Of a stretch of 64,000 nucleotides of DNA, positions 1 to 64,000 are shown in pieces. This DNA comes from Tubulanus polymorphus (Eukaryota; Animalia; Nemertea). The stretch lies in NCBI RefSeq assembly GCF_964204645.1, contig NC_134030.1:9513222-9577221 (forward strand), in the 5' to 3' direction. How positions within the stretch are numbered: the first letter of the stretch is position 1; every line of letters starts with the position of its first letter. Made by a program: the position numbers and the translations under genes. The notes under the pieces are model-generated. The model was not told the origin of the DNA, made no database searches, and worked only from the letters and a program-made list of their open reading frames with translations.

Positions 1-129
1 CATCTAGAGTTCAACATGAAATATGAACAAGAAAGTAATGAAAAAACGAACAGTTTAAATATTATCTGTTTCTGAAACCGATGATGATCATCATCATCAA
101 TATCACAGACGAATGGAGGCAAGTAGAGG

Positions 130-478
130 CATCAATCCTCCCGCGGCAGGGACTCGAACCTGATGGCATCCAGATTGCCACGATACGAAACCCTGCCACA
201 CTAGACCGAGTGCGCAGCAGCTACACGCGCAGCTTAGATGATGTCATTAATAGCCAATTAGAAATTCAGTTTTATTTGAGCCCGGGTTTTCCCATTTATA
301 GTTCTTCCGTGAAATTTACCTCAGCGATTAACGAGCAATCTGTTTGGTGCCGCAAGATTTCGCGCGGTAAAGCTGCGCATGTACCTGCGCACCCGGTCTA
401 GTGTGGCAGGGGTTCGTACCGTGGCTGAGTGTAGCGAGCGATGTCATCAGGTTCAAATCCCTCCCATGGGAGGATGGT
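130..478. repeat. Inverted repeat of two back-to-back tRNA-like (A/B-box) arms; copies at ~12821-13169 and ~24937-25285
   Basis: atcctcccgcggcagggactcgaacctgatggcatc...ccctgccacactagaccgagtgcgcag is the reverse complement of ctgcgcacccggtctagtgtggcagggg...gatgtcatcaggttcaaatccctcccatgggaggat. The arms contain GGTTCRARTCC. Confidence 0.6.
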
Positions 479-1525
479 GGTGTCCGACATGTTTGACTGC
501 CGATTAATAGGCCTATAGGTTAAGCGACATATGAAATAAACTTACACTGTTTTCACTGTTTGATGTAATCAGTCGATGGAATCATTTTAGAACAAATTCA
601 TTACAACACAGCGAGGTGAAGCCCATCGTGATCTAGATATATCAGGATGGAATGACGTCATGCTCGACTGAGCGCCACCACCATGGACCCACTGTTTGTA
701 GGATGTACCTCTGAAATAATATGATTTCCCACAATATCTGAGATGGAATATTTTTCGCCATTTAAACCAATGTTACAAACACTTACCAAATATTGAAATA
801 CTGATTTCAGGGGTCGGGAAGGAGGGTGGCAATGTTTGTATTAGGTGAGGTTTTTGCTTAATTTCGTGTTATGGTAAAGCACGCCATTTTGATATTGCGT
901 CATAGTGTACCTCAGATTGGGATTCCCGCCGCTAGACTGGTCACCGCCACCTGTACTAGCAGGTAGAAATGGCAACCAGTCTATTGCAGGTCTCGGCTTC
1001 TTTTCGATTAGATTAGGTTTTATATTCTACGCAATATTCAAAGAATTTATTCTAATGAAAACCACGCTCTTTACCAATCTAATCATTCGTTTCGAGGTTT
1101 CGGGAATTACTACTTTAGTTCACAGAAATTCCGCTATCGTTATTCATTGGGGCAGCACTGAACGGTTGTAATTTGATGCAGTCTTGCTATTTTACTGCGG
1201 CATGTGAGGAATACAGATTTTTCTTAAGTCAAATTTCATTCATCACTCAACACTAGATTGTAAGAAATTAATAACTCTACCAACATTAGAGCTTTATATA
1301 AGGAGAGTAAATGGTATGATAGAATCTCCCTAATTCCGATCATTGGGACCAACAAAATTCATCCGTTTTACGGCAAATCCGGATTAAAAGTCATTTTCGT
1401 GTATATTAATGATTAAATTGACTGTAAATATTATCCGGATTAGACCAAAATTCGGTCGATGCGGATTAAACGATTTAGTTTGACTGTATTAGCCAATAGA
1501 ATCAGTCTTCCAGGGCACTAAAATT

Positions 1526-2307
1526 CGGTACTCGAAAAACGCCTAATGAAATACACCGAATCGGAAAACGCATAACGCCTAATTCCTAGAAAATGACCTA
1601 ATTTCGTAATTGCACCATCTACTGAGACTCACAATCCAACTCATCAACGGAAAAGTTTGAAAATACATGTGTTTTACGCTTCACGAAACGAGACTACTAC
1701 TCTAATAAACTTCATTATAGGATGATGATAGAATGTCCGCCGTGCAAGCAATTATTACATAACGCCATAGAAGTGTAAACTGAAACAGTTTACACTTCTA
1801 TGATAACGCGAAAACAAACGCCGCGGTTATAAACCGGCTTTCTTGAATTTTGAAACCGGAATGCATAACTATGGTACAACCTACGCTCGTAGGTACAACG
1901 CACACAAAGACTGATAAAATAGCCTTTCTCAAAATTATCCTCCAAAACTGTTCACAACCACGCTAATGTGAACCTACCGAACCAATGAGAGACTAAATAA
2001 TGTCCAGCCCCTGAACTTCCTTGAACAAAAAATAATAAACTTTATGTTCCATATAAAAAATATGATGTCTTTTATAATCATAATACTCTGTCTTAATATG
2101 AAATGATAACACAGATAAGCCTGTGTAACCAAAGACAGTAGAAACGAAGATGGAATGGGCGGCGCTCCACGCACTCCGACGTGAACTATGTAGCGTTGCG
2201 TACATAGTTCACGTAGGGATTTAGGTCAATTTCTTGGATGTTACTATGAATTAGGCGTTATGCGTTTTCCGATTCGGTGTTTTTCATTAGGCGTTTTTCG
2301 AATACCG
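1526..2307. mobile_element. Non-autonomous DNA transposon, 782 bp, ~60-bp TIRs, 9-bp TSD ACTAAAATT (Mutator/Merlin-like TSD length)
   Basis: TIRs cggtactcgaaaaacgcctaatgaaa... / ...tttcattaggcgtttttcgaataccg. TSD at 1517-1525 and 2308-2316. Empty site in units 2 and 3. Confidence 0.92.
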
Positions 2308-2337
2308 ACTAAAATTACCAAGAAACAAACACTGACA

Positions 2338-2712
2338 AGTGTTGGCCTGTTTAATAAACGCAGAAACCCTAGTGTTGGCCTGGTTAATAAACGCAGAAAT
2401 GCTAGTGTTGGCCTGGTGAATAAACGTAGAAACCCTAGTGTTGGCCTGGTGAATAAACGCAGAATCCCTAGTTTTGGCCTGTTTAATAAACGCAGAATCC
2501 CTAGTTTTGGCCTGTTTAATAAACGCAGAAACCATAGTGTTGGCCTGGTGAATAAACGCAGTAACCCTAGTGTTTGCCTGCTGAATAAACGTAGAAACCC
2601 TAGTGTTGGCCTGGTTAATAAACGCAGAATCCCTAGTTTTGGCCTGTTTAATAAACGCAGAAACCCTAGTTTTGGCCTGTTTAATAAACGCAGAAACCCT
2701 AGTGTTGGCCTG
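2338..2712 (+). repeat. 33-bp minisatellite (~11 copies); also 14238-14612 and 26362-26651 (~9 copies)
   Basis: Contiguous units agtgttggcctgtttaataaacgcagaaaccct with no spacers. Confidence 0.95.
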
Positions 2713-2757
2713 TTACCACACAGACCACACGTATTCACAAACCACGTCAGTCACCAG

Positions 2758-2830
2758 AACTCAGCGGTCTAGTGGTTAGCGTGCTCGGCCGGCATGCTGG
2801 AGGTCGCAGGTTCGAGTCCTGCTAGGGTTA
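2758..2830 (+). pseudogene. tRNA-derived sequence (SINE head or tRNA pseudogene, Ala-like); copies at 3713-3785, 14658-14730, 15613-15685
   Basis: 73 nt with A-box GGTCTAGTGG, a perfect T-arm GCAGG-TTCGAGT-CCTGC and an imperfect acceptor stem. The anticodon stem pairs poorly. Followed by TTAGGG-like hexamers. Confidence 0.65.
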
Positions 2831-3365
2831 CGGTTACGATCGAACTAGTGTTAGGGTTAGTGCCTCAGGTTGGGGCTAATTTTTGGCCCAGCGAGGTATT
2901 TGTAGTACGATGATCATCTGTTTGACTCGGGTTATTTTTTGGTCAACTGATTCTATACTAACTTATATATTTTGAACACAAATATTTGCTTTATCTAGTG
3001 GATGCCAATTTATTTAAAAGATACTTCGCTCAATACAGTAGATTATTTCTAAATGAATAAAAGAGTTGGTGACATTATTCAATATATATAAAAACCACAA
3101 TATCTACTTTAAGGTTGGTATGCAACAATTTCCACTCTTTTCCATAGGTGTCGCATTGGATAAATGTCTATATCTCTTGACCCAATGGACCGATTACGAT
3201 AAAACTTGATACACAGTCTGAACTTTTATCAAGTAGCACTCGGGGTGGGTGAAATCGCTCTAGGTTGAAGTAACACTGTCCTAAAATGGCTCCAAACAAC
3301 GTGAAATTGGTAGTTGCCTACTACGAGTACGGGTAGAACACAGGATAGAACAGGGTAGAACACAG

Positions 3366-4300
3366 TATTATCCGGATTAGACCAAAATTCGGATTAAGCC
3401 GATGCGGATTAAACGATTTTGTTTGACTGTATTAGCCAATAGAATCAGTCTTGGAATACAGAAAGACGTTCACGATTGAGTTATGTACAAATACCGATAT
3501 GAGAAAAGCTTAGATTCACCTCCATCACCCATGGAACTGGCCCCAGGGCACTAAAAAGGCAATTACCAAGAAACAACCACTGACGCGAGTGTTGGCCTGT
3601 TTAATAAACGCAGAAACCCTAGCGTTGGCCTGTTTGATAAACTCAGTAACCCTATAGTGTTGGCCTTGTACCACACTGACCACACGTATTCACAAACTAG
3701 GTCGGCCATCAGAACTCAGTGGTCTAGTGGTTAGCGTGCTCGACCGGCATGCTGGAGGTCGCAGGTTCGAGTCCTGCTAGGGTTAGGGTTTCGATCGATC
3801 TAGGGTTAGAGTTAGTGCCTCAGGTTGGGGCTAATTTTTGGCCCAGCGAGGTATTTGTAGTACGATGATCATCTGTTTGACTCGGGTTATTTTTTGGTCA
3901 ACTGATTCTATACTAACTTATATATTTTGAACACAGATATTTGCTTTATCTAGTGGAGGCCAATTTATTTAAAAGATACTTCGCTCAATACAGTAGTTTA
4001 TTTCTAAATGAATAAAAGAGTTGGTGACATTATTCAATATATATAAAAACCACAATATCTACTTTACGGTTGGTATGCAACAATTTCCACTCTTTTCCAT
4101 AGGTGTCGCTTTGGATAAATGTCTTTATCTCTTGACCCAATGGACCGATTACGATTAAACTTGTTACACAGGAACTTTTATCAAGTAGCACTCGGGGTGG
4201 GTGAAATCGCTCTAGGTTTGAAGTTACACTGTCATAAAATGGCTCCAAACAACGTGAAATTGGTAGTTAGGCCTACTACGAGTACGGGGAGAACACAGTT
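3366..4300 (+). repeat. Diverged direct duplicate of the 1430-3340 module (short minisatellite + tRNA-like head + AT-rich body)
   Basis: Colinear similarity with 1430-1525 and 2317-3340. Confidence 0.85.
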
Positions 4301-4497
4301 TGAAATCGTATCGTTGTAGGTTATCGTAAAGAAGATGAATACGACGATTAACAGTACAAATATCGTTATAGACACGGTTTTAGTCGAGACATTGATGGCC
4401 GGGTTTAACTATTCCTGGATATGACCATGTTTCACAATTAAATTCATCTTCTGAATGAGGACGACCATCGAACACGTGTCTAATCGCGTCATAATGG

Positions 4498-5120
4498 GTA
4501 CGGGGTGTCCCGCGTTCGAACCAAGTAATTATTGATACTGGTTCAGAGTGGTCTTTGTACAGGGGTGTCCCGGGTTCGAACTGAGTAGTGGTCCAAGTTG
4601 TCCTGATGCTGAATGGAGGATGTACAGGGTTGTGTCCCGGGTTCGAGAACCAGTAATTACTGATACTGATTCAGAGTGGTCCCGATGCTGATTAGATGAT
4701 GTACAGGGGTGTCCAGGGTTCGAACTCAGTAGTGGTCCAAGTTGTCCTGATGCTGAATGGAGGATGTACAAGGGTGTCCCGACCGTACGGTGCTGCCGCT
4801 GTGCTCATCGTTAGCGGGATTTCCATACACTAACTGAAGTCAACTCTGGCAATCGTCGTGCTGTCCAGCTATACTCCGTAACCCTTGCTTGCCAGAGTTG
4901 ACTAACGTTAGTGTATGAAAATCCCGCTACCGATGAGCATAGAGGCAGCACCGTACGGTGAAATGTTGATATCTTAAAAGTAATTACTGATTCTGATTGG
5001 TCCTGATGCTGAATGGAGGATGTACAGAGGTATCCCGGGTTCGAACCAGTAATTACTGATACTGGTTCAGAGTGGTCTTGATACTGAATAGAGGATGTAC
5101 AGGTGTCCTGGGTTCGACCC
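4498..5120 (+). repeat. Degenerate ~60-75-bp tandem repeat (gatgtacaggggtgtcccgggttcgaac...); also 16398-17020
   Basis: Recurrent gggttcgaac, gtaattactgatactg and tgatgctgaatggaggatgtaca motifs. Confidence 0.75.
4782..4959. mobile_element. Palindromic MITE (~178 bp) nested in the tandem repeat; also 16682-16859
   Basis: accgtacggtgctgcc...gtcaactctggcaa / ttgccagagttgac...ggcagcaccgtacggt, arms ~70 bp. Confidence 0.75.
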
Positions 5121-5206
5121 CGCCACGAAAAATGATTAAATAACGCACACACGACTTACAGCAACAACTATCTATATTTATTCCTCATTGTCATGTAACA
5201 CACCCG

Positions 5207-5414
5207 GACCCAGTTCCACAGTTGTGAGTTAGAGTTAAAGTTAATTCACTTTCAATGAGTTACCCCAGGGCCCAGTTTCACAAAAAGGTTTAACTCTTAA
5301 ATCGATTTAATTTCTTCATTAATTCAGTTTATCTTAAATCGATTTAGGCCTTAATCCTTTTTGTGAAACTGGGCCCAGAGTTAAATCTTAACTCAACAAC
5401 TGTGGAACTGGACC
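5207..5414. mobile_element. Nested palindromic MITEs (inner copy ~5268-5376), Harbinger/Tourist-like; also ~17107-17314
   Basis: Outer arms ccagttccacagttg / caactgtggaactgg; inner arms gggcccagtttcacaaaaagg / cctttttgtgaaactgggccc. Confidence 0.7.
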
Positions 5415-8168
5415 CTGCCCTTTTAAGAATAGTAGTTGGACCATCGAATTGAAACCTTCGCATACCAGGGTAAGAAAGAAAAAATGAATCCTTCGAGTAG
5501 ACACCAGGGGTCGCAGTTTCACAAAAAAAACGATGCATTAACTGAATTTGTGAAGAAATTTAATCTGGATCAAATCTCACAAAAACAGATGAACTTCATA
5601 AACTCAGTTTCTCTTTTTTGTTGATCTTTGATAATTAATCCGTATATGTGAAACCGTACCCTCGGTAGGATTTGGTTTATGATGCGAGGGTTTCAATCAG
5701 ATTTAGATGCCGCAGTTTCGCACACTGAATAGCGAGTGTCCAGTTTCACAGAGAAAAGACCAATAAAACTGGGTCGTGGGGTACAAACAATTACAAACTA
5801 ATGCAACCAGTTATCGCTGCTTTACAGCTACATTTAATCTTCAATTTCAATTTTCCCTAAAACTTTAAAACCCACTATATAGAAATTTAATAGAAGTAAA
5901 AGAGACAACATTTTGGAGTCTCTGTAGAGACCATCATCAAGTCTGAAGAATAACTAAAACAGGGAAAAACAAGTTCATTAGGAAAGTAAAGCGAGTGTTC
6001 AGTGCTAAGGTTGAGAGGTTTTGTTATTTTGTTCGTATAGGTTGTTCTAGTTATTTCTTCATTATACTTTTATTATTTTGATTCTGATTCTTGATAAATG
6101 AATTATGCCTTTTAAATTTGCATATAGCAGGGTTTAAATCATATATTCTATGCCCGATTCAGGCTATTATTCTATTAGCAAAAATGACACCACAGCTTTG
6201 AGAGATCAGGGGATCAGGGGATGACTCTAATGTTTTTATGGATATGTGATACACAGTCCATCAAACCATCATAAACAGAACAACAGTAGGCTGCCCGTGC
6301 CGGTCGGCACGGATAAACAATATTCATTTGGCTCCAGGTAGATGGCTGGTCCCTGTCCCTGTCCAATGGCAAATTGGTCCCGATCCCAACTTCGTTCTAG
6401 AATAGAGAAAATATTACATAGAAAATGTTCGATTGAATTAACAGTCAAGTGGGAATTGTTTTCATGACATAATTCGGTAACTAGAATTTATAATTACCTT
6501 ATAATTCTAGATAATTCAACACCATTATTCAATCTTTGATCACTTTTCAAACTGTTCTATTGGACAAATTTCATGCTGCAAAAAATCATCATACTATGAA
6601 AATACTAAGTAATGTATTTATAGCAGTCTGAAATTGGGGCTAAATTCTATTAGAAAATCAATCATTTTCAAACTTGTGTTTAGCAGAATTAAGAATCACA
6701 CATAAAAATCCTGTACAGAATAATTAAATGTTAGAATATTATGAAATTAGAGCACAGTGGAGTGATGAAATACTCACCATTTCTAAACTCATATCAGATA
6801 AGTTCAGTGCCATCTAGCAGGATTTCACTTCCAACAGTCATAATGTCATGAAGTTAAGAGAACTGATGATTTTCTGAGAAAATAAATTCTTAAAACGATA
6901 GCAGCAGCTTCAGCAACTAGAGCTTCTTTACTCTTTGAAGGTGAATATTTTTAATTTCTCCAGTTCCAATAAGTGTTGGGCGTATTGCATTCTGGAAAGA
7001 GAAAATTATGCCAGAAAATGGTTAATGAAATAGATAGAAACTGCAACTTGTTTGTGTTCGATTGACAGAAAACCTACCAGGTTAATGAGTAGTTTATCAC
7101 AATGTGTCGAGTATATGCAGATTTCTGAGAGGTTTGATGGTAGCTTTAGACTGCGTCCTCAAGTAAAACGTTGATACCTGCCAACATTGACCGATCAAAA
7201 CATCATTTTCTGGACTTGATTTGAAGATCACCACAAATTACTGCAATAAATCGATATAAAACTCACCGCTTCTGACTTGTTTGATTTGTAGAGCGCAATG
7301 TTAACTGCAAGTTCAGCTTTATTTTAGACCCTAGAATACAACAGTTGTATAATTTTGATGATTCGAACTTTCACCAGAATAGAAGTGATTGAAAATTCGC
7401 CTTCACTGATTAATGTAGCTTCTAATCAGGAAATGAGTTTATAAATGTACAGTCAAACAGAGACTAGAATCTGTAGAGATATTTACCGGTACCGTATTGG
7501 TTTTGAGGACTTAAAGCGATGTCCATCTTAAACAAATGTGAAGTGAATTCCCAATGTTTACTGTTCACAGATTCTATCAAGGGTTCCAGTTATTTCAGCT
7601 CCTAAATACAAATTTTAGAAATTGTCAGTTAAGTTGTTATGAAATAAGAGCAGTTTCACACCAAAACAAACTAAGCCTTGATCTTTGAGTGATTGAATGC
7701 TGGAAACATAAACAGATAGAATAATTTATATAGAACAGTTCTCTAAAAATAATGAATTTCCAAACAGGTTTTACCTGCTGCTGCTGCTGCTGCCGCTGCT
7801 GGTGGCGCTGTTGCTGCATGGTGCTGGTACTGCCAGTGCTGCTGTTGCAGCTGCTGGTGGCGCTGTTGCTGCATGGTGCTGGTACTGCGGTTACTGCCAG
7901 TGCTGCTGCTGCGGTGTGTATCTCATCCTGTAACTGAGAGTAAAACAGTAATTTTTAGTTCAAAAATAATTCAAAATATCAACAGAGACTGTGAAGAATT
8001 CTGTGGAGAAATTCATTACCAGTTTTGTACTTACCTTTAAATGAGCCTGTTTAAATAGTAAATTCTATTGCATTCATTTCATTCTGAAAAGAAAAAGAAA
8101 CAATAATCAGTGACAATAGAGCAGAATGTAACATCTCAAATTATCAATCAATCAGACAGAAACAGTAC

Positions 8169-11100
8169 AGGATTTCTGTAGATTAAACTGCTGTACTTAT
8201 TTCATACTGATTGCACAGTTACAGATACATGTAACAGATCACTGCATTACTTCATCCTGTGATTGAACAGTGATTTAATGTTCTCTCATCTTCATTAGAT
8301 TCCCATCCGTCTAACTAAAACATCGGAACATTTTTACTCATCTAACCTCCCGACCCGACCCTCCCAGACCCCGTCCCCCTTCTCTCCCGCCCTCCCTGAC
8401 CCCTTCCCTCCCACCCTCCCATACCCCTTCCCTCCCGGACCCCTTCCCTCCCACCCTCCTGGACCCATCCCTCAATGCCCTCCCACCTGGCCCTCCCTCA
8501 ATGCCCTCCCACCTGGCCCACCCTCAATGCCCTCCCTCAATGCCCTCCCACCTAGCCCTCCCTCAATGCCCTCCCATCATGCCTCCTTAACTCTCTTGTC
8601 TCCTCTTCACACACACTCATGTGTACAATAACTACAAAACGATTTGCCATTTTTCACGATCATATCAATTTCATTTATAAATCAAAATCCTTAATCAATT
8701 GCATCATTGATGGGACTCACAGATACTTTCTCTACACATTTTGGAGGCATTCAGATGACCTCAAATGATCATATGCCTGGGTTGGTCTTGAAAATCACAT
8801 GGCTTCATTTTTACAGATGATTTCTTTATCAATTTCATCACATTATTCCTATTATTTCTACTCCCTCTAATAAGTATTCACAATATATCTCAGTTTCACG
8901 ACAAGTTGCAGCAGTCGTCTGTAAACAGATTTCATTTCATCAAATGATGCGAGTTTGAGTTGTAGAGGTTTCATCTACAAAACATCAAACCAAACCTGAG
9001 GAACTTAATGTTGTAAGGGAGGGGGAGGTAAAGGAAATAAACCCGAACCAAACCTCCACACTCACAAAATGTTGTGAGAAAGGCAAACACAAACCAAGGA
9101 CAAGAATGATGGCTAAGATCAAAACAATTAATGCTATTTATGTTGCTTCACCAATTCAACATGACGTCACTAAATGAAACCATTGTGGACTATTTCAATA
9201 CTCTCTACTAGAGGTTTCATATAAGCAAGCAGTTTATGGAATCATATTCATAAAAGTTATTAATCAATGTTTTTAAACTGCTGATGCAAAATATATACGT
9301 CATTAAATAATCTGTTTGATTGTCTTTTCAAGTTAACACTTAAACCCAGTGGAACAAATCAAACTCCAGCCATTTTTCCTTCATTTGCCATTTTTCGTTT
9401 TTACTCTTTTCTCTGATTTTTAGCACTTGAGTCGAGGTAGGAATAGACCCCTGCCCGCCCTCTAAGCGTGCAGGACACTAAACCTTCGAATTGCTCTTGG
9501 ACCCCACTCTTTATATCAGCATTTCATGCTGTTTTATTTTATTCACGCATTCGCTTTACATTTTTTCATATGGCTTTTCCTTATTTGTCGTCTCACTAAA
9601 ATTCTCATCCGTTCCGACTGGGATCAAGTTTAATCTTTTAGAGACAAACAGCAAAAGGTTGTGTAAGTTGCACCAGCAGCAGCAGCAGCAGCTGCAGCAG
9701 CAACACTGATACAGATGAATCTTTCATTAACTACGTCATTTGTTCCATTCTCAAATATTGAGTCATGAAGGCAACAGAAATAACTTTAAAAAACGTTAAA
9801 TCTTTCATTTATGGCCTTGGTTTAGTGACCTAAGCGTCAAAGTTTGGTTCATAGCCCAGGTTTAGTGACCAAAGAGTCAAAGTTTGGTTCATGGCTCAGG
9901 TTTAGTGACCAAAGAGTCAAAGTTTGGTTCATGGCTCAGGTTTAGTGACCAAAGAGTCAAAGTTTGGTTCATAGCCCAGGTTTGGTGACCAAAGAGTCAA
10001 AGTTTGGTCTATGGTTCTGATTTGGTGACCACGGAGGGTAAATATAGCTCATGGCCCTCGTTAAAGGTAGACAGTTTTATGGCTTTGGTTTGATTAGCAA
10101 ATAACATGAGAAATTGAGCGTTGCATATGTTGAATAGGGGAATTGGACTAAACACTCATCACTAGAATAAAGTGAAGAATTATGTTCACACTGAATGGGC
10201 TCAAAATCTTGTACTAATTGATAAAAACTGAAATAATTCTGACTAATTTGAGTCTATCGGAAAATGATGCATTGATCGAAGTCTAAAAGCTATAAACTGA
10301 CAAATTGATCGAGCGCTGATAATATTTTAAATAACAGCAGAGGATGAAATGACTTTCATAAACTGATATGATCGTGAAAAATGGCAAAATACACTAGATA
10401 TCCCCGCTTTATCAGAGTCTCATTGTAGTAGGAAGATTGCCGTAGACTAACTGTAAAAACTACAACTACATCTGGTTGAATATCATCTGTTTTTATGGCT
10501 TTTAAATTCAGTAAAATATTTCCTGATAGAAGTATAATTATTTCGCAGCCCCTTAAATTCTGTCTAGAATAGAATTATAAGTCACAGGTAGAAATAGAAT
10601 ATTATCCTATTCTAAAATGAATATAATAATAGAACAATAGTCTCTCCGTGTCAATCTTTGTCCCACCTAAAAATTGTACAGTTTATTTCAGAAAATATGT
10701 CCCATCTTTTTGAAAACGATAACTAATTATTAAGGATATCTGTGAATAGTGATATACTGATTACAAAACATATCACTTATTCTAATGAGTTCTATACTCT
10801 TCTTCCAAAAATGAAGAGTAGGTCTCTGTCTAAGAATCTGCAGAAAAAAGAGGAAGCAGCGATGAATGTGACTGCATCTCGACTCTCGTCAATAATTTTC
10901 TAAGTCGTCCTATACAGTTCTCAGTATTTACAGCCGTTTCTAAAATAGCACAGAAGAAAAAACATCTTTCAGCTGGAAATGTATCAGTAAACGGCCAGAT
11001 ATCAACAGTAATTATTACGTATGATTGTTGTTTCATTGAATTATTAATGAAACCGTTTTTTGATCGGAGCCAAGGAGCAGAACTTGTGATCATTCAAAAA

Positions 11101-11940
11101 ATATCTCTCATTCCTGACATCATTAAATAATGGCCCTAAAAATTGAAACGTCCCAATTCAAAAATCTGGGGCAATTATCTCATAACGATTGAGAGAAGTG
11201 ACGGTGAAATAACGTGCGCACTCACCGGGGATCAAACCCGGGTCTCATAGAAATAACAACTAGTAAAATAGAACGAGTCCAATTGGCCGTTGGTTATACA
11301 GCTTGTCATGCATAACAACTGAAACATGACATGTTGCAGTCACGTGTTTCATAATGATTAATCCTTTCTTAGAATAATAAAAAGATGGGACACAATTTCT
11401 GAAATATCCTGAACTTCAAGACTAAAACCACGACTAAACCACCTGTACCTGTACCTAAACCCTAAAGCCCCACCCTATATCCCTCCCTCCCTCCAAAGTC
11501 CTACCACCACCCCTACATCCCTCCCAAATCCCATCCCTCCCGGACAAGTTCCCTCCCGCCCTCCCGGACCCCTTCCCTCCCGCCCTCCCTCCCACACCCC
11601 TTCCCTCCCGCCCTCCCTCATCCCTTCCCTCCCGCCCTCACCCCATCCCTCCCAGACCCCTTCCCTCCCACCGTCCCCCACCCCAACCCTCCCTCTACCC
11701 CTTCCCTCCCCCAACCCTACCCACCCTCCCCAAACCCTGTGGTTAGGTGAGTTGAATGTTCTGATGTTTTAGTTAGACGGATGGGAATCTAATGAAGATG
11801 AAAGAACATTAAATCACTGTTCAATTCCAAGATGAAGTAATGCAGTGATCTGTACTCTGTATCTGTACACAATGTTACATGTATCTGTAACTGTACAATC
11901 AGTATGAAATAAGTACAGCAGTTTAATCTACAGAAATTCT
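8169..11940. mobile_element. Putative ~3.8-kb non-autonomous element bounded by ~180-bp inverted repeats; also ~20069-24050
   Basis: 8169-8345 is the reverse complement of ~11745-11940. C-rich (CCCT-type) tracts lie just inside both arms. No TSD or ORF found. Confidence 0.5.
9817..10030 (+). repeat. 40-bp minisatellite, ~5 copies (about 10 copies at 21719-22135)
   Basis: Unit caggtttagtgaccaaagagtcaaagtttggttcatggct. Confidence 0.9.
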
Positions 11941-12691
11941 AACTCTTAAGATACACATGATCTGATTATCACGAAGGAACATGATTGATAACAGTTGTAT
12001 TATTGACATCAGGAACCAGTTTCATATTGATTACAAATAACATTTGAGTTGATCACAATTTAGAAAACCTATAAACCCGCTTACAGAAATAACAATCCCA
12101 ACCATGAACTGATTATAGCCAAATATTCACCAAATGAAATTTGAAATGATTGAATAACTGCAACAGGTTTCTGAAATTTCATTTCAAAACATGGTTTATA
12201 ATAAACAATATAAAATTGGTCCCTTAAAATCAATTCAACAACCGATAAATAAAGATAAATGTAACTTATCTTGAATTTCCACATAGGCTATAGTGATTCC
12301 TGATGTCATGCTGAATCCAAGAGTGATTCCCGATGTTCTGTGCTAAATCCAAAAAAGTCTGGTAGTAAAACACTGATTCCTTGTTGTCCTGTGCTGAATC
12401 CAAGTATGATTCCCGATGTCCGGCGCGAAACCAAAAAAGTCTGATTGTGAAACACTGATTCCTTGTTGTCCTGTGCTGAATCCAAGAGTGATTCTTGTTT
12501 TCCTGTGCTGAATCAAAATTCCCGTTGAACACGTTGAAGTGATACCTATAATAAACAAATCTAAGATTTTCTTTCCTGAGAAATAACTGCAGAAATATCA
12601 AATCTAAAATTCAAACTTACAAATTAGATTGTTCGCTCCAATCTGCAGTTCGTTTATTCAAGGGGTTTTTCTATCCACAGTTTAGGTTTTG

Positions 12692-15600
12692 CATCTAGAG
12701 TTCAACATGAAATATGAACAAGAAAGTAATGAAAAAACGAACAGTTTAAATATTATCTGTTTCTGAAACCGATGATGATCATCATCATCAATATCACAGA
12801 CGAATGGAGGCAAGTAGAGGCATCAATCCTCCCGCGGCAGGGACTCGAACCTGATGGCATCCAGATTGCCACGATACGAAACCCTGCCACACTAGACCGA
12901 GTGCGCAGCAGCTACACGCGCAGCTTAGATGATGTCATTAATAGCCAATTAGAAATTCAGTTTTATTTGAGCCCGGGTTTTCCCATTTATAGTTCTTCCG
13001 TGAAATTTACCTCAGCGATTAACGAGCAATCTGTTTGGTGCCGCAAGATTTCGCGCGGTAAAGCTGCGCATGTACCTGCGCACCCGGTCTAGTGTGGCAG
13101 GGGTTCGTACCGTGGCTGAGTGTAGCGAGCGATGTCATCAGGTTCAAATCCCTCCCATGGGAGGATGTTGGTGTCCGACATGTTTGACTGCCGATTAATA
13201 GGCCTATAGGTTAAGCGACATATGAAATAAACTTACACTGTTTTCACTGTTTGATGTAATCAGTCGATGGAATCATTTTAGAACAAATTCATTACAACAC
13301 AGCGAGGTGAAGCCCATCGTGATCTAGATATATCAGGATGGAATGACGTCATGCTCGACTGAGCGCCACCACCATGGACCCACTGTTTGTAGGATGTACC
13401 TCTGAAATAATATGATTTCCCACAATATCTGAGATGGAATATTTTTCGCCATTTAAACCAATGTTACAAACACTTACCAAATATTGAAATACTGATTTCA
13501 GGGGTCGGGAAGGAGGGTGGCAATGTTTGTATTAGGTGAGGTTTTTGCTTAATTTCGTGTTATGGTAAAGCACGCCATTTTGATATTGCGTCATAGTGTA
13601 CCTCAGATTGGGATTCCCGCCGCTAGACTGGTCACCGCCACCTGTACTAGCAGGTAGAAATGGCAACCAGTCTATTGCAGGTCTCGGCTTCTTTTCGATT
13701 AGATTAGGTTTTATATTCTACGCAATATTCAAAGAATTTATTCTAATGAAAACCACGCTCTTTACCAATCTAATCATTCGTTTCGAGGTTTCGGGAATTA
13801 CTACTTTAGTTCACAGAAATTCCGCTATCGTTATTCATTGGGGCAGCACTGAACGGTTGTAATTTGATGCAGTCTTGCTATTTTACTGCGGCATGTGAGG
13901 AATACAGATTTTTCTTAAGTCAAATTTCATTCATCACTCAACACTAGATTGTAAGAAATTAATAACTCTACCAACATTAGAGCTTTATATAAGGAGAGTA
14001 AATGGTATGATAGAATCTCCCTAATTCCGATCATTGGGACCAACAAAATTCATCCGTTTTACGGCAAATCCGGATTAAAAGTCATTTTCGTGTATATTAA
14101 TGATTAAATTGACTGTAAATATTATCCGGATTAGACCAAAATTCGGTCGATGCGGATTAAACGATTTAGTTTGACTGTATTAGCCAATAGAATCAGTCTT
14201 CCAGGGCACTAAAATTACCAAGAAACAAACACTGACAAGTGTTGGCCTGTTTAATAAACGCAGAAACCCTAGTGTTGGCCTGGTTAATAAACGCAGAAAT
14301 GCTAGTGTTGGCCTGGTGAATAAACGTAGAAACCCTAGTGTTGGCCTGGTGAATAAACGCAGAATCCCTAGTTTTGGCCTGTTTAATAAACGCAGAATCC
14401 CTAGTTTTGGCCTGTTTAATAAACGCAGAAACCATAGTGTTGGCCTGGTGAATAAACGCAGTAACCCTAGTGTTTGCCTGCTGAATAAACGTAGAAACCC
14501 TAGTGTTGGCCTGGTTAATAAACGCAGAATCCCTAGTTTTGGCCTGTTTAATAAACGCAGAAACCCTAGTTTTGGCCTGTTTAATAAACGCAGAAACCCT
14601 AGTGTTGGCCTGTTACCACACAGACCACACGTATTCACAAACCATATCAGTCACCAGAACTCAGCGGTCTAGTGGTTAGCGTGCTCGGCCGGCATGCTGG
14701 AGGTCGCAGGTTCGAGTCCTGCTAGGGTTACGGTTACGATCGAACTAGTGTTAGGGTTAGTGCCTCAGGTTGGGGCTAATTTTTGGCCCAGCGAGGTATT
14801 TGTAGTACGATGATCATCTGTTTGACTCGGGTTATTTTTTGGTCAACTGATTCTATACTAACTTATATATTTTGAACACAAATATTTGCTTTATCTAGTG
14901 GATGCCAATTTATTTAAAAGATACTTCGCTCAATACAGTAGATTATTTCTAAATGAATAAAAGAGTTGGTGACATTATTCAATATATATAAAAACCACAA
15001 TATCTACTTTAAGGTTGGTATGCAACAATTTCCACTCTTTTCCATAGGTGTCGCATTGGATAAATGTCTATATCTCTTGACCCAATGGACCGATTACGAT
15101 AAAACTTGATACACAGTCTGAACTTTTATCAAGTAGCACTCGGGGTGGGTGAAATCGCTCTAGGTTGAAGTAACACTGTCCTAAAATGGCTCCAAACAAC
15201 GTGAAATTGGTAGTTGCCTACTACGAGTACGGGTAGAACACAGGATAGAACAGGGTAGAACACAGTATTATCCGGATTAGACCAAAATTCGGATTAAGCC
15301 GATGCGGATTAAACGATTTTGTTTGACTGTATTAGCCAATAGAATCAGTCTTGGAATACAGAAAGACGTTCACGATTGAGTTATGTACAAATACCGATAT
15401 GAGAAAAGCTTAGATTCACCTCCATCACCCATGGAACTGGCCCCAGGGCACTAAAAAGGCAATTACCAAGAAACAACCACTGACGCGAGTGTTGGCCTGT
15501 TTAATAAACGCAGAAACCCTAGCGTTGGCCTGTTTGATAAACTCAGTAACCCTATAGTGTTGGCCTTGTACCACACTGACCACACGTATTCACAAACTAG

Positions 15601-18600
15601 GTCGGCCATCAGAACTCAGTGGTCTAGTGGTTAGCGTGCTCGACCGGCATGCTGGAGGTCGCAGGTTCGAGTCCTGCTAGGGTTAGGGTTTCGATCGATC
15701 TAGGGTTAGAGTTAGTGCCTCAGGTTGGGGCTAATTTTTGGCCCAGCGAGGTATTTGTAGTACGATGATCATCTGTTTGACTCGGGTTATTTTTTGGTCA
15801 ACTGATTCTATACTAACTTATATATTTTGAACACAGATATTTGCTTTATCTAGTGGAGGCCAATTTATTTAAAAGATACTTCGCTCAATACAGTAGTTTA
15901 TTTCTAAATGAATAAAAGAGTTGGTGACATTATTCAATATATATAAAAACCACAATATCTACTTTACGGTTGGTATGCAACAATTTCCACTCTTTTCCAT
16001 AGGTGTCGCTTTGGATAAATGTCTTTATCTCTTGACCCAATGGACCGATTACGATTAAACTTGTTACACAGGAACTTTTATCAAGTAGCACTCGGGGTGG
16101 GTGAAATCGCTCTAGGTTTGAAGTTACACTGTCATAAAATGGCTCCAAACAACGTGAAATTGGTAGTTAGGCCTACTACGAGTACGGGGAGAACACAGTT
16201 TGAAATCGTATCGTTGTAGGTTATCGTAAAGAAGATGAATACGACGATTAACAGTACAAATATCGTTATAGACACGGTTTTAGTCGAGACATTGATGGCC
16301 GGGTTTAACTATTCCTGGATATGACCATGTTTCACAATTAAATTCATCTTCTGAATGAGGACGACCATCGAACACGTGTCTAATCGCGTCATAATGGGTA
16401 CGGGGTGTCCCGCGTTCGAACCAAGTAATTATTGATACTGGTTCAGAGTGGTCTTTGTACAGGGGTGTCCCGGGTTCGAACTGAGTAGTGGTCCAAGTTG
16501 TCCTGATGCTGAATGGAGGATGTACAGGGTTGTGTCCCGGGTTCGAGAACCAGTAATTACTGATACTGATTCAGAGTGGTCCCGATGCTGATTAGATGAT
16601 GTACAGGGGTGTCCAGGGTTCGAACTCAGTAGTGGTCCAAGTTGTCCTGATGCTGAATGGAGGATGTACAAGGGTGTCCCGACCGTACGGTGCTGCCGCT
16701 GTGCTCATCGTTAGCGGGATTTCCATACACTAACTGAAGTCAACTCTGGCAATCGTCGTGCTGTCCAGCTATACTCCGTAACCCTTGCTTGCCAGAGTTG
16801 ACTAACGTTAGTGTATGAAAATCCCGCTACCGATGAGCATAGAGGCAGCACCGTACGGTGAAATGTTGATATCTTAAAAGTAATTACTGATTCTGATTGG
16901 TCCTGATGCTGAATGGAGGATGTACAGAGGTATCCCGGGTTCGAACCAGTAATTACTGATACTGGTTCAGAGTGGTCTTGATACTGAATAGAGGATGTAC
17001 AGGTGTCCTGGGTTCGACCCCGCCACGAAAAATGATTAAATAACGCACACACGACTTACAGCAACAACTATCTATATTTATTCCTCATTGTCATGTAACA
17101 CACCCGGACCCAGTTCCACAGTTGTGAGTTAGAGTTAAAGTTAATTCACTTTCAATGAGTTACCCCAGGGCCCAGTTTCACAAAAAGGTTTAACTCTTAA
17201 ATCGATTTAATTTCTTCATTAATTCAGTTTATCTTAAATCGATTTAGGCCTTAATCCTTTTTGTGAAACTGGGCCCAGAGTTAAATCTTAACTCAACAAC
17301 TGTGGAACTGGACCCTGCCCTTTTAAGAATAGTAGTTGGACCATCGAATTGAAACCTTCGCATACCAGGGTAAGAAAGAAAAAATGAATCCTTCGAGTAG
17401 ACACCAGGGGTCGCAGTTTCACAAAAAAAACGATGCATTAACTGAATTTGTGAAGAAATTTAATCTGGATCAAATCTCACAAAAACAGATGAACTTCATA
17501 AACTCAGTTTCTCTTTTTTGTTGATCTTTGATAATTAATCCGTATATGTGAAACCGTACCCTCGGTAGGATTTGGTTTATGATGCGAGGGTTTCAATCAG
17601 ATTTAGATGCCGCAGTTTCGCACACTGAATAGCGAGTGTCCAGTTTCACAGAGAAAAGACCAATAAAACTGGGTCGTGGGGTACAAACAATTACAAACTA
17701 ATGCAACCAGTTATCGCTGCTTTACAGCTACATTTAATCTTCAATTTCAATTTTCCCTAAAACTTTAAAACCCACTATATAGAAATTTAATAGAAGTAAA
17801 AGAGACAACATTTTGGAGTCTCTGTAGAGACCATCATCAAGTCTGAAGAATAACTAAAACAGGGAAAAACAAGTTCATTAGGAAAGTAAAGCGAGTGTTC
17901 AGTGCTAAGGTTGAGAGGTTTTGTTATTTTGTTCGTATAGGTTGTTCTAGTTATTTCTTCATTATACTTTTATTATTTTGATTCTGATTCTTGATAAATG
18001 AATTATGCCTTTTAAATTTGCATATAGCAGGGTTTAAATCATATATTCTATGCCCGATTCAGGCTATTATTCTATTAGCAAAAATGACACCACAGCTTTG
18101 AGAGATCAGGGGATCAGGGGATGACTCTAATGTTTTTATGGATATGTGATACACAGTCCATCAAACCATCATAAACAGAACAACAGTAGGCTGCCCGTGC
18201 CGGTCGGCACGGATAAACAATATTCATTTGGCTCCAGGTAGATGGCTGGTCCCTGTCCCTGTCCAATGGCAAATTGGTCCCGATCCCAACTTCGTTCTAG
18301 AATAGAGAAAATATTACATAGAAAATGTTCGATTGAATTAACAGTCAAGTGGGAATTGTTTTCATGACATAATTCGGTAACTAGAATTTATAATTACCTT
18401 ATAATTCTAGATAATTCAACACCATTATTCAATCTTTGATCACTTTTCAAACTGTTCTATTGGACAAATTTCATGCTGCAAAAAATCATCATACTATGAA
18501 AATACTAAGTAATGTATTTATAGCAGTCTGAAATTGGGGCTAAATTCTATTAGAAAATCAATCATTTTCAAACTTGTGTTTAGCAGAATTAAGAATCACA

Positions 18601-21600
18601 CATAAAAATCCTGTACAGAATAATTAAATGTTAGAATATTATGAAATTAGAGCACAGTGGAGTGATGAAATACTCACCATTTCTAAACTCATATCAGATA
18701 AGTTCAGTGCCATCTAGCAGGATTTCACTTCCAACAGTCATAATGTCATGAAGTTAAGAGAACTGATGATTTTCTGAGAAAATAAATTCTTAAAACGATA
18801 GCAGCAGCTTCAGCAACTAGAGCTTCTTTACTCTTTGAAGGTGAATATTTTTAATTTCTCCAGTTCCAATAAGTGTTGGGCGTATTGCATTCTGGAAAGA
18901 GAAAATTATGCCAGAAAATGGTTAATGAAATAGATAGAAACTGCAACTTGTTTGTGTTCGATTGACAGAAAACCTACCAGGTTAATGAGTAGTTTATCAC
19001 AATGTGTCGAGTATATGCAGATTTCTGAGAGGTTTGATGGTAGCTTTAGACTGCGTCCTCAAGTAAAACGTTGATACCTGCCAACATTGACCGATCAAAA
19101 CATCATTTTCTGGACTTGATTTGAAGATCACCACAAATTACTGCAATAAATCGATATAAAACTCACCGCTTCTGACTTGTTTGATTTGTAGAGCGCAATG
19201 TTAACTGCAAGTTCAGCTTTATTTTAGACCCTAGAATACAACAGTTGTATAATTTTGATGATTCGAACTTTCACCAGAATAGAAGTGATTGAAAATTCGC
19301 CTTCACTGATTAATGTAGCTTCTAATCAGGAAATGAGTTTATAAATGTACAGTCAAACAGAGACTAGAATCTGTAGAGATATTTACCGGTACCGTATTGG
19401 TTTTGAGGACTTAAAGCGATGTCCATCTTAAACAAATGTGAAGTGAATTCCCAATGTTTACTGTTCACAGATTCTATCAAGGGTTCCAGTTATTTCAGCT
19501 CCTAAATACAAATTTTAGAAATTGTCAGTTAAGTTGTTATGAAATAAGAGCAGTTTCACACCAAAACAAACTAAGCCTTGATCTTTGAGTGATTGAATGC
19601 TGGAAACATAAACAGATAGAATAATTTATATAGAACAGTTCTCTAAAAATAATGAATTTCCAAACAGGTTTTACCTGCTGCTGCTGCTGCTGCCGCTGCT
19701 GGTGGCGCTGTTGCTGCATGGTGCTGGTACTGCCAGTGCTGCTGTTGCAGCTGCTGGTGGCGCTGTTGCTGCATGGTGCTGGTACTGCGGTTACTGCCAG
19801 TGCTGCTGCTGCGGTGTGTATCTCATCCTGTAACTGAGAGTAAAACAGTAATTTTTAGTTCAAAAATAATTCAAAATATCAACAGAGACTGTGAAGAATT
19901 CTGTGGAGAAATTCATTACCAGTTTTGTACTTACCTTTAAATGAGCCTGTTTAAATAGTAAATTCTATTGCATTCATTTCATTCTGAAAAGAAAAAGAAA
20001 CAATAATCAGTGACAATAGAGCAGAATGTAACATCTCAAATTATCAATCAATCAGACAGAAACAGTACAGGATTTCTGTAGATTAAACTGCTGTACTTAT
20101 TTCATACTGATTGCACAGTTACAGATACATGTAACAGATCACTGCATTACTTCATCCTGTGATTGAACAGTGATTTAATGTTCTCTCATCTTCATTAGAT
20201 TCCCATCCGTCTAACTAAAACATCGGAACATTTTTACTCATCTAACCTCCCGACCCGACCCTCCCAGACCCCGTCCCCCTTCTCTCCCGCCCTCCCTGAC
20301 CCCTTCCCTCCCACCCTCCCATACCCCTTCCCTCCCGGACCCCTTCCCTCCCACCCTCCTGGACCCATCCCTCAATGCCCTCCCACCTGGCCCTCCCTCA
20401 ATGCCCTCCCACCTGGCCCACCCTCAATGCCCTCCCTCAATGCCCTCCCACCTAGCCCTCCCTCAATGCCCTCCCATCATGCCTCCTTAACTCTCTTGTC
20501 TCCTCTTCACACACACTCATGTGTACAATAACTACAAAACGATTTGCCATTTTTCACGATCATATCAATTTCATTTATAAATCAAAATCCTTAATCAATT
20601 GCATCATTGATGGGACTCACAGATACTTTCTCTACACATTTTGGAGGCATTCAGATGACCTCAAATGATCATATGCCTGGGTTGGTCTTGAAAATCACAT
20701 GGCTTCATTTTTACAGATGATTTCTTTATCAATTTCATCACATTATTCCTATTATTTCTACTCCCTCTAATAAGTATTCACAATATATCTCAGTTTCACG
20801 ACAAGTTGCAGCAGTCGTCTGTAAACAGATTTCATTTCATCAAATGATGCGAGTTTGAGTTGTAGAGGTTTCATCTACAAAACATCAAACCAAACCTGAG
20901 GAACTTAATGTTGTAAGGGAGGGGGAGGTAAAGGAAATAAACCCGAACCAAACCTCCACACTCACAAAATGTTGTGAGAAAGGCAAACACAAACCAAGGA
21001 CAAGAATGATGGCTAAGATCAAAACAATTAATGCTATTTATGTTGCTTCACCAATTCAACATGACGTCACTAAATGAAACCATTGTGGACTATTTCAATA
21101 CTCTCTACTAGAGGTTTCATATAAGCAAGCAGTTTATGGAATCATATTCATAAAAGTTATTAATCAATGTTTTTAAACTGCTGATGCAAAATATATACGT
21201 CATTAAATAATCTGTTTGATTGTCTTTTCAAGTTAACACTTAAACCCAGTGGAACAAATCAAACTCCAGCCATTTTTCCTTCATTTGCCATTTTTCGTTT
21301 TTACTCTTTTCTCTGATTTTTAGCACTTGAGTCGAGGTAGGAATAGACCCCTGCCCGCCCTCTAAGCGTGCAGGACACTAAACCTTCGAATTGCTCTTGG
21401 ACCCCACTCTTTATATCAGCATTTCATGCTGTTTTATTTTATTCACGCATTCGCTTTACATTTTTTCATATGGCTTTTCCTTATTTGTCGTCTCACTAAA
21501 ATTCTCATCAGTTCCGACTGGGATCAAGTTTAATCTTTTAGAGACAAACAGCAAAAGGTTGTGTTAGTTGCACCAGCAGCAGCAGCAGCTGCAGCAGCAC

Positions 21601-24600
21601 CAGCAGCAACACTGATACAGATGAATCTTTCATTAACTACGTCATTTGTTCCATTCTCAAATATTGAGTCATGAAGGCAACAGAATAACTTTAAAAACGT
21701 TAAATCTTTCATTTATGGCCTTGGTTTAGTGACCTAAGCGTCAAAGTTTGGTTCATAGCCCAGGTTGAGTGACCAAAGAGTCAAAGTTTGGTTCATGGCC
21801 CAGGTCTGGTGACCAAAGAGTCAAAGTTTGGTTCATAGCCCAGGTTTGGTGACCAAAGAGTCAAAGTTTGGTTCATGGCTCAGGTTTAGTGACCAAAGAG
21901 TCAAAGTTTGGTTCATAGCCCTGTTTTGGTGACCAAAGAGTCAAAGTTTGGTTCATAGCCCAGGTTTGGTGACCAAAGAGTCAAAGTTTGGTTCATGGCC
22001 CAGGTCTGGTGACCAAAGAGTCAAAGTTTGGTTCATGGCTCAGGTTTAGTGACCAAAGAGTCAAAGTTTGGTTCATAGCCCTGTTTTGGTGACCAAAGAG
22101 TCTAAGTTTGGTCTATGGATCTGATTTGGTGACCACGGAGGGTAAATATAGCTCATGGCCCTCGTTAAAGGTAAGTCAGTTTTATGGCTCTGGTTTGATT
22201 AGCAAATAACATGAGAAATTGAGCGTTGCATATGTTGAATAGGGGAATTGGACTAAACACTCATCACTAGAATAAAGTGAAGAATTATGTTCACACTGAA
22301 TGGGCTCAAAATCTTGTACTAATTGATAAAAACTGAAATAATTCTGACTAATTTGAGTCTATCGGAAAATGATGCATTGATCGAAGTCTAAAAGCTATAA
22401 ACTGACAAATTGATCGAGCGCTGATAATATTTTAAATAACAGCAGAGGATGAAATGACTTTCATAAACTGATATGATCGTGAAAAATGGCAAAATACACT
22501 AGATATCCCCGCTTTATCAGAGTCTCATTGTAGTAGGAAGATTGCCGTAGACTAACTGTAAAAACTACAACTACATCTGGTTGAATATCATCTGTTTTTA
22601 TGGCTTTTAAATTCAGTAAAATATTTCCTGATAGAAGTATAATTAGTACGCAGCCCTTTAAATTCTGTCTAGAATAGAATTATAAGTCACAGGTAGAAAT
22701 AGAATATTATCCTATTCTAAAATGAATATAATAATAGAACAATAGTCTCTCCGTATCAATCTTTGTCCCACCTAAAAATTGTACAGTTTATTTCAGAAAA
22801 TATGTCCCATCTTTTTGAAAACGATAACTAATTATTAAGGATATCTGTGAATAGTGATATACTGATTACAAAACATATCACTTATTCTAATGAGTTCTAT
22901 ACTCTTCTTCCAAAAATGAAGAGTAGGTCTCTGTCTAAGAATCTGCAGAAAAAAGAGGAAGCAGCGATGAATGTGACTGCATCTCGACTCTCGTCAACAA
23001 TTTTCTAAGTCGTCCTATACAGTTCTCAGTATTTACAGCCGTTTCTAAAATAGCACAGAAGAAAATACATCTTTCAGCTGGAAATGTATCAGTAAACGGC
23101 CAGATATCAACAGTAATTATTACGTATGATTGTTATTTCATTGAATTATTAATGAAACCGTTTTTTGATCGGAGCCAAGGAGCAGAACTTGTGATCATTC
23201 AAAAAATATCTCTCATTCCTGACAACATTAAATAATGGCCCTCAAAATTGAAACGTCCCAATTCAATAATCTAGGGCAATTATATCATAACGATTGAGAG
23301 AAGTGACGGTGAAATAACGTGCGCACTCACCGGGGATCAAACCCGGGTCTCATAGAAATAACAACTAGTAAAATAGAACGAGTCCAATTGGCCGATGGTT
23401 ATACAGCTTGTCATGCATAACAACTGAAACATGACATGTTGCAGTCACGTGTTTCATAATGATTAATCCTTTCTTAGAATAATAAAAAGATGGGACACAA
23501 TTTCTGAAATATCCTGAACTTCAAGACTAAAACTACGACTAAACCACCTGTACCTGTACCTAAACCCTAAAGCCCCACCCTATATCCCTCCCTCCCTCCA
23601 AAGTCCTACCACCACCCCTACATCCCTCCCAAATCCCATCCCTCCCGGACAAGTTCCCTCCCGCCCTCCCGGACCCCTTCCCTCCCACCCTCCCTCACCC
23701 CTTCCCTCCCGCCCTCCCTCATCCCTTCCCTCCCGCCCTCACCCCATCCCTCCCAGACCCCTTCCCTCCCACCGTCCCCCACCCCAACCCTCCCGCCCTC
23801 CCTCTAACCCCTTCCCTCCCCCCAACCCTACCCACCCTCCCCAAACCCTGTGGTTAGGTGAGTTGAATGTTGATGTTTTAGTTAGACGGATGGGAATCTA
23901 ATGAAGATGAAAGAACATTAAATCACTGTTCAATCACAGGATGAAGTAATGCAGTGATCTGTACTCTGTATCTGTACACAATGTTACAATGTATCTGTAA
24001 CTGTTCAATCAGTATGAAATAAGTACAGCAGTTTAATCTATAGAAATTCTAACTCTTAAGATACACATGATCTGATTATCACGAAGGAACATGATTGATA
24101 ACAGTTGTATTATTGACATCAGGAACCAGTTTCATATTGATTAGAAATAACATTTGAGTTGATCAGAATTTAGAAAACCTGTAAACCCGCTTACAGAAAT
24201 AACAATCCCAAACATGAACTGATTATAGCCAAATATTCACCAAAAGAAATTTGAAATGATTGAATAACTGCAACAGGTTTCTGAAATTTCATTTCAAAAC
24301 ATGGTTTATAACAAACAATATAAAATTGGTCCCTTAAAATCAATTCAACAACCGATAAATAAAGATAAATGTAACTTATCTTGAATTTCCACATAGGCTA
24401 TAGTGATTCCTGATGTCATGCTGAATCCAAGAGTGATTCCCGATGTTCTGTGCTAAATCCAAAAAAGTCTGGTAGTAAAACACTGATTCCTTGTTGTCCT
24501 GTGCTGAATCCAAGTATGATTCCCGATGTCCGGCGCGAAACCAAAAAAGTCTGATTGTGAAACACTGATTCCTTGTTGTCCTGTGCTGAATCCAAGAGTG

Positions 24601-24801
24601 ATTCTTGTTTTCCTGTGCTGAATCAAAATTCCCGTTGAACACGTTGAAGTGATACCTATAATAAACAAATCTAAGATTTTCTTTCCTGAGAAATAACTGC
24701 AGAAATATCAAATCTAAAATTCAAACTTACAAATTAGATTGTTCGCTCCAATCTGCAGTTCGTTTATTGACGGGGTTTTTCTATCCACAGTTTAGGTTTT
24801 G
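12692..24801 (+). repeat. Tandem segmental unit 2
   Basis: Nearly identical to unit 1 up to ~21440 apart from the missing MITE. More SNPs and indels, and a longer 40-bp minisatellite, after that. Confidence 0.95.
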
Positions 24802-27093
24802 CATCTAGAGTTGAACATGAAATATAAACAAGAAAGTAATGAAAAAACGAACAGTTTAAATATTATCTGTTTCTGAAACCGATGATGATCAACATCATCA
24901 TCATCAATATCACAGACGAATGGAAGCAAGTAGAGGCATCCATCCTCCCGCGGCAGGGACTCGAACCTGATGGCATCCAGATTGCCACGATACGAAACCC
25001 TGCCACATTAGACCGAGTGCGCAGCAGCTACACGCGCAGCTTAGATGATGTCATTAATAGCCAATTAGAAATTCAGTTTTATTTGAGCCCGGGTTTTCCC
25101 ATTTATAGTTCTTCCGTGAAATTTACCTCAGCGATTAACGAGCAATCTGTTTGGTGCCGCAAGATTTCGCGCGGTAAAGCTGCGCATGTACCTGCGCACC
25201 CGGTCTAGTGTGGCAGGGGTTCGTGCCGTGGCTGAGTGTAGCAAGCGATGTCATCAGGTTCAAATCCCTCCCATGGGAGGATGTTGGTGTCCGACATGTT
25301 TGACTGCCGATTAATAGGCCTATAGGTTAAGCGACATATGAAATAAACTTACACTGTTTTCACTGTTTGATGTAATCAGTCGATGGAATCATTTTAGAAC
25401 AAATTCATTACAACACAGCGAGGTGAAGCCCATCGTGATCTAGATATATCAGGATGGAATGACGTCATGCTCGACTGAGCGCCACCACCATGGACCCACT
25501 GTTTGTAGGATGTACCTCTGAAATAATATGATTTCCCACAATATCTGAGATGGAATATTTTTCGCCATTTAAACCAATGTTACAAACACTTACCAAATAT
25601 TGAAATACTGATTTCAGGGGTCGGGAAGGAGGGTGGCAATGTTTGTATTAGGTGAGGTTTTTGCTTAATTTCGTGTTATGGTAAAGCACGCCATTTTGAT
25701 ATTGCGTCATAGTGTACCTCAGATTGGGATTCCCGCCGCTAGACTGGTCACCGCCACCTGTACTAGCAGGTAGAAATGGCAACCAGTCTATTGCAGGTCT
25801 CGGCTTCTTTTCGATTAGATTAGGTTTTATATTCTACGCAATATTCAAAGAATTTATTCTAATGAAAACCACGCTCTTTACCAATCTAATCATTCGTTTC
25901 GAGGTTTCGGGAATTACTACTTTAGTTCACAGAAATTCCGCTACCGTTATTCATTGGGCAGCACTGAACGGTTGTAATTTGATGCAGTCTTGCTATTTTA
26001 CTGCGGCATGTGAGGAATACAGATTTTTCTTAAGTCAAATTTCATTCATCACTCAACACTAGATTGTAAGAAATTAATAACTCTACCAACATTAGAGCTT
26101 TATATAAGGAGAGTAAATGGTATGATAGAATCTCCCTAATTCCGATCATTGGGACCAACAAAATTCATCCGTTTTACGGCAAATCCGGTCAAAGTAAATT
26201 AAAAGTCATTTTCGTGTATATTAATGATTAAATTGACTGTAAATATTATCCGGATTAGACCAAAATTCGGTCGATGCGGATTAAACGATTTAGTTTGACT
26301 GTATTAGCCAATAGAATCAGTCTTCCAGGGCACTAAAATTACCAAGAAACAAACACTGACGAGTGTTGGCCTGTTTAATAAACGCAGAAACCCTAGTGTT
26401 GGCCTGGTTAATAAACGCAGAAATGCTAGTGTTGGCCTGGTGAATAAACGTAGAAACCCTAGTGTTGGCCTGGTGAATAAACGCAGAATCCCTAGTTTTG
26501 GCCTGTTTAATAAACGCAGAATCCCTAGTTTTGGCCTGTTTAATAAACGCAGAAACCCTAGTGTTGGCCTGGTGAATAAACGCAGAAACCCTAGTGTTTG
26601 CCTGCTGAATAAACGTAGAAACCCTAGTGTTGGCCTGGTTAATAAACGCAGAATTCGATCGATCTAGGGTTAGGGTTAGTGCCTCAGGTTGGGGCGAATT
26701 TTTGGCCCAGCGAGGTATTTGTAGTACGATGATCATCTGTTTGACTCGGGTTATTTTTTGGTCAACTGATTCTATACTAACTTATATATTTTGAACACAA
26801 ATATTTGCTTTATCTAGTGGAGGCCAATTTATTTAAAAGATACTTCGCTCAATACAGTAGTTTATTTCTAAATGAATAAAAGAGTTGGTGACATTATTCA
26901 ATATATATAAAAACCACAATATCTACTTTACGGTTGGTATGCAACCATTTCCACTCTTTTCCAAAGGTGTCGCTTTGGATAAATGTCTATATCTCTTGAC
27001 CCAATGGACCGATTACGATTAAACTTGATACACAGGAACTTTTATCAAGTAGCACTCGGGGTGGGTGAAATCGCTCTAGGTTGAAGTTACACT
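24802..27093 (+). repeat. Tandem segmental unit 3 (partial, truncated by the Polinton)
   Basis: Matches the start of the unit, lacks the tRNA-like head (deletion at ~26652), and ends at gaagttacact where the TIR begins. Confidence 0.9.
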
Positions 27094-27751
27094 CCTAATT
27101 CAAGTAGAAATTATTATTATTTTAACATTTGGAAAATTTATCAACCTCAACCTCTCAACCTTTGATATAGAACAACTAAACCCCTATTACTCTATCTAAT
27201 AACAAGTCTCATAATTTACAAGCCTCAACACGTTGAGTATTGCGTATTACATGTTGATTCTAGAACAACCCATCTAGAAAACTACATTAGCCAATCACAG
27301 TTGAGTATTACGCTAGCCAATCACAGTTGAGTATTTCCAGCCAATCACAGTTGAATATTCCCTATTACTCTATCCAATCACAGTTGAGTATTTCCAGCCA
27401 ATCACAGTTGAATATTCCCTATTACTCTATCCAATCACAGTTTAGTATTTCCAGCCAATCACAGTTGAGTATTTTACTATTACACTAGCCAATCACAAGC
27501 CTCATAATTTACAAGTCTCAACACGCAGCTGGGTTTCCCCCACTGTTGAGTAGTATAAATAGGCGGGACTCACACGTGGCGGGACGCGTTGAGAGGTAAG
27601 TGTTATGTTCAATTTTAATAAAAAATTTGATATTAAAATGGAAGCAAATAAGTACTACTGTCCAACATGTAATATCAATATAGATAAATCCCAAAAAGCA
27701 AGACACAATAAAACTAAAACACATTTAGAGAATGAATTGAAACTAGAATAT
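27088..27751 (+). repeat. Left TIR (664 bp, truncated at the hairpin apex)
   Basis: Reverse complement of 44356-45019 with few mismatches. Includes the first 49 codons of pPolB. Confidence 0.95.
27289..27601 (+). promoter_or_regulatory. TIR promoter: 8 CCAAT boxes, TATAAATA (27554-27561), two GGCGGGA motifs, CACGTG, ACGCGT, AG|GTAAGT donor (27596); mirrored at ~44506-44818 on the minus strand
   Basis: Eight (g/t)ccaatcaca repeats followed by TATA, ~50 nt upstream of the pPolB ATG. Confidence 0.65.
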
Positions 27752-30700
27752 GAAGATGATATATTAGAAACTAAATTAGATGAATTAAAGAATGAAAAAG
27801 AAACATATAAATGTGATACATGTAATCAATCATTCAGTGATAAAAGATATTATAAAGAACATTTAAAATCTATAAGTCATATTAGAAATAAGAATAATGA
27901 TATTATAGGTGAAGATTATTTTGATAATGATAACGATAAGAAACAGAAGACAATTAAAAGAATAAAAAATAAATTAAACAATAAAAGACCATACATGGAA
28001 GATGTAAGAAATTATATTAATTCATTAGATAATAAAAAAGATATAGAAATAACCGAAGCATTTAAAAGTGATATTGGTCCAGCAGCTATCGAGTTTAAAT
28101 TTCATAAAGGAAAAACATTAGAAGAAAATAAAAAACATTTAGAAAATATGAAAGAAATAATAAAAATAATTACAGATGTTGAATATCCTAAAATTAGTAT
28201 ATCAGTTAAAGTAAAGTTTATAAAATCTGAAGATAAACCAATATATAACATAAATTCTCATTCACAACATATTATATCTAAACAACATATAGATGATAAA
28301 TTAAATAAATGTTATAATGAAATAAAAACTAAAATAGAAGAGAAATATTTTGAAGGATCTGGTTTAATATTTGATGAGATAATATTTATAACTTTACATG
28401 TTTATAACACAAAATATAATAAGTTAACTAAATCAAAACCAATTGATGAAAATAATTTATCATATTATAAAGATGATAGTATAAATGGAACAAGTTATAT
28501 TAAATTACCATTTACAACAAAAGCAGTAATAAATATACAAAATTTTGATAAAAAATGTTTTATATGGGCTATAATAAGTTGTTTACATCCAACAGAAGAT
28601 ATTACACATAGTTTTAGATTAACTCATTATAAACCATTTGAAAATAATTATAAGATAGATAAGTATCCTGTTATAATTAAAGACATCCCAAAGATAGAAA
28701 GAGATAATAATATAAAGATAAATGTATTTGATTTAATCAAATTACCAAATACAAAAGGTAACAACATAAAACATTATACATTGGAACCTTTATATCTATC
28801 AAAAGATTATGATTCAAAGGATGTTATAGATATACTATATTATAGGAATCATTATATGTGGATTAAAAGAATTGATTTATTTTTTAAATCAGAAAATGAT
28901 TTTGATAATAAAATATATCTATGTAGAAAATGTTTACATAAATTCAGAACTGAAAGTGCATTATTAAATCATAAACAATTATGTGAAAATCATGATTATT
29001 GTAAATTAGTTTTACCAAATGAAAAGGATAAAATATTAGAATTCAAAAAACATGATTACAAAAATAAAGTACCATTTGTAATATATGGAGATTTTGAATC
29101 ATTAAATAAAGAATTAACAGATAAAGATAGAAAAGATATATATTATAAAAGAAAGAAATTAAATTCTAATGAAAGTGATTATTCAGAAGAACCACCAAAA
29201 ACAAATACTATTAAAAAGATTCATCAATCAGCTGCAGCTTTCGGGTTATATATTAAATCTGATTATCCAGAACTAACTGAAAGTGAATATTATAATTACA
29301 GAAATGAAAATGTTATCAATCATTTTTGTGACTTATTAATTGAATATGAAATAAGATTTAGTAAATTATTGAATACAAATAAAGAAATAATTATGACAGA
29401 AGAAGATAAAGAAGAATTTGAGTTTTCAGATAAATGTTATTATTGTGAAAAGATATTTAATTATAAAGATAAAAAAGTAAGAGACCATGATCATTTGAAT
29501 GGAAAGTTTAGAGGCGCTGCACATGAGAATTGTAACTTACAAGCTAAGAAAATTAACTTTGTACCGGTTATATTTCATAATCTATCAGGATATGATGCAC
29601 ATTTATTCATCAAACAGTTATGCTATAAAATAGAAGAAATCAATAATGAAATAGAAATATTAAATTCAAATAGATCAAAAGATAAAATACCAACTTATAA
29701 ATTTAGAATGTTAGCTAAAACATCTGAGAATTATATATCATTCCAATTTGGTTGTCTAAGATTTATAGATTCATATAGATTTTTAAATAGTTCATTAGAT
29801 AACTTATCAAAATCATTAGTTGATGATGAATTAAAGATATTAAAGCAACATTACCCAAATAATGATGATTTTCAATTAATGAGATATAAAGGAGCAATTC
29901 CATATTCTTTCTATAAAAATCATAATGATTTTAACATAACTGAATTATTGAAAGAACAATTCTATGATTAATTAAAAAATGAATATGTTAAAGATGAAGT
30001 CTATAATAGAACATTGAATATTTGGAATCATTTCAAAATAGAAAATCATGGACAATTAGTAGATTTATATTTAAAATCAGATGTATTATTATTAACCGAT
30101 ATATTCGAAAGGTTTAGAGATGTAAACCTAAAATATTTCAATATTGATCCTTGTCATTGTTATTCATCACCAGGATTAACATGGGATTGTGGATTAAAAT
30201 TTACAGATATAAAAATGGATTTGTTAACAAATATAGATCAATTATTATTATTTGAAAAATCTATAAGAGGAGGTGTTTCAGGTGTATTGGGTGATAGATA
30301 TTTCAATGTAAATGATAATCCTGGATATAAATTATTATACATAGATGCAAATAATCTTTATGGTTGGGCAATGATGGAACCACAACCTTATGGGATGTTT
30401 GAAATAACTGAAGTTTTACAAATTGATAAATTTGATTGGAAGAAAAGAATCCTAGATATTGCAGATGATTCAGATACTGGTTACTTCTTTGTTGTAGATT
30501 TAGAATACCCTGAAAATATTAAATTCAAATCTAGAAATCTAGCATATTGTCCCGAACATAAAACTGCTAAACATGAAGAATTATCAAATTATCAAAAAAG
30601 AATTAAACCCGATAATCATATTCATACTGAAAAGTTAATGGTAACTCAAGAAGATAAATATAATTACGTTGTGCATTATAGAATGTTGAAGTTTTATTTG

Positions 30701-31669
30701 AGACAAGGAATGATATTAAAAAAAGTACATAGATATATTTCATTCAGTCAATCTAAATGGTTAGAAAAATATATAGATTTTAATACTACACAGAGAACTA
30801 AATCTAAAACTGATTTTGAAAAAGATTACTTTAAACTAATGAACAATGCGTTCTATGGTAAGACTTGTGAAAATATTAGAAATAGAAATGATATTGAGTT
30901 AGTCAGTAATGGTAAAAGGATAAGGCATTTACAATCATATCCTAAGTTTATAGGTAACAGAATATTTGATGAAAATTTAGCAGCAGTTAAGATGAGAAGA
31001 ACATCAATGAAATTTAATAAACCGATTTATGTTGGAGCTGCAGTTTTAGAAATTTCAAAATTATTAATGTATCAATTTTACTATAACGTATTACGACCTC
31101 ATTTTGGAGAAAAGCATATAGAAATCTTATATTTTGATACTGACAGTTACATATTAAAGATAAAAACTGATAACATAACTGATGATTTAAAAACATTAAA
31201 ACACCATTTTGATTTCAGTAACTATCCAAAAAATCATGAATTGTTTACCAATGATAATAAAAAAGTTCCTGGGAAGTTTAAGGATGAATTAGGTGGTGAA
31301 TAAATGATAGAGTTCATAGGTATTAGATCTAAAATGTATAGTTATAAAACTAAAACTCATGAAGCTAAAAAGTTAAAAGGAATTACCAAAAGCGTTGTTG
31401 AAAAGAATATTCATTTTAAAGATTACATCAATTGTATATTTAATGAAGAAGTTAGAAAACATAAAATGAAATGTTTAAGATCTGAAGATCATGAAATGTA
31501 TATTGAAGAGATAGAGAAGATAAGTCTAAACCCATTTGATGATAAAAGATATATTTTAGATGATGGAATTCACACAGTCGCCTATGGTTGCAATTTAGAT
31601 GAATATATAAAATTCAAAAGAGAAGAAACAAAAGAAAATGAGATTATGAAAAGGATTCTAGCGTGTTAA
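27605..31669 (+). pseudogene. polB: Protein-primed family B DNA polymerase (pPolB), one reading frame interrupted by TAA at 29969-29971 and 31301-31303
   Basis: ORFs 27605, 30014 and 31304 are in the same frame. Exonuclease motifs YGDFES, FHNLSGYD, YLKSDV; polymerase motifs YIDANNLYG, KLMNNAFYGK, YFDTDS, KMYSY; endonuclease VII-like CYYC..RDHDH..AHENCN; N-terminal C2H2 fingers. Confidence 0.95.
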
Positions 31670-31697
31670 TCAATTTCAATAAAAATGTGTATAATAA

Positions 31698-32039
31698 ATG
31701 GAGAGCAAACAAGTACACAGTGAATTCTTAGATAGAATTAAAGATACTTCAAGCGTCAAATCTGTAGATTATAAATTTAAAAAACTAACTGAGTTAACAA
31801 TTCACAAGAAGTATTTAATTACTAACATTGAAACAATTACTAATAAATATGGAGATAAATTAGTAATTCATTTAGAATATGAAGGATTAAAAGGAAATAA
31901 ATATAAATTCAGAACTTATTTACCAGATAGATTTCATAGATTATCAAGTGAAGATCTAGAAGAATTATGTTCTGGAGATTTCTATTTCGTATACAAAGGT
32001 AAGAATGAAAAAGGGCACCATGAAATAGATTTCGAATAA
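31698..32039 (+). CDS. Small viral protein, possibly OB-fold/ssDNA-binding
   Basis: 113 aa ORF with TAAATG start and beta-rich pattern (YLITNIETITNKYGDKLVIHL, TYLPDRF). The function is inference only. Confidence 0.6.
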   Translation: MESKQVHSEFLDRIKDTSSVKSVDYKFKKLTELTIHKKYLITNIETITNKYGDKLVIHLEYEGLKGNKYKFRTYLPDRFHRLSSEDLEELCSGDFYFVYKGKNEKGHHEIDFE

Positions 32040-32056
32040 GAAAATATGTAAAATAA

Positions 32057-32818
32057 ATGGTAGAATTAAAAGAATACAGAATATTTGTAGATTCTAGAAA
32101 ACTTACAAATTATAAATCACATAATTTATTAGTACAATTAGATAGAGAATTTAAGAATTGTGTAGATTTAAAATTAGTTAATATAAGTTTATGTAATTCT
32201 TTTTATAATATATCGAATAAAACTATTGAACATAGAGCTTTTTTAATTTTTAATAAAAATAAAAATGAATGGGTCTATATATATTTAAAACCGGGGTTAT
32301 ATAATTTAGATACATTAGCACAAGAAATTAATAGAAAAGCCTGGCACAAATTAGGTAGTAGTTCTGGGTTTAGTATTAGATTTTTAAAAAGTGAGAGTTC
32401 TGATAGAATAAAGATAAGGTTGTCTAATAGTGAAAAACATAAATTTATGGTAAAAAAACCTATAGCTAAACTGTTAGGAATTCTTCCAGATAGATCTTTT
32501 ACAAATATTGACGCTACTACACCAAACTTAATACCTTACACACATTTTTATATTTATTGCAATTTAATTGATCCTACAAAAACATTCGAAGCAACTAAAG
32601 ATATAACTTGTAATTCTGGTTTACTAAACATTTTACCATTGAAGAATGTTAAAGAATTTGGAACGCAAATAAATTATAATTTAACAGAATGTGATTTCAA
32701 ACCATGCATTCCTCGTTTTAATAATTTTAGATTAGAAATTAGAAATCATAATGGATACTTAATTGATTTAAATAATTTCCCTGTAATTTATGAATTAGTT
32801 ATAAGATGTAGAGAGTAA
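32057..32818 (+). CDS. Minor capsid protein (penton, single jelly roll)
   Basis: 253 aa; NSFYNI, LKPGLYN, FYIYCNLID, LLNILPL and IRNHNGYLIDLNNFPV match the Polinton penton pattern. Confidence 0.8.
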   Translation: MVELKEYRIFVDSRKLTNYKSHNLLVQLDREFKNCVDLKLVNISLCNSFYNISNKTIEHRAFLIFNKNKNEWVYIYLKPGLYNLDTLAQEINRKAWHKLGSSSGFSIRFLKSESSDRIKIRLSNSEKHKFMVKKPIAKLLGILPDRSFTNIDATTPNLIPYTHFYIYCNLIDPTKTFEATKDITCNSGLLNILPLKNVKEFGTQINYNLTECDFKPCIPRFNNFRLEIRNHNGYLIDLNNFPVIYELVIRCRE

Positions 32819-32835
32819 TTTTTTTCACTATATAA

Positions 32836-33177
32836 ATGAATATAACTGTTGGCCCGAGTATATGTTTTGGGTTTGATTTTAAACATGGTAAAGAAATGAG
32901 AATTAAACTAAATGATGTAATTACTGATATAAAAAGTAAATTATTTAACAATGCGTCAATGATTGATAAAGAAAAGTATAATATAGAAAAAGTAATTGAT
33001 TTAATTAAATCACCTTTAGAATATTATGAATTAAATGAAGATGGAATTATTGATGATATTAAAAACATATTATCCAAAATATATGATAATCATAAAACTA
33101 GTAATGAAATAAATGTTGAAATAATCATAAATAAGTTAACTAAATATTTTGAAGATAGTAAATTTTTTGATAAATAA
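32836..33177 (+). CDS. Hypothetical viral protein
   Basis: 113 aa ORF with T-run + TAAATG start, tightly packed in the gene array. Confidence 0.7.
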   Translation: MNITVGPSICFGFDFKHGKEMRIKLNDVITDIKSKLFNNASMIDKEKYNIEKVIDLIKSPLEYYELNEDGIIDDIKNILSKIYDNHKTSNEINVEIIINKLTKYFEDSKFFDK

Positions 33178-33399
33178 ATGAGTGATAATAAGTGGATAAT
33201 AACTGGATTATATAATGGCGCCTTACTATCAGTTGGAACGGTTGGTTATTCAATGGTATTAAAAAAAGTATTCAAAATGGGAAGTGTTAATGTTGATAGA
33301 TTTGATATCAATGATATTTTAAAGTTAACATTAGCGGTTACTTTATCTAATTTAACTATTGATTATTTGGAAAAACAAAAATATATTCCTCCCATATAA
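33178..33399 (+). CDS. Small hydrophobic (two-helix) viral protein
   Basis: 73 aa, two hydrophobic segments, TAAATG start abutting the previous stop. Confidence 0.7.
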   Translation: MSDNKWIITGLYNGALLSVGTVGYSMVLKKVFKMGSVNVDRFDINDILKLTLAVTLSNLTIDYLEKQKYIPPI

Positions 33400-33423
33400 A
33401 TGCATAATTTTTTTGCTAAATAA

Positions 33424-33846
33424 ATGGCTTCTGCAATTATAACTATTATAGGATCGGCAATTGTTAACGCTTTAGCATTTACTGGTGGTGGTTATTTATT
33501 TAAACATATTGATAAAAATAGTTCATTAGGAGAACAAAGAAGACATAACTTAGCGTTAGAGAAATATAATAAAGCTGCAGAAGAATATAGAGAAAAGAGA
33601 CAAAACTATATGGATTATATTAACAAGGAATTATATGATCAGAAGATTTCACACAGAGATTTTCAATCAGTTGATGATGCAATGAGTTTATATAACGCAG
33701 TAACAAATAAAGAAAAATTACATCTATACAAACCTAAATTATCAGATTATTATACCCCAAGTAAAGAACAACAGAAATATGAAATAATATGGATTTTAGG
33801 TGGAACAGTTATTGTTATATTTGTTGCTTATAAGTTTACTAATTAG
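33424..33846 (+). CDS. Viral membrane-associated protein
   Basis: 140 aa; hydrophobic N-terminus (IVNALAFTGGGYLF), coiled coil (RRHNLALEK), C-terminal TM helix. Confidence 0.75.
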   Translation: MASAIITIIGSAIVNALAFTGGGYLFKHIDKNSSLGEQRRHNLALEKYNKAAEEYREKRQNYMDYINKELYDQKISHRDFQSVDDAMSLYNAVTNKEKLHLYKPKLSDYYTPSKEQQKYEIIWILGGTVIVIFVAYKFTN

Positions 33847-33865
33847 TAATTTTTTTTCTAAATGA

Positions 33866-34300
33866 ATGGAAGATAAAGTTGATAGTATTGATATTATTCC
33901 TCATGATATAAATAAAACTAAATTAAAAACATATTTAGAAAAACAAATATTAGAATTTGAAAGTGACTTAAAGATAAAAAAGAAAAAATATTTAAAAAGT
34001 AAAATTATATATTATTTGATTATAAGTGGTTCGGTTACAATTAGTTCTGTAATAACATTTTTAGCAATATTCAGCCCATTAACACCTTTAGCTATATCAA
34101 TTGGTGTATTAGGATTAAGTTCAAGTGTTTTAACTGGTATAAGTTCAAAATTAAATATAAAAAGTAATAAAGAAAAAATCAAAACTAATATAAAAGAAAT
34201 TAATAAATTAAAGAACACACTAGATTATATAATAAGCTTAAATGGTCATATAACAGTTGAAGAACAAGATAAATTATTAAAAGAATTAATAAATTATTAA
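33866..34300 (+). CDS. Viral coiled-coil protein with two TM helices
   Basis: 144 aa; central hydrophobic hairpin flanked by Lys-rich coiled coils. Confidence 0.7.
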   Translation: MEDKVDSIDIIPHDINKTKLKTYLEKQILEFESDLKIKKKKYLKSKIIYYLIISGSVTISSVITFLAIFSPLTPLAISIGVLGLSSSVLTGISSKLNIKSNKEKIKTNIKEINKLKNTLDYIISLNGHITVEEQDKLLKELINY

Positions 34301-34316
34301 TTTTTTAGTTATATAA

Positions 34317-35618
34317 ATGGGGTTTCCAAAAGCTTTCCAATATAATAAATCAATTAAATATAATATTCCGGCAATAGATTTTAAGAAAAATATTACATAT
34401 AAAAATATAGTTTTAAATTCATTAACTAATTTAGAAATTTATGTTAATGAATCACAGTTTTTTATTTCTAAAATGGAAAATATATTTAATACATATGAAG
34501 TTACTTTTACTCGAGATGAATATCATATATATAAAGTAAAATCTAATATGAAATATTGGCAGAATCAATTAAATTTTGCTGTTTATTGTGCAACAACAGG
34601 ATGTGGAATTAGTTGGAATGATCATTTAAATAACTTAGATAAAAATTTGAAGTATTCTGATTTAAAATTAATTCACACAATATTTAGATTTCACACATAT
34701 TTTCAAATCAGAATAATATTAAATGAATTAGAATGTCCTTTACCCGGGTCTAAATATTTTAAAGAATTGGATAATAATATTAATATATCCAAGTTTTATA
34801 AAATATGTAATGAATTTAATATAAATATTAATTCCGATTTTAGAGCGCATGGTAAATTGCAAGGTGTTGGTGAAGAGTATGAAATAAAAAGAATTGATTA
34901 TATGCATAGAATTGGAGCTTATCATAATTATAAAATTGATAATAATAATGGTTGGGTTAATTTCATTTAAGAAAATGGTGAAGGTTTTACAAAATCAGGT
35001 ATACAAAGAATAAATCAATCTATTAGAATTTATTTGATATGTATTTTAGGCGCTCAAGTTGAAACAAGATCCCCAATAATTGGAAATGATAACACTTCAT
35101 TCGATGCGCAGAAACAGTTTAAAGTTTTATTTGAAGATTCCATACATAATGATAAAAATAGATCGATTCCAGAAAACATTATAAGATATCAAAATTATTT
35201 AGATAAATCTCATGTAAGACTTAATTATTGTATAGGCCCTAATCTATTAATTATTTCTAATGATTTAGTATTAAAAATGGGAAACATAATTGGTTATAAT
35301 AATTTAATTAAAACTGCAACAATAAATAATTCATTTGGATTAAATGATATAAATAAAAAGATTATTACTGCTCCAAAATTAATGGAAGGTGAAAAAAATA
35401 AAAAACATATTCAATCAACAGAAACTAAAACTAAGAATATTAAATTAAATAATGATTCCAAAATAAAAGATTACAATACTACAGAAAATAATAGAACTGA
35501 TAAAATTCAACATGATATAATTAAACTAAATGATGATAATAAATCCCATGAAAATACTAAATTAGCTATAACTTGTATAGGAATTGTAATCGGAGGAATA
35601 TTATATTTTAAATTTTAA
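34317..35618 (+). pseudogene. Conserved Polinton protein with C-terminal TM anchor, interrupted by an in-frame TAA at 34968-34970
   Basis: ORFs 34317 and 35034 are in the same frame and the gap reads open (ENGEGFTKSGIQRINQSIR). Motifs WQNQLNFAVYCATTGCG and FDAQKQF. Confidence 0.8.
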
Positions 35619-35635
35619 TTTTTTTTATTATGTAA

Positions 35636-37351
35636 ATGGATGTAGAAGGTGGAGAAGATTATGAAATGGGAGAAATGGGAAATAATAATGAAGGATATAT
35701 TGATAATGATTATAATGATGCAGAAACTAATATTGATAATGATGATGAATCAGCATATAATACTAATTTAGGTGAAGATGATGATTATGATGATGATGAT
35801 GATGATGATGATCCCGAATTACGTGAAAAATTAAATAAATATTTAAAAGCTCCTGAAATTGGTAGAATTTCAACTAGAAGAGAAAGAAAAGAATTTATGG
35901 AACTATTAGTAAAACAACAAGAAAAAAATCCTGATAAACCTATGGAATTATTTAAAATGAAATCTAGAGTAACAGATACAATTGTTAACGAATTATTACC
36001 AACAGTTGTAATAGATGAAATTGATTCAGAAGGTGTTGTAGAACAAATTTCTAAAGATGACCCATATTTCACAAATAATTTAGAATTTAAAAATGATTCA
36101 TGGTATTATAATGTTAATTTAAATAACAAAATTGTATCAATTCAATTATCTAAAATGGGTCAAGAAAATATTTTTGAACCTGAAATGCGAGCAACATCTA
36201 CAATTGAAAATTCAAAAGGTGGTAGAGAATTTCTCAGAATTATATGGAATGCACTCGATAGAATAAATGAAGAAGAACCAATTCCGAATATTGATATAAA
36301 CAAATATTCACCATTTAAAAATCCAAATCCTACTGATTTTGATCCAGAAATGGAAGAGAATAGAAATCGATTAGATAGATTAAGATCTTCAACACCTGAA
36401 ACATCGAGAAGAGACACTCAACCAATTGATAATTATTCAAGTCAATTACAATTAGAAAAACAAATTGATAGATTAAGAGATTCAGAAGAACTGATGAATA
36501 GTATATCAGATACATCTGGTTCTGAAACTGGAATAAATCGACTGCAATATTTACTAGAAAAAGGATTTCTTAATTTAACTGATGAAGAATTAGAAGCATT
36601 TCCTGAACAAATACGTAGAGAAATTAAAGGTATACAAGTATCAGCTGATGAAATTGCTAATATTAAGATGAGATTTTCTAAAATAACCATGTTAGAAAAA
36701 GAATTAACTAATGCAGATGAAGAATTAAAACAATTAGAATTAAATAGAGATCATCAAGTAGTTTATGAAGCTGATTTTGAAAGCAGAAAGTTAGCTTTAG
36801 TAAAAGAAATAGATGATTTAGAATATAACATAAAATTACAAAAAGAAGAAAGAGATATATTATTAAAATCATATGATCTTAATCATATTAAAAAATTAAA
36901 AGTTATTTTTAAAGATTTGTTGATAAAACCAGATTCTGAAATATCATTAAAAGACAGAATAAAGTTATTATCTAAATTAGAAGGAATAACAGTTCTTTCA
37001 ATTCTAACATCTGTAACTATGTTATTTACAACAATTGGTTTAGCTATATCAAATGCTTTGAAATCTACTCCTACTCCAACTCCAAATAAACCAGATAAAC
37101 CCCCAAGCAATAATTCTATACAAGATAAAGTTAAAGATGGTTTAAAGAAATTAGCAAAATATTTATGGGAACTATCTAAAAAATCTGCTGCAGCTTTACC
37201 AGGAGTTATTGCTTCAATTGTTGGTTTTATATTGAAATCTGCAGGAAACATTATTAACTTTGCTGCCGAACATATTATTTTATTTTTAATTACAGTTGTA
37301 AGTGCTATTATTTTTGGTTTAGTAAATATGATATCAAAAAATATCAAGTAA
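35636..37351 (+). CDS. Large viral protein: acidic N-terminus, coiled coil, C-terminal hydrophobic/amphipathic helices (putative membrane-active)
   Basis: 571 aa; poly-Asp, heptad region, EGITVLSILTSV...AALPGVIASIVGFIL...ILFLITVVSAIIFGLV. Confidence 0.8.
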   Translation: MDVEGGEDYEMGEMGNNNEGYIDNDYNDAETNIDNDDESAYNTNLGEDDDYDDDDDDDDPELREKLNKYLKAPEIGRISTRRERKEFMELLVKQQEKNPDKPMELFKMKSRVTDTIVNELLPTVVIDEIDSEGVVEQISKDDPYFTNNLEFKNDSWYYNVNLNNKIVSIQLSKMGQENIFEPEMRATSTIENSKGGREFLRIIWNALDRINEEEPIPNIDINKYSPFKNPNPTDFDPEMEENRNRLDRLRSSTPETSRRDTQPIDNYSSQLQLEKQIDRLRDSEELMNSISDTSGSETGINRLQYLLEKGFLNLTDEELEAFPEQIRREIKGIQVSADEIANIKMRFSKITMLEKELTNADEELKQLELNRDHQVVYEADFESRKLALVKEIDDLEYNIKLQKEERDILLKSYDLNHIKKLKVIFKDLLIKPDSEISLKDRIKLLSKLEGITVLSILTSVTMLFTTIGLAISNALKSTPTPTPNKPDKPPSNNSIQDKVKDGLKKLAKYLWELSKKSAAALPGVIASIVGFILKSAGNIINFAAEHIILFLITVVSAIIFGLVNMISKNIK

Positions 37352-37395
37352 ACCATGATATCAAAAAATAAATAATTAATTTTTTTGTTAAATAA

Positions 37396-38643
37396 ATGAG
37401 TGGGAGTTATATCAATCCTTCTAAGAATCATAGAATATCTAATGCTATTAAAGCAGAAAGATCACATCATATAATTACTCATAACCCTTCAAATATTAAT
37501 CCCGATGAAACTTTATACGTTAGAATCCCTCGATTAACACAAAATACTTTTTATGTTCCAAATAGTATTTATTTATCAGCCGATATAAAAGTAACCGGTA
37601 ATAATAATAATTATGTTGTCGATAATGTTGGAAGATATTTGATTAAAAAGTTAACTATAAAGATTGGTCCAGAAACAGTTTTCTCATTAGATGATTATAA
37701 TTTATTTTCACATTATAAAGATTTATGGTTAACTAAAGAAAATAGAAATAATATGATATTTCAAGGAATTCAATCAGAAAACCAAAATAAATTAAGATCA
37801 GAAGCTAATAGCGCAATATTAACAAATGATGTAGATAAATTGATAAAAAGTATATATGGAAGCAAGTATAAAATTCCATTAGACTTTGAATTAATAAATA
37901 ATAATGCACCTTTATATAAATACGCAATTCAAGAAGATATTATATTTGAGATAACATTTGCTCCTGTAAATGAAATTGTATTATCTAGCGTTAATAAAGA
38001 TATGAGTTATAAATTATCGAATATATGTTTAGAATATGATACAGTAACTGATGAAAATATTTCAAGTATAATTCAAACTCAATACAATCAAGGATTTTCA
38101 TTATTATATGATTATATTGATAAATTTAAAACTGTAACTATTAATGCAAATGATGAAATAATAAATGAGAATATTAACTTTCCTAGAAGATCTATTAAAG
38201 GTATATTAATATTTTTTACCATTGGAACGTATACTAATGGCGCAATAAATGTTGACAATTATTATAATCCTGAAATAACAAAAGTAGAAATAACTATCGA
38301 AGGTATAGCGAATAAAATATTTTGTCAAGGAATGAGAATGATTGATCAATGGGTAGAAATTAAAAAACATTTTATGAATGAAAAAATAAAATCATTTGAA
38401 AATTGTAATATTAATCAAATTGACTATTATACCGGTAATAAATATGCATTATGGTTAGATTTTAGAACAACTGAAGATAATTCATTACATGGTTCTGGGA
38501 AAAAACTACAGAACACTAAAGATGGAATACAATTATTCATGACAAAGAAAAAGGGAATCAAAAATTTTAAAATGCACATTTATATTATATCTGACGCGCA
38601 ATTAAATATTGTAAATTCACAATTAGATAGTGTTATGTATTAA
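37396..38643 (+). CDS. Major capsid protein (double jelly roll)
   Basis: 415 aa; THNPSNINPDETLYVRIPRL, YKIPLDF, YKLSNICLEYD, PRRSIKGILIFF, YNPEITKVEITIEG and YALWLDFRT..LHGSG match Polinton MCPs. Confidence 0.85.
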   Translation: MSGSYINPSKNHRISNAIKAERSHHIITHNPSNINPDETLYVRIPRLTQNTFYVPNSIYLSADIKVTGNNNNYVVDNVGRYLIKKLTIKIGPETVFSLDDYNLFSHYKDLWLTKENRNNMIFQGIQSENQNKLRSEANSAILTNDVDKLIKSIYGSKYKIPLDFELINNNAPLYKYAIQEDIIFEITFAPVNEIVLSSVNKDMSYKLSNICLEYDTVTDENISSIIQTQYNQGFSLLYDYIDKFKTVTINANDEIINENINFPRRSIKGILIFFTIGTYTNGAINVDNYYNPEITKVEITIEGIANKIFCQGMRMIDQWVEIKKHFMNEKIKSFENCNINQIDYYTGNKYALWLDFRTTEDNSLHGSGKKLQNTKDGIQLFMTKKKGIKNFKMHIYIISDAQLNIVNSQLDSVMY

Positions 38644-38675
38644 AATTTTAACTTTAATAAAAATATATATAATAA

Positions 38676-39860
38676 ATGGAAGGTGGAATATATGAAATAC
38701 AATCTCCAAGTGAAATGATATCAGATATATATTATATATTACCTTATGATGAATACAGTAAGTATTTTGGAGATTACTTTAATCAATTCAAATATAGAAT
38801 AAGTAAAATAAAAGATAATATTGAATATAAAATAGAAGATAATATTGAAACTAAAATAGAAGATAAGAATGATATTGAATATAAAATAGAAGATAATATT
38901 GAAACTAAAATAGAAGATAAGAATGATATTGAATATAAAATAGAAGATGTAACAGCATCTACATCTTATAATATACCCTCTACATATGATATTGAATCAA
39001 AAAAGACAAATGAAAAATATTGTGACGTATGTAAACAGTATAAAAGTTATAAGAATTGGGCAACTCATCTTAATTCACTCAAGCATAAGAAAAATAAGAA
39101 TAAGATTTTAAATGAATTGAATAATGATAGTGAAATTGATAATGATAATGTTAAAGAAGATAAATATCGTGAAGAATGTGATAAATATATAAGTCGTAGT
39201 AATTTTTCAAAGCATAAATTAACACAGATACATTTGGATAATATAGAAAGAAATATATGTGAAAAGTGTAATGTTGTTGTATTACCTAAAGATAGAATTA
39301 AACATGATAATTCTTTTGAACATACAATAAAAGCTGCTGATTTAAATAACCTTTATAGAGTACCAAATGTATTTTTTGATATCGAAAATAATGATCATAG
39401 GAAATTATATAGATCAATTTTTATCGATTATGTAAGAAATAATCCAAAACAAGTATTATTAGATATTAAAATTGGTCGGACGCGTATAAAAATTGATCTA
39501 AATAATTATTGGGGTATACATTATTTCATAAAATTTAAAAATATAGATTTTTTAACAGAATTGAAAAAAGTTGCTGCTAATGATAATATAAGTGATAACT
39601 TTGATGAAATAATTCAATACTATAGTTATGAAGATTTTTCACAGGATGTTATAAATAAAATAAGAAATGAAACAAAAAATAAATATAAAAATATAAGTGA
39701 AGACAAATTAAACCAATATATTTATTTAACTTATGAATTCTTTGCTAAGGGTTTGAATGTGGTTGATGGTTATCATTTTAAACTATTAGGTGAAAGAAGA
39801 TCGCAAGAATTAATAGATGCATGGCGCAAATTGTTTTTAGAATTAGAATCAGAAAAGTAA
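38676..39860 (+). CDS. Zinc-finger protein with an internal 18-aa tandem repeat
   Basis: 394 aa; C2H2 fingers (YCDVC..HLNSLKH; YREEC..HKLTQIH, first Cys lost; ICEKC..HDNSFEH); (DIEYKIEDNIETKIEDKN)n. Confidence 0.75.
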   Translation: MEGGIYEIQSPSEMISDIYYILPYDEYSKYFGDYFNQFKYRISKIKDNIEYKIEDNIETKIEDKNDIEYKIEDNIETKIEDKNDIEYKIEDVTASTSYNIPSTYDIESKKTNEKYCDVCKQYKSYKNWATHLNSLKHKKNKNKILNELNNDSEIDNDNVKEDKYREECDKYISRSNFSKHKLTQIHLDNIERNICEKCNVVVLPKDRIKHDNSFEHTIKAADLNNLYRVPNVFFDIENNDHRKLYRSIFIDYVRNNPKQVLLDIKIGRTRIKIDLNNYWGIHYFIKFKNIDFLTELKKVAANDNISDNFDEIIQYYSYEDFSQDVINKIRNETKNKYKNISEDKLNQYIYLTYEFFAKGLNVVDGYHFKLLGERRSQELIDAWRKLFLELESEK

Positions 39861-39887
39861 TTTAAAATATGAATATAATACCCTTTG

Positions 39888-40450
39888 TGTCTTTATTGTC
39901 TTTAGTAGTTTAGTACTTTTAGTACATAAAGAATAAATCTTTATTTTATTAGTAGTGAATAAAATTATTTTTAAAACTACTAAACTACTAAAGATAATAA
40001 AGACATAAATATATATATAACACTGTTTCAATAATTATATTTATTCATCTGATGGATTTTATATATTACTGTTTCAATAATTAAATCTATTTATCACACA
40101 TATTTATTATATATATCATAGATTTATCATTTATAAAAATTATTTATATATTTATTTTTCTAAGTACTAATTAAATAAAGATTTATTCTTTATGTACTAA
40201 AAGTACTAAACCTACTAAAGATAATAAAGACATAACAAACACATATAGATGTAATAAATATCATAGATTTATTTATCTCACAGATTTATTATATATATTT
40301 GATTCAGTAATAATAAATCTATATTTCTTTGTTATGTCTTTATTATCTTTAGTAGTTTAGTAGTTCTATTTTATTTTATTCACTACTAATAAAATAAAGA
40401 TTTATTCTTTATGTACTAAAAGTACTAAGGTACTAAAGATAATAAAGACA
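39888..40450. terminator. Nested inverted repeats between convergent gene blocks (putative terminator or origin)
   Basis: 39888-40017 is the reverse complement of ~40332-40450. Each arm is itself bounded by tgtctttatt(a/g)tctttagta / tactaaagataataaagaca. Partial third copy at ~40165-40235. Confidence 0.55.
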
Positions 40451-40497
40451 TTAGGGGAGGTATATAATACATATCTAATACATAGGTATACAAATAG

Positions 40498-41112
40498 TTA
40501 TTTTATAAATTTATATTCATATGGAAATTGTAATCTCAGTAATAATTTTGAACCTTTATTATTCTTTAATTTATTCATATATTCATCATGTAATTCAGGA
40601 GGTATAATTTGATTTTCCTCCAATGATTGTTGCATAGATTTTCTATCTTTGTTGTAGAATAAAACTAGAAATCTTATATTCTCTCTAAAATCTTTCACAA
40701 TTGAATTATATTTCTGATTTAAAACCCAAGTTGTTATCCCAAAATGTCTACCAGAGAAAGCTAAATAACACAACTCACTTTCTCTAATTTTAGAATCATG
40801 TAAATTTGCGCAATCATCAATAATAAATAATGTATTAGATCCTTTATAAATATCTAATGCAATTTTTATACAATTATCTAAATTATCTTTCACTGTTTTA
40901 GAATTTAATATAATAAACTTTTTATCTTTAAAAACTATATCTCTATTATACGTTTCATTCATTTCATAAGTTGGGCAGAATAATATTATGTTATCAAAAT
41001 GATTTTTATAAATAGTTTCTAACAAATCTAATATGAAATGTGTTTTACCACAATTTGTAACTCCAGTAACTAACATATTATGCGGTTCAAATATAAACAA
41101 ATCTTTATTCAT
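40498..41112 (-). CDS. A32/FtsK-HerA family DNA packaging ATPase
   Basis: Walker A GVTNCGKT, Walker B LFIIDD, GRHFGI..W.LNQ, FRENI. Confidence 0.93.
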   Translation of the reverse strand: MNKDLFIFEPHNMLVTGVTNCGKTHFILDLLETIYKNHFDNIILFCPTYEMNETYNRDIVFKDKKFIILNSKTVKDNLDNCIKIALDIYKGSNTLFIIDDCANLHDSKIRESELCYLAFSGRHFGITTWVLNQKYNSIVKDFRENIRFLVLFYNKDRKSMQQSLEENQIIPPELHDEYMNKLKNNKGSKLLLRLQFPYEYKFIK

Positions 41113-42190
41113 TTATTCTTTTAATTTCACTAGATAAAATCCATTCATTAAATTTATCATCATATCCTTTATATTTCACCAAAGAATACTTTTTTCCTTT
41201 AAGAGTTTTTGTTTTTAATACCTTTTCTATTTTGTATTCTATTTCATCTGGATTTGGTACTAATGATAATTCTTGTTCATAAAAATAACCTAATATTTCT
41301 TCATCTTTTAAATCAAACAATTTATAAACAAATGGTTTAGTTAATATTATCTTTTTAATCTTGAATATTTCTTCAGTAAAATTAGGGGTATAACCTTTAT
41401 AAAATGTTTTTCTATATTTAGAAATTCTTACGTGTTGTCCAATTTTAAATTTAGGTTCTCCAAAATCATGTGTAACAAATGCTCCATATAAATTATTCCA
41501 AACTATTTCTGAATTTTCTTCTTTTCTAGCTTGTATAGGTTTCATATTTATAGAACTATGTTTAGAATTATTATAACCTTTCACTAAATCATCTAACACA
41601 TCGATATATTTATCTGTTTCATTAGCAGTAAAATATTTCCACATTCTAGTTTTCAATGTTTTATTAAATCTTTCTATAACAGATGCTTTTTTATCTGAAT
41701 GTGTTGAAAAATATTCTACATCGTTATCAGATAATAGTTTTTTAAAATGTTTGTTATAAAATTCCTTACCTTCATCAAATTGTATCTTATCTGGAATAGC
41801 TTCTTTAAATATAGATTTAAAAGCATTTGTTACTTCTATACCAGTTTTATTTTTAATCGGGATACTCCATGCGTATCTACTGAATATATCTATAACATTT
41901 AGTATCCAAAAATATCCTTTGTTGTATTCCTCTAAGTTCTTCATATCAATTAAATCAGCTTGCCATTGTTGGTCAATATATGAAACCATTACTTTTCTTG
42001 TTAAATATTTTTTATCCATTTTCTTGTGGATTTGATATGTTGGTTGATTTTGTAACCATGATTTTAATTCACTATATTTTATATTGCTATTATCAGATTT
42101 AATTTTATTCCATAATTCTGAAACGTTAGAATATGATACTTCACTTTCTGGGTTATAATATAAATCTCTTAAATATTGTTCTTTTTTCAT
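41105..42190 (-). CDS. int: Retroviral-like (rve) DDE integrase with C-terminal chromodomain
   Basis: WQADLID, IDIFSRYAW, QFDEGKEF, IERFNKTLK, YNNSKHSSI; chromodomain YKIEKVL..LVKYKGY..FNEWI. Confidence 0.96.
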   Translation of the reverse strand: MKKEQYLRDLYYNPESEVSYSNVSELWNKIKSDNSNIKYSELKSWLQNQPTYQIHKKMDKKYLTRKVMVSYIDQQWQADLIDMKNLEEYNKGYFWILNVIDIFSRYAWSIPIKNKTGIEVTNAFKSIFKEAIPDKIQFDEGKEFYNKHFKKLLSDNDVEYFSTHSDKKASVIERFNKTLKTRMWKYFTANETDKYIDVLDDLVKGYNNSKHSSINMKPIQARKEENSEIVWNNLYGAFVTHDFGEPKFKIGQHVRISKYRKTFYKGYTPNFTEEIFKIKKIILTKPFVYKLFDLKDEEILGYFYEQELSLVPNPDEIEYKIEKVLKTKTLKGKKYSLVKYKGYDDKFNEWILSSEIKRINE

Positions 42191-42196
42191 CTTATT

Positions 42197-42625
42197 TTAA
42201 TCCATTAATAATATTTTAGATTTATTTTCATTTGATTTATGATTTGACTTATTTTCTGGTATAATAGGTTTATTGTCTGTACACGGATAACTAAGTTTCC
42301 GATCATCATTGGAATCATCTTTATCATCAGAATTGAATTTTGATTTATATATTACACCGGAGAATATAATAATTGTGATTAACCCAATTGTAATATATAA
42401 GTAATTATGAGATTCAGCTGTGCTGAATCTATTAGATGGATTATTATTTGAATCAATACCACCGTGTGGGTGCCGTACGGCATCATCAGATAATTTCTGT
42501 GATTCATTTATGTCAGTTAATTTCTTTTTCTTAGCTTTTTTTAATTCTGAAGATCTTTTACCTAATTCTCTTGCCCATTTAATTTGTTTATCGGATCTAA
42601 CCTTTTTCTTAACTCCATCACTCAT
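42197..42625 (-). CDS. Small basic protein with one TM helix
   Basis: 142 aa; Lys-rich N-terminus, YLYITIGLITIIIFSGVIY. Confidence 0.7.
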   Translation of the reverse strand: MSDGVKKKVRSDKQIKWARELGKRSSELKKAKKKKLTDINESQKLSDDAVRHPHGGIDSNNNPSNRFSTAESHNYLYITIGLITIIIFSGVIYKSKFNSDDKDDSNDDRKLSYPCTDNKPIIPENKSNHKSNENKSKILLMD

Positions 42626-43220
42626 TTATTTTAGTTAATTTTTGTTCCGATTCATTTTCTGTTTCGACGTTTGGTTGTAGTACATCTGTTTCGTTCTTAC
42701 CTGATTTATATTCCATAGGCTTGATGTTCGAAAATGTTATGACGCCAGTAGAAATTAATGTCATAACCGATCCTAATTGAAATGAAGCATATCCAACCCA
42801 TTTTTGTAATTCAGCCATAACTAAGTAGTCATTTTTCAAATCACTATATAATTTATTTTCATCATCAATTGGTATTAACTGGTTACATAACTTAGAATAA
42901 CATTTGACAATACCATTCGAAATAGAATCATTTATTTTAGATAATCTTGCCTCTTCATAAATCTTAAAATATTTTATTACTTTATCGGGTTTCATAGAGT
43001 CTAGTTCTTGAAAAGTTATTATTTTTCCTAAGAAGTCCTTAGATTTCCCGCCAGCAATTAATAATTCAAGATGATGCTTACAATATAAATAGTATTCATA
43101 ATCAATATTGTTATTAACTTGAATAGAATTAGAAACAACTGTATCTTTATTATCACTAATACCTAAATCATCTAATGTTTTTTCAATATCAATACTATTC
43201 TTATTAGATTTCTTTGACAT
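42618..43220 (-). CDS. Hypothetical viral protein
   Basis: 200 aa ORF with long T-run + TAAATG start and a hydrophobic segment near the C-terminus. Confidence 0.7.
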   Translation of the reverse strand: MSKKSNKNSIDIEKTLDDLGISDNKDTVVSNSIQVNNNIDYEYYLYCKHHLELLIAGGKSKDFLGKIITFQELDSMKPDKVIKYFKIYEEARLSKINDSISNGIVKCYSKLCNQLIPIDDENKLYSDLKNDYLVMAELQKWVGYASFQLGSVMTLISTGVITFSNIKPMEYKSGKNETDVLQPNVETENESEQKLTKINE

Positions 43221-43469
43221 TTATATTAGAGAAAAAAAGCAAAAAAAATATTATAAGTATTCTTCAAATGATACTAGATAGTTAAAGTTAAAGAACTCTA
43301 GTATTGACTACTGATACTAGCTATTTGAATTTAAAGAATTTCTATTCGGATCTATTCAAAATATAAAGTATTCTCTTTTTGAAAAGAAAATATAAAAAAT
43401 ATAATAGAATTCACTAGCTAGTTGAAGTTATTGTTTTTTTATTATATTTTATTTGAGATATATTATTCT

Positions 43470-44135
43470 TTAACCACTCATTAAAGACTCAACGTATTGT
43501 TCATTATTTGGATTATTATTCCATAATTCAATAAATTTCTTTGCTTTTGTTAACTGTTCTAAATATAACTGTAAATCTAGTTTATTAGATTTGGTTTGAT
43601 TTTCTTTCTTTTCTAAAGGCCTTAAATTTTTCCAACCCCAAATAAGTTTTTTATTGTATTCATCGTTCATGTTAAATTTAGATATTGGTAACACGTGATC
43701 AATATGGTAATAATCCCCATAATTATCTATATTCATTTTATCATCGAATTGAAATATAATCCATGATTTGAGAAATTCATCTGAACAACCCAATAAATTA
43801 GATAGTGTTTCTGAATGTGTTTCTTTGTTGAATAATTGTGTTAATCTAGTCCTTAAGCATTGTTTCAATCTAAAATTAAGATCTGTTTGATATCTTTCTC
43901 TCATATATTCTGTCATATAATCATTATAAGATTCTCTATTATCTTCTCGATATTGTTTGGTATATAGTTTAATACAAGTTTTACAATAATATTGAAAACC
44001 ATCTTTGCTAATCTTACGCTTACTAAATTCTGTTAATGATTTATCTAATTCACACTTAGAACACTTCTTGTAGTATATGTTTATAACACCAGTGTTATTT
44101 GTAATATTGATAGTTTGTGGTTGTTCTGGTTCCAT
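43470..44135 (-). CDS. HNH endonuclease with N-terminal Cys4 zinc finger
   Basis: KKCSKC...YYCKTC; YHIDHVLP...WKNLRPL..KENQTKSNK. Confidence 0.85.
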   Translation of the reverse strand: MEPEQPQTINITNNTGVINIYYKKCSKCELDKSLTEFSKRKISKDGFQYYCKTCIKLYTKQYREDNRESYNDYMTEYMRERYQTDLNFRLKQCLRTRLTQLFNKETHSETLSNLLGCSDEFLKSWIIFQFDDKMNIDNYGDYYHIDHVLPISKFNMNDEYNKKLIWGWKNLRPLEKKENQTKSNKLDLQLYLEQLTKAKKFIELWNNNPNNEQYVESLMSG

Positions 44136-44244
44136 TTATTATACGTATTTTTGCATGTTTGTAATAATGATTCATAGTAACAGCTGTAACAGCTGTGAAT
44201 TTATAGATTTATTCCATAGCTCTGTACATTGAATGTATATAGGT

Positions 44245-44502
44245 TCAAATAGAATCATTTTCTAGTATAAACATCGGATCCTCAACGTATTGTTCATTAT
44301 TTGGATCATTATTCCATAATTCAATAAATTTCTTTGCTTTTGTTAACTGTTCTGAATATTCTAGTTTCAATTCATTCTCTAAATGTGTTTTAGTTTTATT
44401 GTGTCTTGCTTTTTGGGATTTATCTATATCGATATTACATGTTGGACAGTAGTATTTATTTGCTTCCATTTTAATACTATATTTTTTATTAAAATTGAAC
44501 AT
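44245..44502 (-). CDS. Chimeric ORF: pPolB N-terminal zinc finger (from the TIR) fused to a duplicate of the HNH C-terminal tail
   Basis: Residues 1-49 match the pPolB N-terminus; EQLTKAKKFIELWNNDPNNEQYVE matches the end of 43470-44135. Confidence 0.55.
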   Translation of the reverse strand: MFNFNKKYSIKMEANKYYCPTCNIDIDKSQKARHNKTKTHLENELKLEYSEQLTKAKKFIELWNNDPNNEQYVEDPMFILENDSI

Positions 44503-45122
44503 AACACTTACCTCTCAACGCGTCCCGCCACGTGTGAGTCCCGCCTATTTATACTACTCAACAGTGGGGGAAACCCAGCTGCGTGTTGAGACTTGTAAAT
44601 TATGAGGCTTGTGATTGGCTAGTGTAATAGTAAAATACTCAACTGTGATTGGCTGGAAATACTAAACTGTGATTGGATAGAGTAATAGGGAATATTCAAC
44701 TGTGATTGGCTGGAAATACTCAACTGTGATTGGATAGAGTAATAGGGAATATTCAACTGTGATTGGCTGGAAATACTCAACTGTGATTGGCTAGCGTAAT
44801 ACTCAACTGTGATTGGCTAATGTAGTTTTCTAGATGGGTTGTTCTAGAATCAACATGTAATACGCAATACTCAACGTGTTGAGGCTTGTAAATTATGAGA
44901 CTTGTGATTAGATAGAGTAATAGGGGTTTAGTTGTTCTATATCAAAGGTTGAGAGGTTGAGGTTGATAAATTTTCCAAATGTTAAAATAATAATAATTTC
45001 TACTTGAATTAGGAGTGTACGCGACTAATTCAAGTAGAAATTATTGTTATTTTAACATTTGGAAAATTTCTCGACCTCGACCTTTCGACCTTTGGTATAG
45101 AACAACTAAACCCCTATTACTC
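44356..45122 (-). repeat. Right TIR including the terminal 208-nt imperfect palindrome (44915-45122)
   Basis: 44356-45019 matches the left TIR. 45019-45122 folds back on 44915-45018 with 10 mismatches and no indels. Confidence 0.9.
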
Positions 45123-45785
45123 ACATTGAAGTCCCTCTGGAGTCTCGGCGAGTATAACCGTATCATCAGCATATAACAGTAATAAGAGTTCGAATGTACC
45201 TAAGTAGATTTCATCATAATCAGTGCTTTTAACATGTTCTTCCATATCATTGATAAAAAGATTAAAAAGAAGAGGGGATAAACACTCTCCCTGTCTTACT
45301 CCAATGTTACATACAAAATACTCAGTGAAATTGTTATACTGCTTTACGCACGATTTCGTCGTTCTATACATGGAGTGTATTATTCTAAGGATTTTACCAG
45401 ATAAACCATTACTATGGAGTTGGTTCATCAAAATTGACTGATCAACCAAGTCAAAAGCTTTAAAAAAATCTAGGAAAGCAGCATAGACTTTGTTACCCTT
45501 ACTAATAAAATGATTTATAACTGAATTTAGGACAAATATTTGATATATGGTGCTGTATGAAGGACTAAAACCTGCTTGCGATTCTGTGAGAACTGAAAAA
45601 GCCTCACACCAGGAAGTTAATCTTGTATTTAATATGGTTGAGAACAACTTTCCAAAAACAGACAGTATAGTAATGCCTCTAAAGTTATTCGCATTAGAAG
45701 TGGGCCCCTTCTTATGAACTGGTACTATGTATCCCATACTCCAACTTTCAGGATATATGCCACTCTCAAAAATCAAATTAAATAG
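45123..45785 (-). pseudogene. Non-LTR retrotransposon (LINE) reverse transcriptase fragment, truncated by the Polinton end
   Basis: IVPVHKKG, NFRGITIL, QAGF, FLDFFKAFD, GVRQGECLSPLLF, LLYADD. The ORF stop is supplied by TIR sequence. Confidence 0.92.
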
Positions 45786-46232
45786 AATAGTTTAGAGGTT
45801 TTTGAAATGATTAAATAAGCTGTTTGAATCAGGTAGTTTACATTCAGGCGTAGAACCTTTAAATTTTGTCCACAGATCTCTATGATTATTGTTGTCATTA
45901 AATCATTGGTACCGCCGACCAGTTAAATAAGTCGACGGTTCTCGAATCGTCGGCATCGTCGACCAATAAAGACGGTTGCCTAGGTCAAACTACAAAATAA
46001 CACCTTTTTCAAAAAATTAGTGAAATTACTTGACGCACTATAATATGACCGTATATTGGACTTGACCCAGTACCACACGATTCCTGCAGATTTGATTCCA
46101 TTTGATTCTTTGTGAATTGTGTTGATTCATACATATGATCTTATCTAGACGATTAAGACGGACAGCTAAAATGTGATCTATATTGATTGTTTTTAATTCG
46201 GTTTATGAATGCATCGGTTGGTCATATTTTAG

Positions 46233-49200
46233 GGACCTGTTTCGGAAGCAGTTGCCCCGGTTGGTCGTGCCATTGCGTTTCGGGTACTGCTTCCCGAAAT
46301 GCGAAAAAGGTGTGCCCTTCTTCAACGGCCGGACGTCTTAAATGCCCGGCGTCGGCACCGTATTGCGAGAAGAGGGCAAATAGTTACCGACATTGGGAAT
46401 GGAAAGGACCCGGCTGTCAAATAGGTAAGTAGAGTTCCACTTAACCAGGGGCCAGTTTCTCAAGCGCTGGTTCCAAAAGAGAACCAATGAATACATACCA
46501 AGGTTGTCATTATGCCAGATATCCACGGGATAAACCATCTTTTGAGCAACTGGCTATACAGAAAGCCTTCACATGAGATGACGATTGCATTCCAACGAAT
46601 GCCTTATTTTGCTATTGGCAGATAGTAGAATAGCGAATAAAGAATGATTTAAATGCATTATTTCCGGGGGTAACTACGACCAGTACTATAAGAGTATTTG
46701 ATGATGGACGCGGTTACTGCACATAAATATCTGTTATTGTTAATAGAAATATAAACTAGCAACATTTATTTGCTGTCTGCCGTAGTAATAATGTGTATAA
46801 TGAGTTGGCCAATTATGATACGTGAAACGTAAACATTCTAGATGAATACTGAATGTTGGGAGGTTTCTTGCGGAAAAGATCTAGAATATTTTATTCGACG
46901 ACTCATTTTAGAATCTTGGAAAAAGGCTGAACAATCGACGAGAAAAGAGAAACGTTGCACGAAATGTGACTTTAGAAAGAAATATGATGGAGAAAGATCA
47001 TTTCTAAAAATGTTTTCGCCTTAAATCCACGAGGGAATGATAAGGTCACGCCAAAAAATACTTTCGACCATCGAATGAAGCGAAATTGTAAAGAAACAAT
47101 GCGGCGACGAAAGTCAAGGTTACATCCTAAACGTCGAATATATTTTTAATAAGATTCAGTACATACCGACTCATCGATTGCATAATAGGCAAACAGACTT
47201 TCATTTTTTCGTAAAAGGTTTTGATTTTTGTATTCTCTTTTCGTCGTTGCGTAACGTAGGTAACGTGGCTGAATCGAAGCAGGCGAGAATGTCCTCAAGT
47301 GGGGGTACTTACAATTCACAGATATACTGCTTTGATGGCGCAGTATCAAGCAGTAGGTACTGCGAAACGCGTAAGCAAACCAATCCTTGGATCATCGTCG
47401 ATCTTGGCGCTAAATACGTCGTGCAAGCGGTGGATTTGTACTATTCGACAAGAAGTTCAAGCGCCTATTGTTACAGTTCTCAAAGTAAGTTTTCAGGTGA
47501 ATAAGTAGTGCATACTAAGAATAAAGCAACAAATTGGAATGAAATTGGTTTGATTGACATTTGGCATTGAGCCAGTTGCAATGGGATCGGCCGTTCCTTA
47601 CTGATTCGCAATCGAGACGTAAAGGATGACATTAGGATAGGTTATGCTTTCTTCTTATTCACTCATAACTCTGACGCTTGCTGGACCCCGTGCCGCAGTT
47701 GTCGGTTAGGTTACTGTTAAATTATTGATGTGTAAATGAGGGCAATTCCAAAACGCAAAGGAAGAAAATCATTGAATTTTCCAAAAAAATAATTTACGCA
47801 AAAAGGGTAAGCTTGCTTTGGTGATGCCTATATATCAATGTCGTACATATTACTTGTTTAGGTTTTCGACATGGATTAGGTTTCCCTAATTTCGAATATG
47901 AATTGCTTATGGTGAAACCTCTTTTTCAGGGAAGCTGAAGTGGCGTTTGTTGCAGAGCCGAGTCGGTGATGGTAACCATTACCATAATCCATTATGCACG
48001 AATTTCACCGATGTCGGGTACGGCTGCGGTAACCACGTGTTAAAACAATGCGACGAATCGTTGATAGGGCGGTATGTTTCCGTGCAATTGATGGGTTATA
48101 AAAGATTAAGACTTACAGAGATTGTGGTCATCGGATTCAAGTATATAGGTATATGTTCGTTGTCTTCATCGTCGAAATGCCATTCCGTGTATTTTGTGGT
48201 TTGTATTATTGCGCTGTGTGATGGCTCTGTACTCATAACATCCCAATAGTCGAAGTGTGAGCATGTATCTTTTACGCGTTAGCGGCAATAGGTCTCTAGA
48301 TTGCAGAATACGTGATAAAAAACAACGATTCAGTGTCAGGATACATCTCACGTCTTTTTTCAGATCCGAATGAGTGCACGTATCCAGGCTCGTACGGTTG
48401 CATGGTGGAAGCTCAGTGCAATGTAAAAGTCCCCAATAGAGTCGACTATTCGACCGGTTACTGTCATAATGGCTGTAATGCGAACTATATCGGCAAATAC
48501 TGTGAAAAAGGTTAGCGTTGTCTCATCCTGCCTGCAAGGATTTGGAATTTTCTCCTAGATCTGGAACTCTAGGTGCAAATGACAGTGCACCCGGTTTACT
48601 ATATGAGCAGGTTTTGTTACCTCCTTAATATCGACGCCTCGAACTTTGGATCCCTTCTTTATTGAATGAACATCGTTTACCTCACACCAAAATAACTCAA
48701 TCTATTCATCTCTCATCGTTATACTTTTACAGAATTCAAATTGACGTATACTATGAAATTGGTAAGCCAGCTCCATAGCGTCATCGTCAAAATAACAAAC
48801 CCACGATTACCGAATGGTAAAACAGATTCAGGAAAGGGTTTTATACGTGTGGGATATCGCGTCCTTTACAGAAAAGTCGGCGATAAAGACTGGATCGTCG
48901 GAGGTACTGAACCACCAGCAAAACCGAGAGGCAGTAGATACGTCATGGCTTCGAGGCGAGATATAGTTATTTCAGGTCTTGCTGAAAACACCTATTACGA
49001 ATTCGCCGCGAAGGCCTGGAAAATCGACGCTAATCTAAATTCGACGTTGGACGCTCGGAAATCATACGCATTTACGTTATGTTACGGTAATTCCCTCTAT
49101 ACTGTTAATGCATATTTCGTTTGGCATATAAAAATTCAACGCACTATATTCGTTTTTATGAATAGAGCCACTAGTTGGTCCGGATGTCACCAGCTTGCGA

Positions 49201-51488
49201 CAACAGCGAGATGTCGACTCGTCGTTGTATAACGTTTACGTAGAATACGAGGTAAATAGAAATCACAATTCAAAATGAGACATCTAGTTTGAGAACCTAT
49301 AAACCTTAAACGGATTCGTTGATGGTGGTAATCTGCAAGGATAACACGTTTCTTTACGTATCCGAGCATATCCACTAAGCAAACCCATTGTCCTGGAATC
49401 TGCAACGAAAAGAATAACCCGGAAGTTATCTGCGATTGGCTGCGCAATGCCACAAATCAGAGCACGTATACATGCAGCAGCACTCACTGACAAGGGGGCG
49501 CTAGCTGACGACCTGGTTGTCGCAGCGTAAATACTGTCATGTTCCGTTCCGATGCTAAACCTGCTTATATTATATATGCGAGTCAGAGCTAACGGTTGTG
49601 ATTTACTTCCTTCGACGTGTCTTTTCAGACGATCAAAGCAGATCAGCGACGTTGCAACGCACCGGGCACGATTTACAGACTTTTTATTCGATCAACGACA
49701 AATGAAACGTGGACGAATGTCGGCCAGAATTACAAAATTTCCGGCCTGGAGCCTTTGACGAAATATCGACTGAAAATCGGTATCAAGAATAAAGGAAATG
49801 CTAACTTCATCTTCGGCAAAATTCACGAATTCTTGACCGGATCAGCAGGTGTTGTTTTTTTAAAAATATTAGGTTCAGTTGATTATCAAAATCGATCAAT
49901 TCTATGGTAGAAAGTTGCTTTTTGTAACACGGAACATTTTCAATTTTCATTATTTATATTAGATAATACGATTTTTTATTTTCTCTCGACTCGCCTTAAC
50001 GGCACTGTTGCAGTTACCCACTTGACGGCGACAAATACACCATTCGGTCTGAACGTTACCTGGAAGACTCCCGTTCAACTTCGACATCTACAGTTCAACT
50101 TTACTGGGAAATATCGGTTAATAAACAGGGCAGCGTGTCCGAAACAGAGGTCGAGGGAAGAAACTCAAGGATGTCCATTCCCAACCGATATCAACGAATT
50201 AGAACTAGTAGAACTGAGGAGCTACGCCTATTACGAGGTCACAATTACTTCTGTTTCGCTGAACGACAAATCTAAAGTGGAACGAGAATCAGTTGCATTA
50301 AATGTAACCGCAGAACAGTCAGGTAACTGAGTTCACGTTTGGTCAAAATCGGCACATTTTACATCAAAATGTAACACGACTATTTTCCAGCTCCGACTGG
50401 TACTCCTAGACCACCCATGGTTTGGCCACAAGATGTGGGCTTATCGACGATCAACGAGACAACTTGGGTACAGATACGTTTCAACGAAATCTCGTGCGAT
50501 TTGAAAAATGGAAACTTCATCGGTTTCCACTACAAACTCTACGAGAAAAACTCCGGTGAATTAGTAGACGAAAATGTGACAGTGCAGAGTTCACGTTATT
50601 ACATTGAACATTTGAAGCCGTTTACGACATATTTGCTGAGCTACACCTGGACGAACGAAGCCGGCGAAAGTCCGCAATCTAATAGCACCGAATTCAAAAC
50701 AGACGAAACTAGTAGGTCACATATATTTCATCGACACAATATTGATTATCATTTTTGCTTAACGCGCATTATGTTTTCCCATTCAATAGCATGTTATTTA
50801 CATAAGAATCGAGTTCCTTGTTGATAGGAAAATGTCTGAGGCTATCAAAAAATGTTTTGGCAGGGAATGTCATGCATAAGATTCACCCCGGACATAGAGG
50901 AAACATCTATCGCATCAAATAGAAATTCTGAGATTAAAATTTAATTTCGATCAGATCTACTCAATCTCTATAGACCTCACAGCTTATATGATATAATTTT
51001 TACTATTTTCAGCTTTATTGGAAGTAAAGATGAAAATAAACCCCGTTGATCGTAATGAGGACAATTTGGACTTCACCGTCGATTTTACGCTCAACCAAAT
51101 CCGCGGAGAAGTTCTAAACTATGCCTTACAGTGCGGAGAGACGACCGGTGACGGCGTCAAACCGAAAAGACCCAGTCGTTCATATTGGAAAATCGATAAA
51201 GATCCGAAGAATCTACCTTTCAAAGTTTACAATTTGAAGCCTGCGACGTGGTACGGATGTAGGGTAAGTCAGCATTGTAGCACCCGAAACCTAGGTATAT
51301 ATAAGTACGTTTGGCTGGGAGATGTAATAGGTCAGATATGTTGTTGAAATGCTTCACTATTGTTTCATTCAACGCTCACTCCGGTCAGATTTACTCAACC
51401 ACGTATTCATTTCTTCTAGGGAAGTGCTTTGAGTAAGAAAGGCTGGGGTCCATCCACTGCTTACATCTACGTCTTGACCGATGATTGA
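46233..51488 (+). CDS. Multi-exon fucolectin (F5/8C-like)/EGF-like/FN3 protein, paralogue A; signal-peptide exon not found
   Basis: Exons with AG/GT boundaries near 46233, 47260, 47930, 48364, 48733, 49166, 49629, 50013, 50391, 51013 and 51420. NVAESKQARMSS..PWIIVDLG..VQAVDLY, Cys-rich exons, FN3 motifs (LAENTYYEF, LEPLTKY, LKPFTTY, LKPATWY). No TM. Confidence 0.75.
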
Positions 51489-52068
51489 AGTTCATCTAAG
51501 GCCAGTGGACAAGAGAGGAGCAGCAAATAGACCCAACATTAAAATATTTTGAAAAATCTCTCATGTAAATCTCTATATCGACTTTGTTCAACGCATAGAT
51601 ACAAGTACTTCATTTTATCTTGAAACAAATATCGTAATGATATAATAAACATATACAGTCAGTCGGTTAAGTTACTAATGATAATTTACAAATTTTTCCA
51701 AACGATCCCACCGTAATACGCTATTTTCTACTCTGATTTTCTTTTACTTTTCGTGCATTAATGAAGAACGATACTTTAGATCGAAGAGGAAAAGATAGAA
51801 GGAAAAACGTATTTCACATCAGCCGACAGATCTATGTCTTACGTTTATTACGGCAATCGCTCCACGCCGTAATGAATGGCTAACAATTTTGCTTTAGAAT
51901 AAAGGCCCTTTGACGAAAACGATCGTAATTTGTAATTTGTTGATGCCACGTTTAATACGTTCTATACGCGCGCTGTCTGGTAAGCGCAAACAATTTTGTT
52001 TCCCGTCAATTATGCGGGTAAATTAGGCAGTCTGCTGAGTTAGGTTATCGTGTATTTTTCGAGGCAAG

Positions 52069-55000
52069 ATGTGGGTAGAATATCTGTGCGGTCTCCTTGC
52101 GGTTGCCGCTGCGCTTAATACATTACAACACGCTGAAGGTAGGCATCAGTTAGATTTCAGTTTATGTATGGTAGTAAATAATATTGAATATTAGTAGTTT
52201 GATACCGATTTTTTAGGGGAATGATAGCAATGATGCATCGATAAACTTACTATGATGTGTAAAGGCGTTGAATGTTTTGAATTCGGTTAATAAATTGATT
52301 CGTTGGTCATATTACAGGGACATGTTTCGGTAGCAGTTGCCCTGGTTGGTCGTGCCATTGCGTTTCCGATGACCGGAATGCAAAAATCGTCTGTCCTTCT
52401 TCATCAGCCGGACGTCTTAAATGCCCGTCGTCGGCACCGCACTGCGAGAAGAGGATCGATAGTTACAAAAACTGGGAATGGAAAGGACCTGGCTGTCAAA
52501 TAGGCAAGTACAATAAAGAAGTTTCCAGTTTCTAGGCGCCATTTTGTGGCGGTCCCTCGAGGTCCCCATTGTTGCGATAATTTGCGCTCATTTTCAAAAC
52601 ATAAGTTTTTATTGAATATCATATAGCTCTGCAGTCCCTTGCTTGATTAACTTCATTAATACACCATTTTGAAGGAATTGAAATGCATGTATTTTCCGGT
52701 GATTATTGGATTTTTTGAACGCAACAATTGAGAGCAGTGACGATTTGAAACCAAGGACCGCATTTTTAAACCGCGCTTCGAAAAATTGCGATTTTTATCA
52801 ATTTTGAAATATCTTAGTGGTTATTAAAGCTATATTTCCCATTAGCGGAATAAAAGATATACAGTATGATAGACATCTGGTATGAATTTGGTGCTTTTGG
52901 AAGAATTTGAACCAAAAACCTCAAAATATTCCCTTAGACTATACAGTCTAAATGTCGAATATGTTTTAAATATTTCCGTACATGTCGACAACGATAACAC
53001 GTTAGCAGACTTTCAATCTCAATTTGTTCTAATCTTTCATATAGAAGACAGTTCTTTTTTAACATTTCATTTTTATCGGTACGTGACGTGTGTAGGTAAC
53101 GTGGCCGAATCGAAGCAGGCGAGAATGTCCTCTTATAGTTCACAGAGATACTGCTTTGATGGCGCTGTCTCAGGAAGGTACTGCGAAACTCGCAGGGAAC
53201 ACAATCCTTGGATTATCGTTGATCTTGGTGCTAAACACGTAGTGCAGGCGGTGGATTTGTACTATTCGACAAGATATTCAAATGGCTATTGTTCCAGTTA
53301 TAGAAGTAAGTTTTCACGTGAATTAGCGAATTATTGATACAACGAAGCAATTGAATTAATTTGAATTTTGGCATTGACCCACAGTGTTGCACAGTGGTCA
53401 GTTGTTGTGGTCCCTATTGTAGTAGTCCCTATTGTTTCAAAGTCGAGGCGTAGGATGACACCAGGCTAGCTGGATGGACCCAGTGCCACACAGTTCTCAG
53501 CTTCAGGTTTGACTCGTAGCTTGGAGTTACTCAAAGGTCCTAGAGACAACATTTGTTCATTTCCACCAATGTTTTAACGCTTGAGTCAAAGTCTACCCAT
53601 TAAATTCTTGACGCGCAAATGAGAGCGCTAGATAGCTAAGATGCCTCAACGAGAAAAAAAACGTCGGATTTTCTAAAGAGAAATTCATTAAACATCCTTT
53701 TGCACCAATGAGGGAACTCTGTTTTGGCGGGGTGTGAAAATGTCAATGCTAATACGAGTTAATGACCTTTCGTTTCATGTGTAGCTCATATTTGAAAACT
53801 CTTTTTCAGGAGGGCTCAAGTGGAGTTTGTTGCAGAGCCGAGTCGGTGATGGCGACGATTTACATAATCCAATATGCACGAATTTCACCGATGTCGTGTA
53901 CGGGTGCGGTAACCACGTGTTTAAACAATGCGACGAATCGTTGATAGGGCGGTATGTTTCCGTGCAAATAATGGCTTATGAGAGATTAAAACTAGCTGAG
54001 ATTGTGGTAATCGGATTCAAGTATATAGGTATATTCGTTGCTTTCGATATTGTTATATTGAATTCTATAACATATTGATATATGCTTTCAATTATGTATC
54101 TATAAAAATTCGTTCTATATTGTTATAATTTCCATGTAGATAAAGAAAATTAGCGTTAATCGTTAATCGTGTAGCCTGGGATTTGTATTATGTTCTCTAC
54201 CCATAAAATACAAAAATATTACGATGAAAACCATATATCAATTTTTCAGATCCGAATGAGTGTACGTATCCTGGTTCGATCGGTTGTATGACTGAAGCTC
54301 AGTGCAATATAAACGTCCCCAATAGAGTCGACTATTTGACCGGTTACTGTCATGGCGGCTGCAACGCGAACTATATCGGCAAATACTGTGACAAAGGTCA
54401 GTCGTGTGTTACCCTGTGTGCAAGGATTCGAACTTCTTTGCTGGAGCTGGAAGTCCAGATACAAATTAATGGCTGTCTGTGTAGCGGCATAGCGCTCATG
54501 GCCAAGGACCGTGAGGGGATGGTCGACGATAGAAATCTCTTGAAATTTTGAGAAGAATTTGGTGGATTTTTACGACGTTGAACAGTGAATTCCGTGAAAT
54601 AAATCATAAATAATCAACCAAATCAATACCCCAATCACAGATCATTTCGCATGAGAAAATATTACTTCTTATTCGCCTGAATTGAAAAAATTCACTTAGG
54701 ATTTTTTGGGGTAGACATTTTAAGGGAGCTCCAGATTTAGGAGGAGGGGGTCTGGACGCCCTTGGACCCCCTAAATCCGCGACCGGATTTTACTTTAGCA
54801 AGCAGCGTTTCATACCTTAGCATCGACGCCATGAACTTCGAAATTCCTACAATTGAATGAACATCGTTAAATTAACCAAGATATCCGAACCTACCAATTT
54901 TTTGGTATATTTCAGAATTCAGATTGACGTACACAATAAAACTGGTTAGCCAGCACCATAGCGTCAACGTCACTATATCGAATCCACGAGTACCGAATGG

Positions 55001-57568
55001 TAATATGGATTCAGGAAAGGGTTCTATACGTGTGGGATATCGCGTCCTTTACAGAAAAGTCGGCGATAAAGACTGGATTGTCGGAGCTACTGAACCACCA
55101 GCAAAACCGGGTGCCAGTACAAATTTCATGGCTCCGATGCGGGATAAAGTTATTTCAGGGCTTACTGCAAACACACGGTATGAATTCACGGCCACGGCCC
55201 GGAAAATCGACGCTAATTTGAACTCGATGTTGACCGAAGATCCTCTGAAAACCTATGTGCATACATTATGTCACGGTAATCCGCTTTTCGTTTTCAACGC
55301 ATACAAATTATTCCGATTGGTAATTAAGAAAATTCATTGTATTACCTTGTTTTTACTGATTAATAGGGCCACTAGTCGGTCCTGGGATTACCGGTCTGCG
55401 ACAACAGCGAGAAGCTGATTCCCCGTTGTTCAAAGTTTTCGTAGAATACGAGGTAAATGAAAATAATGATTCCAAAGTAATATATCCATTTTATTGAGAA
55501 ACGCCTTCTTGAGGAGCGCTTAATTCAATGATGGTGGTATTTTTTTGGTACCATAATACGTTATCTGATATTCTTAGTATGATTGCTGGTAGATATAACT
55601 ATATTCGCGAGAGTCAGAGTGGAGAGTTGAGATCGGTTTTCTCCGTGTTTGTCTTTTCAGACGATCACAGGGGATCAGCGACGTTGCGACGCACCAGGTA
55701 CGATTTACAGAATTTTCATCCAATCAACGACGAACGATACATGGATGAATGTCGGCCAGAATTACAAAATTTCCGGCCTAAAACCGTTGACGAAATATCG
55801 AGTGAAAGTCGGTATCAAGAATAAAGGAAATACTAACTTCGTCTTCGGCAAAATTCACGAATTCTTGACAGGATCAGCAGGTGTTGCATTTTATTTCAAA
55901 TATTTGAGTTTGTAGATGTTAATAAGATCATATCTATGAAAGTAGGCTATACTTTGTCAAATACTTACTTTAACTCTATATTACTTATTATATTTCTATA
56001 TCTACGTTTACTCACGATAATGAAGTTACCCATCTGACGGCCGCATATGCACCATTCGGTCTGAACGTTACCTGGAAGACTCCCGTTCAACTTCGACATC
56101 TACGATACAACTTCGCCGGAAAGTATCGATTGATAAGCCGGTTAGCGTGCCCGAAAAAGAGGTTGACTGAAAAAACAAAAGGATGTCCATTCCCAACCGA
56201 TATCAACGAATTAGAACTAGTCGAACTGAGGAGCTACGCCTATTACGAGGTGACAATTACTCCTGTTTCGCTTAACGGCGAATCTAAAATGGAACGAGAA
56301 TCAGTTGCATTTAACGTAACCACAAAACAGTCAGGTAACTGAGTTCAGGGTTTGTCTAAATCAGCACATTTTTAATCATAATGTCACTACACAACTTTTT
56401 TCAAGCTCCGACTGGTACCCCTAGACCAGGCGACGTTTGGCCACAAGATGTGGGCTTATCGACGATCAAGGAGACAACTTGGGCGTCAGTCCGTTTCCAC
56501 GATATATCGTGCGAGTCGAGAAATGGAAACTTCACCGGTTTCCACTACAAACTCTACGAGAAAACCTCCGGCCAGTTGGTTCGGGAAAACGTGACGATGG
56601 TGAGATCACTTTATTACATTGAACACTTGAAGCCGTTCACGATCTATTTGCTGAGCTACACCTGGACGAACGAAGCCGGTGAAAGTCCGCAATCTGATAC
56701 CACCGAATTCAAAACAGATGAAACTAGTAAGTCACATATAACAAATCATAATGAATTACCATTTTTCCATCCTGCGCTGCGTTTCCCCATTAGTTTGAAT
56801 GCCGTTTTTGATAATTTTCAGTAATTGAGATCTTTGCTGATCGAAATATTGTCTGAGGCTATCCTATCCAAAACTACTGTCTTGACGAAGAATGCCATGT
56901 TCAAGAACAATTCCAACAATTTTCTAACAACGATTTCATTAGGCTAAACAAAAATGATACCTTGTTTCTCCGCAGCGGCCGGGTCATTCATGTGAATAGA
57001 ATGTTCTGATTTTCATTTTTGTCATCATATCTGCATAGGCAACTCCGAGACCTAACTGGTGCAATGATATCATTGTACTATTTTCAGCTTTATTGGAAGT
57101 AAATATGAAAATAAACCCCGTTGATCGTAATGAGGACAAATTGGACTTCACCGTCGATTTTACGCTCAACCAAATCCGCGGAGAAGTTCTGAGCTATGCC
57201 TTACAGTGCGGAGAGACGACCGGTGACGGCGTCAAACCGAAAAGACCCAGTCGTTCATATTGGAGTATCGATAAAGATCCGAAAATAATTTACCTTTCAA
57301 AGTTTACAATTTGAAGCCCGCGACGTGGTACGGATGTAGGGTAAGTCAGCGTTGTAGCACCCTAAACCTTTGTTCATTTTAACAAGTTAGGCTGGGAGAT
57401 GAAATAGGTCAGATACTTTGTAATCCAACTTCTTCCATATTGTTTAGTTCAGCGCTTACTCCAGTCTTTACTTAAAAAACACATATATATTTCTTCTAGG
57501 GAAGTGCTTTGAGTAAGAAAGGCTGGGGTCCGTCCACTCCTTACGTCTACGTTTTGACAGTCGGTTGA
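52069..57568 (+). CDS. Multi-exon secreted fucolectin/EGF-like/FN3 protein, paralogue B; frameshift near 57285
   Basis: Signal-peptide exon 52069-52138 (MWVEYLCGLLAVAAALNTLQHAE). Exons colinear with paralogue A. GC donor at 52504. A +2 nt indel gives a premature TGA at 57312-57314. Confidence 0.75.
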
Positions 57569-58089
57569 ATTTCATCCGGAGCCATGAGAGGAAAATTGAG
57601 AGGAGGCAAATAGATCTGTCACACAACATTACCATATTGTCGATACTGATTTAATCATGTAAAACTCTATTCTAAAACTTATAAATACTTCTTTTTATTC
57701 TTAAACAATTATCATAATAATATAATACACATATATATATACAGCCATTAGCTCAGCAACTAATAATCATTTACTAAATTTTTCCAGGAGATCCCGCCGT
57801 AAAACGCTTTACTTCTTACCCTGTATTCCTAACCTTTCTCGCGTTAATACGAACGAATCTTCGATATTAGAGTCCGATCATCGAAAAGAACGGACGATAA
57901 AACACATTGACACATATATAAAGTATTTACATCAACCGACATCAAATCTTGTCTTAATAAATGTTTACAAATTACGCGGCAACGGGGATCTACGTTCGTC
58001 ATAACAATCATCCGAAATGAACGACTTATAATTTTGCATCAGAATCGAGACCATGAAGTATACGTATATGTTCGTATATTTTCGTCAGT

Positions 58090-58353
58090 CAGGGCGAACT
58101 CCTGTTTTCGTAGCTGGTTGACTAATGGTCCAGAACTAATAACCGAACGAACTTAGTTCGGTCGTAACGTATTTCACAGTGTCGGCCATCTTGAACCTAG
58201 GTCCGAGCTATTCCCGTGGTCGACCATTTCCGGACCATAGTTCCGATTAACTGACATCCGGTTTTGCTTAGTTCGACTACAGTCGACTAACCCCGATAAC
58301 CGAAGTTCGCCCAGACGTAAAGAACCAACTGCGGCAAGTGACGATGCGGGTTT
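58090..58353. mobile_element. Possible MITE
   Basis: Ends gggcgaact / agttcgccc with internal gttcg/cgaac motifs. Confidence 0.4.
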
Positions 58354-59055
58354 ACTCTATTTACTTCGGTATAGATCGATTAATGATTTATAGTTACCAT
58401 GGGGACTATCAATCGTTCGCTGTAGACTGGTAGATCGACCGTTCACAGGAAGGATTATTATCGTTTAAGGATGCATGGTGATTTCTTGTCGTCCTCGAGG
58501 AAATATCGCCAGTTATATATTCATAATTCACTATCAGACATTCCGTCGTGTTTTTCAGATATTTCTAACGTGTATCCATGTGATAAGAGGCCACTCTGAA
58601 TTTCATCACTTTGAGATAACTGGTAATGAGGGGTAGGAGTGGGGCGGAGTTAAAATTTTCGAAGGGTCCTTCAAAACGTCAGTGTCAAAATTAGGTCAAA
58701 ATTTTGCGAAATTTGGATACGATTTTTCGTGTTTTGTTTTGTGGAAAATGAAAAATCAAAAGATTTATTCAGGTAATCGAAAAATTGAATCTCGATAAGA
58801 TCTGTCCTTTTTCCATAGAAAAGTGTCCCGTTTCACGGGGAAAAGTTCTTTCTTGAAATAAAACTGCCGGCAAAAAAGCTCGACACAGGCCTGGCAATCA
58901 CCTGCAGACGGCCATTAAAACATTTCTAAGCAAAAATTATAATTCAATGATTGGTAATAAATATGCGGACGGGAATAACACTGTCGTTCGTTAAAAACAT
59001 CGTTATATTGCATGTAATTTTCAGCACCAGAAGAATAGTCGGTACAAAACGGTTA

Positions 59056-60971
59056 CTAATAGAAACCAGGGTTCGTGTGTTCGATGATACACCGCTTACA
59101 GAACCGTTTAACGGCTCTGTATGCTTCCACCGATATGTGGCAGTCTTGGACGTTAAGCTGTTGTAATCCCGGGCAACTATTGGCGAGCATGATCACTCCG
59201 CGGTCCGTGATACCGTCGCACGATTTCAAGCTGAGCTTCTTCAACTGAACGCAAAAGTCGCCGAGTATTTGCAAGCCGTCGTCGGTGACGTCACACTTGC
59301 CGACGTCCAATGAGCGGAGGCGCCTGCAGGAATGAGCCAATTGGACGATCGAATCGTCGGACACCGCCTCGCACCCGCGGCAATTCAGATAGCGCAGTTT
59401 GTAACAGAATTTCGCTATGTACCGAACTCCGACGTCGGATATTTTATCACATTTCGCAATACTCAAGTAACGCAGGCTGGTTTCTAACTTCGAAAGTTCC
59501 CGTAGGCCGAAGTCCGTAATACGGCGGCAATCGCTGAGACTTAGTTCGCGTAACATGGTGCAGTAGTTGGCGATATACTGGACACCGATGTCCGATACGC
59601 GCGTACAGCGACGTAAGTACAGGTAACACAGTTGAGTACAATGGGACGCTATGATGCTCAGACCGCCGTCCTCCAGATCCACGCAATCGCTCATATCCAA
59701 GTAGCGCAGGAAGATCTGCTTGCTTCGCAACGGCGACGCTTGCATCGAGGCTTCTGGCGTTAGACTGATGCAGGTGATCGAAGAACATCCTGAAATTTGA
59801 ATCAGAAGCGGTCTTAATAATATTTGATAGGGATGATATGACGTATTGTTCCAGTTGAATTGAGTTCCTAAAAGTGCTGAATATTGAAGTGTCAAATTCT
59901 CTTTAAAATTTGGTTATATTTTCAAAAGGACAAACGGGTCAAACTTGATGATAAGATAATATAGTTCTACCACAGTTCTTAGTCTAAAGAGACTTTTTAG
60001 ACTGTAGAAACCACCCGATATATTTCTATATTTTATAGTCATTCATTCATTTATTGTGGGATTTTACACTTATTGTCTCATCACGGATACGGTGATCAAC
60101 AACAACATTCATTTGAATATTCTAAAAGACTTGCACTCACCTAATAAGTTCAAGTGTTCCAAGTTCGTACATTTCGACACGACTTCGAAAATGGCCATGT
60201 TCGTTATATTAGCACATCCCAGTAGGTCCAGATGAGTTATTTCCGGGCATCGGTTGGCGATGACTTGTAGCCCTTTGTCGGATAGTTTAGAGCAACCGTT
60301 CAAGTTAATCCGGTGAATGTTCACGCACACGAATGGCGTATCGTAACTCAGCCGATGAGTTAGAACTTTCAGCGCCTTGTTTATGTCCACGGAGCTGTCG
60401 TTGACACGTATCGAAGTCCACAAAGTAGGATCCCAGGCCAGGCCGTACCAGCGCCGGCAGACGCGCGCGCACCGACACACCTGCTCGGTTGGCAAGTTCG
60501 AGAATATACCCAGTATGATGTCATCGGGTAAGAAATCGAACGACGAAAATCGTATTTGTTTCTTTTTGCTCGGTTTAACCGATCGTTGCTGTTGCAGGCC
60601 CTCGTACTCTTTGTTGGACACGGACGATAGATTACCACTCGAGTAATCGGACGGGGTATCGTTCATCGGCGACACGGGGGAACTCGTGTAGAATATTTTC
60701 GCCTCGATCGGGTATTTCGGGGCCGGGATTTCGTCTTCGTCGACGTCGTTATCGACATAGTCGACGGAAGCGTCGTTGCCCGCGGAAGTGAAACGCGCGC
60801 TCTGCTGGTGATACGGCGGTCTCCTTTTCGACGACGATTCGCCACCTGGCGGCGTTTTGCACGGACTTCTCGTGGCCATTCTCGGCGGACTGTAGCATAC
60901 CGGATTCGTGAGGTCGGATCCGACTCCGGAACTCGAATCCCCGTGCGGATTATCGAAAGGTTGGATATCAT
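59056..60971 (-). CDS. FBXL7: F-box/LRR-repeat protein 7 (last two coding exons 60141-60971 and 59056-59789; upstream exon(s) not resolved)
   Basis: F-box LPDDIILGIFSNLP..CRCARVCRRWYGLAWDPTLW, cysteine-containing LRRs, C-terminus CKRCIIEHTNPGFY; canonical GT/AG intron 59790-60140. Confidence 0.9.
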
Positions 60972-63085
60972 CTGAAAAATGCGAGAAGATTCACAATCAG
61001 TGATTTTTAAGCCCTTTTCGTATTGGGAAAGATCATAATACATAGGGTTTTAAGACAGTTGAAGGAATATCACAAAATTAGATAGATTTTCGTGACAAAA
61101 ATTCGCACAAAAAGAAGGCTTCGAAAATAAGGAGATTTCTCATCGGACATCCCGTCGACATTGACATCAAGTACCGGCAGTGGACTCCCAGTGTTTTGCG
61201 TGACATGTGCGTGTACGCTAATTCACTCTCTCTTGAAACGACAGGGGCCGAATCAACATATGGCGTGAAATGAAAAGCCACAGGCTATGAAATACGAAAG
61301 GCTTCGAATTTCCGCTACGTGACTTTTCAATGATGAAATCGCACCCAACAGTTATATATCAAATGCCCCGAAACATGTTTCGATTTTCGACACATCGAAG
61401 TCGTGTTCTTCACACGATACTTCCATCTGTTTTTCAGCGCGTGAAAACAATGATACTTCATTTTAAAGAATGGTTTGCCTATATGCATATGGTTTCCAAA
61501 TACGAACCCTTAGCATTTTCACACGCGCATACAGAACTTTTAATTCATGCACGGAATCTGTACCTTATTTTCCAAATCTTCCAAATCACTAAGACACTAC
61601 ATAATCAGCGTTGTGGCGATAAAGAGAATCCAGCAATAATAAAGTGCGAAAATGTTTCGTTGAGCTAGTGGCTTATTCAACGTTTCGACTATATCTGTAT
61701 CATTTCTGATTACTTAAATCAGCCTCGTTGCTCTGGAGTGTATATTATATATATTTTTATAATTTTCTGTTGTAACCCAGTTTTCCTGAATATGACTGTT
61801 AGGATGTAGTCGAAACGGTGAATAAGCCCAGTAAACCAATGTTCGCAGTTTTATTTTTCTTCATTACTGCGAGATTATCTTTATGCTATATTTTCTACAA
61901 TATTGATCATTACACACAACAAATCGGCAAAACGTATCCAGACAATTTTCAGGGGAAAACTGCTTAAGTAAAACATATTCTTGACAGGAGGTCTATCAGT
62001 CAAGGGGTTCCAGACGGCTATACAAAGGCCTATACCGAACATGCACCTGATGAGCATACATTCCCTGAAAGAAACTTATTCGCTCCACATGTTTCGGTGT
62101 TTCTTGCTCGGCTGGCTGTCGCTTTGGTCAACAGGTGTCGGCGTTCCCACCACACAACCCACCAAGGGGCCGGTGAAAACGCCGGATTTCGAATTTAAAC
62201 GCACTAAATTATTCACGGAATGCGCCAATGAGGCCTTAGAATGTCATGGTTCGTACGTTCGGAAGAGACATTGAAAACGGAGTCATTATTGTCTATTATT
62301 TGAAAACCTTTGAATCCAATTCGAATTCTATTGTGTATTTTATCTGTTTCAAAAGGCCGAATGTTCTATACGAAAGATGGTTAATTGCGATAAGGTTTAG
62401 ATAAGTTTTCGTAATTGACACACGTGCGATTTTTTTTCGACGTCGGACGACAAAAGCTCGTGAAATCGAATTCGAGACCCATTCTACGCTCGACAAAAGA
62501 TCAGAATTTCTCAATGAAACTGGGCCGTTTGTTTACCGTAAATACACGTCGATTTCGACTCGAATCGCAAAATGGTAGCTTATAAATCATTTTCGACTTT
62601 GTTTCGAGCGACATCGTGACACGAAGAACAAAGGCCGTTAGTCAACTGCCGCGGACCCACTGACTGCGATCGACAGCAAAAAATATGTTCCGAACCAAAA
62701 CACCAATTATCCGTACGTGATTCGGTGAATCGAAATTTAATTAAGCCGACATCGAGTTTAACACGCGTCATCGTTATCGGCTTTGACGATCTTGAGATCG
62801 CGTCAAAATCAAACAGGTAACGGGGGAAAACGAATCGAAATGGACAGTGCTATTTCGTATCAAACGGTGGCGATAATCGAAAAGAAAAACCAATATAGCA
62901 TCAAACGGAGCCGCGAATCTATAGGTAACAAGGGAATAATCGGAATAGGTTTTGCGATTCGCATGTATGTGCGGGTCGTTTTTTTGTTTGTTTTATACGT
63001 CAAAACCGCATGAAATACGTAATCTATCGAACGTACAAAAAGTTAGAAACCACATTAAAGTGAAAACAATAAACTAGAAGAGAAT

Positions 63086-63327
63086 AAGATAAAAACCCAC
63101 TATCTACAGATTAAAAGAATTTAAAAACAAGAATTTATTTATTAAATCTAAAATATATATAAGACACGACGTTTCGATGATCTCTAGGGTGAGATCGAAA
63201 CGTCGTGTCTTATATATATATTTTAGATTTAATAAATAAATTCTTGTTTTTAAATTGTTTAATCTGTAGATAGTGGGTTTTTATCTTATTATCCGTTCAC
63301 CACGTTTGAGTGTGGTTATCGTTATGT
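63086..63327. mobile_element. Palindromic insertion (Penelope-like terminal remnant) with a 16-bp flanking duplication
   Basis: ~95-bp inverted arms centred near 63186 (acgacgtttcgat / atcgaaacgtcgt). taaactagaagagaat occurs at 63070-63085 and 63328-63343. Confidence 0.6.
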
Positions 63328-64000
63328 TAAACTAGAAGAGAATCTAACGTTTGGACTCAATTCTATGCACCATTTTCAAAATCATAGATAATTGAGTCGA
63401 CACATCAGATTGTCTTCTAGTTTTTTTTCTATTGCATTGTGGGTTTTAACTTTATTGATATCAGACAGTCACTAGTCTATGGAAACCAACATCTTTAATG
63501 GCTGTATAGCGCGCGATACGAATCGTTTTTCTTTTTTGGTGTCGAGGTTCATTTAATACAAGTTTTGTTACGCATTCCATGTATATGCATTATGTTCGTT
63601 TATTAAATAATCCCTTGGTTACTTTATTTAGAAATGGGAAATATCACGACGTACGTACATTATTCCACTGCTACACCATATACCCAGACTACGAGAAATA
63701 TTTCCAGAATTAAGCACGAAAAGGGAACTGAAAAGACAGTAACCTCTATCGTGTGACACCGGTTCTAGCACAGTTACATACCCCGGACTTAACATTAGAC
63801 TTTACTCCTTTATTACAGTCAACTGCCGATATACCGCCCACATAGGTCCAGAACGACCTTGGCGGTATAGAGAGTATGGCGGTATATCGGGGTGTTTTAC
63901 TACGTATTTGTGTAGAGATGTACATTGAAAAAACCTGGCAGTAGGCGGGGGTGGTGGTATACGGGAGGGCGGTATATCGGGGGTCATGGTTAATATCTTT

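Follow-up and report, generated by a model that had tools for sequence, protein, structure and literature searches.

A conserved start signal resembling poxvirus post-replicative promoters on a clade of animal Polintons

This study was concerned with a window of 64,000 nucleotides from the Tubulanus polymorphus genome, which contains a Polinton with a length of 17.9 kb and a core of ~21-26% GC. It carries a family B DNA polymerase, an rve integrase, terminal inverted repeats (TIRs), a double-jelly-roll capsid and a packaging ATPase, the features by which Polintons are recognized. Coordinates below are those of the window.

27088..27756, + strand: left TIR, 669 nt, 99% identity with the right arm
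27291..27601, + strand: host-Pol-II-like cassette in the TIR, with eight CCAAT, TATAAATA (27554), CACGTG and a GTAAGT donor-like site (27596)
27605..31669, + strand: family B DNA polymerase, zinc fingers present; weak match to endonuclease VII; two in-frame stops
27608..27640, + strand: A-rich motif with TAAAATG and T at -12, placed at the second in-frame ATG of the polymerase (27638) and mirrored at 44469 in the right TIR
31698..32039, + strand: 113-aa ORF; TAAATG, A-rich class
32057..32818, + strand: putative minor capsid (penton) protein, weak DUF5901 match (E=0.007); TAAATG, A-rich class
32836..33177, + strand: 113-aa ORF; T7 + 7 nt + TAAATG
33178..33399, + strand: 73-aa hydrophobic protein; the sole start whose TAA is the stop of the upstream gene
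33424..33846, + strand: 140-aa protein with hydrophobic ends; T7 + 6 nt + TAAATG
33866..34300, + strand: 144-aa membrane protein, weak SLATT-like match (E=0.004, below cut-off); TAAATGAATG variant start
34317..35618, + strand: conserved Polinton ORF with one in-frame stop; T6 + 7 nt + TAAATG
35636..37351, + strand: acidic 571-aa protein, C-terminal part hydrophobic; T8 + 6 nt + TAAATG
37396..38643, + strand: double-jelly-roll major capsid protein (MCP); T7 + 6 nt + TAAATG
38676..39860, + strand: 394-aa protein carrying zinc-finger-like motifs; low read depth; TAAATG, A-rich class
39861..40497, no strand: AT-rich inverted-repeat region, 637 nt, where both gene blocks converge
40498..41112, - strand: A32-like packaging ATPase (Pox_A32, E=2e-12); TAAATG
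41105..42190, - strand: rve integrase with chromodomain (PF00665, above cut-off); TAAGATG
42197..42625, - strand: 142-aa protein with one hydrophobic segment; TAAATG, A-rich class
42618..43220, - strand: 200-aa conserved protein; T7 + 8 nt + TAAATG
43470..44135, - strand: HNH-like protein, weak Pfam match; TAAATG, A-rich class
44351..45019, - strand: right TIR, holding a short copy of the polymerase N-terminus

The polymerase has motifs A, B and C in frame (DANNLY, KLMNNAFYGK and YFDTDS) and is homologous to the unbroken polymerase of locus L229 (27-37% identity). It had no Pfam polymerase match and no PDB sequence match, and it is probably protein-primed. The AlphaFold model of the MCP (pLDDT 83) was matched by Foldseek to the MCPs of PBCV-1, SGIV and mavirus (E 1e-17 to 1e-11). 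The model of the 113-aa ORF at 31698..32039 was of low confidence (pLDDT 56), with no fold assignment. The gene at 38676..39860 has a low read depth and is therefore variable among copies. In the window copy the polymerase is broken by two in-frame stops and 34317..35618 carries one; the counterpart of the latter in the relative L003 is a single 442-aa ORF. Polintons are flanked by a short target-site duplication; here, matches near the ends came mostly from an adjacent partial TIR copy, and a lone 5-nt match elsewhere was unconvincing. We detected no gene for an RNA polymerase in the element, and no transcription-factor family was matched by its proteins in Pfam. The N-terminus of L229, which we take to be adenain-like and which has no Pfam match, gave no match in the element or in L001-L024 at E<1 when used as a query. 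An adenain maturation protease is a criterion for adintoviruses (Starrett et al.), and no Pfam protease match was found in the element.

The original prediction held that the genes of this element carry poxvirus-type late promoters, and the 15 start codons on which it was based are all correctly placed. TAA directly precedes ATG (TAAATG) at 13 of these 15 internal ORFs, as claimed, the others being 33866 (TAAATGAATG) and 42190 (TAAGATG), while of the 391 ATGs on the local coding strand that are not starts, 26 have the hexamer (Fisher p=7e-13). The start of the integrase, which is TAAGATG in the window copy, is TAAATG in the relative L001. Enrichment over an AT-matched background was also borne out: 100,000 composition draws of upstream 15-, 20- and 30-mers gave a mean of 1.2-1.3 and a maximum of 7-8, and none reached 13. 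Runs of at least six T lie upstream of 8 of the 15 starts vs 6 of the 391 other ATGs, and the spacers of the seven T-run starts listed previously are indeed 6-8 nt. The intergenic gaps had been given as 15-45 nt, which was overstated, as nine of 15 are 16-44 nt and the rest are 0, 6, -8, -8, 109 and 249 nt. Three features had been missed. First, a T is fixed at -12 in 14 of the 15 starts and in all 13 TAAATG starts (p=2e-4 vs neighbouring positions). Secondly, an A-rich subclass (A-rich run, T, N8, TAA) is found at 31698, 32057, 38676, 42625 and 44135. Thirdly, this A-rich motif recurs, with TAAAATG, at the second in-frame ATG of the polymerase (27638).

The motif is conserved in related Polintons. 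In 15 related loci, which form one capsid clade (SH-aLRT 97 in a quick tree without bootstrap), TAAATG was found at 58 of 66 starts vs 40 of 1268 internal ATGs (p=1e-65, the loci not being independent). The motif groups were defined after the motif had been seen, and several loci are near-duplicates. Motif counts exclude the decayed fragments L020-L024 and the tree excludes L002, L017 and L018; L014 was grouped with the clade though neither of its two starts is an exact TAAATG. T at -12 was present in 56 of 62 unique upstreams of the related loci; among 54 starts of relatives, T was found at -12 in 51 and at -13 in 42. The motif is kept at 40-44% GC (L007 and L008, three of four starts each) and through changes of gene order. 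In addition, six head-to-head gene pairs 19-30 nt apart, about four of them independent, have TAAATG on both strands. Outside the clade, TAAATG starts were 0 of 12 in sister loci (29-32% GC), 3 of 45 in other Polintons and 6 of 6 in a second, distant Polinton. In the controls, they were 50 of 723 for unrelated viral loci and 10 of 106 for AT-rich loci. Scans of viral contigs with the MCP, ATPase and integrase, and MCP scans of species genomes and of phages, found no relatives.

These counts bear on the simpler explanations. The low GC of the core (~21-26%) would favor chance, but chance is already refuted by the p values in the window (7e-13) and in the relatives (1e-65, loci not independent), by the motif at 44% GC, by the AT-rich controls (10/106) and by the sister loci, which at 29-32% GC have 0/12. 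A motif acting after transcription, whether as an upstream poly(A) signal or T-run terminator, through stop-start coupling or as a translation enhancer on polycistronic RNA, is very unlikely. AATAAA lies within 9 of the 13 TAAATG starts of the window, several T-runs start right after a stop codon, and there is one exact TAA-ATG junction. However, the upstream stop supplies the TAA in only 1 of 13 starts, so that coupling, which the prediction had named as a possible refutation, is a poor explanation; AATAAA is found in 24 of 54 starts of relatives; and the motif is kept after rearrangement and at head-to-head genes, which are first in their units. T also occupies -3 in 14 of the 15 starts, a poor base by the Kozak rule that disfavors scanning initiation. 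The starts are not splice acceptors, as AG lies within 15 nt at only 3 of 15. Strong evidence against stop-start coupling, poly(A) signals and AT bias comes from the loci with 40-44% GC and from the head-to-head genes, where both strands carry the motif. Neither AT content nor Kozak context, splicing, poly(A) signals or stop-start coupling explains the motif well. It is a conserved start signal at a fixed position, with the architecture of a poxvirus post-replicative promoter.

In the late promoters of vaccinia, TAAAT(G) overlaps the start codon, and a T further upstream is conserved amid other T residues (PMC11980589; PMC11423596, Table 1). The late consensus is a conserved T, nine bases and TAAATG, and the intermediate consensus is TAAAAA-N14-TAAA (PMC11423596). 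The Polinton signal shares with the vaccinia and mpox promoters a TAAAT overlapping the ATG (13/15 starts in the window, 58/66 in the relatives), a T at a fixed distance amid T residues and an A-rich second class. Unlike these promoters, it has N8 between T and TAAATG, one base shorter than N9, and the A-rich class mostly has 9-10 nt from A-run to TAA rather than N14; it also sits on a Polinton without a detected RNA polymerase gene. The prediction of a poxvirus-type late promoter is thus partly supported: the architecture agrees and the spacing differs, the resemblance being to published consensus strings. The differences of one and five bases suggest that the polymerase would come from a divergent or as yet unsampled relative of poxviruses, rather than from an orthopoxvirus. 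Other large viruses have different motifs, for example TATA as the late initiator of ASFV (PMC7163114) and TCTA as the late motif of CroV (PMC5294985).

The TAAATG hexamer alone does not single out a poxvirus, because iridovirus-like genomes start a third of their genes there. In 34 such loci, among the matches listed, TAAATG was found at 79 of 232 starts, and in another 81 the ATG lies no more than 4 nt from a TAAA; the family label is our inference from their MSV199, DUF5757, DUF5770, XPG and dNMP kinase genes. Another large-virus locus, L069, has TAAATG at 5 of 14 starts. A promoter read by such a helper, be it an invertebrate iridovirus relative, an asfarvirus or egovirus relative or an unsampled lineage, is a somewhat unlikely alternative. 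In its favor, the Polinton spacing differs from that of vaccinia, and iridovirids, whose hosts include insects and crustaceans, pass through a nuclear phase (PMC8400408; PMC5294985) that would ease access to a provirus. The iridovirus-like starts share with the Polinton starts the many TAAATG and an AT-rich upstream, but their motif is (T)AATAAA near the ATG, with a near-obligatory AATAAA (76/79 TAAATG starts vs 24/54 in the Polinton clade, p=6e-12), a distance to the ATG that varies and no T fixed upstream. T at -12 is present in 32 of 79 of these starts vs 51 of 54 (p=3e-11); over the 4-16 nt preceding TAAA the T fraction does not exceed 0.43, whereas the Polinton clade has a peak of 0.96 at 9 nt. 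In addition, TATAAATG and AATAAATG are about equally frequent in the Polinton clade (21/54 vs 24/54). The TATA initiator noted above for ASFV speaks against an asfarvirus.

Two motif scans of viral contigs aimed at poxvirus genomes (at least 120 loci each) and an MSV199-family scan were carried out. No poxvirus genome was recognized among the top-ranked loci inspected, and no helper sequence was identified among the matches listed. These scans instead provided the controls, L229 and the iridovirus-like lead. Nor was any gene found that is shared with poxviruses: the deoxynucleoside kinase of L003 had four unnamed relatives and the HNH protein matched only unnamed clusters, so gene sharing gave no clue to a helper.

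Compact nuclear promoters used by host RNA polymerase II, alone or with a factor encoded by an autonomous element, are improbable. In their favor, the provirus lies in the nucleus, several ORFs lack an assigned function, CCAAT, TATA and donor-like motifs occur in the TIR of this copy, and TATAAA lies inside some starts. However, a TATA box at the ATG would place the transcription start within the ORF (PMC5294985), head-to-head ATGs 19-30 nt apart leave no space for untranslated sequence, the starts are not splice acceptors (AG at 3/15) and no transcription-factor family was matched in Pfam. The cassette also appears to be missing from most copies. Reads over the right TIR show a joint from 44498 to 44914 (94 reads), with a depth of 67-76 inside it, while the neighbouring bin averages 648, which suggests that ~415 nt spanning the cassette are absent from most family copies. 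There were 733 loose read ends at 44498, where the shared sequence of the family copies appears to stop, ~30 nt upstream of the polymerase TAAAATG; this speaks for the reading given next.

The reading favored here, tentatively and with a probability of roughly 0.45, is a helper-dependent Polinton whose genes are read by a poxvirus-like polymerase; dependence on a large-virus helper of any kind is probable. T-N8-TAAATG would act as a promoter of ~30 nt, used by the late-stage RNA polymerase that a co-infecting poxvirus-like virus supplies, and the element would be a satellite dependent on this helper. If vaccinia is taken as the model, transcripts would begin in AAA and gain a 5' poly(A) leader by slippage, masking the unfavorable T at -3. 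Genes of the element would be silent without the helper, and its DNA may be read after nuclear exit, or helper factors may enter the nucleus as proposed for mavirus. In the minority of copies that have it, the Pol-II-like cassette could give host-driven expression of the polymerase. This poxvirus-like reading is weakened by the spacing (N8 not N9, though T is frequent at -13 too, and 9-10 not 14 nt in the A-rich class) and by the use of TAAATG in the iridovirus-like loci and L069. It also has against it that the provirus is nuclear and poxvirus transcription is cytoplasmic, and that the window copy bears the Pol-II-like cassette. A wider proposal is doubtful: that undiscovered invertebrate poxvirus relatives have this clade, along with at least one distant lineage, as their satellites, with promoters that record the helper and switch with it, and with the tens of copies in this genome serving as an inducible anti-poxvirus germline reservoir.

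Helper-matched promoters are known from protist virophages. For example, the promoters of mavirus and the endogenous virophages of Cafeteria match the late motif of their helper CroV, and these are likewise integrating small dsDNA viruses with TIRs and Polinton-like gene content (10.1101/068312). However, mavirus has a protist host, a virophage capsid, a TCTA motif and experimentally shown helper dependence, whereas the present element has an animal host and a Polinton capsid. Polinton-like viruses also occur in entomopoxvirus occlusion bodies and have been proposed to parasitize poxviruses in invertebrates (Barth et al. 2024, PMC11296320). Those elements are ~12 kb and all have a protease of the adenovirus type, for which no counterpart was found in the present element, and the main text of that paper contains no promoter or motif analysis. 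Animal Polintons or adintoviruses share PolB, rve integrase, FtsK/A32 ATPase, hexon-like MCP and an animal host with this element (Starrett et al. 2021, PMC8502044), but they have adenain, and the other Polintons sampled here lack the motif (3/45; 0/12). Two Spodoptera adintovirus elements co-purified from baculovirus-infected cultures (PMC8502044), and the accessible text of that paper makes no mention of promoters or helpers. For mobilized animal Polintons, the accessible part of PMC11296320 lists only a report of two, in baculovirus-infected insect cells. We did not find such a promoter described for animal Polintons in the literature searched. The motif bears on whether these are autonomous viruses, transposons or satellites, a question that a clade-wide helper-type promoter makes testable. 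Hosts of the clade are predicted to harbor a large DNA virus whose late promoters are T-N8-TAAATG, and thousands of animal Polintons could be sorted by likely helper from sequence alone.

Strand counts of TTTTTNT (22 vs 66) were set aside, lysine-rich coding being the probable cause.

The TAAATG hexamer was found at the start codon of 13 of the 15 internal ORFs of the window Polinton, compared with 26 of the 391 other ATGs on the coding strand (p=7e-13), which confirms the count in the original prediction. Composition-matched random draws never gave more than eight TAAATG starts, so the enrichment over background holds as well. A T at position -12 is present in 14 of the 15 starts, and given this position the motif, T-N8-TAAATG, is stricter than first described. 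Upstream of this T there is a T-run in 7 of 15 starts (including that of the major capsid protein, MCP), an A-run in five and mixed sequence in three. TAAAATG in the A-run form stands at the second in-frame ATG of the polymerase (27638). The short intergenic gaps of 15-45 nt that had been claimed hold for only 9 of the 15 gaps (16-44 nt). The element is located as follows:

27088-45019, Polinton with terminal inverted repeats (TIRs) of 669 nt, 99% identity

Several other readings of the motif were rejected. Stop-start coupling, which had been named as a possible explanation, does not fit because the TAA is the upstream stop in only 1 of 13 cases. The motif is not a splice acceptor, because no more than three of the 15 starts have an AG within 15 nt, and a poly(A) signal does not suffice as an explanation, because AATAAA occurs in 24 of 54 starts among the relatives and the motif is also found at first-in-unit genes. 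Nor is it Kozak context, since 14 of the 15 starts carry a T at -3, which the Kozak rule speaks against. The remaining simple reading would be a transcription start signal at the ATG.

The motif is real and conserved throughout a clade. Relatives were collected as 24 metagenome loci from a capsid alignment, of which the 15 closest (L001-L014 and L017) have 51-77% identity. In these, TAAATG begins 58 of 68 closed ORFs (58 of 66 without two truncated-looking ORFs), compared with 40 of 1268 internal ATGs, and T is at -12 in 56 of 62 unique upstreams; thus the motif originally sought in related Polintons is there, and in one capsid grouping. It is kept despite rearranged gene order and at 40-44% GC. 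Six head-to-head pairs with ATGs 19-30 nt apart, about four of them independent, have it on both strands. Four more distant sister loci with the same gene set (L015, L016, L018 and L019) had TAAATG at 0 of 12 starts, the split between the two sets being drawn after the motif was seen. A quick capsid tree (SH-aLRT, no bootstrap) supports the motif clade independently of the motif, grouping 14 labelled rows at 97 with three unlabelled rows inside. By eye, the sister upstreams look TATAG- or ATATA-rich, possibly another helper's motif. In addition, one close relative (L003, 10343-10981, minus strand) encodes a deoxynucleoside kinase (E=2e-31) that also starts at TAAATG.

TAAATG was found at 3 of 45 starts in other Polintons, at 50 of 723 in unrelated viral loci (10 of 106 at <=30% GC) and at 69 of 745 in a second control set, with 74 loci scored of at least 120 in each of the latter two sets. 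Among the matches listed for the second set was a distant Polinton, L229 (IMGVR_UViG_3300020002_000020, 9,034 nt), with 46% integrase and 27-37% polymerase identity. It is a second lineage with the signal: TAAATG is at all seven starts, including all six unseeded by the search, and T is at -12 in 3 of 6. Its integrase is fused to what is presumably an adenain-like domain.

The motif is probably a promoter read by a helper virus (roughly 70%). In earlier work, Polinton-like viruses were obtained from occlusion bodies of entomopoxviruses and suggested to be the first hyperparasites of poxviruses (PMC11296320, in whose main text, as available, promoter analysis is absent), and giant-virus-induced Polinton-like viruses have been shown in an alga (10.1101/2025.10.09.676808). 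The words 'promoter' and 'helper' are absent from the available text of the adintovirus paper (PMC8502044), and no Polinton-promoter passage was found in the accessible parts of PMC8363768, PMC11161782, 10.1101/2024.03.23.586382 and 10.64898/2026.10.13.758929. No description of TAAATG promoters in Polintons was found in the literature covered, which mostly excludes subscription journals. In the most likely mechanism, the helper's post-replicative polymerase would initiate in the AAA of the motif and a poly(A) leader would be added, as in vaccinia (PMC7163114), so that capsid, packaging, integrase and polymerase genes would be expressed during co-infection only. The gap in this mechanism is how the polymerase would reach a provirus in the nucleus; mavirus stays silent before CroV infects, and its authors proposed that a late factor enters the nucleus (10.1101/068312). 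The antiviral role suggested in the original prediction is speculative.

The helper could instead be iridovirus-like. An iridovirus-like record surfaced in the control scan, and 34 such loci (family inferred from genes) were then profiled. These also start genes at TAAATG (79 of 232), so poxviruses are not alone in using the hexamer. Of these 79 starts, however, 76 have AATAAATG; in another 81 starts TAAA is displaced from the ATG by up to 4 nt; and T is at -12 in 32 of 79, compared with 51 of 54 Polinton-clade starts (p=3e-11). Because of this near-constant AATAAATG, variable distance and unfixed T, the Polinton motif is nearer to the poxvirus pattern, as given by published consensus strings, than to the iridovirus one, matching neither exactly. 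In vaccinia late promoters, TAAAT(G) overlaps the start codon and a T is conserved amid other T residues; intermediate promoters are A-rich upstream (PMC11980589). Many genes of the salmon gill poxvirus have been annotated with TAAATG as well (PMC4542343). Late motifs elsewhere are TATA in ASFV (PMC7163114) and TCTA in CroV (PMC5294985). Against the published vaccinia strings (late T-N9-TAAATG, intermediate TAAAAA-N14-TAAA; PMC11423596 Table 1), the Polinton T-N8-TAAATG is one nucleotide shorter and the A-run class has a spacing of about 9-10 nt rather than N14. The resemblance to poxvirus-type late promoters originally proposed holds for the TAAATG over the start and the fixed upstream T, but the spacing is shorter. 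Overall, a promoter read by a poxvirus-like helper is the most probable single reading, at somewhat less than even odds. In the iridovirus-like loci themselves (L276-L295 and L297-L310) a strong (T)AATAAA motif was seen close before the ATG, AATAAA lying in the preceding 12 nt at 147 of 232 starts; it is unlisted in section 9 of PMC5294985 as available.

The window Polinton encodes a family B polymerase (by sequence motifs), an rve-chromodomain integrase and an A32 ATPase; neither a protease nor an RNA polymerase was detected in it. The MCP model (pLDDT 83) matches the capsid proteins of PBCV-1, an iridovirus and mavirus. In this damaged copy the polymerase is interrupted by two in-frame stops and the ORF at 34317 by one. 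Read depth of about 310-980 across most of the element, compared with 3.7-7 in the far flank (12% of one genomic run), suggests some tens to more than 100 related copies in the genome. One TIR feature adds to the picture in this copy:

27291-27601 and 44499-44913, cassette with CCAAT, TATA and donor-like sequences

Only a minority of family copies appear to carry this cassette, because 94 reads skip its 415 nt and depth is 67-76 inside compared with 648 beside, although internal repeats could bias this estimate. Long nested AT-rich inverted repeats of low read depth lie where two gene blocks converge (39861-40497), a possible transcript end or read-through barrier. The membrane protein at 33866-34300 has a weak SLATT match that falls below the cut-off (E=0.004); one study considers that such viruses may use SLATT proteins as defence effectors (10.64898/2026.10.13.758929).

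The TIR end recurs in part, inverted, over 98 nt (45025-45122), 12 nt past its mirror arm; after this comes a fragment of a non-LTR reverse transcriptase (45117-45791). Host genes in the flank (46187-57314 and 59056-60990) are a tandem pair of multi-exon copies, with exons labelled by eye as F5/8-type and fibronectin-III-like, and an intron-split FBXL7-like gene. The latter marks the host as an animal, presumably an invertebrate, as CpG is undepleted. Lastly, repeats and TAAATG sites in 1-24000 show up again 11,900 nt further on, which suggests that host DNA was recently duplicated in tandem.
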